64,000 nucleotides of DNA from NCBI GenBank assembly GCA_944381215.1, contig CALWKF010000001.1, positions 65,201-129,200 on the forward strand. The letters run 5' to 3'. Source of the DNA: an uncultured Clostridia bacterium (GTDB lineage: Bacteria > Bacillota > Clostridia > Christensenellales > UBA1242). This document shows, piece by piece, positions 1 through 64,000 of this stretch. The notes under the pieces were generated by a model that searched no databases, was not told the origin of the DNA, and saw nothing but the letters and a program-made list of their open reading frames with translations. Numbering within the stretch: position 1 is the first letter of the stretch; every line of letters starts with the position of its first letter. Position numbers and translations under genes: made by a program.

Positions 1-761
1 CGGAACTTTTTATACAAGGCTTGTGCCTCCTCATCCGCGTTAAAACTAACTATGCTAAACGTGTAATCGGCGATATTTTGTCCATTTTCTTTGACATTGC
101 TGTATAATTTTGAAACGGCAGATTTAAACGATTTTGCCTTGTCCAAAATCTTGAAATTTCCGTCCGTGTCGATACTGATTATCGGCTTTAGATTGAGGCT
201 CGCCCCCGTAAACGAACTCATTGCCCCCTTAAACACCTGGCTAGCCTTTATGCTGTCTGCGCTGTCCACGACGAAAATGCTGACAAATTTCCCGATTAAC
301 GTGTCCGCAAAGTCGAGTGCAGCCTCGAGGTCGCCCTCGCGCTCGTAAACAACCTTAGAAAGTGCTGCAATCTCACTCGTACCGCGCGAAACGGTCTTGG
401 TATCCATTAAAATGGCCATATTTTTAGGGTACTTTTTATTGAGGTCGCGAAAAGCGCGTTTTAGGCCCTCGCCATTGTCTAGTAGAAGCTTCGTCGACAC
501 CGAGAAGTACACCACATCGTTACCAGCCTTCAACTCCTCTTCGAAAAAGTCATACCACTCCTGATATTCTAGGGGGACGACCGAGTACTTGCCCGCGCGA
601 ATCTCCTCCGCGATTTTAGCAAAGTCGTTTGCTTTTGTGTAGTTTTTGAAATATGAAATGCGCGAGCCGTGCTTGATTTTGCTAGGGACTAAATTTAAAT
701 CAGTTATTTTTAATTCCTTGCCAAACATATCAGCATACGCATCAATATAAAATTTTACCAT
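1..761 (-). CDS. DegV-like (fatty-acid-binding family) protein; C-terminal end runs off the window
   Basis: Minus-strand frame is open from ATG (comp. 759-761) to position 1. It is absent from the ORF track because no stop falls in the window. AGGAGG at comp. 768-773. Translation MVKFYIDAYADMFGKELK...FSVSTKLL...MDTKTVSRGTS...FVVDSADSIKAS...LNLKPIISIDTDG resembles DegV motifs by eye. Confidence 0.5.
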   Translation of the reverse strand, partial: MVKFYIDAYADMFGKELKITDLNLVPSKIKHGSRISYFKNYTKANDFAKIAEEIRAGKYSVVPLEYQEWYDFFEEELKAGNDVVYFSVSTKLLLDNGEGLKRAFRDLNKKYPKNMAILMDTKTVSRGTSEIAALSKVVYEREGDLEAALDFADTLIGKFVSIFVVDSADSIKASQVFKGAMSSFTGASLNLKPIISIDTDGNFKILDKAKSFKSAVSKLYSNVKENGQNIADYTFSIVSFNADEEAQALYKKF

Positions 762-823
762 TTTTAGCCTCCTAGGCTACATTATACCATTTTAAAAATA
801 ATTAAGTCAACGAAATTTGCGAT

Positions 824-1360
824 TTAATAAAATTTAGTGTAGATTGTTATGTTTTGCTTGATTTTGGATAAATAATAGTTTGTGGCAGGGTAAGGGGTTG
901 AGGTTAACCGCTCGCCGTCGCTAAATTCTGGGTCGAGGAGCCACTCCTTAACGCGTGTTGGCCCCGCATTATAGGCGCACAACGCTGTGTCCGTGTCCTT
1001 AAAAGTGTCCACTAAATATTTAATATACGCCGTGCCCAAGGTGATGTTATACTCGGGCTCGAAAAGTCTGTTTTTATCAAATGTAATACCTTCTTTATTT
1101 GCAATAAACTTCGCAGTCTCGGGCATCAATTGCATTAGGCCTACTGCTCCCACGCTTGATACCGCTTGCGTATCAAAACCGCTTTCGGCATTGATTACAC
1201 TTGCGATTAGGACAGGTGGCAAATTATACTCATTTGCGATACTAATAATATTCTCACGATAGGCAAGCGGGTAAAATATTAAAAAAGCCCCGACAATCAG
1301 CCCCGACACGCAGACAATTCCTATAATATATAATATAATAAAAAACATAATTTTGTCCAT
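824..1360 (-). CDS. membrane-anchored lytic transglycosylase (SLT domain)
   Basis: N-terminal TM helix, then the SLT signature AESGFDTQAVSSVGAVGLMQLMPETA...AYNAGPTRV. Confidence 0.85.
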   Translation of the reverse strand: MDKIMFFIILYIIGIVCVSGLIVGAFLIFYPLAYRENIISIANEYNLPPVLIASVINAESGFDTQAVSSVGAVGLMQLMPETAKFIANKEGITFDKNRLFEPEYNITLGTAYIKYLVDTFKDTDTALCAYNAGPTRVKEWLLDPEFSDGERLTSTPYPATNYYLSKIKQNITIYTKFY

Positions 1361-1575
1361 AATTCTATTATATAAAAATTTATTTTTTAAATACGCAAAA
1401 TCGCAAAATATAAGCGCATTTCTTTTAATAGGTTAAAGGTCGTTGCTAAATTGTAAATTTTGTTTTTCCTATGTATCATTTTTTATAAAACAGGCTTTAA
1501 AATATACAAAACCCTCAACTTTTTCACTTTTTTCTAAAAAATTAGAAAAAAATGCTAAAAATTTTATACAATCTC

Positions 1576-1604
1576 TTGACAAATTAAGGTGGCGCATTTA
1601 TAAT
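1576..1604 (+). promoter_or_regulatory. sigma-A type promoter for ylxM-ffh operon
   Basis: TTGACA (1576-1581), 17-nt spacer, TATAAT (1599-1604), about 35 nt upstream of the ylxM start. Confidence 0.5.
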
Positions 1605-1639
1605 ATGTGTAAAGTAGAAATACTTTACAGAGGTGCCGT

Positions 1640-1981
1640 ATGGATGTAGGCAAATTAGTGCGGATGAGTGTCTTGCTAGATTTTTATGGCGGAATGCTGA
1701 CTAGCACGCAGTACGAAATTGCGCGCAGTTATGTAGATTACAACTCGAGCCTTGCTGAAATCGCTGAGGACACGCACACTTCGAGACAGGCAGTAAACGA
1801 TATCCTTCACCGCACTTTTAAAAAGTTAGAGGACTTTGAGAGCAAACTTGGCTTTTTAAAAAAGTACGAGAGGGTGCTTTATAGTGTCGAGCAAACGGCG
1901 AGCGCGTGCGAGCTAAATGCTGAGGAGTATAGGGCAGTAGTCGAGCACTTTACGAAATTAATAGAGAGTTTAAAGGAGTAG
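1640..1981 (+). CDS. ylxM: YlxM/UPF0122 putative DNA-binding protein
   Basis: Small HTH-like protein (LLDFYGGMLTSTQYEIARSYVDYNSSLAEIAE) directly upstream of ffh, the conserved Firmicute arrangement. Confidence 0.8.
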   Translation: MDVGKLVRMSVLLDFYGGMLTSTQYEIARSYVDYNSSLAEIAEDTHTSRQAVNDILHRTFKKLEDFESKLGFLKKYERVLYSVEQTASACELNAEEYRAVVEHFTKLIESLKE

Positions 1982-1985
1982 GGAT

Positions 1986-3305
1986 ATGGCAATGTTTGAG
2001 GGATTATCACAGAGGCTAAACCACATTTTCAGCAAGATTACCCAGCGTGGAAAACTTACCGAACTCGAAATTAATCAGGCAATGCGCGAAATCCGTGTGG
2101 CACTTTTGGAGGCGGATGTCAACTACTTAGTCGTAAAAAAGTTTGTCAACGACGTTTCTGAAAAGGCCAAGGGTGAGGAGGTAATGCAGAGCCTCACCCC
2201 AGGGCAACAAGTAATTAAAATCGTGCGCGACGAACTCGTAAACCTTATGGGTAGCACGCAGAGTAAACTCGACCTGTCTGGCACACCGCCCGCGGTCATC
2301 ATGATGTGCGGTCTGCAAGGTGCTGGTAAGACTACCCTTTGTGGCAAACTTGCGAGCTTACTAAAGAGTCAAGGCAAAAAAGTGCTACTCGTTGCCTGCG
2401 ATATTTACAGGAATGCTGCAATTGACCAGTTAAAAATTGTCGGCAAGCAGGCTGGCGTCGAAGTGTTCGAGCGCGGTACCCAAGACCCCGTGAAAACGGC
2501 TAGGCAGGGTATCGAGCACGCAAAGCACGAGGGCCTCGATGTAGTTATTATCGACACCGCAGGACGACTTCACATCGACGAACAAATGATGGACGAGTTA
2601 AAGCGCATGAAGGCGGACATTCATCCAAACGAGATTTTGTTCACAATCGACGCAATGACTGGTCAAGACTCTGTAAACGTTGCAAAAGAGTTTAACGACC
2701 AACTAGACATTACTGGCATAGTTGTCACCAAACTCGACGGCGACACCCGAGGCGGTGTGGCACTGTCCGTAAAGGCAGTGACAGGTAAGCCCATTAAGTA
2801 CTGCGGTGTGGGCGAGAAACAGGGCGATTTAGAGCCCTTTCACCCCGACCGTATGGCTAGCCGAATCTTAGGCATGGGCGACGTGCTCACCTTGATTGAG
2901 AAGGCCCAAAATGCTGTCGACGAGCAGGAAATGGAGAGGATGCAGAAGACTCTTCGGGAAAACAGTTTTACTTTGCAAGACTACCTCCAACAAATTGAGA
3001 GCCTCAACAAAATGGGCGACATCAACGCACTCATGGACATGATTCCAGGCCTGCGTGGCAAGATGAAGGGCGTTACAATCGACGAGGCAGAAATCGCTAG
3101 AAACAAGGCAATCATCCAGTCCATGACCCCTGAGGAGCGCTTTGACCCCGAGATTATCAAGGCCAGCCAGAAAAAGCGCATTGCAAACGGCAGTGGCACG
3201 ACTATTCAAGAGGTCAACACGCTACTAAAACAATTTGCCCAAAGCAAAGAACTCTTAAAGCAGTACTCGGGCAAAAAAAGAAAAGGTAAATTTCCGTTTT
3301 TTTAA
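1986..3305 (+). CDS. ffh: signal recognition particle protein Ffh
   Basis: GTPase motifs GLQGAGKTT, DTAGR, TKLDGD, and a Met-rich M domain. Confidence 0.97.
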   Translation: MAMFEGLSQRLNHIFSKITQRGKLTELEINQAMREIRVALLEADVNYLVVKKFVNDVSEKAKGEEVMQSLTPGQQVIKIVRDELVNLMGSTQSKLDLSGTPPAVIMMCGLQGAGKTTLCGKLASLLKSQGKKVLLVACDIYRNAAIDQLKIVGKQAGVEVFERGTQDPVKTARQGIEHAKHEGLDVVIIDTAGRLHIDEQMMDELKRMKADIHPNEILFTIDAMTGQDSVNVAKEFNDQLDITGIVVTKLDGDTRGGVALSVKAVTGKPIKYCGVGEKQGDLEPFHPDRMASRILGMGDVLTLIEKAQNAVDEQEMERMQKTLRENSFTLQDYLQQIESLNKMGDINALMDMIPGLRGKMKGVTIDEAEIARNKAIIQSMTPEERFDPEIIKASQKKRIANGSGTTIQEVNTLLKQFAQSKELLKQYSGKKRKGKFPFF

Positions 3306-3342
3306 ACGAAAATTATATTAAATTTATTTAAGGAGAAAGAAA

Positions 3343-3693
3343 ATGGCAGTTAAAATTAGATTAACTCGTTTAGGCGACAAAAAGTCACCGTTTTACCGCG
3401 TAGTCGTAACCGATTCACGCAGTGCAAGAGATGGAAAGTTTATTGAGAACTTGGGTACATATGACCCACTCAAAGACCCATTTCAATTGAGTCTTAACAA
3501 GGAGCGCGTAGAGTACTGGCTATCAGTTGGCGCAACACCTACCGACACCGTTCGCGAACTACTCGTTAAAGAGGGAATTGTTAAGGCAAAGCCCTATGTT
3601 GCTCCAAAACCAAAGCAAATGCCACCAGCACCAAAGGCAAAAGCTGAGGAGCCTGCTGAGGGTGAGGCAACTGCTGAAACCGCTAGTGAATAG
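3343..3693 (+). CDS. rpsP: 30S ribosomal protein S16 with Ala/Pro/Lys/Glu-rich C-terminal tail
   Basis: [22 protein letters not shown]... is a typical S16 N-terminus. GGAGA RBS. Follows ffh. Confidence 0.95.
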
Positions 3694-3759
3694 TTTTTAG
3701 AGCCTATTTGTTTGCAAAATTAATGCGAATTTGATAAAATAAAAGTAGGCTTTTCCAAA

Positions 3760-3786
3760 GTGAGAGGCTTTCCTCTCGCTTTTTGT
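3760..3786 (+). terminator. possible attenuator or terminator hairpin between rpsP and rimM
   Basis: gagagg-cttt-cctctc hairpin followed by gcttttt. Confidence 0.35.
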
Positions 3787-3800
3787 TTATGGAGGGATGT

Positions 3801-4301
3801 ATGAAAGTAGAATTAGGTAGAGTACTAAAGCCCCAAGGAATCAAGGGCGAATTAAAGGTCGAGCCACTCTCGAATCCAGAGTTTTTTAAAGATATTAGTC
3901 TAGTCGAAATCAACGGGCAAGAGGCGAATATCGAGTCCGCAAGTATTAGAGCCGATGGCGTGTATCTAAAACTCGACATAATTCACGATCGCACCGAGGC
4001 CGAAAATTATCGCGACGCAGTCATCACCGCCGAGCGCGAGGCACTCCCAGATTTAGCGGAAGGCCAGTTTTTCTACGAGGACCTTATTGGGTGTCAAGTG
4101 TATTTCGAGTCTGGTGAGTTTGTGGGTGAAATCGTGGACATCGAAAACTACGGAAACGCAGATTTGTTTGCTATTCACAAAGATTTTAGCACCGTTCTTT
4201 GTCCGTACATCGACGGCGTGTTTACCTCAATTGACACCCACGCTAAAAAAATCATAGCCAACGAAAAAAGATATAGGGAAGTGACCGATTATGAGGATTG
4301 A
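3801..4301 (+). CDS. rimM: 16S rRNA processing protein RimM
   Basis: MKVELGRVLKPQGIKGELKV is a typical RimM start. GGAGGG at 3791-3796 favours ATG 3801 over the track's TTG 3783. Overlaps the trmD start. Confidence 0.85.
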   Translation: MKVELGRVLKPQGIKGELKVEPLSNPEFFKDISLVEINGQEANIESASIRADGVYLKLDIIHDRTEAENYRDAVITAEREALPDLAEGQFFYEDLIGCQVYFESGEFVGEIVDIENYGNADLFAIHKDFSTVLCPYIDGVFTSIDTHAKKIIANEKRYREVTDYED

Positions 4302-4965
4302 TATATTGACACTTTTTCCCGATAGTTTTGCACCACTACGCGAAAGCATAATAGCGCGAGCCGTTGATTCGGGAAAATTCGACCTAAATATAATAAACAT
4401 CCGCGACTTTTCAACGGACAAGCATAAAAAATGCGATGACGAAATCTTCGGGGGCGGGGACGGACTCCTCATGATGCCTCAACCTCTATTTGATTGTATC
4501 GAGAGTGTAAGAAATAAAAACTCGCACATTATCTACTTATCCCCAAAGGGCACGACCTTTACCCAAACTAAGGCCAAGCAACTCGTAGAATACGAGCACC
4601 TAATATTAATTTGCGGACACTACGAGGGAATCGACCAGCGAGTGATTGACACCTTTGTCGACGAGGAAATCAGCATCGGCGACTACGTGCTGACTGGTGG
4701 GGAACTGCCCGCTATGGTCGTGGTCGACACGGTGGCACGGCTTATTCCAAACGTGCTCCACAGCGAGAACTCGGCAAAGGACGATAGTTTCGAGAACAAC
4801 CTGCTCGAATACCCGCAGTACACGCGCCCCGCTGACTTTCGCGGACTAAAAGTGCCCGAAATACTCCTTAGTGGCAATCACCAGGAAATCGCCAAGTGGC
4901 GAAAAGCGCAGAGCGAACACATTACAAAAGAGCGTCGCCCCGACCTAATTGATAAAAATAACTAA
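4291..4965 (+). CDS. trmD: tRNA (guanine37-N1)-methyltransferase
   Basis: MRIDILTLFP...GGGDGLLMMPQP...YEGIDQRV motifs. Confidence 0.95.
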   Translation: MRIDILTLFPDSFAPLRESIIARAVDSGKFDLNIINIRDFSTDKHKKCDDEIFGGGDGLLMMPQPLFDCIESVRNKNSHIIYLSPKGTTFTQTKAKQLVEYEHLILICGHYEGIDQRVIDTFVDEEISIGDYVLTGGELPAMVVVDTVARLIPNVLHSENSAKDDSFENNLLEYPQYTRPADFRGLKVPEILLSGNHQEIAKWRKAQSEHITKERRPDLIDKNN

Positions 4966-5088
4966 TTACTTATGACACTTGTCATATATGCCTCTTTACG
5001 CGGGGGCGGATAATTAAAAAACAAACTCATACTTTAAATAACTTTATAAAATGATAATTACCAAGACACAAAACAAAAGGAGTAAATT

Positions 5089-5934
5089 ATGAAAATTCAG
5101 TGGTTTCCAGGGCACATGACAAAGGCCTTGCGCGAAATGGAGAAAAACATCAAACTCATAGATTTAGTAATTTACGTGCTCGATGCCCGCGCGCCAAAGA
5201 GCTGTTTAAACCCGCAATTTCCCGAAATCATGGGCAACAAGCCGATTATTTATGTATTAAATAAAATCGACCTTGCCGACGATAATCAAACCAGCCTCTG
5301 GCTAAAACACTACAACGCATTTGAAAATTCGATGGCACTTCCGCTGAATTCAACCATGACAAACGCCAGTAAAACGATAATTAGCGGAATGGAAAAAATG
5401 TTGAGTAAAAAACTCGAGCGCAATAGGGAAAAGGGTGTTACAATGCCCCTACGTGCTATGGTCATAGGCGTGCCAAACTGCGGAAAAAGCACCTTAATAA
5501 ATAACCTTTGTGGTAAGTACAAGGCAATCACGGGCGACAGACCAAGTGTTACGAGGGCTACCCAGTGGGTGCGAATTGCAGGCTACCTAGAACTTTTGGA
5601 CACCCCAGGCACCTTGTGGCCAAGTTTTGAGGACGACGAAGTTGCGCACAACCTAGCTTACATAAACGCTATTAAAGACGAAGTGCTCGACCCCGCGGAA
5701 TTGGTGCTCGACTTTATTTCTAAAATGCTAAGCACCTACCGCGAGCTTTTCTTGGCGCGCTACGGCCTAACGTATAGTGAGGATATGCAACCCGTAGACT
5801 ATCTTGCTAAGGTCTGTGAAAACCGCAAGTTTATGCTCCGCGGCGGCGAACTCGATTGGGAGCGCGGTGCCAGGGCGATTCTCGACGATTTTAGAAAGGG
5901 CCGAATCGGTAAAATTACGCTAGACAGGTTATAA
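5089..5934 (+). CDS. rbgA: ribosome biogenesis GTPase A (YlqF/RbgA)
   Basis: MKIQWFPGHMTKA start, circularly permuted GTPase (NKIDL...GVPNCGKST...DTPG). AAGGAG RBS. Confidence 0.9.
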   Translation: MKIQWFPGHMTKALREMEKNIKLIDLVIYVLDARAPKSCLNPQFPEIMGNKPIIYVLNKIDLADDNQTSLWLKHYNAFENSMALPLNSTMTNASKTIISGMEKMLSKKLERNREKGVTMPLRAMVIGVPNCGKSTLINNLCGKYKAITGDRPSVTRATQWVRIAGYLELLDTPGTLWPSFEDDEVAHNLAYINAIKDEVLDPAELVLDFISKMLSTYRELFLARYGLTYSEDMQPVDYLAKVCENRKFMLRGGELDWERGARAILDDFRKGRIGKITLDRL

Positions 5935-5935
5935 A

Positions 5936-6280
5936 ATGAAAATATTTAACAGAGCAAAGGGTATACAAGGCGAGCAACTAGCCCTAAAATACCTGAGTAG
6001 ACATAAATTCAAGATTTTAGAGAAAAACTATACATGCCCAGTTGGCGAGGCGGACATAATCGCCATAAATAACGGAATGCTGGTCCTAATCGAGGTAAAG
6101 AGCAGGTCAACTCTCGAATTCGGTCGCCCCGCCGAAGCGGTAGACAGCGTAAAGCAACGAAAGTTACAAAACATCGCCCTTTTTTACCAAAAGAAAAAAC
6201 ACTTGTTTAATATGCCCGTGCGCTTTGATGTCGTGGAAGTACTGGGTACGGAAATCAACCACATAGAAAACGCCTTTTAA
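5936..6280 (+). CDS. yraN: YraN family (UPF0102) endonuclease-like protein
   Basis: GEQLALKYL...GEADIIA...LVLIEVKSR motif pattern. Confidence 0.85.
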   Translation: MKIFNRAKGIQGEQLALKYLSRHKFKILEKNYTCPVGEADIIAINNGMLVLIEVKSRSTLEFGRPAEAVDSVKQRKLQNIALFYQKKKHLFNMPVRFDVVEVLGTEINHIENAF

Positions 6281-6336
6281 CGAAAAATTTTAGTAATAAT
6301 TAGGTAACAATATTTAATTAAATTCAGGAGGAAGTT

Positions 6337-7455
6337 ATGAAAATAGAAAATTTAGGAGAATACGAGGGTGAGATTTTAAATTTAGATGGTAAAATTTTAC
6401 CTCACGGGATTGGGAAATTAGTGACAAATGATGGGGCTATTTTAGAGGGAAAGTTTTACGAAGGTAAACTAAATGGCAATGGTAAAATCACTTACACCGA
6501 TGGTAGTAGTTTTGAGGGCAATTTTAGAATAGGTAAATTAAATGGATACGGTACCCAAGTTTATTCTAACGGAAATATCTATAAAGGAAATTTTGTAGAT
6601 AATATAAAAGTCGGTATGGGTCGACTTTACTTTAAACGCGGTAGATATAAGTATATTGAGTGTGTGTGGAAAGATGATGAAATGTTTGCTGATTTTATTA
6701 TTGGACTAAAAAATGGTACACAGAGAAGGGCGAAGATTGTTAATTCGAAAATTCATCTAATCAAACCTAACAAAAAATATTTGATAAATGTTGATGGCGT
6801 TAAACCATTTTCAGTATACGATATTTATCACGAAAGTGAGTATTTTAGTTTTAATACAACAAATTGGGATAGCGATGAAAAGTATTTGTATAATAAGTTT
6901 TTAGTAACTGAACTTGAAGTAGCAGACCTAAACCATAATGTTTTTCGGGCTAATCCCGTACATGATAATTTAGACTTTCTTGTTTTGCCTAATAATAGTG
7001 ATTTATACAAAGATTACAGGGCAGAATTTTTTGGCAAAGTTATGAGCAAGGTTTTCGATTATATTAGAGGGAAAACAGAGTTAGCAGGTGTTATCATAAA
7101 AGAAATACTAAGTAATTTTGACACAAATAAGATTTGTCAGCGAATAAAGAAGTACAAGGATAGGTGGCTGAGGCGAAAAGAGGATTTTTCATTAGTAATA
7201 GGGGATGAAAATGTAAATTCTATTTTAAATGACCTAAATGCAGATAATCTTGAGAATAACGAATTTATCTTATCTTTGCCGCAAAAGACCGCCGAACTTT
7301 TAGACACCGTGAGTGATGATACATTAAGGAAAAATATTAATATAAAAATTGAAATAGATGCGGAAAATCAGCAGGCAAGTTTATTTGTATATGATGAAAT
7401 GGGATTCATTGAATTTATTATAAATATTGATATAAGAGACATTTTGAAAAAATAA
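6337..7455 (+). CDS. MORN-repeat protein with uncharacterised C-terminal domain
   Basis: N-terminal ~100 aa are tandem MORN-type repeats (YEGEIL..GKILPHGIGKL..GAILEGKFYEGKLNGNGKITYTDGSSFEGNFRIGKLNGYGTQVYSNGNIYKGNF). AGGAGG RBS. The gene is visibly AT-richer than its neighbours. Confidence 0.7.
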   Translation: MKIENLGEYEGEILNLDGKILPHGIGKLVTNDGAILEGKFYEGKLNGNGKITYTDGSSFEGNFRIGKLNGYGTQVYSNGNIYKGNFVDNIKVGMGRLYFKRGRYKYIECVWKDDEMFADFIIGLKNGTQRRAKIVNSKIHLIKPNKKYLINVDGVKPFSVYDIYHESEYFSFNTTNWDSDEKYLYNKFLVTELEVADLNHNVFRANPVHDNLDFLVLPNNSDLYKDYRAEFFGKVMSKVFDYIRGKTELAGVIIKEILSNFDTNKICQRIKKYKDRWLRRKEDFSLVIGDENVNSILNDLNADNLENNEFILSLPQKTAELLDTVSDDTLRKNINIKIEIDAENQQASLFVYDEMGFIEFIINIDIRDILKK

Positions 7456-7499
7456 ATTCTAAAAAAGAGGAATTTTTTAAACTTTTTAGCAATTTTGTA

Positions 7500-7528
7500 T
7501 TGCCAAACATAAAAATTTATGTTATTAT
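7500..7528 (+). promoter_or_regulatory. sigma-A type promoter for rplS
   Basis: TTGCCA (7500-7505), 17-nt spacer, TGnTATTAT extended -10 (7520-7528). Leaves a ~75-nt GC-rich 5' UTR. Confidence 0.5.
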
Positions 7529-7611
7529 ATCAATATGACTTCGGGCGGTCCGCTGTGGTGTGACTACACTATATGAACACTCGGATTAATCTTGTAAGGA
7601 GGTATTAAGTC

Positions 7612-7953
7612 ATGAACATTATCGCAACTCTTGAAAAAGAAGGCTTGAAGGAAAAAGTTAATGACTTCAACATCGGTGACACCGTTAGAGTGTACGTAAA
7701 AGTTGTTGAAGGCGACAAAGAGCGTATTCAGGCTTACGAGGGTGTTGTAATTGCACGTAAGAACGGTAGTATTCGCGAGACATTCACTGTGCGCCGTATC
7801 AGTTTTGGCGTAGGTGTCGAGAGAACTTTCCCAGTACACTCACCGCGTATCGACCGCATTGAGGTTGTGCGCAAGGGTAAGGTACGCAGAGCAAAACTTT
7901 ACTATGTTCGCAAACTCAGTGGCAAGCGCGCTAAGATTAAAGCCAGCATCTAA
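7612..7953 (+). CDS. rplS: 50S ribosomal protein L19
   Basis: [62 protein letters not shown] is a typical L19 sequence. AAGGAGG RBS. Confidence 0.97.
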
Positions 7954-7971
7954 TTTTTCTACAATATTTAA

Positions 7972-7997
7972 AGAACCGTTTCCGCGGTTCTTTTTTG
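7972..7997 (+). terminator. rho-independent terminator of rplS
   Basis: agaaccg / cggttct 7-bp stem with a 6-nt loop, then a T run. Confidence 0.75.
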
Positions 7998-8003
7998 CTT
8001 TTT

Positions 8004-8335
8004 AAAGAGGATACTGGGCTGGCGCGGTGCGTAGGTGTATTCCAAATATATTTAGGGTCATCCTGAGTGTCGACCCGCGTAGCCTTTGTAACTCAGCGCA
8101 TATGGAAAGTAGCAATAGAAATATTTAGCATGACGCTGCCCGAAGGATCTCATTCCTGCCTCTTAAAACAAACGGAGCACAAGTAATCGCTTTAAGAGGC
8201 TACTGTGGCTAGCGCGAGAGCATTCATTTCTAATTATACCAATCACTTACGCGCCAGACTTCCCGCAAGCGGGAAGGCATCCTGAGCCCGCCCCGCGAAG
8301 CCTTTAGACGAAGGATCTATTCCTCTTAGATACTT
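8004..8335 (+). repeat. mosaic GC-rich intergenic repeat array 1 (same module family as 59250-60062)
   Basis: Modules: X (8014-8056, CTGGGCTGGCGCGGTGCG...ATATATTTAGG); long core (8057-8153, GTCATCCTGAG...GTAACTCAGCGCAT...GACGCTGCCCGAAGGATCTCAT); Y (8203-8277, with the cttcccg-caag-cgggaag hairpin at 8259-8276); short core (8278-8320). No ORF. Confidence 0.85.
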
Positions 8336-8382
8336 TTCCCAGTATTTTACAGCCTCTAATTTTCTAAAAAACTTCGATTAAT

Positions 8383-8411
8383 TTGCTAAAACCTCTAAAT
8401 ATTGATATAAT
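8383..8411 (+). promoter_or_regulatory. strong sigma-A promoter of paralogue A
   Basis: TTGCTA (8383-8388), 17-nt spacer, TGaTATAAT extended -10 (8403-8411). The same block recurs at 60157-60185. Confidence 0.6.
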
Positions 8412-8452
8412 ATAAATATCAAATATTATTTATATCATTAGGAGGCCAAAAA

Positions 8453-8512
8453 ATGGAGCACTCTTTTAATACAAAAATGCATAAAAACCTACGGGGGGGG
8501 GGCGCTTTCTAG
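8453..8512 (+). other. 5' leader ORF (MEHSFNTKMHKNLRGGGAF*) carrying G10; the true N-terminus of paralogue A when the tract is 9 or 12 G
   Basis: AGGAGG at 8440-8445, ATG at 8453. With 10 G the frame stops at TAG 8510-8512. Deleting one G reads through as ...NLRGGALSSLIISCIAILILCAVFGLSFAQF..., in frame with ORF 8553-10772. Confidence 0.7.
8493..8502 (+). repeat. poly(G)10 homopolymer (candidate slipped-strand switch)
   Basis: Counted directly: acGGGGGGGGGGcgc. Confidence 0.9.
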
Positions 8513-8552
8513 CCTAATAATATCTTGTATCGCAATTCTTATTTTATGTGCG

Positions 8553-10772
8553 GTGTTCGGCCTATCCTTTGCTCAATTTATCAAAAACTCCAGCAACCCA
8601 GTAAACGCATTTACCGTTAGTAGCTCAAATGCGGTCATAGTTCCTCAACTATGGAACAGCAGTACACAGTCTTTTAACCGTGATGCAATGTCTACGCTAC
8701 TTAAGTACATATCAAGCGATGGTTCCATTAATAGAGTAAACACCACTCAACAAACCGCGGCAGATATTCGTGGATACACCTATAACGGCAAAACAAATAG
8801 TCAGGCAGTAGTAGTAACCATAGGCGATTATCAGTGGCAAGTAGTCTACCTTACTCGCACAAACAACACCAGTGGTGATCGTATAGCCACACTCTTAATG
8901 GTAGACAATGGTGGCACCGCTTCATTTAGTCACGGTGGATATGATAGAGGTAACAACTGGACAGGTGCTTATCCCTCCAATATGTATGGTGCTAGTTACC
9001 TTCGTGCTGTTACGCTAAACAATGGTGGAACGTACGCTAATATTACTGTTACTTATAGTAATTCATACTCAACTGCAACAGCAACTCAGTCCTCATCTCA
9101 TAAATACGCTTTATATACGGTAGCCTCACAAGGACTAACTAATTACTTAGTACAGCCTAAAAATGTATGGTATCAAACACGGGCTCAACTAACAGGCAGT
9201 GCTAATCCAGAAGGTTACACTTTAAACAACGAGTCTCTATCCACAACCATAAGTACAGGCTGGAACAACAATAATGCTTCTACTTACTCTTATCAATCTA
9301 AAGCCAACTACACGCAGTGGAGGAATGACTATCTCTGGTGTCCTAGCCTTTCAGAAACAGGTACAAGTAATTCTAAGTTAGGTATTTGGGAGTTATCCAC
9401 AACAGAACGTTCAGCTTCTACTGATTGGTGGTCGCGGTCTGGTGGCTATTCTAATTCGGACTCTGCTTACTACCTTGATTCCTCCGGCTCCAGCTGTAAT
9501 GACAGCGTTGTGCACTATAACAACGGCGTGCGGGTAGCGCTTCACTTAAATCTTGATAAAATTGCTCAAGATTTAACATACGCAATAACTGCCACATCGG
9601 ATACACAAAGTATCGTAGATAAAAATTCGTTAGAATACTACTTATTATTAAACGCCGAAGTTACCTTTACATATACTGCAAACCCCAATTATTATATAAA
9701 TCAAGTTCAAATTGGTTCTACTACAGTAACTAATTTCCAAACTACAATACCTAGTAGTTTTACTAACGCGGGTACTTTTCAATACAAGGCATATAGAGTA
9801 AATAATAGTAATAGTGTAAGTGTGGTGTTAAAGTCACTTACTACCGATTTAAATTTATCGTGTAGTGCGCAATCATACATTAATATCTCCACCGAAAACG
9901 CGGCGGTAACCGTAAATAGTTATAATCGAACGAATTATTTTTCTACGACCGCTACAATTTCCGTTCAACAAAATGTGGCATACACCCAGAGGTTTAGATT
10001 ACCAAGCCAAAACTGGATAGATATTAGCACAACTGCCTCGGGCGATGGTTATGTCGGCAGTATTTATTACCAGTACACGACCGCCAATAATGTTATAACC
10101 CTAAATTTCGAAAACCTCACCTTAGGCACAGTTTTTGAGGTCATCTTCAGCGGAGATGAGAAACCACTCTCATACACTGCAACGGGTGGCACGGCGACCT
10201 TCGAGGAATTTATAGATGATGAGGGCTACACCAATATAATCGTGCGCCCAGCAGAAGGCTATTATGTGAACACGATTACGGTCGACAACGTGGCCTTTAC
10301 TGTCGAGTACTACCGCGCCGAAATCATGGGGGCGGGCAATGCTCGAATTATCGGCTACACCGTAAAGGACACCAACAACGTGCTCGACTTGTGGCTCGTT
10401 GGGCAGTACGACAACTCCAACATCGTTTTCAACCTCTCCACAACTCGCCCTACCTACAGAGTCCCCGCGACAGGTGGGGCGGTTACTGGCACGGTAGTTA
10501 CTGCTGGTGCTGGCGGTGAAGCGCGCATTGTGGGCTTTGACTCAAGCGACACCGCAGATACTGACACTCTTACCTTTATCGCGGTAAGTTACTCGGGCTA
10601 CGCCTTCTCGGGCTGGGAGGTCGACGGCCAAATTCTCTCGGGCTACGGTTCGAATGCCTCGATTCCGTATTCGCTAGTTAAGGACAAAGTGGTAACCGCA
10701 GTCTTTACACCCACTTCGAATAACTCCGCAAACGGCACCACCGACAACCCCTGGGGCTCCGACATCGCCTAA
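8553..10772 (+). CDS. large secreted/surface protein, paralogue A: WWSRSG...GVRxALHLNL head (DUF6273-like) plus InlB-B-repeat-like C-terminus; as sequenced it lacks its signal anchor
   Basis: 739-aa ORF starting at an internal GTG with no RBS. Residues ~20-340 are highly similar by eye to the 60559-62511 product. The C-terminal YSGYAFSGWEVDGQ...VTAVFTP is a Listeria/Bacteroides-type B-repeat motif. Confidence 0.8.
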   Translation: MFGLSFAQFIKNSSNPVNAFTVSSSNAVIVPQLWNSSTQSFNRDAMSTLLKYISSDGSINRVNTTQQTAADIRGYTYNGKTNSQAVVVTIGDYQWQVVYLTRTNNTSGDRIATLLMVDNGGTASFSHGGYDRGNNWTGAYPSNMYGASYLRAVTLNNGGTYANITVTYSNSYSTATATQSSSHKYALYTVASQGLTNYLVQPKNVWYQTRAQLTGSANPEGYTLNNESLSTTISTGWNNNNASTYSYQSKANYTQWRNDYLWCPSLSETGTSNSKLGIWELSTTERSASTDWWSRSGGYSNSDSAYYLDSSGSSCNDSVVHYNNGVRVALHLNLDKIAQDLTYAITATSDTQSIVDKNSLEYYLLLNAEVTFTYTANPNYYINQVQIGSTTVTNFQTTIPSSFTNAGTFQYKAYRVNNSNSVSVVLKSLTTDLNLSCSAQSYINISTENAAVTVNSYNRTNYFSTTATISVQQNVAYTQRFRLPSQNWIDISTTASGDGYVGSIYYQYTTANNVITLNFENLTLGTVFEVIFSGDEKPLSYTATGGTATFEEFIDDEGYTNIIVRPAEGYYVNTITVDNVAFTVEYYRAEIMGAGNARIIGYTVKDTNNVLDLWLVGQYDNSNIVFNLSTTRPTYRVPATGGAVTGTVVTAGAGGEARIVGFDSSDTADTDTLTFIAVSYSGYAFSGWEVDGQILSGYGSNASIPYSLVKDKVVTAVFTPTSNNSANGTTDNPWGSDIA

Positions 10773-10853
10773 ACTTCTAGCAAGTTTTAACACAAATTGC
10801 TAGCAAATTTCGACACATAAATTGTTGCTAATTTACCTAAGTGTATTACGAAG

Positions 10854-10930
10854 AAACTACCATTTAATTGAATTTACCCCGAAAGTATTTTACTTCTGAG
10901 GTGTAATTCATCGGTGGTAGTTTTTTATTT
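10854..10930 (+). terminator. probable terminator of paralogue A
   Basis: aaactacca (10854-10862) pairs with tggtagttt (10915-10923) across a long loop, followed by a T run. Confidence 0.4.
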
Positions 10931-10970
10931 ATTAAATATATAAAGTCTCCATTTTAACGACTTGTACGAG

Positions 10971-10999
10971 TTGACAAAAATAACATATTTTGATAAACT
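10971..10999 (+). promoter_or_regulatory. sigma-A promoter for leuS
   Basis: TTGACA (10971-10976), 17-nt spacer, TGaTAAACT (10991-10999). Confidence 0.5.
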
Positions 11000-11027
11000 T
11001 AAATTTATAAATTCAAGGAGCAAGAAA

Positions 11028-13403
11028 ATGATACCATTTGATTATAAAGCAATAGAGGGAAAATGGCGTAAAAAGTGGGAAGAGACCGAGGTTTTCAAGA
11101 CCGACATCCGCGATTTTTCAAAGCCCAAATTTTACGCACTCGATATGATTCCGTACCCGTCAGGCCAAGGGCTACACATGGGCCACCCAATGGGCTACAC
11201 TGCGACCGACATCGTGTCCCGTATGAAGCGCATGCAGGGCTACAACGTGCTTCACCCAATCGGGTTCGACAGTTTCGGCCTTCCTGCCGAGCAGTTTGCC
11301 ATTAAAACTGGCAACCACCCAGGCGACTTCACCGACAAAAATATCGCCACATTCACGAGGCAGTTAAAGGCCATGGGATTTAGTTACGACTGGTCCAAGG
11401 AAATCTGCACGCACAAGCCCGACTACTACAAGTGGACTCAATGGATATTTGAGAGTTTATACAAGGACGGCTTCGCAAAGCACCAGCCCACATACGTAAA
11501 CTGGTGTGAAGGGCTAGACACCGTGCTTGCCGATGATGAGATTGTCGACGGCAAGAGCGAGCGCGGTGGCTTCCCAGTTGAAAAGAGACTTATGAAGCAG
11601 TGGACCCTAAACATCCCCGCATATGCTGAAAAACTGCTTTCTGGCCTCGACTCTCTACCAAATTGGCCAAATTCCACAAAAGAGGGTCAGCGCAATTGGA
11701 TAGGGCGGAGCGAGGGTGCCGAGGTTGAATTTAAAGTTGAAGACAGCGACCTAAGTTTCCGCGTTTTCACGACCCGCGCAGACACCTTGTTTGGCGTAAC
11801 TTACTGCGTGCTTTGTCCCGAGCACGACCTAATCAGCCGAATTACCACCTCCGCACAACGAGCCGAGGTCGAGGCCTACGTTCATGCGTGCGCTAGTAAG
11901 ACCGATATCGAGCGCACCGATATGAATGTTGAGAAAACTGGCGTGTTTACGGGCGCGTACGCAATAAACCCAGTAAATGGCGAGCGCGTGCCGATTTGGG
12001 TGGGCGACTATGTCCTAACATATGGTACGGGAGCCGTTATGGCAGTGCCCGCACACGACCAGCGCGACTATTTATTTAGTAAGGCGCACAATCTCCCCAT
12101 AAAGCGCGTAATCGAGGGTGGCGATCTCGAAATTGAAGCGTACACTGGCGACGGTGTCCACATAAATTCTAGCATTCTCGATGGCCTAAACAACGAGGAC
12201 GCAAAGAAAAAAATTATCTCTTGGCTCGAGGAAAAGGGCCTGGGCACTAGGAAAATTAACTACAAACTCCGCGAATGGACTTTTTCAAGACAAAGATACT
12301 GGGGCGAGCCGATTCCTGTCGTGTATCTTGAGGACGGCACCACGGTGCTAGACGAAAACCTGCCCCTAGTTCTGCCCGAAATGACCGATTACAAGGCAAA
12401 GCACGGCAAGCCTCCGCTAGACAACGCGACCGAGTGGAAGCAAGTTACCATAAACGGCAAACATGGCGAGCGCGAGACCTGCACAATGCCAGGCGCAGCC
12501 GCAACCAGTTGGTACTTCCTCCGTTTTATCGACCCGCACAATGACTCGCAAATCGCAGATATGGAATTACTAAAACACTGGATGCCAGTTGATTTGTATG
12601 TCGGCGGGGCGGAGCACACAGTAGGGCACCTACTTTACTCGCGCTTTTGGAATAACTACCTATTCGACAAAGACCTCAGCCCCGTTGCCGAGCCCTTTGA
12701 TAAACTTGTGCACCCAGGTATGCTACTAGGCGAAAACGGCGAAAAAATGAGCAAGAGTAAGGGCAATGTTATCAACCCCGACGACATCATCCGCGACTAC
12801 GGTGCAGATGTGCTACGAGTTTACGAGATGTTTATGGGCCCGATTACCGACGCAAAGCCGTGGAACACTCAAAACATCGAGGGCGCAAAACGCTTTATTC
12901 AAAAAGTTTGGTCGCTATATATAAACGACGACAAAATTAAAGACGCCGAGAACAAAAACCTAGAAAAGTTATATCACAAGACCGTAAAAAAGGTAACCGA
13001 GGACTACGAAAATTTAAGTTTTAACACCGCTATCAGTCAAATGATGATTTTTGTGAACGCCGTGCAGAAAGAAGAGGTTTTCCCATATGAATATGCGAGT
13101 GGCTTTATAAAACTACTTAACCCCGTCGCTCCATTTATCACCGAGGAAATTTGGGAGAGGGTGTTTGACGATAAAAACCTAATCGACTACCAGCCATGGC
13201 CCGAGTTTAACCCAAATCTCGTAAAGGATGACGAAATCGAGATTCCTGTGCAAATTAATGGCAAAGTTAAGGCAAGAATTACAATTTCCGTTGACGAGGA
13301 TGAGGAAAGTGTTCTATTCAAAGCAAAACAAGTAGTGAAACTCGACAATTTTGACAAGCAAATTTACATAAAAAATAAGATTGTCAACTTTATAAAAAAA
13401 TAA
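11028..13403 (+). CDS. leuS: leucine--tRNA ligase
   Basis: [19 protein letters not shown] start with AAGGAG RBS (the track's TTG 10962 sits in the promoter). HMGH and KMSKS motifs are present. Confidence 0.95.
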
Positions 13404-13407
13404 CTTA

Positions 13408-13431
13408 AAAACCACACCACGTGGTTTTTTT
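13408..13431 (+). terminator. rho-independent terminator of leuS
   Basis: aaaaccac / gtggtttt stem with a 5-nt loop, then a T run. Confidence 0.75.
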
Positions 13432-13622
13432 GTGTATTTTGTCGAGAATTATTTTATATTTTATAATATTTTTTAAAAAGGAATAAAAAATTGCCGAAAA
13501 ATACTCGAGATTTAGTGAAAGTATCGAATAAAAACTTGGTTTGTCGAATTGATAAAATTCGCTAAATTTATTTTGATTTTTCGATAAATTTAGTATAAAC
13601 TTGCAGTCAGGAGGTTTTAGAT

Positions 13623-14018
13623 ATGTCAAATCAAGTTAGTATTAAAGCGTACGCAAAGCGCGCAAAACGCCGTATGGCGAGCGGTTACTGGGACAAGGTT
13701 AGAAAGGAGCGCGAGGAGTACATACAAAATAATCCCGCCGAGGATGCGCACAAAATTATCGAACTTTATGCTCGTAGATTGATGCGCGAGATTTATGCTG
13801 ATGAGCGGGATAATAAGGATAACGAAATTTATTCAAAAGTCGTTAAATTATTAAAGAGTAACACCTTTACCTCGAACCCAATCGGCCAGCTAATCGACCA
13901 CAACGAGTTCGACAGACTTGACAAACAGGCCCAGCAGAATTACATTATTAAACTAACCGATAAATATAACGAAATGCGCGAAAGATACGAGCGCGAGAAA
14001 CAATATCATTCATTGTGA
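13623..14018 (+). CDS. hypothetical charged helical protein
   Basis: AGGAGG RBS, terminator downstream, 131 aa rich in K/R/E. No motif recognised. Confidence 0.6.
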   Translation: MSNQVSIKAYAKRAKRRMASGYWDKVRKEREEYIQNNPAEDAHKIIELYARRLMREIYADERDNKDNEIYSKVVKLLKSNTFTSNPIGQLIDHNEFDRLDKQAQQNYIIKLTDKYNEMRERYEREKQYHSL

Positions 14019-14025
14019 TTTTTAG

Positions 14026-14058
14026 AGCCGTTTTGATTGCCAAAAACGGCTTTTTTTG
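14026..14058 (+). terminator. rho-independent terminator
   Basis: gccgtttt / aaaacggc stem followed by T7. Confidence 0.75.
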
Positions 14059-14090
14059 TTATAATTTTTTACATTACTAGGGGAGAAAAT

Positions 14091-16265
14091 ATGAGTATTG
14101 TTGATAATTTAAACGAAGAACAACGCCTTCCAGTCTTACAAAGCGAGGGGGCAGTATTGGTAACCGCAGGGGCGGGCAGTGGGAAAACTAGACTCTTAAC
14201 CCACCGCATCGCCTACTTAATTAAGGAAAAGGGAGTACCGCCCTATAACATCTTAGCAATAACTTTTACTAATAAAGCGGCAAACGAGATGAAAGAGCGA
14301 ATTAGTCGTATGGTCGATTGCGGGGACCAGGTCTGGGTGTCCACATTCCACCGCTTGTGCGTGCTGATTCTCAGGCGATTTATTGATAGGCTAGAGGGCT
14401 TTACTACTAACTTTACAATCTACTCAGACATCGAGCGCAACCGCGTGCTAAAAGAGATTTACCGCGAACTCGAGGTCGAGGATGACGATGTAAGAAAAAG
14501 TATCGACTACCACATTGGCAACCTAAAAAATACCAATGCCGACCCTGATGAGTATTTTAGTGCCCTCACTAATTACAACAGTGAACTAATCGAAAAGGCC
14601 TACTACATGTACCAGGACGCGCTAAAAAATAGCAACGCACTCGACTTCGATGACCTGCTGATTTTTACTTACAAGTTGCTAACCCAAAATCCCGATGTTA
14701 GGGAGTACTATCAGGACAAATTCCACTACATCCATGTCGACGAGTTTCAGGACACCAACACGATTCAGTACGAAATCGTGCGCATTCTAGCAGGTAAGTG
14801 GGGGAATATTTTGGTTGTCGGCGATGAGGACCAGTGTATTTACGGCTGGCGTGGCGCAAACATTGGAAATATTATTAACTTTAAAAAAGACTTTAAGGAC
14901 GCAAAAATATTCAAGCTCGAGCAAAATTACCGCTCCACCAAAAACATTTTAGCAGTTGCCAACCGCGTAATTGACAACAACACCCAGAGGCTAAAAAAGA
15001 CCCTTTGGACCGAGAACGAGCAGGGCGGGAATGTCTCATTCTTTGTCGGTAACAACGACCGTGAGGAGGCCGACCACGTTGCGCGCACGATTCGGGATTT
15101 AGTTACAAAGGGTTACAAGTATTCCGATTTTGCGATTCTTATGCGCCTAACCGCCCCTTCGCGCCTCTTTGAAGAATACATGCTAAATTATAACCTGCCA
15201 TATAAGATGCTGGGGGGCTTTAGGTTCTTCGAGCGCGCCGAAATTAAGGGCGTTACTGGGTACCTTCGTGCTCTCGTAAACCCCCGCGATAACGACAGTG
15301 TCCTGCGCATTCTAAACTACCCGAAGCGAGGCATAGGCGATGGCACTGTCGAGGTCATAAAGCAGTATGCAACGGGCGGAAGCCTACTCAATATTATTTT
15401 GCATCTGGAAAACTATCCGCTAACCCCCGCAGTCGTCAAAAAACTCAGCGCGTTTAGAGATTTATACCTAGATCTTAAAACCAAGTCCGAGCAAATGGGG
15501 CTTAGCGAGTTTGCAGATTACCTAGTCGATGCCGTGGGCTTTAAGACCGCCTTTAATACGGGAAATGACGAAGATATCAACAAACTGCAAAACATCGCCG
15601 AGTTCGTGTCCTCGGTAAAAGATTTTGAGGAAAACAACCCAGGTAGCACTCTAAAAGAGTACCTCGAGTCGATTACACTGGTTAGCGATATTGACTCAGT
15701 CGGCGAGGATGATGACTATGTCTTAATCTCGACTGTCCATGCAGTAAAAGGGCTCGAGTTCCGCGTGGTTTTCGTTACTGCAATGGAGGAGGGGCTGTTC
15801 CCAATCAACCGCGGTGGCGAGAGGCCTAGCGACATTGAGGAGGAGCGACGCCTTGCCTATGTCGCGGTTACTCGCGCAAAAGAGTCGCTATTTCTCTCAT
15901 ACAGCCGTAGTCGCTTTATGTACAACGAGGTAAAGTACCAGGAGCCCAGTCGATTTTTACGTGAAATGGGCTTTATCGAAAAACAAGACTACCTTAGGCC
16001 AAATTCCGCCTTTTACCAAAAGCCCAAGGCCGACACATCTAGCAGTATTCAAAACATCTTAAACCGCAAAATCGATGCGCAGAAAAAGGATGTCTCGGCA
16101 TTCACAAAGGGCACCCAGGTCCTGCACCCTAAATTCGGCGCGGGCGTTATTACCGACGACAGCAGTCTAAATAAAAACCGAATGGTAACAATAGATTTTG
16201 GGAACATGGGCTCGAAAACCCTGAGCCTCGATTACGCACCGCTACAAATCTTGAAAAGGAAGTAA
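14091..16265 (+). CDS. pcrA: ATP-dependent DNA helicase PcrA (UvrD family)
   Basis: MSIVDNLNEEQRLPV...AGAGSGKT...DEFQDTN...GDEDQCIY...QNYRST motifs. ATG 14091 sits behind a GGGGAG RBS (track start 14037 is upstream of the RBS). Confidence 0.93.
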   Translation: MSIVDNLNEEQRLPVLQSEGAVLVTAGAGSGKTRLLTHRIAYLIKEKGVPPYNILAITFTNKAANEMKERISRMVDCGDQVWVSTFHRLCVLILRRFIDRLEGFTTNFTIYSDIERNRVLKEIYRELEVEDDDVRKSIDYHIGNLKNTNADPDEYFSALTNYNSELIEKAYYMYQDALKNSNALDFDDLLIFTYKLLTQNPDVREYYQDKFHYIHVDEFQDTNTIQYEIVRILAGKWGNILVVGDEDQCIYGWRGANIGNIINFKKDFKDAKIFKLEQNYRSTKNILAVANRVIDNNTQRLKKTLWTENEQGGNVSFFVGNNDREEADHVARTIRDLVTKGYKYSDFAILMRLTAPSRLFEEYMLNYNLPYKMLGGFRFFERAEIKGVTGYLRALVNPRDNDSVLRILNYPKRGIGDGTVEVIKQYATGGSLLNIILHLENYPLTPAVVKKLSAFRDLYLDLKTKSEQMGLSEFADYLVDAVGFKTAFNTGNDEDINKLQNIAEFVSSVKDFEENNPGSTLKEYLESITLVSDIDSVGEDDDYVLISTVHAVKGLEFRVVFVTAMEEGLFPINRGGERPSDIEEERRLAYVAVTRAKESLFLSYSRSRFMYNEVKYQEPSRFLREMGFIEKQDYLRPNSAFYQKPKADTSSSIQNILNRKIDAQKKDVSAFTKGTQVLHPKFGAGVITDDSSLNKNRMVTIDFGNMGSKTLSLDYAPLQILKRK

Positions 16266-18227
<1,962 letters not shown>

Positions 18228-18281
18228 CAGAATTACCAAATGGTGGTATCATTTTCCTATTAAATATCAAGGATGTAAAAT

Positions 18282-18575
18282 ATGAGTATAACAATTGATG
18301 ATGTTAAGAAACTAGCAAAACTTTCGAGGCTAGAGTTTACCGAGGAGGAAACAAAGGAATTTGTAAAAGAATTCGAGGCAACTCTAAACCAGGTCGACGC
18401 GATTAACCGTGTCGATGTCAGCAATATCGACTTGCTCGAAAAAACTATTGATGCGGACACTGAATTGCGCAAGGATGAGATTACCCCTAGCCTAAGGGCA
18501 GACGAGATTGTTAGCAATGCCCCCGCGAGTGAAGACGGCGCATTTTTAGTACCTATTACGGTGGCGGAGGATTAG
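18282..18575 (+). CDS. gatC: Asp/Glu-tRNA amidotransferase subunit C
   Basis: MSITIDDVKKLAKLSRLEFTEEE is a typical GatC start. Precedes gatA and gatB. Confidence 0.93.
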   Translation: MSITIDDVKKLAKLSRLEFTEEETKEFVKEFEATLNQVDAINRVDVSNIDLLEKTIDADTELRKDEITPSLRADEIVSNAPASEDGAFLVPITVAED

Positions 18576-18576
18576 A

Positions 18577-20019
18577 ATGAAGTATTTAGATTACAGTTTG
18601 ACAGAAATTATCGAAAAATTAAAAGGTGGCGAGGTTACCTCGGTCGAATTGGTTAAGGAGTGCTTTGAGCGAATCAAAGAGACTGCTGACCTAAACGCGC
18701 TAAACTCGACATACGAGAAAGAAGCCTTGGCTCGCGCAAAGGCAATCGATGAGACACGTGGTAGAGGCGAGGACGTAGGAGTGTTAGGTGGTGTGCCTGT
18801 GGTGCTAAAGGATAATATAAACTACCTTGGCACCCGCACCACTTGCGCTAGTAAATTTTTGGAGAACTTCATCTCTCCATATACCGCGACCTGCGCTCAA
18901 AAACTCCACGATGCTGGTGCTATAGTTATAGCAAAGGCAAATATGGATGAGTTCGCTATGGGGAGTAGTAATGAAAACTCCGCTTTTGGCCCAGTAAAGA
19001 ATCCCGTTGACAACACCCGCGTGCCAGGTGGTAGTAGTGGCGGTAGTGCTTGTACAGTAAAGGCTAGACAGTGCTTTATGAGTCTAGGTACCGACACGGG
19101 TGGCTCTATTCGCGAGCCTAGCAGTTTTTGTGGCGTTGTCGGTATAAAGCCAACTTACGGCAGAGTATCGAGATACGGCGTAGTCGCTTTCGCAAGTTCG
19201 TTAGACCAGGTGGGCCCTCTAACTCGTACAGTTAGGGACAATGCGCTTGCTTTAAGTATTATCGCTGGTGCCGACCCTATGGACATGACCTCCTCACAGA
19301 CCGAGGTCCCAAATTACCTTAGTGACATAGATAAAGGCGTAAAAGGCCTAAAAATCGGCATGCCCAGTCAATTCTTTACCGACAAACTTAGCCCGAGTGT
19401 CCGTTCGTCACTAGACAAGGCAATCGAGTGGTACCGCGAAAATGGTGCCGAAATCGTGCCCGTAGAACTTCCTAGCGTAGACACCGCACTGGCTGTATAT
19501 TATGTCATTTCCTCTGCAGAGGCCGCTAGTAACCTCGCTCGCTTCGACGGCGTAAAATATGGCGTGCGTGCCGAGAATTATGAGGACGTGGTCGACCTTT
19601 ACTTTAAGTCGCGCACCCAGGGCTTTGGGAAAGAGGTAAAGCGTCGCATAATGCTCGGTAACTATGTATTAAGCAGTGGCTACTACGATGCCTTTTACCG
19701 CAAGGCAAAACGCGTGCAAAAGGTAATTAGACAGGAATTTTTGTCCGCACTCGAAAAATGCGACTGCCTAATCAGTCCAACCACCGCGACTCCCGCCTTT
19801 AAACTGGGGGAGAAGGCAAACGACCATGTCGCAATGTACTTAACCGACATTTTTACCGTGCCAGTAAACATCGCTGGCGTGCCAGCCCTTAGTCTACCTT
19901 GCGGGGTGGACGAAGAGGGGCTACCAATCGGTATGCAACTAATTGGAAAACACTTTGACGAGGCAATGCTATACAGAGTAGCAAACGCCTTTGAATTAGC
20001 ACACAAGGAGGGCAAGTAA
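18577..20019 (+). CDS. gatA: Asp/Glu-tRNA amidotransferase subunit A
   Basis: Amidase signature GGSSGGSA...GTDTGGSIR. Confidence 0.96.
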   Translation: MKYLDYSLTEIIEKLKGGEVTSVELVKECFERIKETADLNALNSTYEKEALARAKAIDETRGRGEDVGVLGGVPVVLKDNINYLGTRTTCASKFLENFISPYTATCAQKLHDAGAIVIAKANMDEFAMGSSNENSAFGPVKNPVDNTRVPGGSSGGSACTVKARQCFMSLGTDTGGSIREPSSFCGVVGIKPTYGRVSRYGVVAFASSLDQVGPLTRTVRDNALALSIIAGADPMDMTSSQTEVPNYLSDIDKGVKGLKIGMPSQFFTDKLSPSVRSSLDKAIEWYRENGAEIVPVELPSVDTALAVYYVISSAEAASNLARFDGVKYGVRAENYEDVVDLYFKSRTQGFGKEVKRRIMLGNYVLSSGYYDAFYRKAKRVQKVIRQEFLSALEKCDCLISPTTATPAFKLGEKANDHVAMYLTDIFTVPVNIAGVPALSLPCGVDEEGLPIGMQLIGKHFDEAMLYRVANAFELAHKEGK

Positions 20020-20020
20020 T

Positions 20021-21439
20021 ATGAGTTGGAACACTGTTATTGGACTCGAAGTGCACAGCGAGTTAAACACTAAAACAAAGTGCTTCTGCGGATGTAAAAA
20101 CGAGTTTGGCGACAAACCAAACACGAACTGTTGCCCCGTGTGCACCGCAATGCCAGGGTCGCTTCCCGTACTAAACCGTGATGCTGTCGAGCGCGCGATT
20201 TTAATGGGGTTGGCAGTCGGTTGTAGAATTAACAACTACTCCGTTTTCGAACGCAAGAACTACTTTTACCCAGACTTGTGTAAGGCCTACCAGATTTCGC
20301 AACTCGAATACCCGCTATGTGTTGGCGGTGGACTAGAGATTGAACTTGAAGACGGCACAAAGAAATTTATTCGACTTGACCGAATTCACCTTGAAGAAGA
20401 TGCTGGTAAACTCATTCACTCACGTAATGGTACCATGATTGACTACAACCGTGGTGGCGTGCCCTTGATCGAAATTGTATCGAAACCCGATATGAACAGC
20501 GCAGAGGAGGCAGTTGCGTATTTGCAGAAACTTCGTAGTACACTCCTTTATGTCGGCGTTAGCGATTGTAAAATGCAGGAGGGTAGCATCCGCTTTGATG
20601 TCAACATTTCAGTAAACCGCGACGGCGAGCCTTTGGGGACCAGAACGGAGCTAAAAAACCTAAACTCATTTAGGGCAGTGCTTCGCGCTATTAAGTACGA
20701 GTCAGCAAGACAGATTGAGGAGCTCGAGGCAGGCAGAAAGGTTATCCAGGAAACCCGTCGTTGGGATGATGCGAAGGGCAAGACCTACTCCATGCGTACA
20801 AAGGAAGACAGCCAAGACTACCGCTACTTCCCAGACCCCGACTTAATTCCTCTAGATGTAACTGAGGAGTATATTGAGTCCATTCGCAAGAAACTCCCTA
20901 AACTCGCACCCGAGCGTAAGGCGGAATATCAAAAAATGGGCCTTACCGAACAGGATGCTACACTTATTACTAGCGAGCGCGCTTATGCCGACTTTTTTGA
21001 GGCAGTGCTAAAATACTTTAACGAACCTAAGTTTGTGTGCAACTGGATAACCGCCGAGGTGTTTAAGAAATTAAATGCACTCGAGGAGGATGACCGAAAG
21101 ATTTCCGTTACCCCTCAGGACCTTGCAAAAATGCTCGAGTTGTATAAAAATGGTGAGATTAACCAGGCAGGTGCTCGTAAGATTTTTGACGCTCTTTGGG
21201 AAGGGGAGACCGATCCTGTAAGACTAGTTGAGACTCTCGGCCTCAAACAATTAAACGACACAGGGGCTTTAAAAGCAGTACTCGAAAAAATTATTGCAGA
21301 TAATCCAAAGGCCGTAGCCGAGTTGAAGGCTGGCAATGAAAAAACTATGGCCTTCTTCGTTGGCCAAGCGATGCGCGCGACCCAAGGGAAGGCAAACCCG
21401 AAACTCGTAAACGACTTAGTTAGAGAACTTATTAAATAG
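20021..21439 (+). CDS. gatB: Asp/Glu-tRNA amidotransferase subunit B
   Basis: WNTVIGLEVHSELNTKTKCFCGC...RIHLEEDAGK motifs. Confidence 0.96.
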   Translation: MSWNTVIGLEVHSELNTKTKCFCGCKNEFGDKPNTNCCPVCTAMPGSLPVLNRDAVERAILMGLAVGCRINNYSVFERKNYFYPDLCKAYQISQLEYPLCVGGGLEIELEDGTKKFIRLDRIHLEEDAGKLIHSRNGTMIDYNRGGVPLIEIVSKPDMNSAEEAVAYLQKLRSTLLYVGVSDCKMQEGSIRFDVNISVNRDGEPLGTRTELKNLNSFRAVLRAIKYESARQIEELEAGRKVIQETRRWDDAKGKTYSMRTKEDSQDYRYFPDPDLIPLDVTEEYIESIRKKLPKLAPERKAEYQKMGLTEQDATLITSERAYADFFEAVLKYFNEPKFVCNWITAEVFKKLNALEEDDRKISVTPQDLAKMLELYKNGEINQAGARKIFDALWEGETDPVRLVETLGLKQLNDTGALKAVLEKIIADNPKAVAELKAGNEKTMAFFVGQAMRATQGKANPKLVNDLVRELIK

Positions 21440-21448
21440 GAGGGAATT

Positions 21449-21673
21449 ATGAGAGACGAAAAAGAATATGTAATGGCAAAACCGCCAATTGATGACTTGA
21501 CTAAAAAGGTGGGTAACAAATTTTTACTTACTTGCCTAGTTGCAAAGAGAGCAAAACAGTTGAATAACGATTACCTACTAGGCGAGCCCATGGACAAGGA
21601 CCCAAAGGTTATTGCTATGGCCGCAGAAGAGGTTTATGAGGGCAAGGTAGGGGCATTCAAACCCCAGCAGTAA
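21449..21673 (+). CDS. rpoZ: DNA-directed RNA polymerase subunit omega
   Basis: PPIDDLTKKVGNKFLLTCLVAKRAKQLN matches the omega core. AGGAGGG RBS. Confidence 0.8.
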   Translation: MRDEKEYVMAKPPIDDLTKKVGNKFLLTCLVAKRAKQLNNDYLLGEPMDKDPKVIAMAAEEVYEGKVGAFKPQQ

Positions 21674-21682
21674 GGAGTAAAG

Positions 21683-23878
21683 ATGATTGCCGAAGTCATA
21701 GTTGACATTACGAACGATCAGGTTGACAAAGTGTTTGATTATATTGCGCGACCTGACACCGTTGCTGGCGAACGCGTAACTGTGCCTTTTGGTAAACGCT
21801 ATATCACGGGATATGTGTTACGCTTAAAGGAAAAGAGTGATTTGCCTAGCAATATATTGAAGCCACTCGGGCAGCCAAAGGATGATTATCCCGTGCTGTT
21901 GCCCGAGTTTTTGGCTTTAAATGACCAAATGCGCGCGACCTTTCACTTACGGAATGTCGACTGCATGCGCTTGTTTATTCCTACGCAGTTAAGAAATGAC
22001 AAGGCAAAGCCCCTCTACATCCGCTTTATTGAGATAACCGAAAGTTTTAACGATGTTGAACTTCTCTCGTTAGTGCGTAAAAATGCCACAAAACAAATAG
22101 AACTAATTAAGTACCTGCGCCCTGATATATCGTACCCACAAGCCGAATTGAATAGAAAGTTCGGCGCAAATAATGTGGCGAAATTATTAGAACTGCGCGT
22201 TGTTCGGCAAATAACCTCGCAAAAACTCCGTGCCCCCAAGTTTACCTCGCGCGAGGATAAAAAGGTAACGCTTACCCCCGCGCAACAAAAGGTTGTGGAC
22301 TCCATTCTAAACAATCGCGAGCACGAGCACTTGATTTTTGGCGTTACTGGCAGTGGTAAGACCGAAGTTTATATGCGCATTATCTCAAAAGTTTTGGAGG
22401 AGGGAAAGAACGCCATTTTGCTAGTGCCCGAAATCTCTTTAACTCCGCAGGTGTTATCGACCTTCACTGCGCGCTTTGGCGAAAACGTCGCAATTCTGCA
22501 CAGTGGGCTTAGCGATGGCGAACGCTTTGACGAGTGGCGTCGAATTAGGCTAGGGGAGGCGCGTATTGTAATCGGTGCCCGCAGTGCCATTTTCGCGCCG
22601 CTTGAAAACATCGGCGCAATAATACTCGACGAGGAGCACGACACCAGTTACAAGGCCGAGTCAAACCCTAGATATATAACTCACACGGTCGCAAAAATTA
22701 GAGGGGAATATAACCATTGCCCCGTGATTTACGGCAGTGCCACCCCGAGCCTCGACACTTTTTACCGCGCGAAAAAAGGCGAAGTACTGCTACACACCCT
22801 CCCAAATCGCGCAAATAGTAAACCCATGCCTAGTATAGAAATAGTCAATATGTGTGACGAGATGCGAACGGGCAATACGGGCATTTTTAGCGGGAAACTT
22901 TTAGAGGAACTTGATAAAGTGGTGAGCGAAAATAATCAGGCAATGCTCTTTTTAAACCGCCGTGGTTTTAGTAGCAGTATGGTGTGCCGTGAGTGCGGGT
23001 ATGTGGCAAAGTGCGAGGACTGCGATGTCGCTCTTGTGTATCACAAGGCCGATAATTTGCTAAAATGCCACTACTGTAACCGTCGGTACAAGGCCCTTAC
23101 AAACTGCCCAAAATGTGGCAGTAGTTACATCCGTATGGGTGTCGTAGGCACCGAGCAGGTGGCCGAGGAAATCTCAAAGCGTTTTCCAGGGGTAACGGTA
23201 CTCCGCATGGACTACGACACCACAAAGAACAAGAACGAACTCAATAATTTACTCGAAAAATTCGGTAAAACCCGCCCTTGTATTTTGGTGGGTACCCAAA
23301 TGATTGCAAAAGGGCACGACTTTCCAAATGTTACGCTTGTTGGCATAATTAATGCCGATATGAGCCTGCATTTTAGCGATTTTCGGGCGACCGAACGCAC
23401 CTACCAACTAATCACCCAGGTGGCAGGGCGCGCAGGTAGAGCGGACAAGGATGGTAAGGTCATTTTGCAAACCTATACGCCTAAGCACTACGTATATAGA
23501 TTTGCCTCAAACTACGACTATTTAGGCTTTTACGCTAAGGAAATAAACCTCCGCGAGGTCGCCAAATTCCCGCCATTTTCTAAAATAATTAGAGTGCTGA
23601 TTACCTCGGAAAATAAGGATGAGGCGCGGGCAACTACCGCTAGACTGTACTCGCCAATTCAGGACTATTTCTTAAATAATCGCGAGCAATTCTTATATTG
23701 CGAGGCCATGGCATCCCCAGTTACGCGCATTGAAAAGAAGTATCGCTACCAAATTTTATGCCGATTTTTACTAGATACAGAGCCCAAAATTACTGACTTT
23801 ATTTACGAAACCGTTAGCAGGGACAAGCATCCCTCCGCGCTGGTTTTTGTAGAAATCAACCCCAGCAATATGTCCTAA
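21683..23878 (+). CDS. priA: primosomal protein N' (replication restart helicase)
   Basis: [11 protein letters not shown] Walker A, DEEHD, and a Cys-rich zinc region CRECGYVAKCEDCDVALVYH...CHYCN...CPKCGS. Confidence 0.93.
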   Translation: MIAEVIVDITNDQVDKVFDYIARPDTVAGERVTVPFGKRYITGYVLRLKEKSDLPSNILKPLGQPKDDYPVLLPEFLALNDQMRATFHLRNVDCMRLFIPTQLRNDKAKPLYIRFIEITESFNDVELLSLVRKNATKQIELIKYLRPDISYPQAELNRKFGANNVAKLLELRVVRQITSQKLRAPKFTSREDKKVTLTPAQQKVVDSILNNREHEHLIFGVTGSGKTEVYMRIISKVLEEGKNAILLVPEISLTPQVLSTFTARFGENVAILHSGLSDGERFDEWRRIRLGEARIVIGARSAIFAPLENIGAIILDEEHDTSYKAESNPRYITHTVAKIRGEYNHCPVIYGSATPSLDTFYRAKKGEVLLHTLPNRANSKPMPSIEIVNMCDEMRTGNTGIFSGKLLEELDKVVSENNQAMLFLNRRGFSSSMVCRECGYVAKCEDCDVALVYHKADNLLKCHYCNRRYKALTNCPKCGSSYIRMGVVGTEQVAEEISKRFPGVTVLRMDYDTTKNKNELNNLLEKFGKTRPCILVGTQMIAKGHDFPNVTLVGIINADMSLHFSDFRATERTYQLITQVAGRAGRADKDGKVILQTYTPKHYVYRFASNYDYLGFYAKEINLREVAKFPPFSKIIRVLITSENKDEARATTARLYSPIQDYFLNNREQFLYCEAMASPVTRIEKKYRYQILCRFLLDTEPKITDFIYETVSRDKHPSALVFVEINPSNMS

Positions 23879-23925
23879 ATCAATGTATATTTATACATAA
23901 TATTAATAAAAATTCGAGGTGAAAA

Positions 23926-24792
23926 TTGATAAAAGCACAGATTATAAAAGGCGTCGGTGGTGATTTTTGGGTGAGGGATGACACTCGCGTTTTGGTGGTA
24001 AAAGGGCGAAAAAAATTAAAGGAAGATAAGCTCTATATCGGAGACTATGTCGAGGTAGATGAGGAGGCAAAGGTTATCGAAAAATTACTCCCTAGGAAGA
24101 ACTTTTTGGTGCGCCCGCCTCTTGCAAATGTGGAGCAGGCATTAATTATTCTTGCCCCAATACCCAAGCCCGATTTGTTGCTTGTTGATAAACTTTTGGT
24201 AAAATTCTTTTCGCTAAAAATCGAACCCGTGATTGTAATAAACAAGATTGACCTGTGCGCCAATGCCGTAATCAGCGAGGTTACCGCGCAGTACGGGAGT
24301 ATTTGTAAAATCGTATTGATTTCGGCACTCGACTATAATACTACATCGGTTACCCTCAATCCCTTGCTCGCAAATAAATTTAGCATTTTGACTGGGCAGT
24401 CGGCTGTGGGGAAGACGAGCATTCTAAACTGCCTAAAACCCGATATTACGAGCGTTACTGGGGAGCTTAGCCGAATTGGTCGGGGGAGGAACACAACTCG
24501 CCACAGCGAAATTTTCGTGCTAGACTCTGGGGCAATGATTGCTGACACTCCTGGATTCAACGCGTTCGAGTTGGACGGCTTTACCCCCGAGGACATCGTG
24601 GACAACTACATCGATTTTCATATATTTAGTAGAGAATGTAAATTCAATAACTGCAATCACATTAGCGAGAGTTTTGAGGACTGCGCCGTAAAGCGAGCAG
24701 TAAGTAGTGGCGAGATTACGCAGGCGCGCTACGATAGATATAAGACACTTTTTAATTCCGCATTAGAAAAGGAGAAAAAGCAATATGGATAA
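23926..24792 (+). CDS. rsgA: ribosome small subunit-dependent GTPase A
   Basis: NKIDL...GQSAVGKTSILN...DTPGF and a C-terminal zinc knuckle CKFNNCNHISESFEDCAV. TTG start behind GAGGTG. Confidence 0.9.
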   Translation: MIKAQIIKGVGGDFWVRDDTRVLVVKGRKKLKEDKLYIGDYVEVDEEAKVIEKLLPRKNFLVRPPLANVEQALIILAPIPKPDLLLVDKLLVKFFSLKIEPVIVINKIDLCANAVISEVTAQYGSICKIVLISALDYNTTSVTLNPLLANKFSILTGQSAVGKTSILNCLKPDITSVTGELSRIGRGRNTTRHSEIFVLDSGAMIADTPGFNAFELDGFTPEDIVDNYIDFHIFSRECKFNNCNHISESFEDCAVKRAVSSGEITQARYDRYKTLFNSALEKEKKQYG

Positions 24793-25456
24793 AAAAATAT
24801 TAATCGCCCCCAGTACCGACCCGTGCCCGATTGGAGATTTAATTGAGTACGGCCGTGAGCTCTTGCGCGAGGGCGCAGACTGGATTCATTGCGACATAAT
24901 GGACGGACACTTTGTCGAGCGCAAAACCTTCGATGAGATTGTTTTGAGCCTGCTTAGTAAGCGTGTAAACGGCATTATGGACGTGCATCTAATGGTGGAG
25001 GACCCGATTGAAAAATTGCATCTTTATGCAAAAGCGGGAGCCAATAACATCACCGTGCATTACGAGGCGTTGAAGGGAACGATTGCTACCATTAACGCGA
25101 TTAATGAAATCCACACACTAGGGTGCAAGGCTGGGTTGTCGATAAAGCCTGAGACTCCTGTATCCGTAATTGAGAACTTCCTGCCTTTTGTAGATATTGT
25201 GCTAGTTATGAGTGTAGAGCCAGGCAAAAGCGGGCAGAAGTTTATCAACGACAGTCTCTCTAAAATCGCAAAACTTAATACCTTGCGAGAGCAGAACGGC
25301 TATAACTTTTTAATCGAGGTCGACGGCGGAATAAACGATCAAACGGCAGGGGCGGTAGTCTCTTTGGGAGCCGACGTGCTAGTCGTAGGCAGTGCTATAT
25401 ATTCCTCACATAACCGCGCCCAACTTATCCGAACTCTTAAAACTATAAATGATTAA
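24785..25456 (+). CDS. rpe: ribulose-phosphate 3-epimerase
   Basis: IHCDIMDGHFV...MSVEPGKSGQKF...VDGGIN motifs. Overlaps the rsgA stop. Confidence 0.95.
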   Translation: MDKKILIAPSTDPCPIGDLIEYGRELLREGADWIHCDIMDGHFVERKTFDEIVLSLLSKRVNGIMDVHLMVEDPIEKLHLYAKAGANNITVHYEALKGTIATINAINEIHTLGCKAGLSIKPETPVSVIENFLPFVDIVLVMSVEPGKSGQKFINDSLSKIAKLNTLREQNGYNFLIEVDGGINDQTAGAVVSLGADVLVVGSAIYSSHNRAQLIRTLKTIND

Positions 25457-25522
25457 ACCCTTACATTCCGCACAATTTCTTTGAGTCTATCATATAAAAC
25501 TATATACATAAGGGGGAATATT

Positions 25523-25594
25523 GTGCGTATAATTGTTATAAAGGCACCTAAAATACTACGGGGGCTGTTTAGATTACTCTTTCGTAAACAATTA
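25523..25594 (+). CDS. spoVM: SpoVM-like micro-protein (23 codons as sequenced; the C-terminal half looks frameshifted)
   Basis: Not in the ORF track (too short). AAGGGGG RBS, GTG start. MRIIVIKAPKILRG resembles B. subtilis SpoVM MKFYTIKLPKFLGG (from memory). It sits in the B. subtilis position between rpe and the divergent rpmB. Confidence 0.5.
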
Positions 25595-25603
25595 GCAAAT
25601 TAA

Positions 25604-25650
25604 AAAATATACCCAAGTCAATTACTATAAACTTAGGGTATATTTTTATT
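25604..25650. terminator. bidirectional terminator between the spoVM-like ORF and the 207-aa orphan
   Basis: atataccc (25606-25613) pairs with gggtatat (25636-25643). A run before, T run after. Confidence 0.55.
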
Positions 25651-26269
25651 TTGAGTAATCAAGTTCATGCTCTTTTCCAATTAATATGGGCAGGTAAATG
25701 TAACTTTTACCATATAACTTTTCTACAGGTTGGAGTTTGGGTAACTGCTTGTCAATTTGTCGGTTAAACTCTTTTTTCTTTACAACCGAGTACATAATTT
25801 CGCGCATTGTTTGCGTGTTCTGCTTTACTAATTGTTCACGCATTTTTTCGGTCTGCCAGTAGGGTTTTGCTTCGCCGTTTTTGCAGTAACTTAATGAAAT
25901 ATGCTTATCAAGCGTTTGAATAACTTTAGGGAAGTCATAGTTAAAGATTTTGTAAAAACAGCCGTTTTGCCGTATGGTTTCTAGTAATTCATACCCAAGA
26001 GTATTGTCATCTTTAAGTATTATATATAGGTTCAATTTACCTTTTTCAATATCCCAAACCATCTCTAGCCCAAACAAATTGCGACGCCCCTTTAGACTGT
26101 ATTTGGGTAATGCAGGCCCCTTATTTTTACCTGTAGTTAGGTCGTTGTACGTAATATAGTTTTGATTTATGTCATTTAAGTACTGCTTTATGCACTCCAG
26201 CATATTCTCTTTACTGGGATTCTTTGTATTTTGTCTAAGTGAGTAATCGCTACCACACATCATTGCCAT
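25646..26269 (-). CDS. hypothetical protein (orphan, AT-rich)
   Basis: 207-aa ORF, GGAGA about 10 nt upstream. No recognisable motif. Composition is visibly AT-richer than the flanks. Confidence 0.6.
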   Translation of the reverse strand: MAMMCGSDYSLRQNTKNPSKENMLECIKQYLNDINQNYITYNDLTTGKNKGPALPKYSLKGRRNLFGLEMVWDIEKGKLNLYIILKDDNTLGYELLETIRQNGCFYKIFNYDFPKVIQTLDKHISLSYCKNGEAKPYWQTEKMREQLVKQNTQTMREIMYSVVKKKEFNRQIDKQLPKLQPVEKLYGKSYIYLPILIGKEHELDYSK

Positions 26270-26497
26270 TTTTGTTTCATCTCCTGTAATCGATATAAAT
26301 ATATCACAATATAACCTTTTTGTCTATATCTAATAATGAAATTTTTAACAACTTTGTATCAAAAAGCAAACTGGCACATGTCTTTTAGTTCTTTATTTTT
26401 CTATAAGATAGTCAAAAGCCAATAAAACAAGTGTTCTATTGTAATGTTAGTAAAGGGAACAAAAAAAAGACCGCTAATATGCAGTCTTGATTATAAA

Positions 26498-26695
26498 TTA
26501 TTCAGCCTTCATTTTTTTGATGCAACGGGTGCAAAGCTTCATTTTGCATTTGTTACCGTTTTCGGTAGTTACAGTTACTGTCTGCAAGTTTACTTGCTTT
26601 GGTGAAGAAGTACGACGCTGTACCCATTGACTTTGACGGTGCACCTGATTGGCAGCCATCTGTGTCTTACCGCAATTTTCACATACTTTGCTCAT
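26498..26695 (-). CDS. rpmB: 50S ribosomal protein L28 (Cys-containing, zinc-ribbon form)
   Basis: Start at the internal Met MSKVCENCGK behind an AGGGGG RBS. VNLQTV and CTRC match the L28 pattern. Divergent from asp23/yloV as in Bacillus. Confidence 0.8.
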   Translation of the reverse strand: MSKVCENCGKTQMAANQVHRQSQWVQRRTSSPKQVNLQTVTVTTENGNKCKMKLCTRCIKKMKAE

Positions 26696-26926
26696 AAAAA
26701 CACCCCCTGTTGAGATTTCTATATTCGCTCGATAGAACCCTAATTTTGCACTATCGAAAAAATGGTATAATGATTGTATCATTTTTTTATAATTTTTGCA
26801 AGCCTATTTGCATATATTTTTTAAAGAAAATTAAATTTATAAAAAAATTTGGCCAAAACACTTGATAAATTCGGCATTTAGTAGTAAAATAAATCTTGTA
26901 CCATGTACACAAACTAGTGAGGTTTT

Positions 26927-27277
26927 ATGTCAGTTACCACGACTAACTATTATGGTAAAATATACATAGCAGATGACGCAATCGCAGCGATTGCCGCAGC
27001 GGCTGCCTTAGACTGCTATGGTGTAGTTGACCTTGTATCAAAAAAACTTAGCGACAACTTTGCCGACCTATTTAAGAAGCAACAGTTAGGTAAGGGTGTC
27101 AAGATCATTACGAACGAAAATAGGATTTTCATAGACTTATTTGTAGTCTTAAAATATGGAGTGTCGATTAGTGCTGTTGCCGAATCTCTAAAAAAGGCGG
27201 TCAAGTATCGCGTGGAGGAGTTTTCTGGGATGATAGTCGACACCGTAAATATTAATGTAATAGGTGTAAGGGTTTAA
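26927..27277 (+). CDS. Asp23/Gls24 family envelope stress protein (YloU-like)
   Basis: YGKIYIADDAIAAIAAAAALDCYGVV is a typical Asp23 N-terminus. Followed by yloV. Confidence 0.9.
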   Translation: MSVTTTNYYGKIYIADDAIAAIAAAAALDCYGVVDLVSKKLSDNFADLFKKQQLGKGVKIITNENRIFIDLFVVLKYGVSISAVAESLKKAVKYRVEEFSGMIVDTVNINVIGVRV

Positions 27278-27332
27278 CTTACATCATTTTCCCATTTCAT
27301 TTCAATTGTTTTTAGTAAGAGGTTTAAGTATA

Positions 27333-28973
27333 ATGGAAAAAAGTATAAACGGTGCTACATTACGTAGGATGATTAACGCCGCAAATGTATATTTGGAAAA
27401 CAATAAAAAATATATCGATAGTCTAAATGTGTATCCAGTGCCCGATGGAGACACAGGAAACAACACTTCGATGACATTAAAGTCAGCCACAAAGGAAGTA
27501 AACGATTGCCCGACAAATAACCTTGACAGCCTTGGCGAGGCACTAGGCAAAGGTGCTCTGCGTGGCGCGAGAGGAAACTCAGGCGTAATTTTATCGCAGA
27601 TTTTGCGCGGAATGTCTAACGAGATTATAAAACATACCGAAATCACGACCAAGACCTTCGCAAAGGCAATGCGCGGTGGTGCCGAGTACGCGTATAAGGC
27701 TGTGTCCATTCCAAAAGAAGGCACAATTCTAACAGTAATTCGCGTCATGGCAGATAGTGCCGAGGCCGCAGCAAAGAAACACTCAGACTTCGAGGGCTTT
27801 TTTGACCAGGTATTGAAAACTGGTGAGGAAATCTTGGAGCAGACACCTGAGTTACTGCCTGTATTAAAGCAAGCGGGCGTTGTCGACGCTGGTGGAAAGG
27901 CGCTCCTTGTCATCTTTACAGGTTTTTACAAGGGCCTTATTACTGAGGACGAGGAATTTATTCTCAAAGAAGCGGAAGAGGCAAAGCCGATTGAGGACAA
28001 CAGCGCAATTATCAACTATGAGAACCTTGCCGACATCGAATTTGCCTACTGTACCGAGTTTATGGTCATCGAAATGAATAAAAAGACCACAGAGTCGGAC
28101 ATTGACAAGCTTCGCGAAAAGTTGATGGCAATCGGCGATTCAGTAATTTGTATTGGGGACCTCAGTCTTGTCAAAGTCCACGTTCACACGAACGAGCCGA
28201 ACCGCGCTCTTGGCTACGCGCTGGAGTTGGGCGAAATTCACAACATCAAAATTGAGAATATGGTCCAGCAAAATCGTGAACTAAAAGCAGCAAGAGCCAA
28301 GGCCAACCAGTTTACAAAGCCATTCGGTATGGTGTCGATTGCCACTGGTGAGGGAATTAGTGCCGTGTTTAAAGATTTGGGCGTAGACCAAATCGTAGAA
28401 GGTGGGCAGACTATGAACCCGAGTGCTGACGACATTGCAAAGGCCGTTGAAAAGGTGCCTAGCGACCACGTCTTTGTATTTCCAAATAACAAAAATATTA
28501 TTCTTGCTGCCGAGCAGGCGCAAAATTTAACGAAACGCTTTATACATGTCATCCCTACGGTGTCAATTCCTGAGGGAGTTTCAGCGTGCCTAGCGTTTAA
28601 CATGGACGGCACAGTGGAGGAAAACATCGAGGCAATGAATACCGCGCGCAGTAGCGTGTCGAGCGGTGCTGTAACTTACGCAGTGAGAAAAACTCACATC
28701 GACGGCTTTGACCTAAGTGAGGGTGATATCATTGGAATGTCTGCTGGTAAAATCGTGTCAAAGGATAAACTCGTAGGTGAGGCAACTATAAAACTCGTCG
28801 AAAAGATGATGAACGAGGATAAGGTAAATATAACTCTTTTCTATGGCGAAGGCGTTAATGAAGAGGATGCCAACGCGCTTTGCGAGAAGTTGCAGGGAAA
28901 ATACCCCGATTGCGAGGTTTCCGCAATTCCTGGTGGGCAACCCGTTTATTACTATCTAATCAGTATCGAATAA
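27333..28973 (+). CDS. yloV: DAK2 domain fusion protein YloV
   Basis: YPVPDGDTGNNTSMTL and GARGNSGVILSQ are Dak2 motifs, with a DegV-like C-terminal half. ATG 27333 is preferred to the track's TTG 27306. Confidence 0.88.
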   Translation: MEKSINGATLRRMINAANVYLENNKKYIDSLNVYPVPDGDTGNNTSMTLKSATKEVNDCPTNNLDSLGEALGKGALRGARGNSGVILSQILRGMSNEIIKHTEITTKTFAKAMRGGAEYAYKAVSIPKEGTILTVIRVMADSAEAAAKKHSDFEGFFDQVLKTGEEILEQTPELLPVLKQAGVVDAGGKALLVIFTGFYKGLITEDEEFILKEAEEAKPIEDNSAIINYENLADIEFAYCTEFMVIEMNKKTTESDIDKLREKLMAIGDSVICIGDLSLVKVHVHTNEPNRALGYALELGEIHNIKIENMVQQNRELKAARAKANQFTKPFGMVSIATGEGISAVFKDLGVDQIVEGGQTMNPSADDIAKAVEKVPSDHVFVFPNNKNIILAAEQAQNLTKRFIHVIPTVSIPEGVSACLAFNMDGTVEENIEAMNTARSSVSSGAVTYAVRKTHIDGFDLSEGDIIGMSAGKIVSKDKLVGEATIKLVEKMMNEDKVNITLFYGEGVNEEDANALCEKLQGKYPDCEVSAIPGGQPVYYYLISIE

Positions 28974-29042
28974 TAATTTAAAACGGCTAATTATTTGTTA
29001 CTACCTAATCAGTATTAAATAATAAAATTTAAAGCGACTAAT
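28945..29042 (+). repeat. tandem diverged duplication (48 + 49 bp) spanning the yloV stop codon
   Basis: 28945-28992 tttattactatctaatcagtatcgaataataatttaaaacggctaatt versus 28994-29042 tttgttactacctaatcagtattaaataataaaatttaaagcgactaatt. Confidence 0.8.
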
Positions 29043-29205
29043 TTAACTACACCTCAAAAGTGTCCAACTTTTGGGGTGTGCTTAAAATAAATAGTCGTTT
29101 TTTTAATAAAAATTACAATCTTTTACATAATATAAAATGAATTAAAAATAACATTCCACATACAATAACAATGCAAACCGGCTTGCAAAAAATGGAGGTG
29201 GAATA

Positions 29206-29424
29206 ATGGCTACCAAGTCATCTACGAATTCCAATGCTCGTACTCGTGCAACTGCCTCGAAGAATTGCGGTGGCAAGTGCGATAGAAATCGTGTAAACAA
29301 GTCTATCGAAAGTGGTACGGAAATGTGTTCAAGTAGCACCCGTGCTAATAGTTCTAGCACCCGAGCAAAAAGTAGCACAAAGTCATGTGGAAATCGTAAC
29401 ACTCGTAATTCTCGTACAAAATAA
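29206..29424 (+). CDS. small basic Ser/Thr/Arg/Asn-rich protein with 4 Cys
   Basis: GGAGGTGG RBS 5 nt upstream of the ATG and a strong terminator just downstream. 72 aa of low complexity (SSTRANSSSTRAKSSTKS). Confidence 0.5.
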   Translation: MATKSSTNSNARTRATASKNCGGKCDRNRVNKSIESGTEMCSSSTRANSSSTRAKSSTKSCGNRNTRNSRTK

Positions 29425-29440
29425 TCGAGAATTAATAAAA

Positions 29441-29470
29441 AAGACAAAGTTATTAGACTTTGTCTTTTTG
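29441..29470 (+). terminator. rho-independent terminator
   Basis: aagacaaagt / actttgtctt 10-bp stem with a 6-nt loop, then a T run. Confidence 0.8.
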
Positions 29471-29648
29471 AATTTTTAGTAAATAAATATAATAATTTGC
29501 TTTTGTATTCGCACTTTTTTAAAAAAATTTACTAAAAAGTAGGGAAGTATCGCGTTTAAAACGCGCTGAGAGCCGAGATTTTATTTTTTAATGACTTGGG
29601 TATCGTTAAAAATCAGGCGTTTTTAGTGATTTTGCGAATAGTTCTAGG

Positions 29649-31034
29649 TTATTTATCGTCAGTTGGGTGTTTATAGCCGAGATAAAAGTACGCAAATTGC
29701 GACTTGTTGTCTGTGTATGGCGGATATTTAATCATAAGTTCCATATTCGGGTTCTTTTTTAAGACGCACTTTGCGTGTGAAAATGTGGCGAACGAAAATT
29801 TCCCGTGATAGTTGCCCATACCACTCGCACCCACACCACCAAAAGGCAGATTGTGCTCGGTAAAGTGCATAATTACCTCGTTTATGCAGACTCCGCCAGA
29901 ACTTGTTAGGCTCACAACCTTGTTTATACTCTGCTTGTTTTTTGAAAAGTAGTATAGGGCTAGCGGTTTGTCGTGGGAGTTGATGTAAGCAATAACGTCA
30001 TCGAGGTTTTCATACTTAATAACTGGCATTATGGGGCCAAAAATTTCCTCTTGCATAACGGGGTCGGTGTACTCTACATCGCGCATAATTGTTGGCTCGA
30101 TTTGTCTGCCAGTTGCCTTGCCTCCAATCACGACTTTTTTCGGGTCAATTAGGCCTTTTAGCCTCTCGGTATGCTTGTCATTTACAATATACATAAAATT
30201 GTCGGTAAGTTTATCGTTAATGTAGTAAAATTTCTTCACCTGCTCCGTAGCCATTTCGAGAAATTTCTCATAGATTGAAGAATGTATCAGGATGTAGTCG
30301 GGCGCGATGCAAGTCTGTCCAGCGTTTAGAAACTTGCCCCAAACGACACGACGAACGGCAGTTTTTAGGTTCGCAGTCTCATCGATAATGCAGGGCGACT
30401 TGCCCCCAAGTTCCAAAATGACAGGGCAGAGGTGCTGTGAGGCCTTTTCCTCCACGACTTTGCCCACTTCCTTGCTACCAGTAAAGAAAATTAGGTCAAA
30501 ATGCTGGTCGAGCAATTCTTGGTTCTGCGCACGCCCACCCATAACGGTCGTGATGTACGCAGGGTCAAACTCGTCGAGTATGTTTTTAATCACTTGCGCA
30601 ACATTCGGCGTGTACGCGCTGGGCTTAACAACTGCCGTGTTCCCAGTTGCGATTGATGCAATTAAAGGATTAATTGTTAGCTGGAACGGGTAATTCCACG
30701 GCGACATAATCAACACCGTGCCGTACGGCTCGTAAATAATTTTGCCTCTTGCAGGGAAGTTAAGTAGGGTAGTACGTACGCTATGTGCACGCATGAAACG
30801 GCGCAAGTGCTTTCTTTGATAGCGCAATTCTTGCATCGCTAGGCTTATTTCAGTAGTTACTGCGTCAAATTCGCACTTGTTTAGGTCCGTCTTAAAGGCC
30901 TCGAGCAGTTCTGCAGTGTGCTTTATAATCGATTTTTCTAATATGATTAATTGTTGTTTACGAAATTCATAGGAAAGAGTCTTGCCAGTCAAAAATAACT
31001 CACGCTGTCTTTCCACTATCTCACTTATGTTCAT
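29649..31034 (-). CDS. NAD(P)-dependent aldehyde dehydrogenase (class 3-like)
   Basis: ELGGKSPCII and the catalytic FLNAGQTCIAPDY motifs. 461 aa. Confidence 0.9.
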   Translation of the reverse strand: MNISEIVERQRELFLTGKTLSYEFRKQQLIILEKSIIKHTAELLEAFKTDLNKCEFDAVTTEISLAMQELRYQRKHLRRFMRAHSVRTTLLNFPARGKIIYEPYGTVLIMSPWNYPFQLTINPLIASIATGNTAVVKPSAYTPNVAQVIKNILDEFDPAYITTVMGGRAQNQELLDQHFDLIFFTGSKEVGKVVEEKASQHLCPVILELGGKSPCIIDETANLKTAVRRVVWGKFLNAGQTCIAPDYILIHSSIYEKFLEMATEQVKKFYYINDKLTDNFMYIVNDKHTERLKGLIDPKKVVIGGKATGRQIEPTIMRDVEYTDPVMQEEIFGPIMPVIKYENLDDVIAYINSHDKPLALYYFSKNKQSINKVVSLTSSGGVCINEVIMHFTEHNLPFGGVGASGMGNYHGKFSFATFSHAKCVLKKNPNMELMIKYPPYTDNKSQFAYFYLGYKHPTDDK

Positions 31035-31185
31035 TGTTCACCTCAAAAGTTAGAAATTAGAGTTGCCTCTCGACTAGATTGTAACACATTAAGTCATATT
31101 TTGCAATAAATTTATCGTTTAGTACTTGAATATTTTGCCTTTTTGTGATATATATATTTATATATAATATATAGGAAGTGAGTTT

Positions 31186-31665
31186 ATGAGTATTCATGGT
31201 TACAAAAATTACATTCAAACTGACGGTATCAAGCAACCCAAGACTAGTCAGGAGCTAATGGAGGAAATCAAGGAGCACATCGAGAGCGAAAAGGAAACCC
31301 CAAAGACTAGGGAAGAGGTTTTGGAGGAAGCTAGACACGAGACCGAGAGTAAAAAGGTTAAATACACAGTAGTTAACGGAAAGGAGTACCCGATTCCAGG
31401 CCACGAGGTGAGCAGGAATATCCCCGTACCTCCATACAACGGCGAGGATATGCAGAAAGTTGCACCAAAGGAAAAATCGAAGGCATATTTCGAGGCACTC
31501 GAGCAACAGAAAAGGGCTGAGAAAAGTGGCAAGCATGTAACATATTTCGAAGACGGCGTAGTGTATGAGAATTCTTTGCAGTTTATGAACAGGGCTGTTC
31601 CAAAGGCCGTAAAGGACAGATACGCGATAAAAGATAAAAGTTCCGAGCAAGAGCGCAGTATGTAG
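31186..31665 (+). CDS. hypothetical acidic/charged protein
   Basis: 159-aa ORF with a purine-rich RBS and a terminator downstream. No motif recognised. Confidence 0.55.
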   Translation: MSIHGYKNYIQTDGIKQPKTSQELMEEIKEHIESEKETPKTREEVLEEARHETESKKVKYTVVNGKEYPIPGHEVSRNIPVPPYNGEDMQKVAPKEKSKAYFEALEQQKRAEKSGKHVTYFEDGVVYENSLQFMNRAVPKAVKDRYAIKDKSSEQERSM

Positions 31666-31672
31666 TTTATAT

Positions 31673-31710
31673 AGACGTGATAATTAAAAACTCACGTCTT
31701 TTCTTTTTAT
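31673..31710 (+). terminator. rho-independent terminator
   Basis: agacgtga / tcacgtct stem, then ttttctttttat. Confidence 0.65.
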
Positions 31711-31782
31711 AAATATTATGTTTTTATTTGACATAATTTAGCGTATTTAATAAAATAAAATATTATAAAGAGGTTAAAATAA

Positions 31783-32367
31783 ATGATAACAGAAAATAAA
31801 GAAAAATTTATCTCGCTTTTAAAAAACAATGTAACCCGCGATGGTGCCGACAAATTACTCGAGTGGCTCGAGACTACTGATTTCTTTACAGCACCCGCTA
31901 GCACGAAATTTCACTCCGCAGTCGAGGGCGGGCTATGTGCTCACAGTCTCAATGTATTCGAGCGATTTTTGACACTTGTAAAGAGTGAATATGGCGAAGA
32001 CTGGCAACAGCATATTTCGCTTGAAAGCGTTACGCTAATCGCACTGCTACACGATATTTGTAAGGTTAATACCTATAAAATCGACTATAAAAATGTCAAG
32101 GTTGACGGCGTGTGGACGCAGCAGCCCTATTTTATGGTGGATGACCAACTTCCGTACGGCCACGGCGAAAAATCGGTGTACATAATCAACGGCTTTTTGC
32201 GCCTAACTCGTGAGGAGGCAATGGCAATAAACTGGCACATGGGCGGGTTCGATATGCGCGTGCGTGGTGGTTCGTACTCGATTTCGGACGCGTATTATAA
32301 GTATCCAATTTGCGTGCTTTTCCATGTTGCAGACCTTATGGCAACTTATTTGGACGAGCAAAAATAA
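31783..32367 (+). CDS. HD-domain phosphohydrolase
   Basis: FHSAVEGGLCAHSLNV...LLHDICK has the H...HD metal-binding pattern. Confidence 0.8.
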   Translation: MITENKEKFISLLKNNVTRDGADKLLEWLETTDFFTAPASTKFHSAVEGGLCAHSLNVFERFLTLVKSEYGEDWQQHISLESVTLIALLHDICKVNTYKIDYKNVKVDGVWTQQPYFMVDDQLPYGHGEKSVYIINGFLRLTREEAMAINWHMGGFDMRVRGGSYSISDAYYKYPICVLFHVADLMATYLDEQK

Positions 32368-32565
32368 CAATATTATATATTTGATGTATTTTATAGAAAA
32401 GTTTAGGAAAAATAGAAACAAAAAGTGAAATATTTTCAAAATATGTCGTTTTTTGTTTGTAAAACTTTTATTCAATGTGGTAAAATTAATTAAAGCATTT
32501 ACAGAGTATCTGCAATTTTACGAATAAAAATTTTTTCAAGACTAAAATAAAACGGAGGACATTTT

Positions 32566-35500
32566 ATGAGTACATTCTTGAGGGGTGTAAACCTATCTAA
32601 AAAGTGGTTAAAGATTACATTATTTGCCCTTTTAGCGGTCGTTTGCGCCACTGCGATTACTCTCGCGGTAGTCCTCTCTGGTCGCGATAACTATGTCGTT
32701 ACACCAGAGACAGAGTCAAAGGTCGAGGTGCTAGATTCCAGTGCGATTGTGTCTAAAAATGGCTGGAATAACACCTTGCTAGCACAACTCACTCAAAATG
32801 TGACTTCGTATGGGGATAATGTTGCTCTTGGTAATGCGGGTGGCGACATTGTGTCCTCAGTTGTTGAGTTGGGCGGTATTTCGTGGACCGTCGTATACAT
32901 GCAAGATGGTATAGTTACACTGTATGCAAATGAGGCAGTGGCTACTATGCCTTTTGGCAATACTGAATATAAAAATAGTCTAGTTAGAGATTACCTAATC
33001 AACGAATTTTACCCTGAGTTTATCGAAAAAATCGGCTATACCGACATCGAAAAATACATAATTCCTTATGGGCAGAGCGATATCTACTACCAGGCTGACG
33101 GCGCGCAGGCTGTTGTTTTGAGCACCCTAAATGGTGGCGAGATTAGCGGTAACGACGGCGTGGCAAACGATATGGTTTGGCTACCAAGTGCCTACGAAGT
33201 GGGCGGTTTTGCTAATAACGATTCTTCACCAAAATCACGTGTAAATAGTTTTAAAGTTATCGAGGCTGACGGCTTTACTTTAAATAGTGGTCTATTTAAC
33301 ACTTCAAACACTATTAGGCTTATGACCGATACATCTTGGCTCCGTTCTAGCGTAAATGGTGCACAATCAGCACTCAAAGATGGTGTTGTAAAGCAAGTTA
33401 ATGACGGGGAGTACGCAGTGCGCCCTTGTATCAATATCGCTCTTCCAGGCCTTGCTGACATTGTCGAAGTAAGCGAAGATATCGACAGTTCAAATGATAC
33501 CATTCTCGCAACTGTTGCTCCTGACTACTCGGACATTTTCAAAGAGTATTCTGACAATCAAGGTGAAGGCACGCAAGCAAGCCCTTATGTATTCTCTGAT
33601 CGCCAATTCCTAATCTATCTATCTGACGCAGTTATGGCTGGTCAGGATACAACTGATATGTACTTTCAAATGGCCGGTGACATCGACATGACTGGTGTGA
33701 CTGTTTGGAGTCCAATTGGTAGGGAAGGGTTCCCATTTAAGGGTCATTTTGATGGTAACGGTTACACTGTTAGCAACCTCGCTTCGGCAGGCTCGGGCCT
33801 TGTAGGTCTATTTGGCTATGTTGAAAATGCTGTTATTACTCAAGTGGGTGTTACAAATTCCTCTTGGTACACAACAAACTCTAATGTCGGCGGTATCGCA
33901 GGCCACGTTACAAACTCGCTAATTTCCGAGTGCTACAGCGATTGTGGTGTCGGTGGATACAAATATGTTGGTGGTCTAGTAGGTAGAATTATTCGTAGTA
34001 CTTCAACCGACGACTCTAAGGGTATTATAAACTGCTACAACCTCAATGGTATCACTGGCCGTGATTATGTCGGCGGTATCGCAGGTGAGGTATCAGCATC
34101 ATTAGTTAAAAACTGCTATAACACTGGTGCTACACAGGCAATCTACTCAAACCCAAGTTGCGGTGGTATTGCAGGTGCTCTAAACAACTCACCTAGTACC
34201 AGTTCGCTACAAAACTGTGTCTTCTACAACTCAACTGACAACAACCTTAACGGCGACACACCAATTTCATCTTATGACACTCTGCGTAACAGGGATGCAA
34301 TCGCTACTACATACCCAAGCTGGTCATTTAGGAACACCACCGCTAATGGCGTATGGTTCATGTCTAACGTAGTAAACGATCGTCTGCCTATGCTTTACTG
34401 CTTTATGCACAATGTTTCCGTTAACCTAATTTCGAACATCCCCGAGTGCTCCGTTTCTGCTGGCAAAACTGATGCGCAGATTAACTCGACACTCGCTATC
34501 GTTGCCTACGCAACTTCTACTACTAACGAGCACTACATGTTCGAGGGCTGGTATCACTTCGATGTTGACGCAGCAGGGAACAAGATTGAGGGGTCCGAGC
34601 GTCCGTTTGTGCTAATGTCTGATGAAAACAACGGAATTACAAAAGGCGCACTTTCTAATAACGCATACCCCTTCACATACAATCTAGTGTTAGACGACTA
34701 CTACAACCTCGAAGCGCGCTTTGTAAAACTATACAACTTTGAAGTAAGTCCTATGTTTAATGGCTTCACATCAAACTATACTGGTGGCTCTACATTTAGT
34801 TATACCGCTCATAACAGTGAAATGACTGCTGTACAGCCTGCTTATAACACTGATTTAACCACATGGACTAGCGGTGCTAGATGGTACCCTGAGGGCACTG
34901 TAATTACAATCAATATTCAGCCCGATGCTCAGCGTCAGTACTATCAATTAAATGTTGGACACAGCAGTACTAATGTTAATAATCAAGTGGCTAATCTAGG
35001 TGAGGATAATCCTTTCTACAACTTATCTTCAGGAGAGAATGGCTGGACATATAATATCACTATTAGAGATACAGCGGAATGGAATGGCTTTGATGTGTTC
35101 TATTTCAGACCTATGTTTAACAGGGTATATGCTCTCACCACTTCAGTAACTACTCCGTCAGGATACACCGAGACTACACCTATTTCACAGGTAACGTTTA
35201 CTAATCTGTCCAATGGCTCGACTACTATTAGCAGTAGTGGTGGAACAGCAACTGACAACACTATCTACACATCGACATTGACACTTAATATATCCAACTT
35301 AAATGATGTAAGTGGCAAACTCGTGTTCAGTAGTTGGATTCTAGAGTTTGTCGACCCAAGTGCTGGGGCACAAAGCTCTCAAGACCTTGGATCAAGTGTT
35401 GGTGCTACAAATGGGCAATATGCATTAACTGGCATTCAATCTGCTGTAACAGACACAACAACAGGCATTAATATTAGGGCAAACTTTAATTACGACACAA

Positions 35501-37197
35501 AACAGGTGTCAATTAGGGAAATGTACAACAGTGCTGAAAATTCTAATGCAGGTTACGTATATCTTTCCACAGAAAAGAAGGAGTCAAGTTTTGTGCCTAC
35601 ACAGGACATAACACAACTTACAAATCTTGACTACAACTCGACTGTCTACATCTACATTTTGCCTAACTATGCTGGTGGTTTCCAATACTCTTCGAACACT
35701 ATTCCTGGGGCTAACCTTACATCAAATTCATCTACTGGCGTAACTTATGGTAGTTTTGTAGTAAACTTTGCCGAAAGCAGTGCTACATATGATGTAGTAT
35801 ACACCGAGGCTAGCAACTTTGCGCTCAACTTTAATGTAACGCTGAATGGTGCAACACCTCCAGAAGACACCTTCCAAGTGTCAAGTAACGCAACTGGCCT
35901 CACTCTAAACTCGCCACTTAGCAGTTACACTGTAACCGTTTTGGGTGAGAACGAGTACAGAAAGTACTACATGAGAACTGTTAGAGTCGCATTCATTCCT
36001 GACTCTCTCGATGCAAATGGGACTACAATTATTACCTATACACCTAGTGGAATTTACCAAGGAACACAGGGTGCTCAGTCGATATTTGCGGGCCTTGGAG
36101 CAAACGCAGTTGTTAACAACATTTACACGAAAGCAAATGTTACGCCGAGCAACAAGAACACAACAATTTATGTTTACATTAACTACATTACGATTACTCG
36201 TACAATTAATGTAACTGAGTATATTGACAATGTTCCCACAACTTCTCGTAGTATGTACTCAATCACTGCTACTGGCGTTACAAACGGAAAGGGTGGTAGT
36301 GATTACATCCTAGAGGACACTATCACTCTAACTGCTGGCGCGTCAGGGGCTGATCAAATCGGTTTTAGAGTTGACTCAATTACAATTACTCCAAATCTTG
36401 CTGCTGCAACTATTGATGGCTCTACTTGGGGAAATTCTGGTACCCTTAAATTTAAGTTAACCGAGGATGTATCAATTTCAATTTACTACACTCAACGTCC
36501 ATACAACATCACTATCGGCGACAACTTAAACAACACAAGTTATGGTAGCACAGTTACTGGATTGAAAGTTACTGTTAGCAACAACCACTTTAACTACACT
36601 TTAACTGGTGGTTCTTCAACGCAATACAGCGCACCATTTACGGGTTTATTCTCTAATAGCTTAACTATTAATGGTTATCAAACTCAAATTGATTTAACAA
36701 TTGATGATTTAAAGCGCAAGGCAGTGCTTAATCGTATCGTTGTGCTCGATTCGAACAATGCTTTACTAAAGGAATATGACCCAGCATCGCAATTTACCTA
36801 CACACTAAACGATGCAAACGACAATATAAAAATTGTATTCCAGTATCAACTGTTACAGGCATTAAATGTAACATTTAGTGATGAAGTAACTGGGGGAAGT
36901 AACGCAGCACTCGTAGTTCTCGAAAATGTACATGATTCTAGCGACCGCCTAGTACTAATCGTACCAGCAGGGCAAGACGGTGTTACAGTAGATTGTCAAG
37001 TTGCTGAATACCGCGTAACTATTACCGTTGCAATCTTTGTTCAAACCGCTGTAAATACTACTCCTGTTGGTTCAGGTAGTGTGCAGGACGGTAACTACCA
37101 GATTTCTATTGCAGATGGAAAGGCAACTTCGGTAGCAATTACAGTGCAAAACATTATTAACGGTGTGGACAGCGTGTTTGCATCAGGCTCGATGTAA
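32566..37197 (+). CDS. giant surface protein: N-terminal signal anchor, DUF6273-like head, GLUG-motif repeats, long Ser/Thr/Asn-rich beta-rich region
   Basis: TM LKITLFALLAVVCATAITLAVVL. MVWLPSAYEVGG...SWLRSS...YAVRPCINIAL (same head family as the two paralogues). Repeated VGGIAG / VGGLVG ...NCYN (GLUG-like). GGAGGA RBS. Confidence 0.85.
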   Translation: MSTFLRGVNLSKKWLKITLFALLAVVCATAITLAVVLSGRDNYVVTPETESKVEVLDSSAIVSKNGWNNTLLAQLTQNVTSYGDNVALGNAGGDIVSSVVELGGISWTVVYMQDGIVTLYANEAVATMPFGNTEYKNSLVRDYLINEFYPEFIEKIGYTDIEKYIIPYGQSDIYYQADGAQAVVLSTLNGGEISGNDGVANDMVWLPSAYEVGGFANNDSSPKSRVNSFKVIEADGFTLNSGLFNTSNTIRLMTDTSWLRSSVNGAQSALKDGVVKQVNDGEYAVRPCINIALPGLADIVEVSEDIDSSNDTILATVAPDYSDIFKEYSDNQGEGTQASPYVFSDRQFLIYLSDAVMAGQDTTDMYFQMAGDIDMTGVTVWSPIGREGFPFKGHFDGNGYTVSNLASAGSGLVGLFGYVENAVITQVGVTNSSWYTTNSNVGGIAGHVTNSLISECYSDCGVGGYKYVGGLVGRIIRSTSTDDSKGIINCYNLNGITGRDYVGGIAGEVSASLVKNCYNTGATQAIYSNPSCGGIAGALNNSPSTSSLQNCVFYNSTDNNLNGDTPISSYDTLRNRDAIATTYPSWSFRNTTANGVWFMSNVVNDRLPMLYCFMHNVSVNLISNIPECSVSAGKTDAQINSTLAIVAYATSTTNEHYMFEGWYHFDVDAAGNKIEGSERPFVLMSDENNGITKGALSNNAYPFTYNLVLDDYYNLEARFVKLYNFEVSPMFNGFTSNYTGGSTFSYTAHNSEMTAVQPAYNTDLTTWTSGARWYPEGTVITINIQPDAQRQYYQLNVGHSSTNVNNQVANLGEDNPFYNLSSGENGWTYNITIRDTAEWNGFDVFYFRPMFNRVYALTTSVTTPSGYTETTPISQVTFTNLSNGSTTISSSGGTATDNTIYTSTLTLNISNLNDVSGKLVFSSWILEFVDPSAGAQSSQDLGSSVGATNGQYALTGIQSAVTDTTTGINIRANFNYDTKQVSIREMYNSAENSNAGYVYLSTEKKESSFVPTQDITQLTNLDYNSTVYIYILPNYAGGFQYSSNTIPGANLTSNSSTGVTYGSFVVNFAESSATYDVVYTEASNFALNFNVTLNGATPPEDTFQVSSNATGLTLNSPLSSYTVTVLGENEYRKYYMRTVRVAFIPDSLDANGTTIITYTPSGIYQGTQGAQSIFAGLGANAVVNNIYTKANVTPSNKNTTIYVYINYITITRTINVTEYIDNVPTTSRSMYSITATGVTNGKGGSDYILEDTITLTAGASGADQIGFRVDSITITPNLAAATIDGSTWGNSGTLKFKLTEDVSISIYYTQRPYNITIGDNLNNTSYGSTVTGLKVTVSNNHFNYTLTGGSSTQYSAPFTGLFSNSLTINGYQTQIDLTIDDLKRKAVLNRIVVLDSNNALLKEYDPASQFTYTLNDANDNIKIVFQYQLLQALNVTFSDEVTGGSNAALVVLENVHDSSDRLVLIVPAGQDGVTVDCQVAEYRVTITVAIFVQTAVNTTPVGSGSVQDGNYQISIADGKATSVAITVQNIINGVDSVFASGSM

Positions 37198-37230
37198 TAC
37201 GGGTTTATAAATAAAAAAGGGAGAAAAATC

Positions 37231-38145
37231 GTGTTCAATAAATTATTTAGAAATGGACAACTGATTGATATGCACATTCATACGCAATATTCCGACGGAA
37301 TGTATTCCGTTCCTGAATTGTTGCGTTTTGCTGAAAATCGTGGGCTAGATGTTATGGCCTTTACCGATCATGACAACTTAGAGGCGAATTTTGAAGTGCG
37401 CGAGATGAAAAGTAATGGGGGTTTTTGTGGCCGAATTGTAAACGGCTGTGAGATTGCTGTTACTTATAATGGGCACAAGTACGAAGTGCTGGCATATGAC
37501 TTTGATTTGGACACGCTAGCAAAGTTCCCTGTACTCAATTACGATTATCAGTTTATGTTGGAGGAAAAGAGGCTAGAGACTCTAAAGGAAATCGGCGCAA
37601 GACTTGGGTTTAAGTTCACTGAGGGCTTGCAGTTTGACCCTGTTTATCGTACTGCGCACAAGACCTTTTTCCACGACCTAGCAAATTATCCAGAGAACCA
37701 AAGATTGTACTTGAAGTATGGTATTGAAAAAACTGATAACTTTTATCGTGATCATGTAGCAAAACCTGGGGCAATTTTCCACTGCTACGAATTAATTAAA
37801 GACACTCCTACAATTGAGGAGGTGTGCCAGCGCATTCATGAGGCAGGTGGATATGCAATCTTTGCGCATGCATTTAGGGTATATGGCGAGCCAAATCCTA
37901 AGAAGTTGATCAAAGACTTAACAGCACTTGATATTCTAGACGGATTTGAGTGTATTCACAAAAAGTTTAGTTTATCTGAGTGTCAGTGGCTCGAAAATTA
38001 CTGTAACGAACAACATCTAATCAAAACAGGTGGTTCCGATTTCCACGGGGATGGGTTCAAGATTGACGGCAAGCGTTTCGCGCCAGAATATCTTGGATAC
38101 GTACAAAATTCGGACTTGGAGATTAAGTTCCCTATAAAAAAATAA
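37231..38145 (+). CDS. PHP-domain phosphoesterase
   Basis: IDMHIHTQYSDG...AFTDHD...GGSDFHG is the PHP metal-binding pattern. GTG start behind GGGAG. Lies between two giant surface-protein genes. Confidence 0.8.
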   Translation: MFNKLFRNGQLIDMHIHTQYSDGMYSVPELLRFAENRGLDVMAFTDHDNLEANFEVREMKSNGGFCGRIVNGCEIAVTYNGHKYEVLAYDFDLDTLAKFPVLNYDYQFMLEEKRLETLKEIGARLGFKFTEGLQFDPVYRTAHKTFFHDLANYPENQRLYLKYGIEKTDNFYRDHVAKPGAIFHCYELIKDTPTIEEVCQRIHEAGGYAIFAHAFRVYGEPNPKKLIKDLTALDILDGFECIHKKFSLSECQWLENYCNEQHLIKTGGSDFHGDGFKIDGKRFAPEYLGYVQNSDLEIKFPIKK

Positions 38146-38185
38146 AAAGTTTTAGATTTGGGCAATCTAATTCTTGGAGGAAAAT

Positions 38186-41100
38186 ATGAATTCGAATAGA
38201 TTCTTTAAGTTGAGCAAATGGAAGATAATGCAAACCGTTCTCTTGTTGCTTTTAGGAGCGGTTGTTGCAATATCTTTCTTGGTGCCTAATTCCATTTCAA
38301 ATAGGAATTATGTAAGTGCAGATGAGGTCGATGCAGTGCCAGCGAGTTCGCTTGAAGGATTTGTTCCTACTGCGCTAGGTAGTGGTGAATACTTCGAGAC
38401 CGAGGTCGATTCTAGTGTCGAGCCAAATGCTACTTACTACCTAATTAGTGATGCGGATGACTTGCGCACGCTAGCTTACTTTGTAAACACTACATTTACA
38501 GAGGAGCAGACTAGCGAATTAGAGTTGCAGGAGAAATATTCGCGCGCATCTTACCGCATGACGAATCACATCGACCTGTCTAGGTGGACTCAATGGGAGC
38601 CTATTGGTACCATGGCGAATCCTTTCTCGGGGTCGTTTAGTGGACAGGGGTATTCGATTTATGGCTTAACCATTATCGATGATATCGAAGAGCCTACTAC
38701 AGATACTTATGCTGGTTTATTTGGTAATGTATCTTATCTAAAGGACGGCGACACTGAATATAAGCCCGTGATTCAGCGTCTAGGTCTAAAAGACACTATT
38801 ATCAAAACAAATCGCGAGTATGTCGGCTCAATTGTGGCAGTTGCCAATGGTGTAAACCCCATGATTTATGGTGCTGATGCCATTATCAACCCCACTTTTA
38901 GGACAAAAACTGAGGTTGAAAACATCAGTAGTGATGAAACAGTAAACAGGGCATATTCCGATGCTCAAGGGTCACTCGTTATCCAAGACTGTTACAATGT
39001 AGGTTATGTTGAGGGTGGCAACTATGTAGGTGGCCTTGCTGGTGCACTCTACTACGGTGCTGTAATCTACAACTGCTACAACGCACCCTCGACCACCAAC
39101 GCCTACAACACAAACTACGACGTATACTCTAGCAACGCAAACTCCAATATCGGTGGTATAGTTGGTGCTGGTGATTTTACCACAATGGCTATCGTATATA
39201 ACTGTATTAGTACGGTGAGTGTATCAAAACAAGATGCCACCAACAGTTCAACCAACATCGGTTATATCATTGGTAGCAAGTCAAATCTTGCAGGTAGCAC
39301 CCAGTACACATATAACGTTTATTATAATAGGAATTTTACATATTCAGGTGATTTCGGTACTGGTTTAAGTCTAGCACGTTTATCTTCGACATCTTACTTA
39401 ACAAATAGAGGCTTCTCAATTACAGGTTATAACCCTGGCACTTGGGCTAGCAATACATCAACTATTTGGGCTCAACAATCGGATGTAAACAATGGTGTGC
39501 CAGTGCTCTACAATGTCCCGCAATTAGTTAAATACGACTTTGTGGCACAGGATGTTGACGGGAATGAATTAATAGCTAGCGAAGCAATATCTGAGGCCGT
39601 AGACACTGCGGACTTAGAGGCATACGATGGCGCATTGCTATTTGAGCAGGGGACTTCGTTCTTAACTAGAGGTACTTCGGTAATGGAATATAAGTACGAG
39701 TTCAGCAAGTGGAGTGAGTATTATACTGCAAACTCTATAGAGCCTGCCGAGTATGAGGACTATATTGCAAATTCAGATATTTCAAGCGTCCAATTCTTCA
39801 CAAATCACGATGCTACAATCATTGCCGTGTTCGGCTTCAAGACTTATACACTTACGCTAACAGCAGACCCTTCAGATAAGATTGATGGCGAAAATACAAT
39901 TATATCGATAAGAGATGGCATTTCTAATACTTACAATAATGTCCAGAACGGTCTCACTGTTGAGTATAATGACGAGATAACAATCCAAGGTGTTGCTACT
40001 ACTGGTTATGAGATTAGTGCTTGGACAACTATGTATCAAGATGCAATTTCTGGTACAGGTGCGGACATTACATTAAGCGTTCAGGCTTATGTAGACGCAT
40101 ATATGAGTGCTTCACAAGCTGAAATTCCCGTAAGCCTTAATATAATCGCACATATTCAGCCAAAATCGTATGACTTTTCAATAAATGAAATCGACTCTAG
40201 CATTGGTACAATTACCGCTACAGTGAATGGTGGGGATAGCCTAGGCACTAGCGACAGCGTAGAGTTTGGCTCTCAAATCGCGCTTCAAGCAACAGTTACA
40301 GACCCTAATTATGAGTTTATTTCATGGGTGATTTCGTTTGGGAATGGAACGACTCAACAAATTGAATTACTAAACTATTCTTTCACGGTTCAAGATCAAG
40401 GTAGTATCAGCATTACCGCAAACTTCGATAAAAAGAAGTTTTACGTAACCATTTCATCGGTCGCAGGCGGTAGTGCCTCGGTAATCAGCGCAACTGAGTC
40501 ATCAACTAGTGGCAATAGCTTCTATTACGATGAGACAATAGAAATTCAAGCTACAGCAAGCACTGGTTACGAATTAACTGGAATTAATGTCTACAAGGGC
40601 GAGGAACTCATAGATCTTGACTCCGAGGGAATGGTATTTGACCTTGAGTCAGGAGTACTTACAATTAATACCTTAAATGCAGACATCCGCGTAGTTCCCG
40701 TGTTTAGCATTATGAGCTTTGACCTAACAGTTGTAGTTACCCCAGCGGACGGCGCAACAGTTACTTATAACGGCGAAAGCATCGTGGGTACGAACGAGTT
40801 TGTTTATAATACAGACGTTCCAATCAACGTGTTTGTGACAGAGGGGTACGAGTTAGTTAGCATAACCTCCGATGACGGAGCTGTTTATTCAAATGGTAAC
40901 TTCGTAAAAGTTTTGAAAGATACCACAATCACTATCACTTTGCAAAAGCAAACGTTTGTCGTAAATGTTACAATAAACTATGATTCAAGCTCTGCTTATT
41001 CAATCGATGCAAGTTGCATTAATGGAGTAGGTCAGTACACCTATGGCGATGTAGTTGAAATCAGCTTTGACACCCCCGTTATGTTTAGGTTCTCTAGGTG

Positions 41101-42724
41101 GGATCTCGCTAGAAATTATGAAAACAGTAGTTACGACAGTGTAAACGGAACATTTACTTGCACTGGAATTGAAGAAAATATTTATCTAACCGTATACTTT
41201 GCGCTAGTCAACACCCAAATCACATTTACAGCAGAAGGCGTGGATGAAGAGGGCGGATGGTACCTTTACGACGGTAGTAATATGGTTGATACCCAGGGTG
41301 AAATTGCTATCAAATCATACGCAAACGATGTGCGCGTGCAACTAGCTAGCGCATATAGAGATAACGGCGAATACACACGTAAATACACATTTAGCCACTG
41401 GGAAATCAATGGTATTCCCGTATCAAGTGCGAGCGATTACACATTTAAAGTAACTGGCGAAGAAATGAATGTCAACGCCGTGTTTATGCCAGTTGAATTG
41501 CGTGTAACCGCTAATGTTGTCAGAATCAACGAAAACTCAGGCATGTATGATAACCTTAGTGAAGCTGGCGATGTAAAAGGCTTACTAGTAAACACCTACC
41601 ACTATGGCGACGTTATCACTCTTGAAGCGTCAACTCACAAGGGCTTTGTGTTCCTAGGGTGGTATGTTTGGAACGAGAACTTGGATTCGAGCCAAGCAAA
41701 TGGCAGATTCATTACCGATGAGCCAACAATTACTTTAACTATCACATCAAACACCAAGATTTACGCCACTTTCGAGCGTATTAGCAATGTCACTATACAA
41801 ATGTCTGACGACAGCGCAGGCACAACCACTGGTAGTGGTACCTACATGGTGGGCGAAAACATCACCCTGTCTGCAACCCCTAACGCAGGTTACAGGTTCG
41901 TAAGCTGGCAGGAGAACGGTAGTGTCGTAAGTAACGATGCTAACTACCGCTTAACAGTTACTAGGGACGATCGCACTCTACTTGCTGTGTTCGAGCCAAT
42001 TTTTAAGATAACTCTTATTTCTAGTAACGATGACTACGGCAAAATTATTGGCAACACTAGCGGAAACTACCGCGAGAATGTAACCCTAAGGGCTGTCAGC
42101 GAAAACAACTGCTCCTTTGTTGGTTGGGTTATTAACGATAAGATTGTCAGCACTTCTGATACATTAAGCCTAAACCTAAACGGTGATATCGAAGTGCGTG
42201 CACTGTTTAAGAAAAACTTTGACTGGAATATCTTGATTATTTTGGTAGGTTGCGTGCTGTTTGCTGGTATCTTGATTGCTGGTTCCGCAGCTTACATCAA
42301 GATGAGAGAGGCAGAACCAATGCCTGTCCGCGTACTGCTTAATAGCAAGGATGACAAAGAAGCCCTGCAGAAGCCTTCTAGGCGCAATCAATACCGCGAC
42401 ACCATTGAGCCAGTACCTACACGCAAGAATACAAAGGCAAATGTCGCTCCTATCCCTGTTAGAAAGATTACAGTCGCTCCTATTAATCACAAGGGCGAGT
42501 TGGTAGGCAGGACAAAACGCGCCGCTGAGGAGCAACCAACACTAAAGACCGAGACAACTCCTGAAAAACCTATTGAAAAAGAAACAAAGAGTGAAAAGAC
42601 AGAAAAGCCTAAAACCACCACGGCTGCAAAGTCAAAATCAACTCAAAATTCTAAATCAAAGGCAAATAAGGGCAAGAAGTCAGGTGGCAATCACAAGGGT
42701 AAAAAGTCCAAAAAGAAAAAATAA
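38186..42724 (+). CDS. giant surface protein: N-terminal TM, GLUG-motif region, ~10 InlB-B-like repeats, C-terminal TM and ~190-aa Lys-rich tail
   Basis: ATG 38186 behind GGAGG (track TTG 38174 lies in the RBS). YVGGLAGAL...NCYN motifs. Recurring GY(E/R)F(I/V)SW / GFVFLGWY repeat motifs. TM ILIILVGCVLFAGILIAGSAAYI, then ...KGKKSGGNHKGKKSKKKK. Confidence 0.85.
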   Translation: MNSNRFFKLSKWKIMQTVLLLLLGAVVAISFLVPNSISNRNYVSADEVDAVPASSLEGFVPTALGSGEYFETEVDSSVEPNATYYLISDADDLRTLAYFVNTTFTEEQTSELELQEKYSRASYRMTNHIDLSRWTQWEPIGTMANPFSGSFSGQGYSIYGLTIIDDIEEPTTDTYAGLFGNVSYLKDGDTEYKPVIQRLGLKDTIIKTNREYVGSIVAVANGVNPMIYGADAIINPTFRTKTEVENISSDETVNRAYSDAQGSLVIQDCYNVGYVEGGNYVGGLAGALYYGAVIYNCYNAPSTTNAYNTNYDVYSSNANSNIGGIVGAGDFTTMAIVYNCISTVSVSKQDATNSSTNIGYIIGSKSNLAGSTQYTYNVYYNRNFTYSGDFGTGLSLARLSSTSYLTNRGFSITGYNPGTWASNTSTIWAQQSDVNNGVPVLYNVPQLVKYDFVAQDVDGNELIASEAISEAVDTADLEAYDGALLFEQGTSFLTRGTSVMEYKYEFSKWSEYYTANSIEPAEYEDYIANSDISSVQFFTNHDATIIAVFGFKTYTLTLTADPSDKIDGENTIISIRDGISNTYNNVQNGLTVEYNDEITIQGVATTGYEISAWTTMYQDAISGTGADITLSVQAYVDAYMSASQAEIPVSLNIIAHIQPKSYDFSINEIDSSIGTITATVNGGDSLGTSDSVEFGSQIALQATVTDPNYEFISWVISFGNGTTQQIELLNYSFTVQDQGSISITANFDKKKFYVTISSVAGGSASVISATESSTSGNSFYYDETIEIQATASTGYELTGINVYKGEELIDLDSEGMVFDLESGVLTINTLNADIRVVPVFSIMSFDLTVVVTPADGATVTYNGESIVGTNEFVYNTDVPINVFVTEGYELVSITSDDGAVYSNGNFVKVLKDTTITITLQKQTFVVNVTINYDSSSAYSIDASCINGVGQYTYGDVVEISFDTPVMFRFSRWDLARNYENSSYDSVNGTFTCTGIEENIYLTVYFALVNTQITFTAEGVDEEGGWYLYDGSNMVDTQGEIAIKSYANDVRVQLASAYRDNGEYTRKYTFSHWEINGIPVSSASDYTFKVTGEEMNVNAVFMPVELRVTANVVRINENSGMYDNLSEAGDVKGLLVNTYHYGDVITLEASTHKGFVFLGWYVWNENLDSSQANGRFITDEPTITLTITSNTKIYATFERISNVTIQMSDDSAGTTTGSGTYMVGENITLSATPNAGYRFVSWQENGSVVSNDANYRLTVTRDDRTLLAVFEPIFKITLISSNDDYGKIIGNTSGNYRENVTLRAVSENNCSFVGWVINDKIVSTSDTLSLNLNGDIEVRALFKKNFDWNILIILVGCVLFAGILIAGSAAYIKMREAEPMPVRVLLNSKDDKEALQKPSRRNQYRDTIEPVPTRKNTKANVAPIPVRKITVAPINHKGELVGRTKRAAEEQPTLKTETTPEKPIEKETKSEKTEKPKTTTAAKSKSTQNSKSKANKGKKSGGNHKGKKSKKKK

Positions 42725-42728
42725 TACA

Positions 42729-42756
42729 AAAGACTGCTAAATAGCAGTCTTTTTGT
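42729..42756 (+). terminator. rho-independent terminator
   Basis: aagactgct / agcagtctt 9-bp stem with a 4-nt loop, then a T run. Confidence 0.8.
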
Positions 42757-42806
42757 TTGATAAATCGATGCAAATTAGATATAATTAAAGAAAAAAGGAT
42801 AGTGTT

Positions 42807-43232
42807 ATGTTATATCTCGCAAACGATCACGCAGGTTATTCTTTAAAAGAGGAATTGGTAAAATATTTAAAAAAACATAATATCGAGTACGATGACTTAG
42901 GCTCATATTCTGCCGAACGCACCGACTTTCCGCAATATGCAAAGTTGCTCTCCGAAAAGGTAGCTAGTAGTCCCGACAACCGCGGTGTGCTGATTTGTGG
43001 AACTGGAATAGGGATGAGCATCGCCGCAAATCGAAACCCAAAGATTCGAGCCGCTCTTTGCAAAAATGTAAAGACTGCACGCCTCTCTAGACAGCATAAC
43101 GATGCCAATGTGCTGGTTTTAGCAGGCAGAAGCACTTGTAAGTTTCGGGCTAAACGAATTTTAGCAACCTTCTTGTCAACCGACACTTTGGGCGGAATAT
43201 ACGCAGAACGTATGCGTGAAATCGACAATTAA
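42807..43232 (+). CDS. rpiB: ribose-5-phosphate isomerase B
   Basis: LANDHAGYSLKEELVKYL...ICGTGIGMSIAANR is the RpiB/LacAB signature. Confidence 0.92.
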   Translation: MLYLANDHAGYSLKEELVKYLKKHNIEYDDLGSYSAERTDFPQYAKLLSEKVASSPDNRGVLICGTGIGMSIAANRNPKIRAALCKNVKTARLSRQHNDANVLVLAGRSTCKFRAKRILATFLSTDTLGGIYAERMREIDN

Positions 43233-43316
43233 AACTAAAAAACTTGGATTATTCCCAAGTTTTTTCGTATTTTCATAGTCAATATTTAATATATTTATAG
43301 AAAAGGAGTGAGTACT

Positions 43317-43994
43317 ATGAAATTACGTTATCTTTTTAGCGTCTTGCCATTGTGTGTCGCGTTTATGTTCGCAGGGTGTGGGGTGACTGCCGAAGATTTG
43401 ACTAAAAATCACTTGGCAGAACTTCAAAATAACTTCTTTGTGGGTACTACACAAAATTTTAAGGTTTCCTTGTGGAGTGGTACAAGAGAGGAACCGTACG
43501 AGCCTAATGGCGAGTTAGGGGAACTTGTTGATTTCTGTATTATCAGTGTTGTGCCAGTAGGGGATGTAAACACTTTCGGGCTAAATTATACAGTAGAGGT
43601 AAACGATATGACCTATAATGGTGAGTTCGAAAAAAGCCCGTTTGATAATAGCCTAGCCGCTGATATTGGTGTCAGTGTCGAGGATACCGACACTATTTAT
43701 GCCTATATTATCATGGATGGTGTGTCCGAGGTGGGGAAACTCGAGTGCGTCTCAACTAACTTTGCGATAAAAAATACCGATGCGCTAAATATCGTGGTAG
43801 ATAACTTCGGCGAAAATATTTTAACTCTATCTAATAATGGAGAAATCCCAGTTGAGGCCTATTGCAAAATTATCAGTACAGATAAAAATCTAGGCGTGTA
43901 TTTTTGGTACGTTAGAGTCGTAAACGCCGAAGGTCAGGATATATCAGTTGTCATTGACCCAAATAGTGGCGAGATTATGGCAAAAAAGTTGTAA
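43317..43994 (+). CDS. putative lipoprotein
   Basis: MKLRYLFSVLPLCVAFMFAGCGV has a lipobox-like FAGC. AAGGAG RBS 8 nt before ATG 43317. Confidence 0.65.
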   Translation: MKLRYLFSVLPLCVAFMFAGCGVTAEDLTKNHLAELQNNFFVGTTQNFKVSLWSGTREEPYEPNGELGELVDFCIISVVPVGDVNTFGLNYTVEVNDMTYNGEFEKSPFDNSLAADIGVSVEDTDTIYAYIIMDGVSEVGKLECVSTNFAIKNTDALNIVVDNFGENILTLSNNGEIPVEAYCKIISTDKNLGVYFWYVRVVNAEGQDISVVIDPNSGEIMAKKL

Positions 43995-44129
43995 CATTTT
44001 TTAACTCCATTCTATATAATGACAATGTAGAGATAAATCTTTTAAAAGCACAAAAGATTGTAAAATACGAAAGAATTTATACATAATGATAAAATTCCTT
44101 GAAAAACAATAGATTTGGAGGTCCAAAAG

Positions 44130-44342
44130 ATGTTCAGCAAATTATTCGGAAACGGCTGTGGCTGTTCTGGAAAAAATTCTAGTTGCGATGTCCTTACATG
44201 GTTGGTAATTCTCTATGTACTAATGAACTGCGGTATCCTAAACTGTGGTCTTGACTGGTGCACTATCTTAATCTTGTTACTGTTTTTCTGCTGCTGCTTC
44301 AAGAAAGATGGCTGTGGATGTAACAACTATGGTTGCAACTAA
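44130..44342 (+). CDS. Cys-rich small membrane peptide (70 aa)
   Basis: GGAGG 8 nt before ATG 44130 and a terminator downstream. GNGCGCSG...two hydrophobic segments...FFCCCFKKDGCGCNNYGCN. Confidence 0.55.
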   Translation: MFSKLFGNGCGCSGKNSSCDVLTWLVILYVLMNCGILNCGLDWCTILILLLFFCCCFKKDGCGCNNYGCN

Positions 44343-44374
44343 TCTATCTAATTAACTAAACACTCTATCTAATT

Positions 44375-44420
44375 GTACACTCTTAAAAAGCATAATGCCT
44401 TTTAGGAGTGTACTTTTTTC
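44375..44420 (+). terminator. rho-independent terminator
   Basis: gtacactcttaaa / tttaggagtgtac 13-bp stem (one G-U pair), then T6. Confidence 0.75.
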
Positions 44421-44623
44421 ATGTATAGATGCGTTAACCACGAAATTAATACCTAATTTAAATTAAATACTGTCAAATTAACTAAATGAAATAGGGGCGA
44501 ATTTTACCTTTCGACAAAATAAGTCCAAAAGTTACAGAATAAAAGAAATCAACTATCTTAAACTAGAATTGTAAAAAAAGCGATTTTTTTGGTAAAATGT
44601 TTATAAAATTAGCGCGTAATTTG

Positions 44624-44652
44624 TTGACAAAACTTCGGTAATGTTATACAAT
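44624..44652 (+). promoter_or_regulatory. sigma-A promoter for the 44686 gene
   Basis: TTGACA (44624-44629), 17-nt spacer, TACAAT (44647-44652). Confidence 0.5.
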
Positions 44653-44685
44653 TGCAATGTTACTAATTAAACAAGGAGACCTTAA

Positions 44686-47600
44686 ATGAAAACGAAATTA
44701 TTAGGCAAGATTACTTTATTAGCATTTGTGCTAATGGTGACTCTGTCATTCGGTTCAATCAGTCCTATGTTAGCCACCGTTAGCGCAGCTACCACAATCG
44801 AGAGTGCTGGTGACACTGGATATATTATTGAATTGACAGGGTATCAATCAAGCTATGACTTGGATGATACCGAAGATTTTGGCGACGCTACGGGATACAA
44901 ACTCCCTACACCTGTTGTAAAGAGCTGGACTGGCTCTACAACTCAGGTTGAGAGTGGTGTAAACGTGGATGTTACCGTTACCAGTTCTTCTGGTAGAGAG
45001 GTCGCAGTCGCTGTAAGTGGCTCAGACCGCTTTATTCAAGTAGGCAAGTCTGACCGCTACACCGTAACTTACACCGCTACAAACGAAAGTGGCGTAGTTA
45101 CCGCTACCCGCAATGTTACAATCGACATCACTGCACAGGATGCCGAGTTTGAGTTTGACTCTAACAGTCCTCAAATTATGCCCACAGTTGTTGAGGCAGG
45201 GGACAAAATCGTATTCCCATGGCCAAAAGTAAGCTTTGGCGATGACCAATACGCAACTGAGCCAAACATCACAATCACCCTTGAAGGTCCTACAAAGGCA
45301 AGCGAGGGTGCTACCAGCGCAGTTACTTCGCGTGAGTTAGGCAACCAGGTTATTGACAATGTTAACTACAAGACTTACACTGTTACCGAAAACGACACTG
45401 GTACCTTTACCGTAACCTATACCTACGACAACAGCGGTACTGACATTGTTGAGAAGTTTACATTCAATGTTGTTACGACCGCTCCCGAGGTAAATCTCGC
45501 TTACAGCGGATGGTCAAGTTCGATTGAGAACTTGTCGCTATCAGTAGGTCAGGAGGCACCTCTTCCAACACCTACCGTTATTAACACCGCACAAAGCAAT
45601 GTAACAGTTAGCAATGTTTACACCGAAATCACTATCGTAAACCTAACAACTAACAAAACTTACCCTGTAATTACTGACTTCAAGTTTACCCCAGACGAAG
45701 ACGGCGACTACCGCATTACCTACGTTACAAAGGACTTTACTGGTGCCGTTGTTTCGTACACTACTTTGAAGAGTCACGTTAGAAAGACTGGCGACTCTAT
45801 TACCATTAAAGTAGTAGATGACTACTCTGACAAGGTAACTGTTGACGGCGAGGGTAACACCACAATCGACTCTAGTATGGCAGACATCAACGATGTTGAA
45901 AATGCTGACTACGCAATTCCGTCGAACGTTTACCTAGTTGGTGGCGAGGCTACCGTTACATTCCCAGCAATTTATGCAACAGCAGGTTGGGGGGATTATG
46001 ACAACCTTCACTTAACTCGTCAAATTTACCGCAGAAACTCTTCGCAACAAATTCTAGAGCGACAGCAGAAGCCAAACAGTTCTGAGACCTACAAGGCATA
46101 CGAAGAGGCACCTTACACCTTCACATCAGAGGGCGAGTACTCAATTCGTTACATCGCATACTATGTTGACGACGAGGGTAAAGAAATTAATGGTACTACT
46201 AGACAGTTGAGCATCAGCTTCACTGTTCACGATGTTGACGCAGAGCCTACAATCGACCTTAGTATCACTGCTCCAAATGTTACAAAGGCTACTAGAAAGG
46301 GTAGCACAATCACATTCAGTGCACCTACTGCTACCTCTGTAATTTCGGGTACTAACGAAGTTGCCGACGCAAACATCAAAATCGATGTTCGTTACAGATT
46401 TAACTACGGCACAGGCTACAGCGACTACTACACCGCTGAGTTAAACGACGACAATCTATACGAAATTAAGATTGAAATGCCAGAGGGAATGGAAGAGGCT
46501 CAATGGAACACTGTTTCATCTCTTGAAATTTCCTTCAAGGCAATCGATGACTTCTGCGACGGCGTACCTGCTACTGCCGTTAGAACGGTTAGCATCGTAG
46601 ACTTTTCTGCAGACAACACCGCTCCACAACTTACTGCTTTTGACGCAAGTGTTGACTCGAGCGAGGCAGGCATTCTAACTCTTCCTACTGTTACCTTCAC
46701 TGATGACAACTCGAGCATCAGCCTAGTTGCATACGTATTGAAGGGCAACAGTGTAATGAGAGTTATTAACGCAAACACTGGCGATACCGCAACAATTCAA
46801 GGTGCTACCTACACACCTACCGAAGAGGGTACCTACACTGTTACCTTTGTTGCAACCGACCAGAACAACAACATTAGCACAATCAGTGTTAACTACAAGG
46901 TGGACTTCCACAACGGATACTCTGTATCTATTGACAACATCAGCGCACAACAATATGGTACTGTAATCAATCTCCTTGACTACATCAATGTTACCGACCA
47001 CGGCACTGCTATCGACATGGCTGACATGACAGTTAGAGTCGTTCAAGAAGAGGTTACTCAAGAGTTCCTTAATAGTGCCGAGAGTATGCCTAACAACACA
47101 TTGATTATCTATGTATCTGGCGACTTCCAATTCCCGATTGCTGACCGTATCGACGGCGAGATTGTTACTCTCGAGGGTGATGTAACCGTTAGAGCATGGG
47201 CAAAGGATAGCGAAGGCGTATGTGACTACACACAAAATGGTTCTTCAGCAATCACATTTACAACCTCTGACTCTACAAACCCGACCTTCACAATCGAGGA
47301 TGAGTCGCTCGACGGTAGTAACTACGAGTTTACTGACAGCACCGCTGACAACGAGATTACTCTTCCTTGGTTTGACCGCGTAATCGACAACGAGAGCGGT
47401 ATCAACCCCGACACCATGAAGATTGAAGTGTACTACCAGGACACTCCTGACGAAATCATTCACACATTTACTAGTGCAAACATCGATGCATTGAAATTCA
47501 CACCAAATAGACAGGGTAAGATTACTGCCGAGTACTCAGTATCTGACATGATTGGTAACACTTACACCCGTACGTTTACCCTAAACATCGGTGATGTTAC

Positions 47601-48069
47601 TCCTCCTGAAATCGTGCTAAATGATGGCGCAATTACTGCTGACAACTACGTTGGTGGTAAGTTGACTATCGACCTAAACAACTTCGATATTGACAACGAC
47701 GCGCTTGACCCGCTAGAAGACATTGCTATCACCATTACTCGTGATGGTACCGATGTTGAATTCTCTCGCGACAGTGAGAACCGCAACATTATTGAAATTA
47801 CTCTTGACACCGCAGGCACTTATGTAGTTACTTTCGATACTGAGGACACCGCAGGCAACCAGGCACAGACTGTTACTAGAACTTACAACATTTCTGCACA
47901 GTCTACTACTCCTACAAACACTGCAACTATTTGGGGTACAATATTGATTATTGTAGCATTAATTGTACTAGGTCTTGTAATATTCTTCTTTGTAAAGCCT
48001 TCTAAGTCAAAGGTTTCCGCTCCTAAGACTACTACAAAGAAAGATGAGGACAGCAAGAAGAACAAATAA
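44686..48069 (+). CDS. large surface protein with tandem Ig-like domains, cleavable signal peptide, C-terminal TM anchor
   Basis: Signal MKTKLLGKITLLAFVLMVTLSFG...ATVSAATT. Recurring domain starts of D-x-T-x-P type (DNTAPQLT, DSTNPTFT, GDVTPPEIV). TM ILIIVALIVLGLVIFFFV plus a K-rich tail. No LPXTG. Confidence 0.85.
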   Translation: MKTKLLGKITLLAFVLMVTLSFGSISPMLATVSAATTIESAGDTGYIIELTGYQSSYDLDDTEDFGDATGYKLPTPVVKSWTGSTTQVESGVNVDVTVTSSSGREVAVAVSGSDRFIQVGKSDRYTVTYTATNESGVVTATRNVTIDITAQDAEFEFDSNSPQIMPTVVEAGDKIVFPWPKVSFGDDQYATEPNITITLEGPTKASEGATSAVTSRELGNQVIDNVNYKTYTVTENDTGTFTVTYTYDNSGTDIVEKFTFNVVTTAPEVNLAYSGWSSSIENLSLSVGQEAPLPTPTVINTAQSNVTVSNVYTEITIVNLTTNKTYPVITDFKFTPDEDGDYRITYVTKDFTGAVVSYTTLKSHVRKTGDSITIKVVDDYSDKVTVDGEGNTTIDSSMADINDVENADYAIPSNVYLVGGEATVTFPAIYATAGWGDYDNLHLTRQIYRRNSSQQILERQQKPNSSETYKAYEEAPYTFTSEGEYSIRYIAYYVDDEGKEINGTTRQLSISFTVHDVDAEPTIDLSITAPNVTKATRKGSTITFSAPTATSVISGTNEVADANIKIDVRYRFNYGTGYSDYYTAELNDDNLYEIKIEMPEGMEEAQWNTVSSLEISFKAIDDFCDGVPATAVRTVSIVDFSADNTAPQLTAFDASVDSSEAGILTLPTVTFTDDNSSISLVAYVLKGNSVMRVINANTGDTATIQGATYTPTEEGTYTVTFVATDQNNNISTISVNYKVDFHNGYSVSIDNISAQQYGTVINLLDYINVTDHGTAIDMADMTVRVVQEEVTQEFLNSAESMPNNTLIIYVSGDFQFPIADRIDGEIVTLEGDVTVRAWAKDSEGVCDYTQNGSSAITFTTSDSTNPTFTIEDESLDGSNYEFTDSTADNEITLPWFDRVIDNESGINPDTMKIEVYYQDTPDEIIHTFTSANIDALKFTPNRQGKITAEYSVSDMIGNTYTRTFTLNIGDVTPPEIVLNDGAITADNYVGGKLTIDLNNFDIDNDALDPLEDIAITITRDGTDVEFSRDSENRNIIEITLDTAGTYVVTFDTEDTAGNQAQTVTRTYNISAQSTTPTNTATIWGTILIIVALIVLGLVIFFFVKPSKSKVSAPKTTTKKDEDSKKNK

Positions 48070-48080
48070 TGCTTTATAAA

Positions 48081-48108
48081 AGAGCAGGCGAACAGCTTGC
48101 TCTTTTTG
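48081..48108 (+). terminator. rho-independent terminator
   Basis: agagcaggc / gcttgctct stem (one G-U pair), then T5. Confidence 0.7.
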
Positions 48109-48230
48109 TAATTATTTACTTTGCATTTAAATTTACAAATAATCAGCAGAATTTTTAAGCTAAAGCGTTAATACACAAAACTCCGTAAATACGCGGAGTT
48201 TTTGTATTTATTTAACTGTATATAGATGTA

Positions 48231-48259
48231 TTGCAAATATTTAAATTGTGTGATATAAT
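48231..48259 (+). promoter_or_regulatory. sigma-A promoter for uvrBA
   Basis: TTGCAA, 17-nt spacer, TGaTATAAT extended -10. Coordinates are approximate. Confidence 0.45.
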
Positions 48260-48291
48260 TATTATTAATCATTTTGGGGTAAGATAGATTT

Positions 48292-50262
48292 ATGGAAGAT
48301 AGAAAATTTGAATTAGTATCAAAATACCAGCCAACTGGCGACCAGCCACAAGCGATTGATAAATTAGTTGAGGGCATTCACGATGGACTAAGGGAACAGG
48401 TGCTTCTTGGTGTTACTGGCAGTGGAAAAACGTTTACAATGGCAAATATTATCGCAAAACTAAATAGACCTGCTTTGGTGTTGGCTCATAATAAGACTTT
48501 GGCCGCACAACTGTGTAACGAGTTTCGCGAGTTTTTTCCACACAATAGGGTGGAGTACTTTGTGTCGTATTATGACTATTATCAGCCCGAGGCGTACATT
48601 CCCAGTAGCGACACTTATATCGAAAAGGACCTAGCAATCAATGACGAGATTGACAAACTTCGCCACAGTGCCACCTGCTCGCTACTAGAGCGTCGCGACA
48701 CCATAGTCGTGGCCTCAGTTTCGTGCATTTATGGTTTAGGTAACCCCGAAACTTATTACAACATGGGTCTCAGTCTACGCGTGAACCAGGAAATCGATAT
48801 GCGCCTAGTCGTGCAAAAGTTGATTGCAATGCACTATGCTCGAAACGATGTCGACTTTGCGCGTTCGTGTTTTAGATTAAAAGGGGACACGCTTGACATT
48901 TTTCCAGCATATAGTAGCGAAATTGCGGTTCGTATTGAGTTTTTTGGCGACACAATTGAGCAAATTTTTGAATTTGACCCAGTTACAGGCAAAAAAATCA
49001 ATACACTCGAGCACTTCTTGTTGTTTCCTGCTACGCACTTTGGTGTCAGCCCCGAGAATTTGAGTACTGCACTCGCTCAAATCAAGGCCGATGCTGTTAC
49101 CGCGGAGCAGGACTTTGTCGCGCAAGGGAAACTAATCGAGGCACAGCGTATAAAGGAAAGAGTGGCACACGATGTCGAGATGATTCAGGAAATGGGGTAT
49201 TGCAATGGAATCGAAAATTATTCCCGCTACTTTGACGGCAGAGCACCAGGTGAGGCCCCGTATGTGTTGCTCGACTATTTCCCGCCTGATTTTATCACTT
49301 TTATCGACGAGTCCCACATTACTCTACCTCAAATTCGAGGCATGTACAACGGCGACTTGGCTCGCAAGAAAAACTTGGTCGATTACGGATTTAGATTGCC
49401 CGCCGCATACGACAATCGCCCGCTAAGGTTTGAGGAGTTCGATAATAGAATAGGGCAGTTGATTTGCGTGTCAGCAACTCCAGGGCAGTACGAACTCGAG
49501 CACGCAGGTCAAGTGGTTGAGCAGATTATTAGACCCACAGGCCTTGTCGACCCCGAAATCGAAGTGCGCAAGACCAAGGGCCAGATTGATGACCTTATGG
49601 GCGAGATTTTCAAGACCGTGGAAACTGGCGGGCGTGTGCTCGTTACAACGCTTACAAAGCGAATGGCAGAAGACTTAACCACATTTTTTATGGAACACGG
49701 AATCAAAGTCAAATACCTGCACAGCGAGATTGACACTCTAGAGCGAATCGAGATAATAAATGGCTTGCGCGCTGGCGAGTTTGACGTGATTGTGGGCATT
49801 AACTTACTGCGTGAAGGGCTCGACTTGCCTGAGGTGAAACTAGTCGCTATTCTCGATGCCGACAAAGAGGGCTTTTTGCGTAGTGACACCTCGCTTATTC
49901 AGATTATTGGTCGTGCTGCTCGAAATGCCGAGGCAAGAGTTATTATGTATGCCGACAACATCACCGATAGTATGCGCCGTGCAATCGATGTGACCGAACG
50001 CCGTAGAAAGTTGCAGACCGATTATAACAAGGCCCATAACATTACACCCAAGACCATTATAAAAGAGATAAAGAACACTATCGAGATTACTAAAAAGGTC
50101 GACGCCGATCCAAAAGATTTAAAGGATAAAGACCTAAGGGCCGAAATCGACAGAGTAAAAGGGTTAATGCAAGTTGCTAGCAAAAATCTCGAGTTTGAAA
50201 AAGCAATCGAATTACGTGAACAATTAAATTATTTACGCAAATTATTAAGAGAGGAAAAGTAA
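48292..50262 (+). CDS. uvrB: excinuclease ABC subunit B
   Basis: [17 protein letters not shown]...[10 protein letters not shown], helicase motifs, and a C-terminal UVR domain. Confidence 0.97.
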
Positions 50263-50263
50263 A

Positions 50264-53092
50264 ATGCAAAAAGATATAGTAATAAAAGGTGCGCGCGAGA
50301 ACAATCTAAAAGATATAAACCTTACCATTCCGCGCAATAAGTTAATCGTCTTTACTGGGGTAAGCGGTAGCGGAAAATCGACCCTCGCCTTTGATACAAT
50401 TTACGCCGAAGGCCAGCGCAGATACGTCGAGTCGCTTTCTAGTTACGCGCGCCAGTTTTTGGGGCAAATGCAGAAGCCCGATGTAGACAGTATCGACGGA
50501 CTCAGCCCTGCAATTAGTATCGACCAAAAGACCACGAGCAACAACCCGCGCTCAACTGTGGGTACCGTTACCGAAATTTACGACTACTTGCGCCTATTAT
50601 TTGCTCGCGTCGGCATCCCACATTGCCCCAAGTGTGGCAGAGTCGTTGAAAAGCAGAGTATCGACCAAATCGTAGATAAGGTAATTACCGACATCCCCGA
50701 GGGCACCAAAATGATGGTGTTAGCCCCCGTTATTAGAGGGCAGAAGGGGGAACACACCAAGGTCCTCGACAGTATTAGAAAGGGCGGTTTTTCACGTGTC
50801 GACATCGACGGCAGTATTTACACCTTTGACGAGGAAATCAAGCTCGACAAGAACAAAAAACACTCAATTTCGGTAGTTGTGGACCGCATTATTACGAAGC
50901 CCGACATCGAAAAGCGACTTACCGAGAGTATCGAGACCGCAATCAAGACCGCAAACGGCATGGTCGTCGTCATTACTCCCGACAATCAGTACTTATTTAG
51001 TACGCAGTTTGCGTGCCAGCATTGCGGAATCGGGTTCGAGGAAATCACCCCTAGGTTATTTAGTTTTAACAATCCGTTTGGTGCTTGTCCAGAGTGTCAC
51101 GGGCTTGGCTTTACTAGCGAAATTGACCCAGATTTAATTGTAAAGGACAAGAACAAGACCATCCGCGAGGGTGCAATAAATGTGTCAGGGTGGGGCATCG
51201 ACACTAGCCTCTTTTCGCTCAGTTATTTTGAGGCATTGAGTAATAAGTACCATTTCAGCCTCGATGTGCCCTTTAAGGACTTGCCCGAGGAAATAGTAAA
51301 TATTTTAATGTACGGAAATTGTGGTGAAGAACTCGACATTTCGTGGAATACGAAGCGTTTTTCGGGAAATACCCGCGGTTCGTTCGAGGGAATTATAAAT
51401 AATCTCGCCCGCAGATACCGTGAAACAACTAGCGAATATATAAAGGGCGAAATTGCCAAATATATGCGCGATAAACCCTGTAAACTTTGCCACGGCGAGA
51501 GGTTAAAGGATGTTGCGCTCGCCGTAACCATTTTCGATAAAAATATAATCAAACTATGTGATATGAGTATCGATGAATTGGTAAAATTTTTCACTGATAA
51601 CAAATTTACCGAGGCTGAAAATATGATTGCAGGTCCAATTGTCAAGGAAGTTGTGGCTCGCCTCAATTTCTTGCAAGATGTAGGCCTAAATTACTTAACA
51701 CTATCTAGGAGTGCTGGCAGTTTGAGTGGCGGAGAATCCCAGCGAATTAGATTGGCTACTCAAATCGGTAGTGGGCTGACTGGGGTCATTTACATCCTCG
51801 ACGAGCCAAGCATAGGACTACATCAGCGTGATAACGACAAGTTGATTGCGACCTTAAAGCATTTGCGCGATCTCGGGAATACACTAATTGTGGTCGAGCA
51901 TGACGAGGACACTATGCGCGCCGCAGATTATTTGGTAGACATCGGCCCATATGCAGGTAAAAACGGCGGTCGGCTGGTCGCTAGTGGTACCTTGCCCGAA
52001 ATTATCGCTTGCAAGGACTCCGTAACAGGAAAGTACCTCAGCGGTGAATGGAAAATTGAAGTCCCAAAAACTAGGCGAAAGGGCACTGGCAAGGTGCTCA
52101 CTATTCGTGGTGCACGCGAAAACAACCTAAAAAACATAGACGTAGATTTTCCTTTGGGTGTGTTTACCTGCGTAACTGGCGTTAGTGGTAGCGGAAAAAG
52201 TAGTTTGATTACGGACATTTTGTACCCCGCGCTTTCAAATAGGCTGAATGGTAGCACTATGGCAGAGGGTAGGTACGACAAAATCGAAGGTCTCGAGAAT
52301 GTCGACAAGGTTATCGCCATCGACCAAAGCCCGATTGGTAGGACTCCTAGGTCGAACCCCGCAACTTATACGGGCGTGTTTACTCAAATTCGTGAACTCT
52401 ATGCGCAGACCACGGATGCGCAAGAACGCGGATATCTGCCAGGTCGGTTTAGTTTCAACGTGTCTGGCGGACGATGCGAGGCTTGTTGCGGCGATGGTAT
52501 CAAAAAAATCGAAATGTACTTCCTACCCGATATCTATGTGCCATGTGAGGTATGTAAAGGCCGTAGGTATAACCGCGAAACCCTTGAAGTAAAATACAAG
52601 GGCAAGAGTATTTACGATGTCCTCGAGATGACGGTAGAGGAGGCCCTCAAATTTTTCGAAAACCAGAGTCAAATCCGCTCTAAAATTCAAGCACTTTACG
52701 ATGTGGGCCTTGGATACATTAAACTAGGGCAGTCAGCCACAACATTAAGTGGTGGTGAGGCGCAGAGAGTGAAATTGGCAACCGAGTTGTCAAAAAAGAG
52801 TACAGGTAAGACTGTCTACATCCTCGATGAACCCACAACGGGACTACACATCTACGACGTCGACAAGTTAATCAAAATTATGGACAGACTGGTTGAGGCA
52901 GGCAACACCGTAATAGTAATTGAGCACAACCTCGATGTCATTAAAGTAGCCGACTATATAATCGATATCGGCCCCGAAGGCGGTGTAGGTGGTGGACAAG
53001 TAATCGCAAAGGGCACTCCAGAGGAAATCGCCAAGTCAAAGGTAAGTTATACAGGGAAATTCCTAACCAAAATTTTAAAAAAGCCCACTTAA
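50264..53092 (+). CDS. uvrA: excinuclease ABC subunit A
   Basis: GARENNLK...[14 protein letters not shown] occurs twice, with zinc fingers and LSGGE signatures. Confidence 0.97.
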
Positions 53093-53160
53093 ATTTCTCT
53101 ATAGGCCTTGACTAAATCGCGATTATGTGATAAAGTTATATAGCAAAAGGAGTGAACATT

Positions 53161-53475
53161 ATGGAAGACCAATTTTTAATGAAAAAAGATGAGTACAACT
53201 ACGCAGTGCTTAGTGAAGACATTTTGAGAATCGCTGCTAGTCGCGACAAAGAGATTTTCGACAACGCCGAATTGCAGGCTATGCAGAGCAAGGGCGAAGT
53301 TCGTAGCGAAGGCTACACAATTCAGGGCGACGTAACTTATGAGACATACGATCTAACCGAAATCGGCAAGGTTTTGTTGCATTCGCTCAGCAATGGAAAA
53401 AATCCAAAACCTATGATTAGGAAGAGCCACATTGCCGAAATCAAATCTAAAAAGGAAGCAGAAATCGAAAGATAA
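53161..53475 (+). CDS. hypothetical protein
   Basis: AAGGAG RBS before ATG 53161 and a terminator downstream. 104 aa with no motif recognised. Confidence 0.55.
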   Translation: MEDQFLMKKDEYNYAVLSEDILRIAASRDKEIFDNAELQAMQSKGEVRSEGYTIQGDVTYETYDLTEIGKVLLHSLSNGKNPKPMIRKSHIAEIKSKKEAEIER

Positions 53476-53487
53476 TACTCATTAAAA

Positions 53488-53512
53488 AAATATCCCTACT
53501 TGGGATATTTTT
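53488..53512 (+). terminator. rho-independent terminator
   Basis: aaatatccc / gggatattt 9-bp stem with a 5-nt loop, then a T run. Confidence 0.75.
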
Positions 53513-53633
53513 AATTTTACTTAATCTAATAAGATACATATTTTTTAGCTTTTAAATAATAACTGATTTAATCCTCATTTGCGGGTAAATTTACATCGCC
53601 TTTAATACATTTTTAGCCTTTTAATAACTATAC

Positions 53634-53677
53634 AAAAAGCCCTTATTTAAACTTTTTAGTCTAAATAAGGGTTTTTA
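53634..53677 (-). terminator. terminator of the 53679-56957 gene (bidirectional shape)
   Basis: cccttattta / taaataaggg 10-bp stem flanked by an A run and a T run. Confidence 0.7.
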
Positions 53678-53678
53678 T

Positions 53679-56600
53679 TTATTTACGACGCTTAATTTGA
53701 ACGGTCTTTTCTTTTTTCTCAGTTTCTTTCTTGATTTTTTGATTTATGCGGTCATATTCATCTTCAAGGATTCGAATGTCCAATTCAATTTGCTCAATTT
53801 TGTCTTGCTGAATTTTGATTGATTTAGCAATCTGCTTCTCATCGGGCAACTCTAACTCCACATTAGGATTGTCTTGCGCAATCTCTTTTGCAGTGTTGTA
53901 TGCTTGTACTTTCTTTTCGTACTCGGCTTGTTCTTGTGCCAAGAAGTCTTGCGACTGCTTCAACTCCTCGTGGAGTAGGTCAATCTTGTGCTTAATTGCA
54001 GTCTTGCGCTCACGGCGGTCAACATCTTTAAGCAAGGTCTGCAAGCGGTCGTAGTCGGTGCCCACAACAGTTGCATTCTTTCTCGGGCGGTTTTGGTAGA
54101 ATTTCTTGATGTAGAAGCCAACCACAGCCACAATTACAGCCACCGCGATAATTACGGTAGGGATAGCAAACCAGTCAAATGAGCCATAAACATTTGGAGT
54201 CTCTTCCTCTTCCTCAACGGTGTTAGTAGCCATTAGGATGTTGTCGGGCAAGTTCTCGGTATCAATGGTCGCTGTTTCACTGTTGTAGTCGTCTTCGGAT
54301 AGGTTCGTTACAGTAAGGCCTGCAAAGAACACATAACCAGTCGTAGGCATAGCCTGCGTGCCGAGCCCAAGGCGAATCACACCATCAACGTCGCTCGTGG
54401 TGTTGATGTACATAACGTACTCGGTCCATTCGTTCGTACGGTCATTGAACATATCCTCCAAGGTCGTACGCTCGTTTTTCGCGGTATTAATTCCAGTAAA
54501 ACTGCTGTCAATTCCGTCAATACTAATCGATGCACCATTTACATAAGGGTTACCATTCTCATCGTATTCGCCTTCAACATTTTTAGCAATGTTTATAGTG
54601 CGCACCCAAACACTCAGTTTGTAGTATTGGCCCGAGGTAAAGGTGTAGGTGAGGTTGCTAGTGTAGTAGTAGTACATCGGGTTTGTCGTGTCAGTTGTAG
54701 CGATAAATAGCACCATGTTGTTGTCATCACTAGGAGCGGTAGGGTTGCCCTCAAGGTAGCGGTCGTAGTAGCGCACGTCAATTAGACCACTGTTTACGTA
54801 AATAGGGTCGTAGCCCTCGCCAATGCTCCCAGTCCAGTAGGTAGGCTGGCCATTTGTAACGGCAGTCAGCGAGTTTGTAGTCAGGTCAACCACATAGGTG
54901 TTGTCATCAGCAGTAATGCCGTTAAAGGTTTCCTCGGTGATGCTCGTGTCAATGATACAGTTGTCGAAGAACGCCACACCACTGGTAGGAGTATTCTCAT
55001 CTCCTAGGGTCAAACTTACGGTCAGATCTTGCGCGTCAAAGGTGTTTTTGATGTAAATTTCGTAGCTTTCCCAAGCATTTGTGCTAGGTAGTCTAATTTG
55101 CTGAATGATAACATTGTCAGCATTTCTAACGGTAATCGCTGCGTAGCCATTTGAACTAATACTGCGCGTGTACGCCTCAACGCTAATCAAGGCATATCCG
55201 TCAGCGGTCACGTTCACACTACCACTGGTGTATCCCTGGTAGTAGCGCGCATCGTTACGAACCATCAGCACATTGTCCGAGTAGTCTCCGCTAGGCTTAG
55301 CAGGGCGGGCAATGTTTAGATTGCTCTCGCTCCAAAGTTCGGGTAAAAGGTTTACGACACCGCTGTTGATTACATTGTCGCTAACAGCAGTCCAGTCCTT
55401 AGGTGCCAGCGGATAGGAAACTCCGTCTTCGCCAATTTCCACGAAGTTAAATGTGCCGTTTACAAAGGAAAGGGTCGTGAAGTTGTTTAAGGTTAAAGTT
55501 GCAGTGCTAGAAGCACTCGAAGTAGCATCCTGTTGAGCAGTGGTTACTTTTTCGCTCCTAATTCCAGCAATTGCAACATAGCCTGTTGCATTTGCACTGC
55601 TGGTCCCTAGACCAAGGGTAAGGTTTACGACGCCGTCAAATAACGGGTTACCCTCGATATAAAAGGTGTAGAGTGCCCAGTTGTTGTTAATGGCTAATGC
55701 AGAGGTCGATAGGGTGCTAATGCTCTGGCTCTGCAAGGTCCCCTCAGGGTTGTCCTCGTCAGGCATTACGGTCTGCTCAGGCAGGTATCCCGATACCATA
55801 AAGTTAGCCGACCCTGTTGTCAGGTTCCCCTTAGCCCAGAATGTGATGCGGTAGAGGCCGTGTTGCTTGATTTCAATGTCGCTGGACTTAATAGCGTCAT
55901 AACCGTCGTTTACAGCGATTACAACACCACTGTTATCACCGCGTTGGTTCGTACCGAAAATAATACTCTCATCGTTAACGGTCAAAGGCTTGTTAAAATC
56001 ACTGTTGGTAGCATTTGAGCCGTTTACGTAAATTACAGTACCATTCGAGGATGTCTCATTAGTCCAAGTCCCAGATAGAGGCTTTGAGAAGTCCCCGTTT
56101 TCCACAAAGCCGTCGCCACTAGTTAGGTAAGTGGGGCGAAGGTCAACAAAACTCGAGTATGTGCTAGTGTTTAAAACCTCGTTAAATTTGTCCCCAGAGT
56201 AACGCTTTACCATTACATTGTCAAAGAGTACAAACCCAGCACTGCCACCGATTGTGGACTTTTCGCCAAGGAATAGCTCGAGCCCAACACTCGTGTCGCC
56301 CTCGGAACCGGTCGCAATGTAGAAGGTTACTGTCTGCCAGCCACCTTGAGTGTTAATTCCTGTGATTTGCGATTCATAGGTTTCCTCAACATCCTCGCCA
56401 GTTAAGTACACACTCGCCGAAGCGGTCGGGTCGGTGTACACGCGCACACTGATTTCGTAGAAGCTGTTGCTGGTTAGGGTAACGTCAGTGTCGTTTGCAT
56501 AACCATAGTTGTAACGTACATCACTGCTACCATTGTTACCGCTGTTAATCATTAGGACATATTGGTCAGAGCTTGAAGCCGAACTAGCTGGCGGGCGAGT

Positions 56601-56957
56601 AAATTCTGTCAGGCCATAGTCGCCGTGGTGCGAGTTCCAAGTTGAAAGAGTTAGGTCAATTATACCAGCCTTTTCGGGTTCGATTAGTGTGTTCTCATCC
56701 CAAACTGACCACGATTGAGGAGGCCTCGGGAATGAGGAAGTACTAGACGCATTCGCAAAAGTGTTGTTTGAAAAGTTTGTTACACTGTCATCAATGTTGA
56801 TTGCGTCAGTAGTCAGGTCCGTAACGTCGCTAGCAGAAACAATGCTACGGCTCCCCGCGATTCCAGTAAGAAAGATAGCGTTCTGCATCAACAGAAAACT
56901 AATCACCAAAATCATTGTAAGAATAAATGTGTTAATTGAGAAAGATTTTTTAGTCAT
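53679..56957 (-). CDS. large envelope protein: N-terminal signal anchor, four CBM-like jelly-roll modules, C-terminal TM, cytoplasmic coiled-coil tail
   Basis: Four ~190-aa modules with a recurring pattern (NGDF/NGTF...W...GVVNL/GIIDL...Y.ISV.VYT...W..Y.IYI...GL.L.LG...G...FDN..V). TM AIPTVIIAVAVIVAVVGFYI, then heptad-like K/E/Q-rich ~130 aa. Confidence 0.8.
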   Translation of the reverse strand: MTKKSFSINTFILTMILVISFLLMQNAIFLTGIAGSRSIVSASDVTDLTTDAINIDDSVTNFSNNTFANASSTSSFPRPPQSWSVWDENTLIEPEKAGIIDLTLSTWNSHHGDYGLTEFTRPPASSASSSDQYVLMINSGNNGSSDVRYNYGYANDTDVTLTSNSFYEISVRVYTDPTASASVYLTGEDVEETYESQITGINTQGGWQTVTFYIATGSEGDTSVGLELFLGEKSTIGGSAGFVLFDNVMVKRYSGDKFNEVLNTSTYSSFVDLRPTYLTSGDGFVENGDFSKPLSGTWTNETSSNGTVIYVNGSNATNSDFNKPLTVNDESIIFGTNQRGDNSGVVIAVNDGYDAIKSSDIEIKQHGLYRITFWAKGNLTTGSANFMVSGYLPEQTVMPDEDNPEGTLQSQSISTLSTSALAINNNWALYTFYIEGNPLFDGVVNLTLGLGTSSANATGYVAIAGIRSEKVTTAQQDATSSASSTATLTLNNFTTLSFVNGTFNFVEIGEDGVSYPLAPKDWTAVSDNVINSGVVNLLPELWSESNLNIARPAKPSGDYSDNVLMVRNDARYYQGYTSGSVNVTADGYALISVEAYTRSISSNGYAAITVRNADNVIIQQIRLPSTNAWESYEIYIKNTFDAQDLTVSLTLGDENTPTSGVAFFDNCIIDTSITEETFNGITADDNTYVVDLTTNSLTAVTNGQPTYWTGSIGEGYDPIYVNSGLIDVRYYDRYLEGNPTAPSDDNNMVLFIATTDTTNPMYYYYTSNLTYTFTSGQYYKLSVWVRTINIAKNVEGEYDENGNPYVNGASISIDGIDSSFTGINTAKNERTTLEDMFNDRTNEWTEYVMYINTTSDVDGVIRLGLGTQAMPTTGYVFFAGLTVTNLSEDDYNSETATIDTENLPDNILMATNTVEEEEETPNVYGSFDWFAIPTVIIAVAVIVAVVGFYIKKFYQNRPRKNATVVGTDYDRLQTLLKDVDRRERKTAIKHKIDLLHEELKQSQDFLAQEQAEYEKKVQAYNTAKEIAQDNPNVELELPDEKQIAKSIKIQQDKIEQIELDIRILEDEYDRINQKIKKETEKKEKTVQIKRRK

Positions 56958-57108
56958 AATGTTTACCTTTTAGTTAGAATAATCACGCATATTTCTAGTG
57001 CATAATATACATCCTATTATATATCATTACTAAAATAAAAGCAAGTTTTTACACGCACTTTAAATAGATAAATTTTGCACTTTAACAATAAAATGCGGGG
57101 AAAAGAGG

Positions 57109-57465
57109 ATGACTGTATCAAAAATTAGCGGTTTAGTAGTCGCGGGAATGGTAATTGGAGTCATAAATGGCTTTTTTGGCGGTGGGGGCGGAATGATATG
57201 CGTGCCAGCACTCCTGCTACTCGGCCTAAAAAACAAAGAGGCCCAAGCAACCGCAATTTTGATTATGCTACCCATAAGTATTGCCAGCGCGATTGTTTAT
57301 TATTCAAACGGCTTTGTTGATTGGTGGACCGTGCTGTTTGTCGCAATTGGCTCAATATTCGGCGGAATAGTCGGGGCGTACTTGCTTAAAAAATTATCAA
57401 ACAATGTTTTACAATATATTTTTGCTGTCGTGGTGCTGTCGGCTGGTATTAGAATGCTGTTTTAG
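57109..57465 (+). CDS. TSUP (TauE/SafE) family transporter, half-size subunit 1
   Basis: GFFGGGGGMICVPALLLLG glycine motif. 118 aa, about 4 TM segments. Confidence 0.8.
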   Translation: MTVSKISGLVVAGMVIGVINGFFGGGGGMICVPALLLLGLKNKEAQATAILIMLPISIASAIVYYSNGFVDWWTVLFVAIGSIFGGIVGAYLLKKLSNNVLQYIFAVVVLSAGIRMLF

Positions 57466-57473
57466 GAGGGGTT

Positions 57474-57911
57474 ATGGCGTGGTATTTTTTGGTGCTTGCG
57501 GGCCTGTTTGGCGGGCTCGTCGGCGGAATGGGAATGGGCGGAGGCACATTATTAATTCCAATTCTTACAATGTTTTTAGGGGTCGAGCAACATCTAGCGC
57601 AAGCAATAAACCTGCTCGTTTTCATCCCCACAGGCCTAATAGCCGTTCTCATCCACGCGAAAAATAAATTGCTCGATTTCAAGGTCTTCGGCATTATCAT
57701 CATCCCAGCAATAGCCACAGCCGTGGGTTCTGCATTGCTAGTGGGCGAGATAAAGAGCGACACTTTGCGCATAATTTTCGGCGCATTTTTAATTATTATT
57801 GGCCTGTTTGAATTGTACCAGGCAATAAACACCACAATCAAGAATAAAAGGAAAATAAACACCCCGATTATAAAACACAATCTCTACTCGCGCTTTTCTC
57901 GAGATTTTTAA
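57474..57911 (+). CDS. TSUP (TauE/SafE) family transporter, half-size subunit 2
   Basis: GGMGMGGGTLLIPILTMFLG motif. 145 aa. Starts 8 nt after subunit 1. Confidence 0.8.
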   Translation: MAWYFLVLAGLFGGLVGGMGMGGGTLLIPILTMFLGVEQHLAQAINLLVFIPTGLIAVLIHAKNKLLDFKVFGIIIIPAIATAVGSALLVGEIKSDTLRIIFGAFLIIIGLFELYQAINTTIKNKRKINTPIIKHNLYSRFSRDF

Positions 57912-57973
57912 CGTGGACAAGCAACTTTATTTACTTTATACGCATATACCTATTTATTAAAGGGGGTGCGTAC

Positions 57974-58681
57974 TTGATAATAGAAACTTTTGTCACTTTT
58001 ATGAATAAGATAATGTTGTTCTCATCGTATGTTGACCACGCATCTAGTTTCCCAAAGACCTTGACTCCCGAAGAGGAAAAATACTATATAGACCGAATGC
58101 GCGCAGGAGATACCGAGGCCAAAAACATCCTAGTCTCGCATAATTTAAGGCTGGTGGCTCATATAGTTAAAAAGTACAGCAACAGCTCAAAAGACGCCGA
58201 CGACCTAATCTCAGTCGGCGCAATCGGGCTAATTAAGGCGATAAATAGCTTTTCCCCCGAAAAGGGCGCACAACTGTCGACCTACGCCGCGCGCTGTATC
58301 GAAAACGAAATTCTTATGCTGTTTAGAGCAAACAAAAAACATCAGGGAAATATCTCCTTGGAGGAAACAATAGGCACGGAAAAGGACGGAAACGAAATAA
58401 TGCTCGAGGACGTAATCTGCGACATCGATACCGATATCGTGGAAATGGTCGAGAGCAACATTTTGACAGAAAAACTAATAAATATTATAAAAGGTTCGTT
58501 ATCAAATCGGGAGTACAAGATTCTCTGTATGCGCTACGGCATCGGGGGCGGGGTGGCCTATACCCAGCGCGAAGTTGCGAAAAAACTAGGCATATCTCGT
58601 AGCTACATCAGTAGGCTCGAAAAGAAGGCCATCGAAACGGTCCGCGCCGAGGTGCACGCCAAGAAAATTTACGCAGATTAA
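57974..58681 (+). CDS. sigK: sporulation sigma factor, pro-sigma-K type (uninterrupted)
   Basis: Pro-sequence plus SYVDHASSFPKTLTPEEEKYY...GD.EAKN.LV.HNLRLVAHIVKKY...YAARCIENEILM closely parallels B. subtilis SigK from memory. AAGGGGG RBS, TTG start. Confidence 0.85.
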   Translation: MIIETFVTFMNKIMLFSSYVDHASSFPKTLTPEEEKYYIDRMRAGDTEAKNILVSHNLRLVAHIVKKYSNSSKDADDLISVGAIGLIKAINSFSPEKGAQLSTYAARCIENEILMLFRANKKHQGNISLEETIGTEKDGNEIMLEDVICDIDTDIVEMVESNILTEKLINIIKGSLSNREYKILCMRYGIGGGVAYTQREVAKKLGISRSYISRLEKKAIETVRAEVHAKKIYAD

Positions 58682-58780
58682 AAAAATTAGGCATTTCTAG
58701 GAGTTATATTAGCAGGCTTGAGAATAAGGCCATAGAAATGATTTGCGCCGAAGTGCACGCAAAAAATCTACGCAGATTAA
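58682..58780 (+). repeat. diverged tandem ghost copy of the last ~33 codons of sigK (region 4.2)
   Basis: Aligns to 58580-58681 base for base, with roughly one difference in five and a 1-nt deletion near the end. Starts directly after the sigK stop codon. Confidence 0.85.
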
Positions 58781-58869
58781 AAAAATTGACAAAAATTGTG
58801 CTATAATATTTTACATTTTCTCGCAATTGTTGTACAATACTAATATTAATAATAGAAAGGAGATAGATT

Positions 58870-59208
58870 ATGGCTGAAACAAAAAAGAGTTCTAGCTCAA
58901 AGTCTTCGAGCAGTAGCAGTAGTAGTAGCAGTAAGAAGTCATCAATGTGGGGCTTAAACAAGATTTCGTTCTACACAATCGCCGCAGTTGCAATTTTATA
59001 CTTGATTAGTTTAATCTTGTCTGCTTGTGGCGTTTCATCTGTTGCTGTAATGGCTATGCAGAATATCGGTACTGCTATTATGGTAGGTATCACCGCATAT
59101 CTAGCATGGAAGTATGTTCGCCCTAAACAAACCGTTTGGAAAGTACTATACTTCGTACTGTTGCTCGTAATTCTAGCTGGTATTATCGTGCCTCTAGTAA
59201 TGGGCTAA
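58870..59208 (+). CDS. small membrane protein with poly-Ser N-terminus
   Basis: AAGGAG RBS. KKSSSSKSSSSSSSSSSKKSS is encoded by an AGY/TCN run. Three hydrophobic segments. Strong terminator. Confidence 0.7.
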   Translation: MAETKKSSSSKSSSSSSSSSSKKSSMWGLNKISFYTIAAVAILYLISLILSACGVSSVAVMAMQNIGTAIMVGITAYLAWKYVRPKQTVWKVLYFVLLLVILAGIIVPLVMG

Positions 59209-59216
59209 AAACAAAA

Positions 59217-59243
59217 AACTTGGGATACCCCAAGTTTTTTTGT
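59217..59243 (+). terminator. rho-independent terminator
   Basis: aacttggg / cccaagtt stem with a 4-nt loop, then T7. Confidence 0.8.
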
Positions 59244-59249
59244 TTTTAA

Positions 59250-60062
59250 AGGCCATTATACTAACGCAGTGCGAGGACGTACTTCCAAATATATTTAAGG
59301 TCATCCTGAGCCCGCCCCGCGAAGCCTGAGACGAAGGATCTCATTCCTGCCACTTTTAAAAGGACACTGGGCTGGCGCGAGAGTATTCGTTTCTAATTAT
59401 ACCAATCATTCGCGCGCCAGACTTCCCGTAAACGGGAAGGCATCCTGAGCCTCGACCCGCGAAGCCCTTTGTAACTCAGCGCATAGGAAAAGTAACAATA
59501 GAAATATTTAGCACGACGCTGCCCGAAGGATCTCATCTCATCCGCTTAAAAAGGACACTGGGCTGGCATGGTGCGAAGTCGCACACAATATATTTAAAGT
59601 CATTCTGAGCCCGCCCCTCGTAGCCTTCGACGAAGAATCTCATTCCATCCGCTTTAAAAGGCCACAGGGCTGGCGCGAGAGTATTCGTTTCTAATTATAC
59701 CAATCATTCACGCGCCAGACTTCCCGCAAGCGGGAAGGCATCCTGAGCCCGCCCCGCGAAGCCTTCGTAACTCAGCGCATAAGAAAAGCAACAATAGAAA
59801 CATCTAGCATGACGCTGCCCGAAGGATCTCATCTCCTTTGGTCATCCTGAGCCCGCCCCGCGAAGCCTGAGACGAAGGATCTCATTCCTGCCTCTTAAAA
59901 CAATGCCCAACAAACCATAAAGATGTAGTAGAACAAAGCGGCTGAGATTCTTCGTCTCAGGCTCTGTAAGCAGGGCTCAGAATGACAGTGTTTTTTACCA
60001 ATAAAATCACTTAGTCATCCTGAGTGCCGACCCTCGAAGCTCTCAGACGAAGGATCTCATCC
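59250..60062 (+). repeat. mosaic GC-rich intergenic repeat array 2 (about 0.8 kb)
   Basis: Core copies: short 59300-59344, long 59441-59536, short 59599-59643, long 59739-59832, short 59841-59885, inverted short 59944-59986, short 60014-60060. Y modules: 59367-59440 and 59665-59738. X modules: 59261-59299 and 59556-59598. No ORF. Confidence 0.9.
59944..59986 (-). repeat. inverted copy of the short core module
   Basis: gagattcttcgtctcaggc...ggctcagaatgac is the reverse complement of the GTCATTCTGAGCC...GCCTGAGACGAAGAATCTC consensus. Confidence 0.85.
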
Positions 60063-60156
60063 ACTTATTTACTGCTTTCTAAAGAGATTTTTTACGCAAT
60101 TTAAATAATTTACCAGTATTTTACAGCCTATAATTTTTAAAAACTTTTTAAAAAAT

Positions 60157-60185
60157 TTGCTAAAAACCTCGAAAATTGTTATAAT
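60157..60185 (+). promoter_or_regulatory. sigma-A promoter, homologue of 8383-8411
   Basis: TTGCTA (60157-60162), 17-nt spacer, TGtTATAAT (60177-60185), within a block homologous to 8338-8420. Confidence 0.55.
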
Positions 60186-60362
60186 AATATTATTAGAATA
60201 TGTAAAGGAGGGAATCAACAACAAACAACTTCTAGGACGATGTAGCCTTTAATTGCTAGTTAATCATAGTATAACCTTGTTTAATTTAAGTCGATTATTA
60301 AATTATATCTTGTTCCTAGTCTAAAATTAAATTATATTAAGTTATGTTGTTGAAAAATAAAT

Positions 60363-60422
60363 ATGAAGTACTCTTTTAATACAAAATTGCATAAAAACCT
60401 ACGGGGGGGGGGCGCTTTCTAG
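60363..60422 (+). other. relic leader ORF (MKYSFNTKLHKNLRGGGAF*) carrying G10, now a uORF in the 5' leader of paralogue B
   Basis: About 75 bp near-identical to 8459-8530. No good RBS. With 9 G it would run only to a TAA 14 codons later, not into the gene. Confidence 0.6.
60403..60412 (+). repeat. poly(G)10 homopolymer, second copy
   Basis: Counted directly: acGGGGGGGGGGcgc, in the same context as 8493-8502. Confidence 0.9.
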
Positions 60423-60558
60423 CCTAAAAATTTCTTGTATTAGAAAAACTCACTTTAATCTATAAATTTATTTTTAATCAAAAAATTTAATTAATTTTAC
60501 TAAAAATAAAAGTAATTTATAGAAAATGTCGTAATTTTATAACAAAAGGTGAGTTTTT

Positions 60559-62511
60559 ATGATAAAATTATCCAAAACTAAAACGAGTTTAATAGTAACC
60601 CTTGTCTGCATTTTCTGTATAGCCACACTATTAACCGCTTTTTTATTTACCCCGAAAGATATGGTAAACGCATTTACCAGTGTCGATAGTTCGAACGCAG
60701 TCGTTGTGCCTCAATTATGGGGTGAGTCCAGCCAGTCTTTTAACTATGATGCAATGTCAACACTACTAAGTTACATATCCAGTGATGGCACAATTAATGG
60801 GGTAAATACTACCCAGCAGACCGCCGCAGACATTCGCAACTATACCTACGGAGGAAAAGAAAGTGGAAAATCAGTCGTAGTAACTCTAGGTGATTACCAA
60901 TGGCAAGTAGTATACCTAACTAGGACAGGTAACACCACCGGCGACCGTATAGCCACATTACTAATGGTTAATAACGATGGTACAGCTAGTATAACTCCTG
61001 GTGGCTTCGATAGTGGTAGTAACTGGACAGGTGCTTATCCCTCTAATATGTATGGTGCTAGTTATATGCGTGCAGTTATCTTAAATAATGGCGGAATATA
61101 TGCTAATATTACTGCTGATAGTAACAATTCATATTCAACAGCATCAGCTACTCAATCTGCATCGCACAAGTACGCATTATATACTGTAGCCTCACAAGGA
61201 CTAACTCATTACTTAGTACAACCTAAAAATGTATGGTACCAAACCCAAGCACAGTTAACAGGCAGTGCTAATCCCGATGGATACACTCTAAACAACGAGT
61301 CATTATCTACCAGTATAAGTACAGGCTGGTACAGGAACTACGCTTCTGGTTACTCATACCAAACAAAGAACTATTACACCCAATGGGGGAATGACCATTT
61401 GTGGCTACCCAGCCTTTCAGAGACAGGTACAAGTAATTCTGAGTTGGGTATTTGGGAGTTGTCCACAACAGAACGTTCGGCTTCTAATGAGTGGTGGTCG
61501 CGGTCTGGTTGCTATAATGATTCGTACAGTGCTTACTTCCTTTATCCTTCCGGCTCCATCTCTCGTATCGGCATGGTGCACACTAGCTACGGCGTGCGGC
61601 CTTCGCTTCACTTAAATCTTGACTCTGCATTGAATAATTTAACAAATGATATAATAGTAGAGTCAAACGATTCTACTCAAGGTACAGTTTCAGGCGGTGG
61701 AGTGTATGACTTTGAGTATACGGGCACCACCACAATCACTGCACTTGCAAATTATGGCTATGTATTCGACTACTGGCAAGACAGTAGCGGGAACAAAATT
61801 TACCAAAACCCATATACTTTTCCAGTAACTAAAAGCGAAACATATACTGCATATTTCCGTGAACCTATAATTACAATTACATCCTCAAATGGTGGTGCCG
61901 AAATTACTCGTACAGACACCGATCCCGGCAACGTGTCAATCACTTATGGCCTAACATTTTCTGCAAATAATTATATATCGGGCATAATAATCAATAGCGG
62001 AGTTGTCCAAGATATCGGGAGCCTGAGTGGTGATTTAATAGTTGATGACACTTGCACCGCCATAAGTTACCGCACCAACACAACGGGCTCGCAACTCATA
62101 CTTGAAATTTTTCAAGTTACCAACGATATCACCATAAACCTAATATTTGTCGACATTGCCCAAAGTTACACCCCCGCCAGTGGTGGCACTAGTATTACGG
62201 GTGTCGCATTGCAAGTGAGCGGAGGCAATGGCGCGACCTTTGAGGCGGTAGGAGAGGCTCGAATCACAGGCTACTCCCAAGCCGAAAACATCACCTACGT
62301 GCACGTGAGCGCAGTCCCTTCGAGTGGCTACTATTTCGTAGGCTGGCAGACTAGCGACGACACCGACCTAAGCGATTACGGAAGCAGTGCCGACATCCCA
62401 TACAACCTAATCGAGGGAAAAATACTCACCGCTGTCTTCGCCCCCAAAACTTCTCAAAATGCCGACTCCACGCTAGACAACGCAGGGGACCAGTTTGCAC
62501 CCACTAGTTAA
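60559..62511 (+). CDS. large secreted/surface protein, paralogue B (DUF6273-like head plus B-repeat-like domains), intact with its own signal anchor
   Basis: MIKLSKTKTSLIVTLVCIFCIATLLTAFLF signal anchor. LWLPSLSE...WWSRSG...GVRPSLHLNL. GYVFDYWQDSSGN and GYYFVGWQTSDD repeat motifs. Confidence 0.85.
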   Translation: MIKLSKTKTSLIVTLVCIFCIATLLTAFLFTPKDMVNAFTSVDSSNAVVVPQLWGESSQSFNYDAMSTLLSYISSDGTINGVNTTQQTAADIRNYTYGGKESGKSVVVTLGDYQWQVVYLTRTGNTTGDRIATLLMVNNDGTASITPGGFDSGSNWTGAYPSNMYGASYMRAVILNNGGIYANITADSNNSYSTASATQSASHKYALYTVASQGLTHYLVQPKNVWYQTQAQLTGSANPDGYTLNNESLSTSISTGWYRNYASGYSYQTKNYYTQWGNDHLWLPSLSETGTSNSELGIWELSTTERSASNEWWSRSGCYNDSYSAYFLYPSGSISRIGMVHTSYGVRPSLHLNLDSALNNLTNDIIVESNDSTQGTVSGGGVYDFEYTGTTTITALANYGYVFDYWQDSSGNKIYQNPYTFPVTKSETYTAYFREPIITITSSNGGAEITRTDTDPGNVSITYGLTFSANNYISGIIINSGVVQDIGSLSGDLIVDDTCTAISYRTNTTGSQLILEIFQVTNDITINLIFVDIAQSYTPASGGTSITGVALQVSGGNGATFEAVGEARITGYSQAENITYVHVSAVPSSGYYFVGWQTSDDTDLSDYGSSADIPYNLIEGKILTAVFAPKTSQNADSTLDNAGDQFAPTS

Positions 62512-62683
62512 GTACTATGCATTAAAAATGTAAATTTCTCGATTTTTAGCACAAAAGTATTCGCAAAATTTATTGCATAATACTTTGCATAATATTAAAA
62601 CATCTTGATTTTTCAATAAAATTTATTATACAAAGTTTCTATCAGTTTATATAAAATTATTATAGAAATTCTTTTTAATTTTA

Positions 62684-62719
62684 AAATTCTCATATCTTTA
62701 AAATATGAGAATTTTTTTA
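62684..62719. terminator. strong bidirectional terminator
   Basis: aaattctcatat / atatgagaattt 12-bp perfect stem with a 7-nt loop. A run before, T run after. Confidence 0.8.
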
Positions 62720-62748
62720 TAAAGGAAAAAAGGTTAGAGTGTGGATGT

Positions 62749-62976
62749 TTAGAAAAGCGTTTGCGTAATTGTGCCAGTGTCCGAAATTATTCGATTTCTG
62801 CACCACCAGTTTGAATTGTTGTTAATGTTATCATTAAGGGTCGTTACTCCAGCGAGTGCGATTAGGGCGATTAGCAAAATTATTAGAATATTGGAGTTCG
62901 TCGCAAGGTCGGTATTGGTCGACCCCGCCCACACAGAAATCAACAGCACGATGACTAAGGCTTGCGAAATGGTCAT
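62749..62976 (-). CDS. hypothetical small membrane protein
   Basis: GGGAG 6 nt before the internal ATG (comp. 62974-62976). Two hydrophobic segments and Asn-rich loops. Confidence 0.45.
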   Translation of the reverse strand: MTISQALVIVLLISVWAGSTNTDLATNSNILIILLIALIALAGVTTLNDNINNNSNWWCRNRIISDTGTITQTLF

Positions 62977-63037
62977 AGTCTGCTCCCAAAACTTTTTAAG
63001 TGGTATATGCAAAAGCAAAAAAATTTGTGAGTAACGA

Positions 63038-63066
63038 TTGAAAAAACCAACAAATTGTAGTATAAT
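63038..63066 (+). promoter_or_regulatory. sigma-A promoter for uvrC
   Basis: TTGAAA (63038-63043), 17-nt spacer, TATAAT (63061-63066). Confidence 0.5.
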
Positions 63067-63072
63067 AAAATT

Positions 63073-64000
63073 ATGGATTTAAAAACAAAGGTTAGTGAAC
63101 TCCCGCAAAACAGCGGAGTATATATAATGAAAAACGCCGAGGGTGTCGTTATCTATGTAGGGAAGGCGAAAAATCTAAAAAATCGCGTTTCGCAGTACTT
63201 CCAGCATAGTAAAAACCACACGATAAAAGTGCGAAAAATGGTGGAAAATATCGCCGATTTTTACTATATTGTAACGCCCAATGAGGCGGAGGCTTTAGCA
63301 CTAGAAAATAATTTAATTAAACGCTACCAACCTTTTTACAACATATTGCTAAAAGACGGGAAGTCATACCCATACATTCGTATTGACTTAAAAAAGGACT
63401 TTCCAAACCTCGAAATCGTGCGCAAAATCAAGCGTGACGGCGCAAAATATTTCGGCCCGTACTTTGCTGGCGTCAGCCCAACAGTCTTAATCAAAATGAT
63501 AAATAACGCGTACCCCTTGCGCATGTGCCGTGGTAGACTCCCAAAGCGCACCCGCCCTTGCATAAACTACGATTTAGGGCTGTGTAGCGCGCCTTGTTGC
63601 GGGAAAATTACAAAACAGGAGTACCGCGTTTTATTAAACAAGGCCATGGACTTCCTCAACGGAAAATTCAGCGAGGTCCAGGAGATTTTGGTCGAGAAAA
63701 TGACCCGCCTTGCCGAAAACGAGCAGTTTGAACTAGCCCTAACTATTCGCGACGGCCTAAATATGCTCGATAGACTAAAACAGCATACGCTAACCTTTAT
63801 GCCGAATCTCGACAATATCGATGCCTTTGCCTGGGCGAGCAACGGCTCGGTCGCTAGTGTCGCGGTGCTTGTCATCCGTGGTGGGCGAAGCGTCGGGGTC
63901 GATTGCTTCCACTTAATTGATGCTGAACTCAATGTCGAGGACAGCCTAACTCAATTTATTACCCAGTACTACTCGACCACCGCAATTCCACCTGAACAGG
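63073..64000 (+). CDS. uvrC: excinuclease ABC subunit C, N-terminal part (continues beyond the window)
   Basis: Not in the ORF track (no stop in window). MDLKTKVSELPQNSGVYIMKNAEGVVIYVGKAKNLKNRVSQYF is the GIY-YIG N-terminus, and the frame stays open to 64000. Confidence 0.93.
   Translation, partial: MDLKTKVSELPQNSGVYIMKNAEGVVIYVGKAKNLKNRVSQYFQHSKNHTIKVRKMVENIADFYYIVTPNEAEALALENNLIKRYQPFYNILLKDGKSYPYIRIDLKKDFPNLEIVRKIKRDGAKYFGPYFAGVSPTVLIKMINNAYPLRMCRGRLPKRTRPCINYDLGLCSAPCCGKITKQEYRVLLNKAMDFLNGKFSEVQEILVEKMTRLAENEQFELALTIRDGLNMLDRLKQHTLTFMPNLDNIDAFAWASNGSVASVAVLVIRGGRSVGVDCFHLIDAELNVEDSLTQFITQYYSTTAIPPEQ

Follow-up and report, generated by a model that had tools for sequence, protein, structure and literature searches.

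The window analysed here, a 64-kb stretch of DNA from an uncultured gut Clostridia bacterium, is a housekeeping region that carries ffh, rimM, trmD, leuS, a gene for a UvrD-type helicase, ligA, gatAB, priA, rsgA, rpe and uvrBA. Near one end lies sigK, a single continuous ORF of 235 aa that matches the SigK model NF004471 (NCBIfam) end to end (residues 2–230; 295.5 bits against a cutoff of 252) and is not split into moieties. Its stop codon is followed by a second, diverged copy of the sigK 3′ end. We refer to the live end of the gene as copy 1 and to the second copy as the ghost. The features of the locus, in window coordinates, are listed below.

57974–58681, + strand: sigK coding sequence, intact; 235 aa, TTG start, TAA stop (ORF list and family profile)
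58579–58587, + strand: left border microhomology, G-AAAAAA-CT, in the A-K-K-L codons of sigK (read directly)
58580–58681, + strand: copy 1, the live last 33 codons and stop of sigK, KKLGISRSYISRLEKKAIETVRAEVHAKKIYAD*; second half of the region 4.2 helix-turn-helix
58680–58688, + strand: duplication junction, (G/A)-AAAAAA-TT, formed by the sigK stop codon and the A-run that opens the ghost; 101 nt past the left border
58681–58780, + strand: ghost, a tandem repeat of copy 1 that is out of frame and non-coding; 100 nt, with one A in common with the sigK stop
58760–58767, + strand: A-run in the ghost with a 2-nt deletion relative to copy 1 (alignment; the offset drops from 101 to 99 nt across the run)
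58779–58787, + strand: right border, A/G-AAAAAA-TT, formed by the ghost's own stop and the ancestral post-stop A-run; repeat family D6
58781–58869, + strand: ancestral intergenic region upstream of the 112-aa gene; holds TGcTATAAT (58799–58807) and TTTACA-17-TACAAT (58810–58838)
58870–59208, + strand: gene for a 112-aa serine-rich membrane protein, a conserved, syntenic neighbour of sigK
59213–59240: terminator-like hairpin after the 112-aa gene

No Pfam or NCBIfam family matched the 112-aa downstream protein.

A second sigK end behind the stop codon

The ghost was found by tblastn with the sigK-end peptide (E = 7.6e-11), and its mean column identity to copy 1 was 81% in a two-sequence alignment with flanks included. 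Both results bear out a preliminary description of this DNA, which had reported a diverged tandem copy of the sigK end right after the stop codon. The copies are directly adjacent and head-to-tail, with 0 nt between them (58681 is the last base of copy 1, and the ghost starts at 58681/58682). We place the start of the ghost at 58681, where its K-K-L codons borrow one A from the sigK stop. A second stop codon in the sigK frame, TAG (58688–58690), follows two codons after the TAA. Equivalent positions in the two copies are offset by 101 nt at the start of the repeat (TAGG at 58587 and 58688) and by 99 nt at its end (TACGCAG at 58670 and 58769). Therefore, the lesion inside the ghost is a 2-nt gap in the A-run, aligned as GCCAAGAAAATT versus GC--AAAAAATC, and not a 1-nt deletion. 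The extent given earlier (58682 to 58780, with a 1-nt deletion) thus holds for its end and is revised here for its start and for the size of the gap. The same ghost was present in 13/13 independent metagenome assemblies of this species, and it is therefore not an assembly artefact.

Compared codon by codon, the copies differ by 12 synonymous differences and four replacements (K15N, T20M, V21I and R22C), exactly reproducing the count first reported. Third codon positions hold 12 of the 18 differences between copy 1 and the ghost (binomial P = 0.004), and the silent states specific to the ghost read AGG AGT TAT ATT AGC ... CTT. The A/T-ending codons of the ghost, against G/C-ending codons in sigK, had been noticed before, and an AT-rich source was one of the two causes offered; the pattern is real, but this cause is not upheld by the analysis of descent and decay presented below.

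Relatives with a single copy and a conserved control region

The best GTDB representative was only 62–63% identical to the window in SigK. Metagenome assemblies hold graded relatives at 74–96% SigK identity, and their sigK orthologues lie in the same gene order as in the window (UvrA, a minus-strand protein of 1,075–1,093 aa, TauE, TauE, sigK). The gene next after sigK encodes a small membrane protein of 109–113 aa in L085–L088, L099/L100 and L102, and it is a NUDIX gene in L103–L105. SigK identity to the window and the distance from the sigK stop to the next gene were as follows.

Window species: 100%; 189 nt
L099/L100: 96%; 90 nt
L085–L088: 89%; 90 nt
L102: 86%; 78 nt

In the sister lineage L099/L100, which has the same gene order, this distance is exactly 99 nt shorter than in the window. 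The ghost is absent from L099/L100, L085–L088, L102 and L103–L105, all of which are single-copy, and alignment of the window with relatives opens a clean gap of ~99–100 nt exactly at the position of the ghost. No tandem second sigK end was found in ~90 loci fetched from other lineages; the survey covered 80 GTDB loci and the metagenome loci. Because the ghost occurs in all sampled assemblies of the species and is absent from L099, the duplication took place after the split from L099 and before the species diversified.

Other double matches in the survey lay away from the sigK end, some of them on the opposite strand, and we read them as putative separate sigma-factor genes.

Beyond the gap, relatives conserve the series AAAAATT(A/G)ACA...TG(T/C)TATAA...TTTACA-17-TACAAT...GGAG...ATG. 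The best match in a promoter scan of the window was the sigma-70-like TTTACA-17-TACAAT (58810–58838), with 10 of 12 positions matching. The TGcTATAAT motif starts 19 nt downstream of the ghost, and relatives that lack the ghost have TGTTATAAA. Both promoter-like motifs and the ribosome-binding site are thus conserved in relatives without the ghost. The extended -10 that the ghost had been said to carry for the downstream gene therefore lies outside it, in ancestral intergenic DNA. Upstream of these motifs, duplication recreated an identical A-run context, so the downstream gene has kept its ancestral control region, now ~100 nt further from sigK. The ghost is simply ~100 nt of added spacer between sigK and an unchanged promoter, with no demonstrated function.

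Descent, formation and decay of the ghost

Six derived bases, judged against both L099 and L085, are common to the ghost and copy 1, and each alternative grouping is favoured by one site only. Among the derived states common to both copies is an L-to-I replacement (AIE, where the nearest relatives have ALE). Both copies also read AEVHAK and YAD, as opposed to QQVRAK and YSD in more distant relatives. The six shared derived bases thus trace the ghost to the sigK of this lineage itself. A foreign donor richer in AT was rejected on the same grounds, namely the lineage-specific derived residues and bases that the ghost shares with copy 1; the sole conceivable donor, if there was any, could be a very close sister strain. 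We also considered gene conversion from the ghost into copy 1, as two strains (L001 and L002) match the ghost at three sites in copy 1. This was rejected, since interleaved diagnostic sites are unconverted and the shared states are ancestral.

The single-copy relative L085 has both border repeats, as GCT-AAAAAA-CTC and TTA-AAAAAA-TTAAC. In L099 the sigK stop is TGA, and TGA-AAAAATTAACA stands at the place equivalent to the right border. Eleven of 12 strains likewise end the ghost with TGA, whereas the window has TAA. The TGA stops of L099 and of the ghost suggest an ancestor with a TGA stop, in which a microhomology of 7 of 7 bases (8 of 9) would have been located exactly 101 nt apart.

A single microhomology-mediated tandem duplication in the ancestor of the species, by replication slippage or illegitimate recombination, would produce this arrangement. 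As judged from the junction, the slip or crossover would have joined G-AAAAAA-CT, in the A-K-K-L codons, to G-AAAAAA-TT, made of the stop and the A-run, giving a 101-nt unit. A shift of 101 nt breaks the reading frame, and a stop codon precedes the copy; the ghost would therefore never have been translated. Subsequently, the live copy has changed only synonymously, partly toward G/C-ending codons along with the rise in GC3 of the lineage. The ghost has decayed under neutral drift, chiefly through C>T and G>A substitutions, and has lost 2 nt in its A-run.

We polarised the 19 consensus differences between the copies with L099 as the outgroup and checked the result against L085 and L102. Because L099 is the only close outgroup and differs by ~19% over this segment, some of the assignments may be in error. 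Seven of the 19 changes fall on the copy-1 branch, every one of them at a third position or in the stop codon, which is the pattern expected for a gene under purifying selection. The ghost branch carries the other 12, distributed 5/1/6 over the codon positions and affecting five codons synonymously and five by replacement, and its divergence is ~12%. On this branch alone the excess at third positions is gone (P = 0.18). The excess between the copies is largely due to the live copy's own silent changes (7 of the 19 differences).

C>T or G>A accounts for seven of the 12 ghost-branch changes. Under a uniform-mutation model there are fewer replacement codons on the ghost branch than expected (P = 0.014), and only a C>T-biased model removes this shortage: in a neutral simulation matched for mutation type, so few replacement codons had a P of 0.13. 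What separates the two values is that a C>T change in a C-ending codon is silent. The ghost branch therefore fits neutral, C-to-T-biased decay, a reading that rests on the observed C>T bias. GC3 of five neighbouring genes was 0.41–0.55 in the window (0.52–0.55 in four of the five), compared to 0.38–0.43 in L099 and 0.26–0.37 in L085, showing that the window lineage is raising the GC3 of its live genes. The A/T-ending bias of the ghost is thus explained by its own C>T decay together with this lineage-wide rise in live genes. As a rough estimate of rates, the copy-1 branch has ~6 changes in ~25 synonymous sites versus 12 in 100 for the ghost. Copy 1 is nominally faster, by a difference that looks too small for significance; a slight constraint on the ghost could also contribute.

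Comparison within the species (12–13 strains) points in the same direction. Copy 1 has four synonymous polymorphisms and no replacement polymorphism, whereas the ghost has three would-be replacements in the old frame (L>I, I>V and S>N) plus the TAA/TGA stop variant (Fisher P = 0.029 for the difference in polymorphism classes). Nucleotide diversity (pi) was 0.010 in the ghost and 0.010 in the intergenic DNA after it, compared to 0.019 at third codon positions of sigK and 0.0009 at its first and second positions. A diversity equal to that of intergenic DNA, with polymorphisms of the replacement type, means that the ghost is without coding constraint.

We are highly confident that the ghost is the product of one microhomology-mediated tandem duplication and is decaying neutrally; what small uncertainty remains lies with a very close sister strain as donor or with a weak function as a spacer, neither of which is called for by the evidence. 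Of the two origins put forward in the preliminary description, slippage duplication at the A-run followed by AT-biased decay is the one supported, by the tandem copies, the border repeats, the single-copy relatives and the C>T/G>A-rich changes over the codon positions. Known microhomology tandem duplications that leave a partial-gene pseudocopy are alike in their head-to-tail copies, border repeat, single-copy sisters and neutral decay. Nothing essential differs here; what is particular is that this duplication lies on the sigK 3′ end and is old (~12% divergence). The feature is a real but ordinary tandem duplication of a known kind, fixed in one species. Its biological weight is small: sigK, its promoter context and the downstream gene have all stayed intact, and close relatives do without these 100 bases.

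The locus does provide a caution on method. A synonymous excess between a gene and an adjacent pseudocopy is no proof that the pseudocopy was once functional, because silent changes also accrue in the live copy and most C>T decay at C-ending codons leaves the amino acid unchanged. The signal vanishes once the changes are polarised with a close outgroup. The ghost can also serve as a neutral marker of this uncultured Clostridia lineage, both small and datable, and it allows an internal comparison of neutral and synonymous rates in a genome with rising GC3.

Recombination, function and mobile elements

The raw count of 12 synonymous versus four replacement codons would also fit if a sister-lineage sigK end had been imported by homology-facilitated illegitimate recombination, in which the A-run microhomology would have set one end of the incoming DNA, so that one copy was formerly functional elsewhere. 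The ghost branch's shortage of replacements under a uniform-mutation model (P = 0.014) favours the same scenario, as does the synonymous divergence of the 112-aa gene to L099, which is 0.25 compared to 0.40–0.46 for upstream genes. However, the 112-aa gene is also slower when compared to L085, indicating a constraint specific to this gene, and in the intergenic stretch that follows the ghost, identity to L099 (75%) is at the level of the surrounding region. Nor does the ghost resemble L099 more than copy 1 does: it has 21 differences and copy 1 has 19, of which 14 and 16, respectively, are at third positions (manual counts), and the two copies share the six derived bases described above. An exact 27-nt string from the ghost was unmatched in the JGI metagenome and viral (IMG/VR) collections, and import needs two events where one suffices. 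We consider import quite unlikely. A recombination breakpoint at the ghost was likewise sought in the flanking divergence and rejected, as there is no discontinuity beyond the generally slow-evolving downstream gene. More broadly, we think it very unlikely that the ghost is a displaced native or an imported sigK end, left by recombination with foreign or sister DNA (through an element that brought a replacement end, or through import by illegitimate recombination) and not by a slip in place. If true, it would be the first trace of targeting of the sigK 3′ end outside the classical mid-gene skin elements.

Bacterial genomes are usually biased toward deletion, yet the ghost is fixed in 13/13 sampled strains and has survived to ~12% divergence. 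Such persistence, together with its nominally slower change than that of copy 1 synonymous sites, could mean that it is kept for a function, either as a spacer or insulator against sigK read-through or as a 3′ UTR element of the sigK mRNA. The diversity data count against this, as the ghost varies within the species like intergenic DNA. Folding of the ghost transcript revealed no unusual RNA structure (z = -0.70), no Rfam family matched the ghost, and no + strand terminator was present in it, the only terminator-like hairpin being on the minus strand with a weak T-tail. Furthermore, relatives without the ghost have the same promoter region. A retained function is highly improbable.

The large serine recombinase of skin-type elements is SpoIVCA or CD1231-like. 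The other origin put forward in the preliminary description was a once functional terminus from a more AT-rich source, for example the scar of an element that integrated into the sigK 3′ end with a replacement end and later lost its body. In the form considered here, an integrative element would have brought the replacement end in its attP, and deletion of its body would have left this end and the displaced native end side by side. Integrative elements commonly restore their target gene in this way, through a fragment carried by attP, with the native fragment displaced to the far end of the element (PMC7192596), and intervening elements are known to target sigK (PMC5025042). The attL/attR fragments of such replacement-end elements resemble the present locus in having an intact gene and a diverged extra 3′ end (PMC7192596). 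In those systems, however, a whole element lies between gene and fragment, accompanied by an integrase and an identical crossover core, and none of these was seen here. There are no bases between the copies, a long identical core is absent from their 5′ edge (only A6 and TAGGCAT are common to both), and Pfam scans of the 64 kb, restricted to ORFs of at least 120 aa, detected no integrase, recombinase, transposase or phage gene. Also unlike attL/attR systems, the ghost is phylogenetically this lineage's own sequence. By blastn it had no match among GenBank phages, and an exact 27-mer from it had none in IMG/VR or JGI metagenomes. Within the collections sampled, no element occupied this site in any of ~105 loci, and relatives were single-copy.

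The same gene is affected by the skin-type elements (skin of B. subtilis, skinCd of C. difficile and the sigK-integrated prophages of C. perfringens). These divide sigK into two moieties, encode a large serine recombinase and are excised in the mother cell (PMC5025042). In contrast, sigK is intact here, with neither element nor recombinase, and the repeat follows the stop codon. Known sigK elements sit in the middle of the gene and bring no replacement end with them (PMC5025042). Given the six shared derived bases, the absence of DNA between the copies and of an integrase, and the lack of viral or phage matches, we assign the element scar a nearly negligible probability.

The only candidate insertion near this position was found in a relative, L084 (P0068), in which sigK breaks after KKLG, ~10 nt from the equivalent of the ghost start. 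We rejected it as an element insertion: the break lies on a lone 4-kb scaffold and joins sigK to housekeeping genes (ThiF and U32-like). In the remaining four members of its 90% cluster, on contigs of up to 107 kb, sigK is intact and followed by NUDIX-hrcA-grpE-dnaK. The break is probably a chimeric assembly at an A-rich string.

An IMG/VR protein scan for the sigK end returned two distant matches. One of these is the viral contig L106, from an unrelated lineage, in which a sigK 3′ moiety that starts mid-gene abuts an amidase-like gene and so has the look of a prophage end. As in the known sigK elements, the interruption is not at the 3′ end of the gene and there is no replacement end. We take the amidase-like gene to be a putative prophage endolysin, and the contig looks like a classical mid-gene junction between prophage and sigK, of the skin type known from Bacillus and Clostridioides (PMC5025042); such elements exist in Clostridia.

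Gene order and repeats downstream of sigK

Synteny breaks down at window 59250-64000 when compared with L099 (sister lineage) and the more distant relatives L085, L102, and L103. In relatives, the gene 3' of sigK is a small membrane-protein gene or, in L103-L105, NUDIX, and hrcA-grpE-dnaK-dnaJ come next; in L099 these are preceded by a 306-aa minus-strand gene. In the window species, the membrane-protein gene is followed by a repeat block and a 650-aa gene in place of hrcA-grpE-dnaK-dnaJ.

58870-59208: 112-aa membrane protein gene, with a long N-terminal serine run
60559-62511: 650-aa DUF6273/Flg_new_2 surface-type protein, beyond the repeat block 3' of the membrane-protein gene

The 112-aa protein falls in no Pfam or NCBIfam family. 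Among the relatives examined, the closest ones (L085-L088, L099/L100, and L102) also have this gene 3' of sigK, and its synonymous divergence from L099 is unusually low (0.25, compared with 0.40-0.46 for neighbouring genes).

A GC-rich dispersed repeat family is present at window 59280-60060, with one further copy at 8276-8302. Its core, GTCATCCTGAGCCCGCCCCGCGAAGCC, occurs five times in the window (0 expected by chance), and copies are nested within ~300-nt units in both direct and inverted orientations. The family looks REP- or MITE-like and has no match in Rfam. Spacing from the sigK stop codon to the 650-aa gene is ~500 nt less in L001, a locus of the same species, than in the window. It should also be noted that a large number of metagenome contigs of the window species stop ~1.2-1.5 kb 3' of sigK.

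Broken, partial, or SigK-like sequences in other genomes

Three further loci carry broken or partial sigK or a second SigK-like sequence. In L084 (2060-2240), a single 4-kb scaffold, the sigK of an 83%-identical relative breaks off after the KKLG residues near the start of the duplicated end (AAAAAATTAGGG followed by TCAACC...), and the break joins convergent ThiF-family and U32-like genes. Since sigK is intact on other contigs of that species, the sigK-ThiF join is probably a chimeric assembly; a strain-specific rearrangement is a possible alternative.

On the viral contig L106 (IMGVR_UViG_3300018427_000840, 4500-6144), an amidase-like gene, probably an endolysin, is followed by a 105-aa ORF whose C-terminal two-thirds correspond to a sigK 3' moiety (regions 3-4). 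The arrangement resembles one end of a skin-type prophage sitting mid-gene in a different Clostridia lineage.

In L034, from a Ruminiclostridium MAG, the region 4.2 peptide of sigK has a near-identical SigK-like counterpart, KMLGISRSYVSRIEKKAIKKL.

4577-4648 (+): region 4.2 peptide
7342-7268 (-): second, SigK-like region 4.2 peptide, encoded on the strand opposite to sigK and 2.6 kb 3' of it

The second peptide could come from a sigma-factor paralogue or from a piece of sigK that has been rearranged.

Codon usage and other genes of the window

For the neighbouring genes tested (window 53679-59208), GC3 is 0.41-0.55, compared to 0.38-0.43 in the sister lineage (L099) and 0.26-0.37 in the 89% relatives (L085). 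The higher GC3 of these genes suggests a recent genome-wide move to G/C-ending codons in the window lineage.

A TauE/SafE-family transporter is encoded by two adjacent half-size genes.

57109-57465: first half-size gene, 118 aa
57474-57911: second half-size gene, 145 aa

This split pair is kept in all syntenic relatives and is therefore not a frameshift pseudogene.

Several very large ORFs (739-1,543 aa) are interspersed with housekeeping genes.

8553-10772: very large ORF
32566-37197: very large ORF
38174-42724: very large ORF
44686-48069: very large ORF, no Pfam family match
53679-56957: very large ORF, no Pfam family match

Three of the very large ORFs have Flg_new_2 or DUF6273 matches.

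Follow-up and report, generated by a model that had tools for sequence, protein, structure and literature searches.

The closest described systems to the repeat array studied here are the CGTC-tagged REPs and the NIME arrays of Neisseria. As set out in the family descriptions of Di Nocera et al. (2013, PMC3733652), the CGTC-tagged REP superfamily occurs in several phyla, and its members carry a CGTC tag (or TGTC or CCTC), a stem of 8-9 bp that starts with A-T pairs, a loop of 4-5 nt, and an unpaired tail. Four families are distinguished there, CGTC-1 to CGTC-4. The Neisseria repeat dRS3 is a member, as are RPE-4 and RPE-6 of Rickettsia, and in Neisseria and Wolbachia the repeats form clusters interleaved with other repeats; in these descriptions the authors report no dedicated transposase (PMC3733652). 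NIME arrays are syntenic but dynamic, show a wave in G+C content, and adjoin genes for variable surface proteins (Bentley et al. 2007, PMC1797815). In 2007 arrays of the NIME type were described as not observed outside Neisseria (PMC1797815).

The window, by which we mean the whole 64-kb stretch of DNA analysed, contains array B at 59250-60062 and only one other set of the same modules, array A at 8002-8322 (Table 1). Array B is probably a cluster of REP-type repeats forming a NIME-like or, more loosely, a BIME-like intergenic mosaic, that is, REP/NIME-like selfish or structural DNA remodelled by recombination. It is made up of seven cores (four short and two long cores on the + strand, and one inverted short core) interleaved with connectors X, Y, and W. 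The cores begin with GTCATYCTGAG and end with CGAAGRATCTCAT. At least seven core modules between a terminator and the promoter of paralogue B had been claimed in the first-pass annotation, and all of them are present there, with motif counts above chance. GTCATCCTGAGC, allowing up to two mismatches, has 12 matches against 2.4 expected, a number reached by none of 100 shuffles. CGAAGGATCTCAT has 9 matches against 0.8 expected. The sizes given for the cores, about 45 bp for the short and about 95 bp for the long form, agree with the measured 45-47 nt and 96-98 nt (each long core carrying a 53-nt insert), though one of the seven proved to be inverted, leaving six direct. Connector Y, reported as 74 bp, measures 73 nt, and the CTGGGCTGGC head ascribed to both connector types is missing from the first X.

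The GTC trinucleotide is kept in five of the seven cores of array B, where it is preceded by G, A, or T, and is replaced by GGC in the two cores fused to a Y. Most of the array consists of a unit of approximately 298 bp that is present twice (59288-59586 and 59587-59885; spacings of 299, 298, and 296). The G+C content is 50% in array B, compared with 43% in the window and 23% in the promoter/leader region downstream of the array, and within the array it follows a wave, with 51-62% in the cores and 22-48% in the linkers. The array is non-coding, as had been concluded from the lack of any ORF of 60 aa or more: the largest ORF inside it has 47 aa. Nor is it a CRISPR, again in agreement with the earlier reading, because the connectors that separate the cores are themselves repeated, both in the window and at 20 loci of a metagenome-assembled genome (MAG) described below. 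By eye, connector W has a weak likeness to the 5' part of module Z of that MAG; the Z profile did not detect W.

Table 1. Modules and flanking signals of arrays A and B in the window.
Array	Feature	Position	Strand	Details
A	rplS terminator	7970-7993	+	left edge of array A
A	connector X	8014-8056	+	
A	long core	8057-8153	+	insert 8088-8140
A	connector Y	8205-8277	+	H2 loop caag (8266-8269)
A	short core	8276-8322	+	
A	promoter-like site of paralogue A locus	8383-8411	+	60 nt downstream of array A
B	intrinsic terminator of upstream 112-aa gene	59213-59240	+	12-bp stem and T run; left edge of array B
B	connector X0	59250-59299	+	3' end AATATATTTAAG; without CTGGGCTGGC head
B	core 1, short	59300-59344	+	ATCCT/AGGAT type
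B	connector Y1	59367-59439	+	H1 59372-59379 / 59413-59420; H2 59422-59428 / 59433-59439, loop taaa (59429-59432)
B	core 2, long	59439-59536	+	insert 59471-59523; fused to Y1, GGC in place of GTC
B	connector X1	59558-59598	+	CTGGGCTGGC…GTGCGAAGTCGCAC…ATATATTTAAA
B	core 3, short	59599-59643	+	compensated ATTCT/AGAAT type
B	connector Y2	59665-59737	+	H2 loop caag (59727-59730)
B	core 4, long	59737-59832	+	insert 59767-59819
B	core 5, short	59841-59885	+	same sequence as core 1
B	connector W	59886-59941	+	AT-rich
B	core 6, inverted	59942-59986	-	ATTCT/AGAAT type; different interior (CCCTGCTTACAGAGCC)
B	core 7, short	60014-60060	+	47 nt; right edge of array B
B	promoter-like site of paralogue B locus	60157-60185	+	TTGCTA-17-TGnTATAAT; about 95 nt downstream of array B

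The first-pass annotation likened the core ends to short GC-rich repeats seen in unrelated bacteria. The likeness holds, since the same termini are found in viral contigs, whose G+C ranges from 34 to 70%, as well as on plasmids from four phyla. They match a cross-phylum repeat of the form (C/T)GTC-AT(C/T)CT-GA-hairpin-GA-AG(G/A)AT-CTC. In viral contigs the core termini are matched exactly, most often by the 29-mer GTCATCCTGAGCG(C/A)AGCGAAGGATCTCAT, and a scan allowing C/T and the partner G/A finds the repeat in at least 120 IMG/VR stretches. The plasmids belong to eight genera of Cyanobacteria, Bacteroidota, Proteobacteria, and Acidobacteria: Planktothrix, Calothrix, Gloeothece, Phocaeicola, Hymenobacter, Aquicella, Ensifer, and Granulicella. 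When all four combinations were allowed at the variable Y/R position, the 96 distinct viral-contig copies among the matches listed comprised 48 CG, 45 TA, 2 CA, and 1 TG. Since 93 of these 96 listed copies carry a Watson-Crick pair, the two positions evidently pair and do not tolerate wobble. Mixed closing stems (ATCCT with AGAAT, or ATTCT with AGGAT) are found in none of 49 aligned Christensenellales cores, whatever the interior type.

The 29-mer is predicted to fold into a 5-bp stem (ATYCT/AGRAT), a 2x2 GA/GA loop, a 2-bp GC/GC stem, and a GNA triloop. The conserved GA/GA internal loop could form tandem sheared G·A pairs. In longer generic copies the apex is replaced by unrelated hairpins, and interiors of 13-20 nt contain a stem of at least 4 bp in 24% of cases, against 0% of shuffles; some relatives have interiors of 5 nt (CGNAG). 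The flanks of the generic copies show no conservation except for a T immediately before GTC, which is found in 89% of 151 copies, and the cores of the Christensenella MAG mostly begin with TGTCAT. The cores of the window have interiors of 20-23 nt (short) or approximately 72 nt (long), the closing stem is not extended, and on their own they fold no better than shuffles (z about +0.5). Judged by sequence, the window core is best explained as a lineage-specific enlarged derivative of the cross-phylum repeat.

In other taxa the generic copies often form convergent inverted pairs that lie 12-40 nt apart. Their orientation relative to genes shows no clear bias, and the only neighbouring genes that recur around them encode phage structural proteins; no transposase is present in the L010 region between convergent copies. 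A blastn search of the whole array against plasmids and phages found nothing, as the conserved segments are interrupted and too short. A literature search with the core DNA strings and the spurious-peptide strings gave nothing relevant. Readings of the core as a hammerhead, a kink-turn, or an attC site were rejected by eye, the required conserved residues being absent.

By the features described for it, rather than by a family consensus, the core repeat fits the CGTC-tagged REP superfamily. As in the described members, the (C/T)GTC tag is unpaired, the first two stem pairs are A-T, stem positions covary, and an unpaired tail follows. The repeat is likewise extragenic and multi-copy, occurs in several phyla, and forms clustered mosaics in some hosts, and inverted pairing of copies is frequent in relatives. 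The tail of the window core differs, being CTCAT or CTATTCC instead of CCA, and the host, a member of the Firmicutes (Clostridia), lies outside the five phyla listed in the paper (PMC3733652). Some points run against this reading. The window cores fail the classical size rule of CGTC-tagged REPs, with interiors of 20-72 nt compared with the described loop of 4-5 nt (the relatives with 5-nt CGNAG interiors do fit), and they are mostly direct, not alternating as in BIMEs. The 1.6 Mb of loci searched also yielded no mobilising enzyme.

In a single genome scan the core turned up in two Clostridia MAGs: CASEHF01, from an uncultured Christensenella, with 20 stretches, and L058. The same scan returned true relatives in Armatimonadia and Chloroflexota-like MAGs, together with chance matches in coding DNA. 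Profile searches of the MAG loci and the window identified 53 cores, 24 Y modules, 25 Z modules, and 8 inserts, to which the window contributes 8 cores and 3 Y copies; the 20 loci of the CASEHF01 MAG together account for at least 45 cores, 21 Y, and 25 Z modules. Module Z is a further module that ends in the hairpin GTGCG-N4-CGCAC. The usual order of modules in the MAG is Y-core-Z, with a Y-core junction that is always the same, and many of its arrays are bracketed by inverted Z ends. None of 26 MAG arrays overlaps a long ORF, save one that overlaps a doubtful ORF of 168 codons. All three modules favour the G-rich strand (cores 37:16, Y 19:5, and Z 20:5, where copies within one array are not independent). 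Seven of the eight window cores are found on the + strand, where GC skew is positive and most of the genes are encoded. Because the cores follow the G-rich strand, the strand able to form the G·A pairs would be the template of the lagging strand.

Connector Y folds far better than its shuffles, whether as RNA or as DNA (z = -4.4 to -4.5). Its two hairpins are as first described: H1 is an 8-bp stem around a 33-nt loop, and H2 is cttcccg-NNNN-cgggaag, with the loops taaa, caag, and caag in the three copies of the window. Over 26 copies of Y, 98.7% of cells are paired and most pairs are invariant. The stem-preserving variation that had been read from the H2 loops is real. In Y it is only modest, with a compensatory change in 3 of 15 pairs; in the core's closing stem it is very strong. 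In L058, H2 is kept with a wholly different stem, CTATTTGC/GCAAATAG in place of CTTCCCG/CGGGAAG. A metagenome scan for the Y-core junction returned 55 stretches, every one a chance match in coding DNA of high GC content; Y seems confined to the Christensenella-like lineage. Among the hairpin loops (taaa, caag, cgag, ctcg, and caaa), cgag is the reverse complement of ctcg.

The arrays differ between strains. Every sequence used for comparison comes from a metagenome assembly, where repeat arrays may be put together wrongly, and many short contigs break off inside arrays; independent assemblies nevertheless agree (L001 with L002, L075 with L079, and L072 with the window, to which it is identical). 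At array A, RplS is identical and the upstream DNA is 98-99% identical, yet nearly every strain contig has a different set of modules. There are six layouts among L072-L079, which differ in inverted core-Y blocks, in the presence of one or two X-core units, in having a long or a short core, and in three types of Y interior. The orthologous MAG site (L034/L075) has yet another layout. Array B is also variable: L001 and L002 contain one degenerate Y, one core, and one fragment; in L004 an inverted core comes after a long one. Taken as sequence patterns, these changes look as though units had crossed over unequally, been converted from copies at other sites, or undergone small inversions.

In their overall organisation the arrays resemble NIMEs. 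In both, a short GC-rich palindromic repeat alternates with families of repeated units of 20-150 bp, giving a G+C wave, and the chromosomal site is constant while the number and content of units differ between strains. Both also adjoin variable surface-protein genes in a genome that uses homopolymer phase variation as well. The repeat sequence and the connectors are different, however: the core is ATCCTGAG…CGAAGGAT, whereas dRS3 is ATTCCC-N8-GGGAAT, to which only the Y hairpin H2 (CTTCCCG-N4-CGGGAAG) is loosely similar. In NIMEs the repeats flank each unit in inverted orientation, whereas the window cores are mostly direct. Unlike NIMEs, the arrays described here are not known to be linked to phage or an IS110-type recombinase, and many of them adjoin housekeeping genes. 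E. coli BIMEs are likewise extragenic mosaics of palindromic units and defined linker motifs. The window arrays differ from them in having neither a GTAG tag nor a strict alternation of orientation (six of seven cores are direct) and in lying after terminators rather than within transcripts, and no RAYT was found in the loci searched. The pneumococcal BOX element consists of boxA, boxB repeated n times, and boxC. It too is a modular Firmicute repeat with a variable number of units of approximately 45 bp and a predicted secondary structure, but its A-B-C order is fixed, whereas the modules here are permuted and the window core comes from a cross-phylum family. The surface-protein genes adjacent to the arrays diverge fast between strains, and we also read them as phase-variable through a poly-G tract.

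We propose that the element acts as DNA, and neither as a protein nor as a dedicated RNA. The hairpins would form on transiently single-stranded DNA or as cruciforms, and the arrays would occupy untranscribed gaps that extend from a terminator to the next promoter. There, unequal crossing-over between units would keep reshaping them, together with gene conversion by copies at other sites and small inversions where hairpins have their loops, and they would probably serve no dedicated function. It is very unlikely that the modules instead work as transcripts, either in the form of small RNAs or through cis-acting RNA structures in processing, stability, or 5'-UTR control. Such a role would suit the strong fold of Y (z about -4.4) with its few compensatory changes, and it would also fit the tendency of the modules to share the direction of the flanking genes and the G-rich strand, as well as the position of a Y-core unit in L058, some 25 nt ahead of a ribosome-binding site. 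Arrays A and B, however, each follow an intrinsic terminator and precede a promoter-like site, and neither contains such a site of its own on the + strand. Wobble-type combinations in the closing stem account for only 3 of the 96 viral-contig copies among the matches listed, both orientations occur, and the module order changes between strains. Rfam gave no match at the gathering threshold in the window or in 10 related loci, and in E-value mode the window gave only sub-threshold chance matches around the terminator. Of the four functions that the first-pass annotation had offered, the BIME/REP-like element is the one supported, and a structured RNA is disfavoured by the terminator-promoter gap, the avoidance of G-U-type combinations, the lack of an Rfam match, and the use of both orientations.

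Transposition offers another route to such arrays. The modules might be MITE-like, non-autonomous elements mobilised in trans, whose arrays grow by nested or adjacent insertion and whose long core is a short core with a 53-nt apical element. The dozens of dispersed intergenic loci, the relatives with apical inserts of very different length, the copies in phage contigs, and the inverted Z ends with their GTGCG-N4-CGCAC hairpin around many MAG arrays all speak for this. We nevertheless consider it doubtful, as no clean insertion with a target-site duplication and no pair of empty and filled sites was seen among the strain contigs, neither an array nor a new insertion was found in 10 strain contigs that cover 21-41 kb of the window, and unequal recombination explains the observed changes in unit number. 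The sampled DNA contains no transposase-like multi-copy ORF, and none of 20 array-flanking ORFs encodes a transposase or recombinase. A tblastn search for an IS200-like/Y1 transposase gave no match in 1.6 Mb of loci, approximately 0.2 Mb of it from the lineage and the rest from unrelated contigs, although such a search may overlook RAYTs. A further alternative, that the repeats are relics of the segmental duplication that gave rise to paralogues A and B and their upstream regions, is scarcely credible. Both window arrays do lie upstream of paralogues that share promoter and leader sequence, but the idea is refuted by the same modules at at least 20 other loci beside unrelated genes, and the core termini occur across phyla.

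The position of the arrays raises the question of whether they affect the genes beside them. Arrays A and B each lie upstream of a paralogous secreted-protein gene with weak Flg_new_2 and DUF6273 matches, and related genes adjoin the arrays in L034, L036, L048, L051, L059, and L064. The arrays might promote allele exchange and rearrangement at surface-protein genes, a role that we regard as conceivable but unlikely. In its favour, members of a single InlB-B-repeat (Flg_new_2) surface-protein family lie next to both window arrays and to at least five in the MAG, the coding regions of the paralogues are only 78-82% identical between strains while their flanks are 98-99% identical, and the scaffold of another strain shows a different arrangement of the A and B loci. 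The arrays are, moreover, syntenic yet dynamic in the manner of NIMEs, and the H2 hairpin resembles dRS3. Against it, the drop in identity starts at the coding sequence, and the 230-nt promoter/leader between array A and the gene is still 96.5-98.7% identical (94-96% after array B). Since this promoter/leader remains highly identical, the array is not the boundary of the divergent segment, and that reading was ruled out. Further, only 4 of the 20 array-flanking ORFs scanned have a Flg_new_2 match, compared with 9 from housekeeping or otherwise ordinary families (ArgRS, FtsW, a P-type ATPase, an HtrA-like protease, and others) and 7 without a match, and no recombinase was found near any array.

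A bolder form of the proposal, which we hold to be distinctly unlikely, is that gut Clostridia also have NIME-type arrays, built on the same ancient (C/T)GTC hairpin, in which the folded core would be the site of a single-strand DNA recombinase or transposase. The arrays would then be contingency-locus machinery that drives the exchange and rearrangement of adjacent surface-protein genes.

Returning to the reading of the arrays as REP/NIME-like mosaics, it gives a name to a puzzling repeat and would account for two oddities of Christensenellales assemblies, namely contigs that break at the repeat and small spurious ORFs (peptides of the MRSF…AQDD type). It would also extend the host range of such mosaics to a gut lineage of Firmicutes. 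The base of the core is conserved in sequence and structure from Clostridia to Cyanobacteria, Bacteroidota, Proteobacteria, and phage contigs. Whatever recognises this hairpin would have to be common to many lineages or else highly mobile, and its identification would establish how REPs of the CGTC type spread. We know of no cognate enzyme for the core hairpin. In practical terms, the arrays are natural strain markers and may serve to flag hypervariable surface-protein loci in a health-associated gut taxon.

The core repeat also has an abundant sister family with the form (C/T)GTC-ATTGC-GAG…CGAAG-GCAAT. The combination ATTGC…GCAAT accounts for 101 of 144 distinct matches, and complementary changes are present in 112 of the 144, against 9 expected. 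In the sister family, the base before GTC is T (62) or C (45).

The surface-protein genes downstream of arrays A and B, paralogues A and B, share just 78-82% identity across strains, whereas the adjacent genes are 98-99% identical (window versus the strain contigs L073, L074, and L001). This difference points to diversifying selection on the two paralogues, or to allele exchange at both loci. The features discussed here are collected in the table.

Paralogue A also carries a poly-G tract in its 5' leader. The reading frame opened by the ATG at 8453 meets a stop codon in the window and L072, where the tract has 10 G, and in L076, where it has 11. With 9 G (L074) it continues into the 739-aa ORF and gives that ORF a signal or transmembrane start. 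The pattern resembles slipped-strand phase variation of a large surface protein. Paralogue B retains a relic of this leader and tract, approximately 150 nt upstream of its own start. A G-run is likewise found upstream of the Y-core unit in L058, from another Clostridia MAG.

Features of the window and their coordinates
Feature	Coordinates	Strand	Remarks
MORN-repeat gene, 372 aa	6337-7455		between yraN and rplS
Promoter-like site TCGACA-17-TATATT	8045-8073	-	10/12 matches
Poly-G tract, paralogue A 5' leader	8493-8502		region 8453-8555
Paralogue A gene region compared between strains	8553-10772		
Tandem duplication, 101 bp	58580-58787		2.1 copies, 81% match
(AGCAGT)n repeat	58909-58933		within 112-aa membrane protein gene
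Poly-G tract, relic leader of paralogue B	60403-60412		region 60365-60412
Paralogue B gene region compared between strains	60559-62511		

L001 and L076 both derive from the 31-kb scaffold ERZ16268101 scaffold_2260. On it, rplS, array A, and paralogue A follow about 8 kb downstream of locus B (the 112-aa gene, array, and paralogue B). The window has the reverse order, with locus A first and locus B 51 kb further on, and the DNA following paralogue B is unrelated between the two. The window and the scaffold differ by a rearrangement whose ends lie near the paralogue/array loci.

Several strain contigs (L074 and L076-L078) lack the MORN-repeat gene and instead have extra AT-rich repeats (...ataaagctagc...) downstream of rplS. 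Ahead of array B, the tandem duplication covers the 3' end of a sigma-factor gene (57974-58681) and DNA beyond it. The 112-aa membrane protein, whose gene lies immediately upstream of the array, has a run of serines encoded by the (AGCAGT)n repeat.

Within array A, connector X, at its AT-rich end, and a core interior together form the promoter-like site, which is directed back toward rplS. Since the TGTCGAC interior is common to many cores of the related Christensenella MAG, outward transcription from some units is conceivable.

The generic (C/T)GTC-tagged repeats, a cross-phylum family matching the core termini, are frequent in phage-classified contigs (L010, L013, L113, L277, and other IMG/VR loci), with up to 6 copies per about 10 kb; in those of low GC, the copies are mostly intergenic. 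Phages may help to disperse this family.

Follow-up and report, generated by a model that had tools for sequence, protein, structure and literature searches.

A stranded poly-G leader ahead of a Christensenellales surface-protein gene: a possible phase-variable upstream reading frame over a predicted masked ribosome-binding site

Translation of a gene can be coupled to, or attenuated by, a short leader peptide, as in the ermC leader, in repY-repZ of the IncI-alpha and IncB plasmids and in tap-repA of plasmid R1. Homopolymer tracts serve as switches within promoter spacers in porA and opc of N. meningitidis. A poly-C tract acts in the same manner in the fim genes of Bordetella (PMC1891110), and in-frame phase variation by simple sequence repeats (SSRs) in the 5' part of the coding sequence, or in the part encoding a signal peptide, is known from the poly-G tract of Neisseria pilC, the CTCTT repeats of opa and the poly-G genes of Campylobacter (PMC8355987, PMC5084427). 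In hmw1A of Haemophilus influenzae a heptamer SSR resides in the 5' UTR, within a hairpin processed by RNase III (PMC12721329). In the RepG/tlpB system, post-transcriptional expression of a gene depends on a G tract of variable length that lies upstream in the 5' UTR and not in an ORF or promoter; RepG works there by small-RNA pairing to the G-repeat.

The window considered here, the whole 64-kb stretch of DNA analysed, derives from an uncultured Christensenellales gut bacterium and contains two related loci, A and B, each with a G10 tract. Christensenellales are prominent, heritable and health-associated commensals of the gut that are difficult to grow in culture, and a literature search for SSR phase variation in this order found no report. 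All results described below were obtained in silico. The features of the two loci are as follows.

8335-8452, + strand: locus A promoter block (-35 at 8383-8388, -10 at 8406-8411, by alignment) with a strong Shine-Dalgarno (SD) sequence AGGAGG (8440-8445)
8453-10772, + strand: locus A gene with its leader in frame, ATG at 8453 and G10 at 8493-8502, by frame analysis
59288-60073, + strand: GC-rich repeat, about 2.5 copies of a unit of about 300 bp (CATCCTGAG...GAAGGATCT boxes, hairpin CTTCCCGCAAGCGGGAAG), adjoining the locus B promoter upstream
60109-60193, + strand: family promoter block with a conserved CCAGTATTTTACA box, -35 TTGCTA at 60157-60162 and extended -10 TGtTATAAT ending at 60185
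60196-60362, + strand: UTR1, the promoter-proximal portion of the 5' UTR, with a closing inverted repeat (60216-60229/60341-60352)
60363-60422, + strand: leader upstream ORF (uORF) as assembled with G10, MKYSFNTKLHKNLRGGGAF and stop, tract at 60403-60412, without an upstream SD
60423-60465, + strand: uORF extension ...ALSSLKISCIRKTHFNL and stop (TAA, 60463-60465), read solely when the tract length is a multiple of three (3n; G9/G12)
60444-60456, + strand: anti-SD arm AAAAACUCACUUU, beginning 3 nt past the end of homology to the locus A leader
60466-60545, + strand: AT-rich loop between the helix arms, variable among B-type copies
60546-60558, + strand: SD arm AAGGUGAGUUUUU, SD and spacer of the gene starting at 60559, assigned from predicted pairing and duplex energy
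60559-62511, + strand: gene B, 650 aa, anchored in the membrane at its N-terminus (MIKLSKTKTSLIV...) and carrying a DUF6273-type domain as well as Ig-like modules of the InlB-B-repeat type

Locus A is a classical in-frame (translational) SSR switch and matches the Neisseria and Campylobacter systems in full. Its tract, a mononucleotide run longer than the 8 nt that define such a repeat, lies within the ORF, 13 codons past the ATG and ahead of the segment that anchors a surface protein in the membrane. Frame analysis identifies the assembled G10 as an OFF length, ending at a TAG stop (8510-8512), and G9 and G12 as ON lengths encoding a protein of 772/773 aa. Alleles of both states are present in public assemblies: P0034 is an ON-state orthologue beginning MEHSFNTKMHKNPRGGALSS..., P0033 is OFF, and the in-frame copies carry G10 (locus A of the window) and G9 (locus L003 of the comparison set). 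A preliminary description of the window had already judged one of the two paralogues to be switchable; that judgement stands, with the start corrected to ATG 8453 and G10 recognized as the OFF length.

Locus B repeats the control region of locus A in rearranged form. The promoter blocks (8335-8419 and 60109-60193) align without gaps at 75% identity, both with TTGCTA-17 nt-TATAAT and a TG extension, and the leader blocks (8449-8530 and 60359-60440) are 93% identical, with the two G10 tracts (8493-8502 and 60403-60412) forming the sole runs of at least eight G or C in the 64 kb. GC-rich repeats precede both promoters (8059-8334 at locus A), and all 7 matches to their motif in the window fall at these two repeat sites, against 0.12 expected by chance; Tandem Repeats Finder returned no result for them. 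The gap between promoter and leader is 166 nt at locus B (60196-60362) versus about 30 nt at locus A. Beyond ...CTTGTAT the loci diverge, and locus B continues with 118 nt of AT-rich DNA (60441-60558) containing AAGGTGA and followed by ATG 60559; homology between the proteins restarts at VNAFT, with 74% identity across about 340 aa. These comparisons uphold the preliminary description on the homology of the promoter blocks, the near-identity of the leaders including G10, both AT-rich segments (put there at about 170 and 115 bp) and the resumption of protein homology at NAFT.

Compared with the in-frame SSR systems, locus B carries the tract and leader seen at locus A, but its tract lies outside the gene. 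A distance of 147 nt separates it from ATG 60559, and an in-frame fusion is not regained at any tract length. The host belongs to a Gram-positive-type gut commensal lineage. It differs from the promoter-spacer switches, a mode employed by a family member of another species (L069, where TTGACA and TATAAT are separated by 15 nt including G9), in that its tract is found about 220 nt past the only good promoter and lacks flanking hexamers. Like RepG/tlpB it has a G tract of varying length in its 5' UTR, though no small RNA is evident and the tract is contained in a translatable uORF. Like hmw1A it would have an SSR transcribed within the long, structured 5' UTR of a surface gene (an adhesin gene in hmw1A), where folding of the UTR sets expression; however, the hmw1A repeats form a hairpin arm and grade expression by their number, whereas the locus B tract lies outside the predicted helix described below and would act through reading frame.

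The arrangement is not peculiar to this contig. It recurs, complete, in three assemblies of independent origin: L001 (G9, syntenic), L004 (G10, at a second chromosomal site, flanked by PFK and YdjC/S20) and L091 (G10). Together with locus B these make up the four B-type copies compared here, which effectively represent about two lineages. The -35 and -10 elements are invariant in an alignment of both window loci with L001, L004 and two plain loci, L088 and L007 (sister species); the plain loci have the common promoter and no leader. GC-rich repeats are found upstream of L001, L003, L004 and L091 as well, and are absent upstream of L088 and L007. At L003 the family promoter is followed by a 166-nt UTR, also UTR1, and by an MKYSF leader (G9) fused in frame to an A-type anchor. 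This locus is a recombinant within the leader, its crossover lying at the tract or close to it.

These relatives change the picture of how locus B came about. The start codon at 60559 and the signal anchor behind it had been considered new, yet MIKLSKTKTS is the usual N-terminus of the family, since most homologues, among them those of the sister species and the plain paralogues, begin M(I)KLSK... Nor does the 166-nt AT-rich stretch uncouple the leader from its gene: the same stretch precedes the in-frame fusion in L003, and a long AT-rich UTR is the family norm, plain loci having UTRs of 165-200 nt and locus B one of about 370 nt. For the 118-nt segment, alignment to plain-type UTRs is too AT-rich to decide homology. 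Inverted repeats flank both AT-rich segments, but a MITE reading was rejected, as neither segment has a further copy in the window or occurs at unrelated loci. Locus B is best described as a 5' region that arose by recombination within a mosaic surface-protein family of many copies.

A promoter scan yielded a candidate at 60157-60185 only, with no promoter-like site between 60186 and 60535, and an Rfam search of 59000-60700 returned nothing relevant. We infer that transcription of gene B starts at this family promoter, which would place the uORF (60363-60422, or to 60465) on the transcript between promoter and gene. Frame analysis agrees with the earlier statement that the leader survives as a 19-codon uORF never reaching the gene, as no tract length joins it to the frame of 60559. 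What the tract does determine is the length of the uORF: G10 gives 19 aa, G8/G11 give 20-21 aa, and G9/G12 give 33-34 aa; the non-3n frames stop at 60420 and 60425, while the 3n frame crosses 60444-60456 to stop at 60463. The equal length of the G10 tracts of loci A and B, taken previously as a sign of retention, is a coincidence of this assembly, for tract length differs between B-type copies (G9 in L001, G10 in the window, L004 and L091). The accompanying suspicion of a remaining role for the tract, for instance through uORF length, is consistent with the evidence but unproven. The uORF ATG (60363) has no SD, as against 21 of the 26 large ORFs of the window that have one, and folding predicts that the region just past this ATG pairs with an upstream SD-like box in UTR1, AAAGGAGGG (60204-60212), which is itself followed by no start codon; uORF translation may therefore be weak. 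The notion of a split ribosome-binding site, in which folding of UTR1 would set AAAGGAGGG beside the uORF ATG, is not favoured by the predicted folds, which pair the box with the uORF or the anti-SD arm instead.

Downstream of the leader, the SD of gene B is predicted to be masked. The segments 60444-60456 and 60546-60558 are complementary and would form a 13-bp helix with a predicted duplex energy of -13.1 kcal/mol, present in both minimum-free-energy and centroid structures. Despite differing loops, per-base pairing probabilities along this helix are 0.8-1.0 in locus B, L001, L004 and L091, and the SD itself is predicted to be paired with a probability of about 1.0 in all four B-type UTRs. 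No such strong masking is seen in the plain paralogues L088 and L007. When the UTR was shuffled 5000 times with its dinucleotide content preserved, a Watson-Crick complement of at least 10 nt to the SD arm arose 5 times, a frequency to be read with the post hoc nature of the helix in mind, as it was noticed while a mechanism was being sought. Across the four B-type copies the 3n-only extension has no variable column out of 43, against 23 out of 80 for the loop and 32 out of 170 for UTR1; similarly, the 100-nt bin 60359-60458 retains 98-99% identity in 3 of 3 comparisons, with coding bins falling to 52-70%. Both helix arms are invariant, so there is no covariation among these copies, and the 3' arm, being the SD, is expected to be conserved regardless of pairing. 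The predicted masking makes it doubtful that gene B is constitutively translatable, as first described, and a simply constitutive locus B appears unlikely from these models.

Because the anti-SD arm falls inside the part of the uORF read only at 3n, reading frame could decide access to the SD. Our leading though tentative interpretation is that locus B comprises a phase-variable uORF gating a masked ribosome-binding site, in the manner of leader-peptide coupling. A family-typical gene, with its own SD, ATG and MIKLSK anchor, would be transcribed from the common family promoter with a stranded poly-G leader in its UTR, and its SD would be locked in the 13-bp helix by an anti-SD 90 nt upstream. 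The leader would be translated as a uORF whose frame is set by slipped-strand changes in the G tract. At G8, G10, G11 and G13 the uORF would stop at 60420-60427, 17-24 nt short of the anti-SD, leaving the helix closed and gene B poorly translated; at G9 and G12 ribosomes would cross the anti-SD to the stop at 60463-60465, melting the helix and exposing the SD. Locus B would then be phase-variable by coupling to a leader peptide and not by frame, with the same ON class (3n) as locus A. In a ribosome-occupancy model, pairing of the SD core is 0.999 at G8/G10/G11/G13 versus about 0.55 at G9/G12. The SD-like box 60204-60212 can pair with the anti-SD as well according to folding, offering a possible escape route that could blur the dependence on frame.

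Such a device would resemble ermC, repY-repZ and tap-repA in having a short upstream ORF, an SD sequestered by an upstream complement (by prediction, at a pairing probability of about 1.0 in the four UTRs) and a geometry in which leader ribosomes overlap the sequestering segment, so that the helix would be opened. Those systems respond to stalling induced by a drug, or to antisense RNA that controls leader translation; at locus B the trigger would be a heritable, reversible change of frame in the G tract. A broader formulation, in which phase-variable translational attenuation by a uORF tract is one of two wirings of a single cassette (in-frame at A, uORF at B and L004-type loci, both ON at 3n) and the block of GC-rich repeat, promoter and leader spreads the switch among paralogues by gene conversion, is possible but more doubtful still.

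Nearly the same standing must be granted to the view that locus B is a relic of recombination, which is a real possibility though not one we would presume. Conversion between a leader-fused and a plain paralogue would have stranded the leader in the UTR, where it would be barely translated, so that the masked SD would set the level of gene B whatever the tract; survival of the tract would reflect either a recent event or repeated conversion of the leader from in-frame copies. The family is indeed highly mosaic, the recombination at the L003 leader is a case in point, and gene conversion alone could keep leader and tract intact. The missing SD of the uORF and the absence of covariation in the helix point the same way, as does an independently stranded poly-G uORF in another species (L017), at which an anti-SD was looked for and is absent. 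Against a relic speak the intact arrangement of all four copies, which occupy two chromosomal sites and have unbroken tracts of G9-G10, and the finding that uORF and anti-SD segment form the most conserved stretch of locus B. A 13-bp SD-masking helix whose 5' arm lies exactly in the frame-dependent part of the uORF is also improbable by chance, and masking is absent from the plain paralogues. An unlikely third view assigns GC-rich repeats, promoter and leader the function of a recombination anchor, by which gene bodies are swapped among in-frame, uORF-type and plain sites, the G tract being relevant only once the leader is in frame. It accounts for the occurrence of GC-rich repeats at every leader-bearing locus and at no plain one, for variable middles between conserved 5' and 3' ends, and for the L003 hybrid of B-type leader and A-type anchor, but leaves the anti-SD helix unexplained, as well as the invariance of the B-specific segment 60441-60465, which in-frame copies do not have; no recombinase or directional mechanism was identified.

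It is less probable again that the tract acts at the level of DNA or RNA and not through the uORF, whether as a promoter spacer, as the target of a C/U-rich small RNA (as in RepG/tlpB) or within a processed or structured UTR (as in hmw1A). G-repeat leaders targeted by small RNAs and SSR-bearing UTR hairpins are established mechanisms (PMC8295292, PMC12721329), and the L069 gene shows that a G9 between TTGACA and TATAAT does occur in this family. Around 60403-60412, however, there is no -35/-10 pair, the tract is mostly unpaired in predicted folds, and the region has no Rfam match. C-runs of at least 6 are absent from the 64-kb window, although a complementary small RNA could lie elsewhere in the genome. 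A last reading makes the second copy an assembly artefact, a chimera in which the leader of locus A was joined to another gene. Short-read assemblies do break at poly-G, and contig L002 begins directly past the tract. Identical junctions with diagnostic B-type substitutions occur, however, in L001, L004 and L091, independent assemblies of different samples; they effectively refute this reading, and only a very slight probability attaches to it.

Should the uORF route operate, frame-dependent leader-peptide coupling would constitute a new wiring for a contingency locus, and scans for phase variation limited to ORFs and promoters would undercount. Should locus B be a mere relic, it still records the gain or loss of a switch through recombination within a gene family.

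The protein at stake is, judging by its sequence, a surface protein of the DUF6273/InlB-B-repeat type of Clostridia, with matches to PF19789 (DUF6273, E = 6e-7) and PF18998 (Flg_new_2, E = 1e-12) and no sequence relatives in NCBIfam or the PDB. Its structure model shows a transmembrane helix at residues 6-29 followed by beta-sandwich modules, with low confidence in the N-terminal domain, and a PDB fold search gave generic Ig-like or pilin-like matches only. A scan of JGI metagenomes with GGGGGGGCGCTTTCTAGCC produced 2 chance matches, both unrelated. Within the lineage, the protein belongs to a large mosaic surface-protein family in which poly-G switching at 5' ends is widespread and the tracts recur in three settings, in frame, in a promoter spacer and in a uORF; in other Christensenellales MAGs, about 17 of 79 loci have a coding-strand G tract of at least 8 at their 5' end.

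Direct reading, pairwise alignment and an unbiased repeat search of loci A and B agree with one another, and bear out the two-locus control region drawn in the preliminary description. The elements involved are:

8335-8419 (A) and 60109-60193 (B), promoter block, 85 nt, 75% identical
8449-8530 (A) and 60359-60440 (B), leader block, 82 nt, 93% identical
8493-8502 (A) and 60403-60412 (B), G10 tracts, the sole G or C runs of at least 8 within the 64 kb
8453, ATG of the locus A leader, preceded by a strong AGGAGG
60204-60212, orphan Shine-Dalgarno (SD)-like box AAAGGAGGG
60363, ATG of the locus B leader, an upstream reading frame (uORF)
60444-60456, anti-SD arm AAAAACUCACUUU, starting 3 nt past the end of the leader homology
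60546-60558, AAGGUGAGUUUUU, SD and spacer of gene B
60559, ATG of gene B

Both promoters carry TTGCTA, a 17-nt spacer and a TG-extended TATAAT. The locus A leader stops after 19 codons with G10 and continues into a 772/773-aa protein with G9 or G12, so that, judged by its reading frames, locus A is a classical in-frame switch present here as OFF. With changes in the tract the locus B leader measures 19, 20-21 or 33-34 codons, and at no tract length does it reach the 60559 ORF, confirming that it is uncoupled from its gene; proteins A and B are 74% identical across ~340 aa, beginning at VNAFT. An invariant box, CCAGTATTTT(A/C)CA, lies ~45 nt 5' of the -35 element in all family promoters, those of a sister species included (window 60113-60125 and 8339-8351; ~1228-1240 of L088 and ~522-534 of L007, both leaderless 'plain' loci), and could be a regulator-binding or UP-like element common to the whole family.

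Beyond the uncoupling itself, the earlier interpretation of locus B, invoking an AT-rich insertion and a new start codon that left the gene constitutively translatable, finds no support. Gene B begins with M(I)KLSK(T/V)K.., as do most homologues. Plain loci, such as L088 (from a sample that also yielded a B-type locus) and L007 (from a sister species), have a homologous promoter block, an AT-rich UTR of 165-200 nt that lacks the leader, an SD of their own and an M(I)KLSK-type start; by this comparison locus B follows the family norm in start codon, anchor and long AT-rich UTR, none of which is a novelty. In the hybrid locus L003 a B-type promoter, the same first 166 nt of 5' UTR (UTR1) and an MKYSF leader (G9) are joined in frame to an A-type anchor, so that the 166-nt segment does not uncouple the leader. 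The uncoupling junction is 60440/60441, directly after ...CTTGTAT, and the description that fits locus B best is a recombinant in which a leader-bearing 5' cassette meets a plain-type gene and a portion of that gene's UTR.

The anti-SD arm is complementary to the SD and spacer of gene B, and the predicted 13-bp helix (60444-60456/60546-60558, -13.1 kcal/mol) is present in both the MFE and centroid structures of the UTR. Its bases are predicted to pair with probabilities of 0.8-1.0 in each of the four B-type UTRs, whose loops differ by substitutions and indels, speaking against constitutive translation; predicted folds of plain loci L088 and L007 show no comparable masking. For this helix, identified post hoc, a Watson-Crick complement of at least 10 nt to the SD arm arose in 5 of 5000 dinucleotide-preserving UTR shuffles. 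The arm falls within the sole uORF stretch that would be translated at some tract lengths and not at others: with 3n tracts (G9, G12) the uORF, ending in ...ISCIRKTHFNL, crosses the arm to a stop at 60463-60465, and the two remaining frames end at 60420-60422 or 60425-60427, 17-24 nt short of the arm. A simple occupancy model predicts SD pairing of 0.999 at G8, G10, G11 and G13, and of ~0.55 at G9 and G12. Among the four copies, varying columns amount to 0 of 43 in the frame-dependent extension, 23 of 80 in the loop and 32 of 170 in UTR1, and no part of the locus is conserved more consistently than the 100-nt bin holding uORF, tract and anti-SD arm, 98-99% identical in each comparison. No helix covariation was seen among these copies, effectively two lineages, and the SD is conserved in any case.

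An assembly artefact is ruled out because the complete B architecture recurs in three further assemblies.

B-type copies in other assemblies
L001: tract G9; neighbours as in the window; protein 82% identical
L004: tract G10; other chromosomal site, PFK to YdjC/S20; protein 70% identical
L091: tract G10

Tract length at B-type loci is variable, G9 in L001 and G10 in the others and the window, contrary to the impression of a G10 kept at exactly the same length. Public short-read contigs with B-type genes (L002, 1-20; L005; L006) start just past the G tract or within the AT-rich UTR; since assemblies break at the tract, assembly-based surveys of its length are biased.

Sequence, frames, complementarity, recurrence and conservation pattern are direct observations at locus B, and we tentatively propose, with confidence somewhat short of even, that a phase-variable uORF opens the masked SD of gene B by leader-peptide coupling. 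The family promoter would yield a 5' UTR of ~370 nt, its leader translated as a uORF whose frame is set by G-tract slippage; at 3n lengths only, ribosomes would pass through the anti-SD arm, opening the helix and permitting translation of the gene, and locus B would share its ON class of tract lengths with locus A. What we infer is where transcription starts, that the uORF is translated, that the helix forms in vivo, and any effect on expression. Coupling of the same kind is found in ermC, repY-repZ and tap-repA, from which locus B would differ in having a heritable frame switch as input; the feature would combine SSR phase variation and leader-peptide coupling, both known kinds. Literature searches found no phase variation in this lineage and no matching phase-variable uORF or leader peptide, the nearest described cases being tlpB, whose leader has a G-repeat targeted by RepG (PMC8295292), and hmw1A, whose 5' UTR is structured and bears an SSR (PMC12721329).

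Confidence stays at this level because the uORF lacks an SD (among the window's 26 large ORFs, 21 have one), and because of alternative pairings, missing covariation, gene conversion, a relic at L017 and the post hoc identification. The region past the uORF ATG is predicted to pair with AAAGGAGGG, which is also predicted able to pair with the anti-SD arm before the true SD is made. This box lies ~20 nt past the -10 element with no start codon after it, its predicted partners being uORF codons 4-6 or the anti-SD arm, and the ~135 nt that follow are closed by an inverted repeat, CAACAACAAACAAC (60216-60229) and GTTATGTTGTTG (60341-60352). Because the locus A SD occupies the equivalent place immediately 5' of its ATG, the B/L003-type UTR looks like one in which SD and ATG were separated by a structured insert.

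The locus B leader may instead be a recombinational relic. Gene conversion is rampant in the family and could alone preserve both leader and tract, L003 is recombinant, the crossover lying at or near the tract, and L017, from another species, has a stranded poly-G uORF with no anti-SD upstream of a family gene; the absent SD and covariation also fit. Since relics do occur, we retain this reading as a serious if doubtful candidate. The L017 leader (794-865) is a second, independent case, an SD-preceded uORF, MINKNFCPYLSQMWITQGGGALK and stop (G11), ~470 nt ahead of a family gene encoding 1019 aa (1325-4384); it shares homology with the in-frame ...RRGGGRLNSPK leaders carried by L014, L015 and L024, and no anti-SD able to pair with the SD of that gene was found there. 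That the conserved block is a recombination anchor appears unlikely, even with GC-rich repeats accompanying each leader-bearing locus seen and absent at plain loci L088 and L007. These ~300-bp units, with CATCCTGAG...GAAGGATCT boxes and a perfect hairpin CTTCCCGCAAGCGGGAAG, occupy window 8059-8334 and 59288-60073, L001 ~2270-2520, L003 1-300, L004 ~1540-2010 and L091 ~700-1060; within the window their motif has 7 matches (0.12 expected), all immediately 5' of the leader-bearing loci A and B. Their possible roles are as a component of a conversion or mobile 5' cassette, or as an insulator or terminator. Action of the tract at the DNA or RNA level is highly improbable, as neither promoter hexamers flanking the locus B tract nor a complementary C-run within the 64-kb window were found, and an Rfam search of the region gave no relevant match.

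About 17 of 79 loci, from other Christensenellales MAGs, carry G8-G14 on the coding strand at the family gene's 5' end, mostly in frame within the N-terminal coding region and in several unrelated sequence contexts. In L069 (495-530; rabbit-gut Clostridia MAG) G9 lies inside the promoter spacer (TTGACA-aaacGGGGGGGGGac-TATAAT, 15 nt), where the family would have a poly-G switch of the transcriptional type; G11 would bring the spacing to the optimal 17 nt. Given these tracts, poly-G switching is, by all appearances, a recurrent habit of this surface-protein family. In L014, L015 and L024 (Hadza-gut Clostridia MAG; tracts ~2150-2400) poly-G lies in a long N-terminal extension, ...RRGGGRLNSPKNAVF..., and two, even three, tract-length classes give long ORFs via different upstream start codons, which suggests a multi-start design resembling that of the H. 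influenzae lic1 locus.

Gene B encodes an N-terminal membrane anchor, a DUF6273-type domain and Ig-like InlB-B-repeat-type modules, for which searches of NCBIfam and PDB returned neither a named family nor a solved relative. The family exceeds 20 copies in a single MAG and is strongly mosaic, the same blocks being reshuffled among paralogues and strains, with nucleotide identity along the gene ranging from 52% to 100% between copies. Neighbouring genes (rplS, leuS and a sigma factor of the sporulation type) indicate a Firmicute host, and the GTDB relatives retrieved were MAGs of uncultured Christensenella/Clostridia from the gut of humans, mice and rabbits. A 1092-aa ORF (53679-56957, minus strand) had no Pfam match at E <= 0.01, nor did Pfam yield a significant match for a small membrane protein (58870-59208) with an extremely Ser/Lys-rich N-terminus (MAETKKSSSSKSSSSSSSSSSKKSS...), which also lies upstream of locus B in L001. 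A TauE/SafE family protein is split over two adjacent half-size ORFs in permuted order, 57109-57465 covering profile positions 127-237 and 57474-57911 positions 1-113, an arrangement kept in L001.
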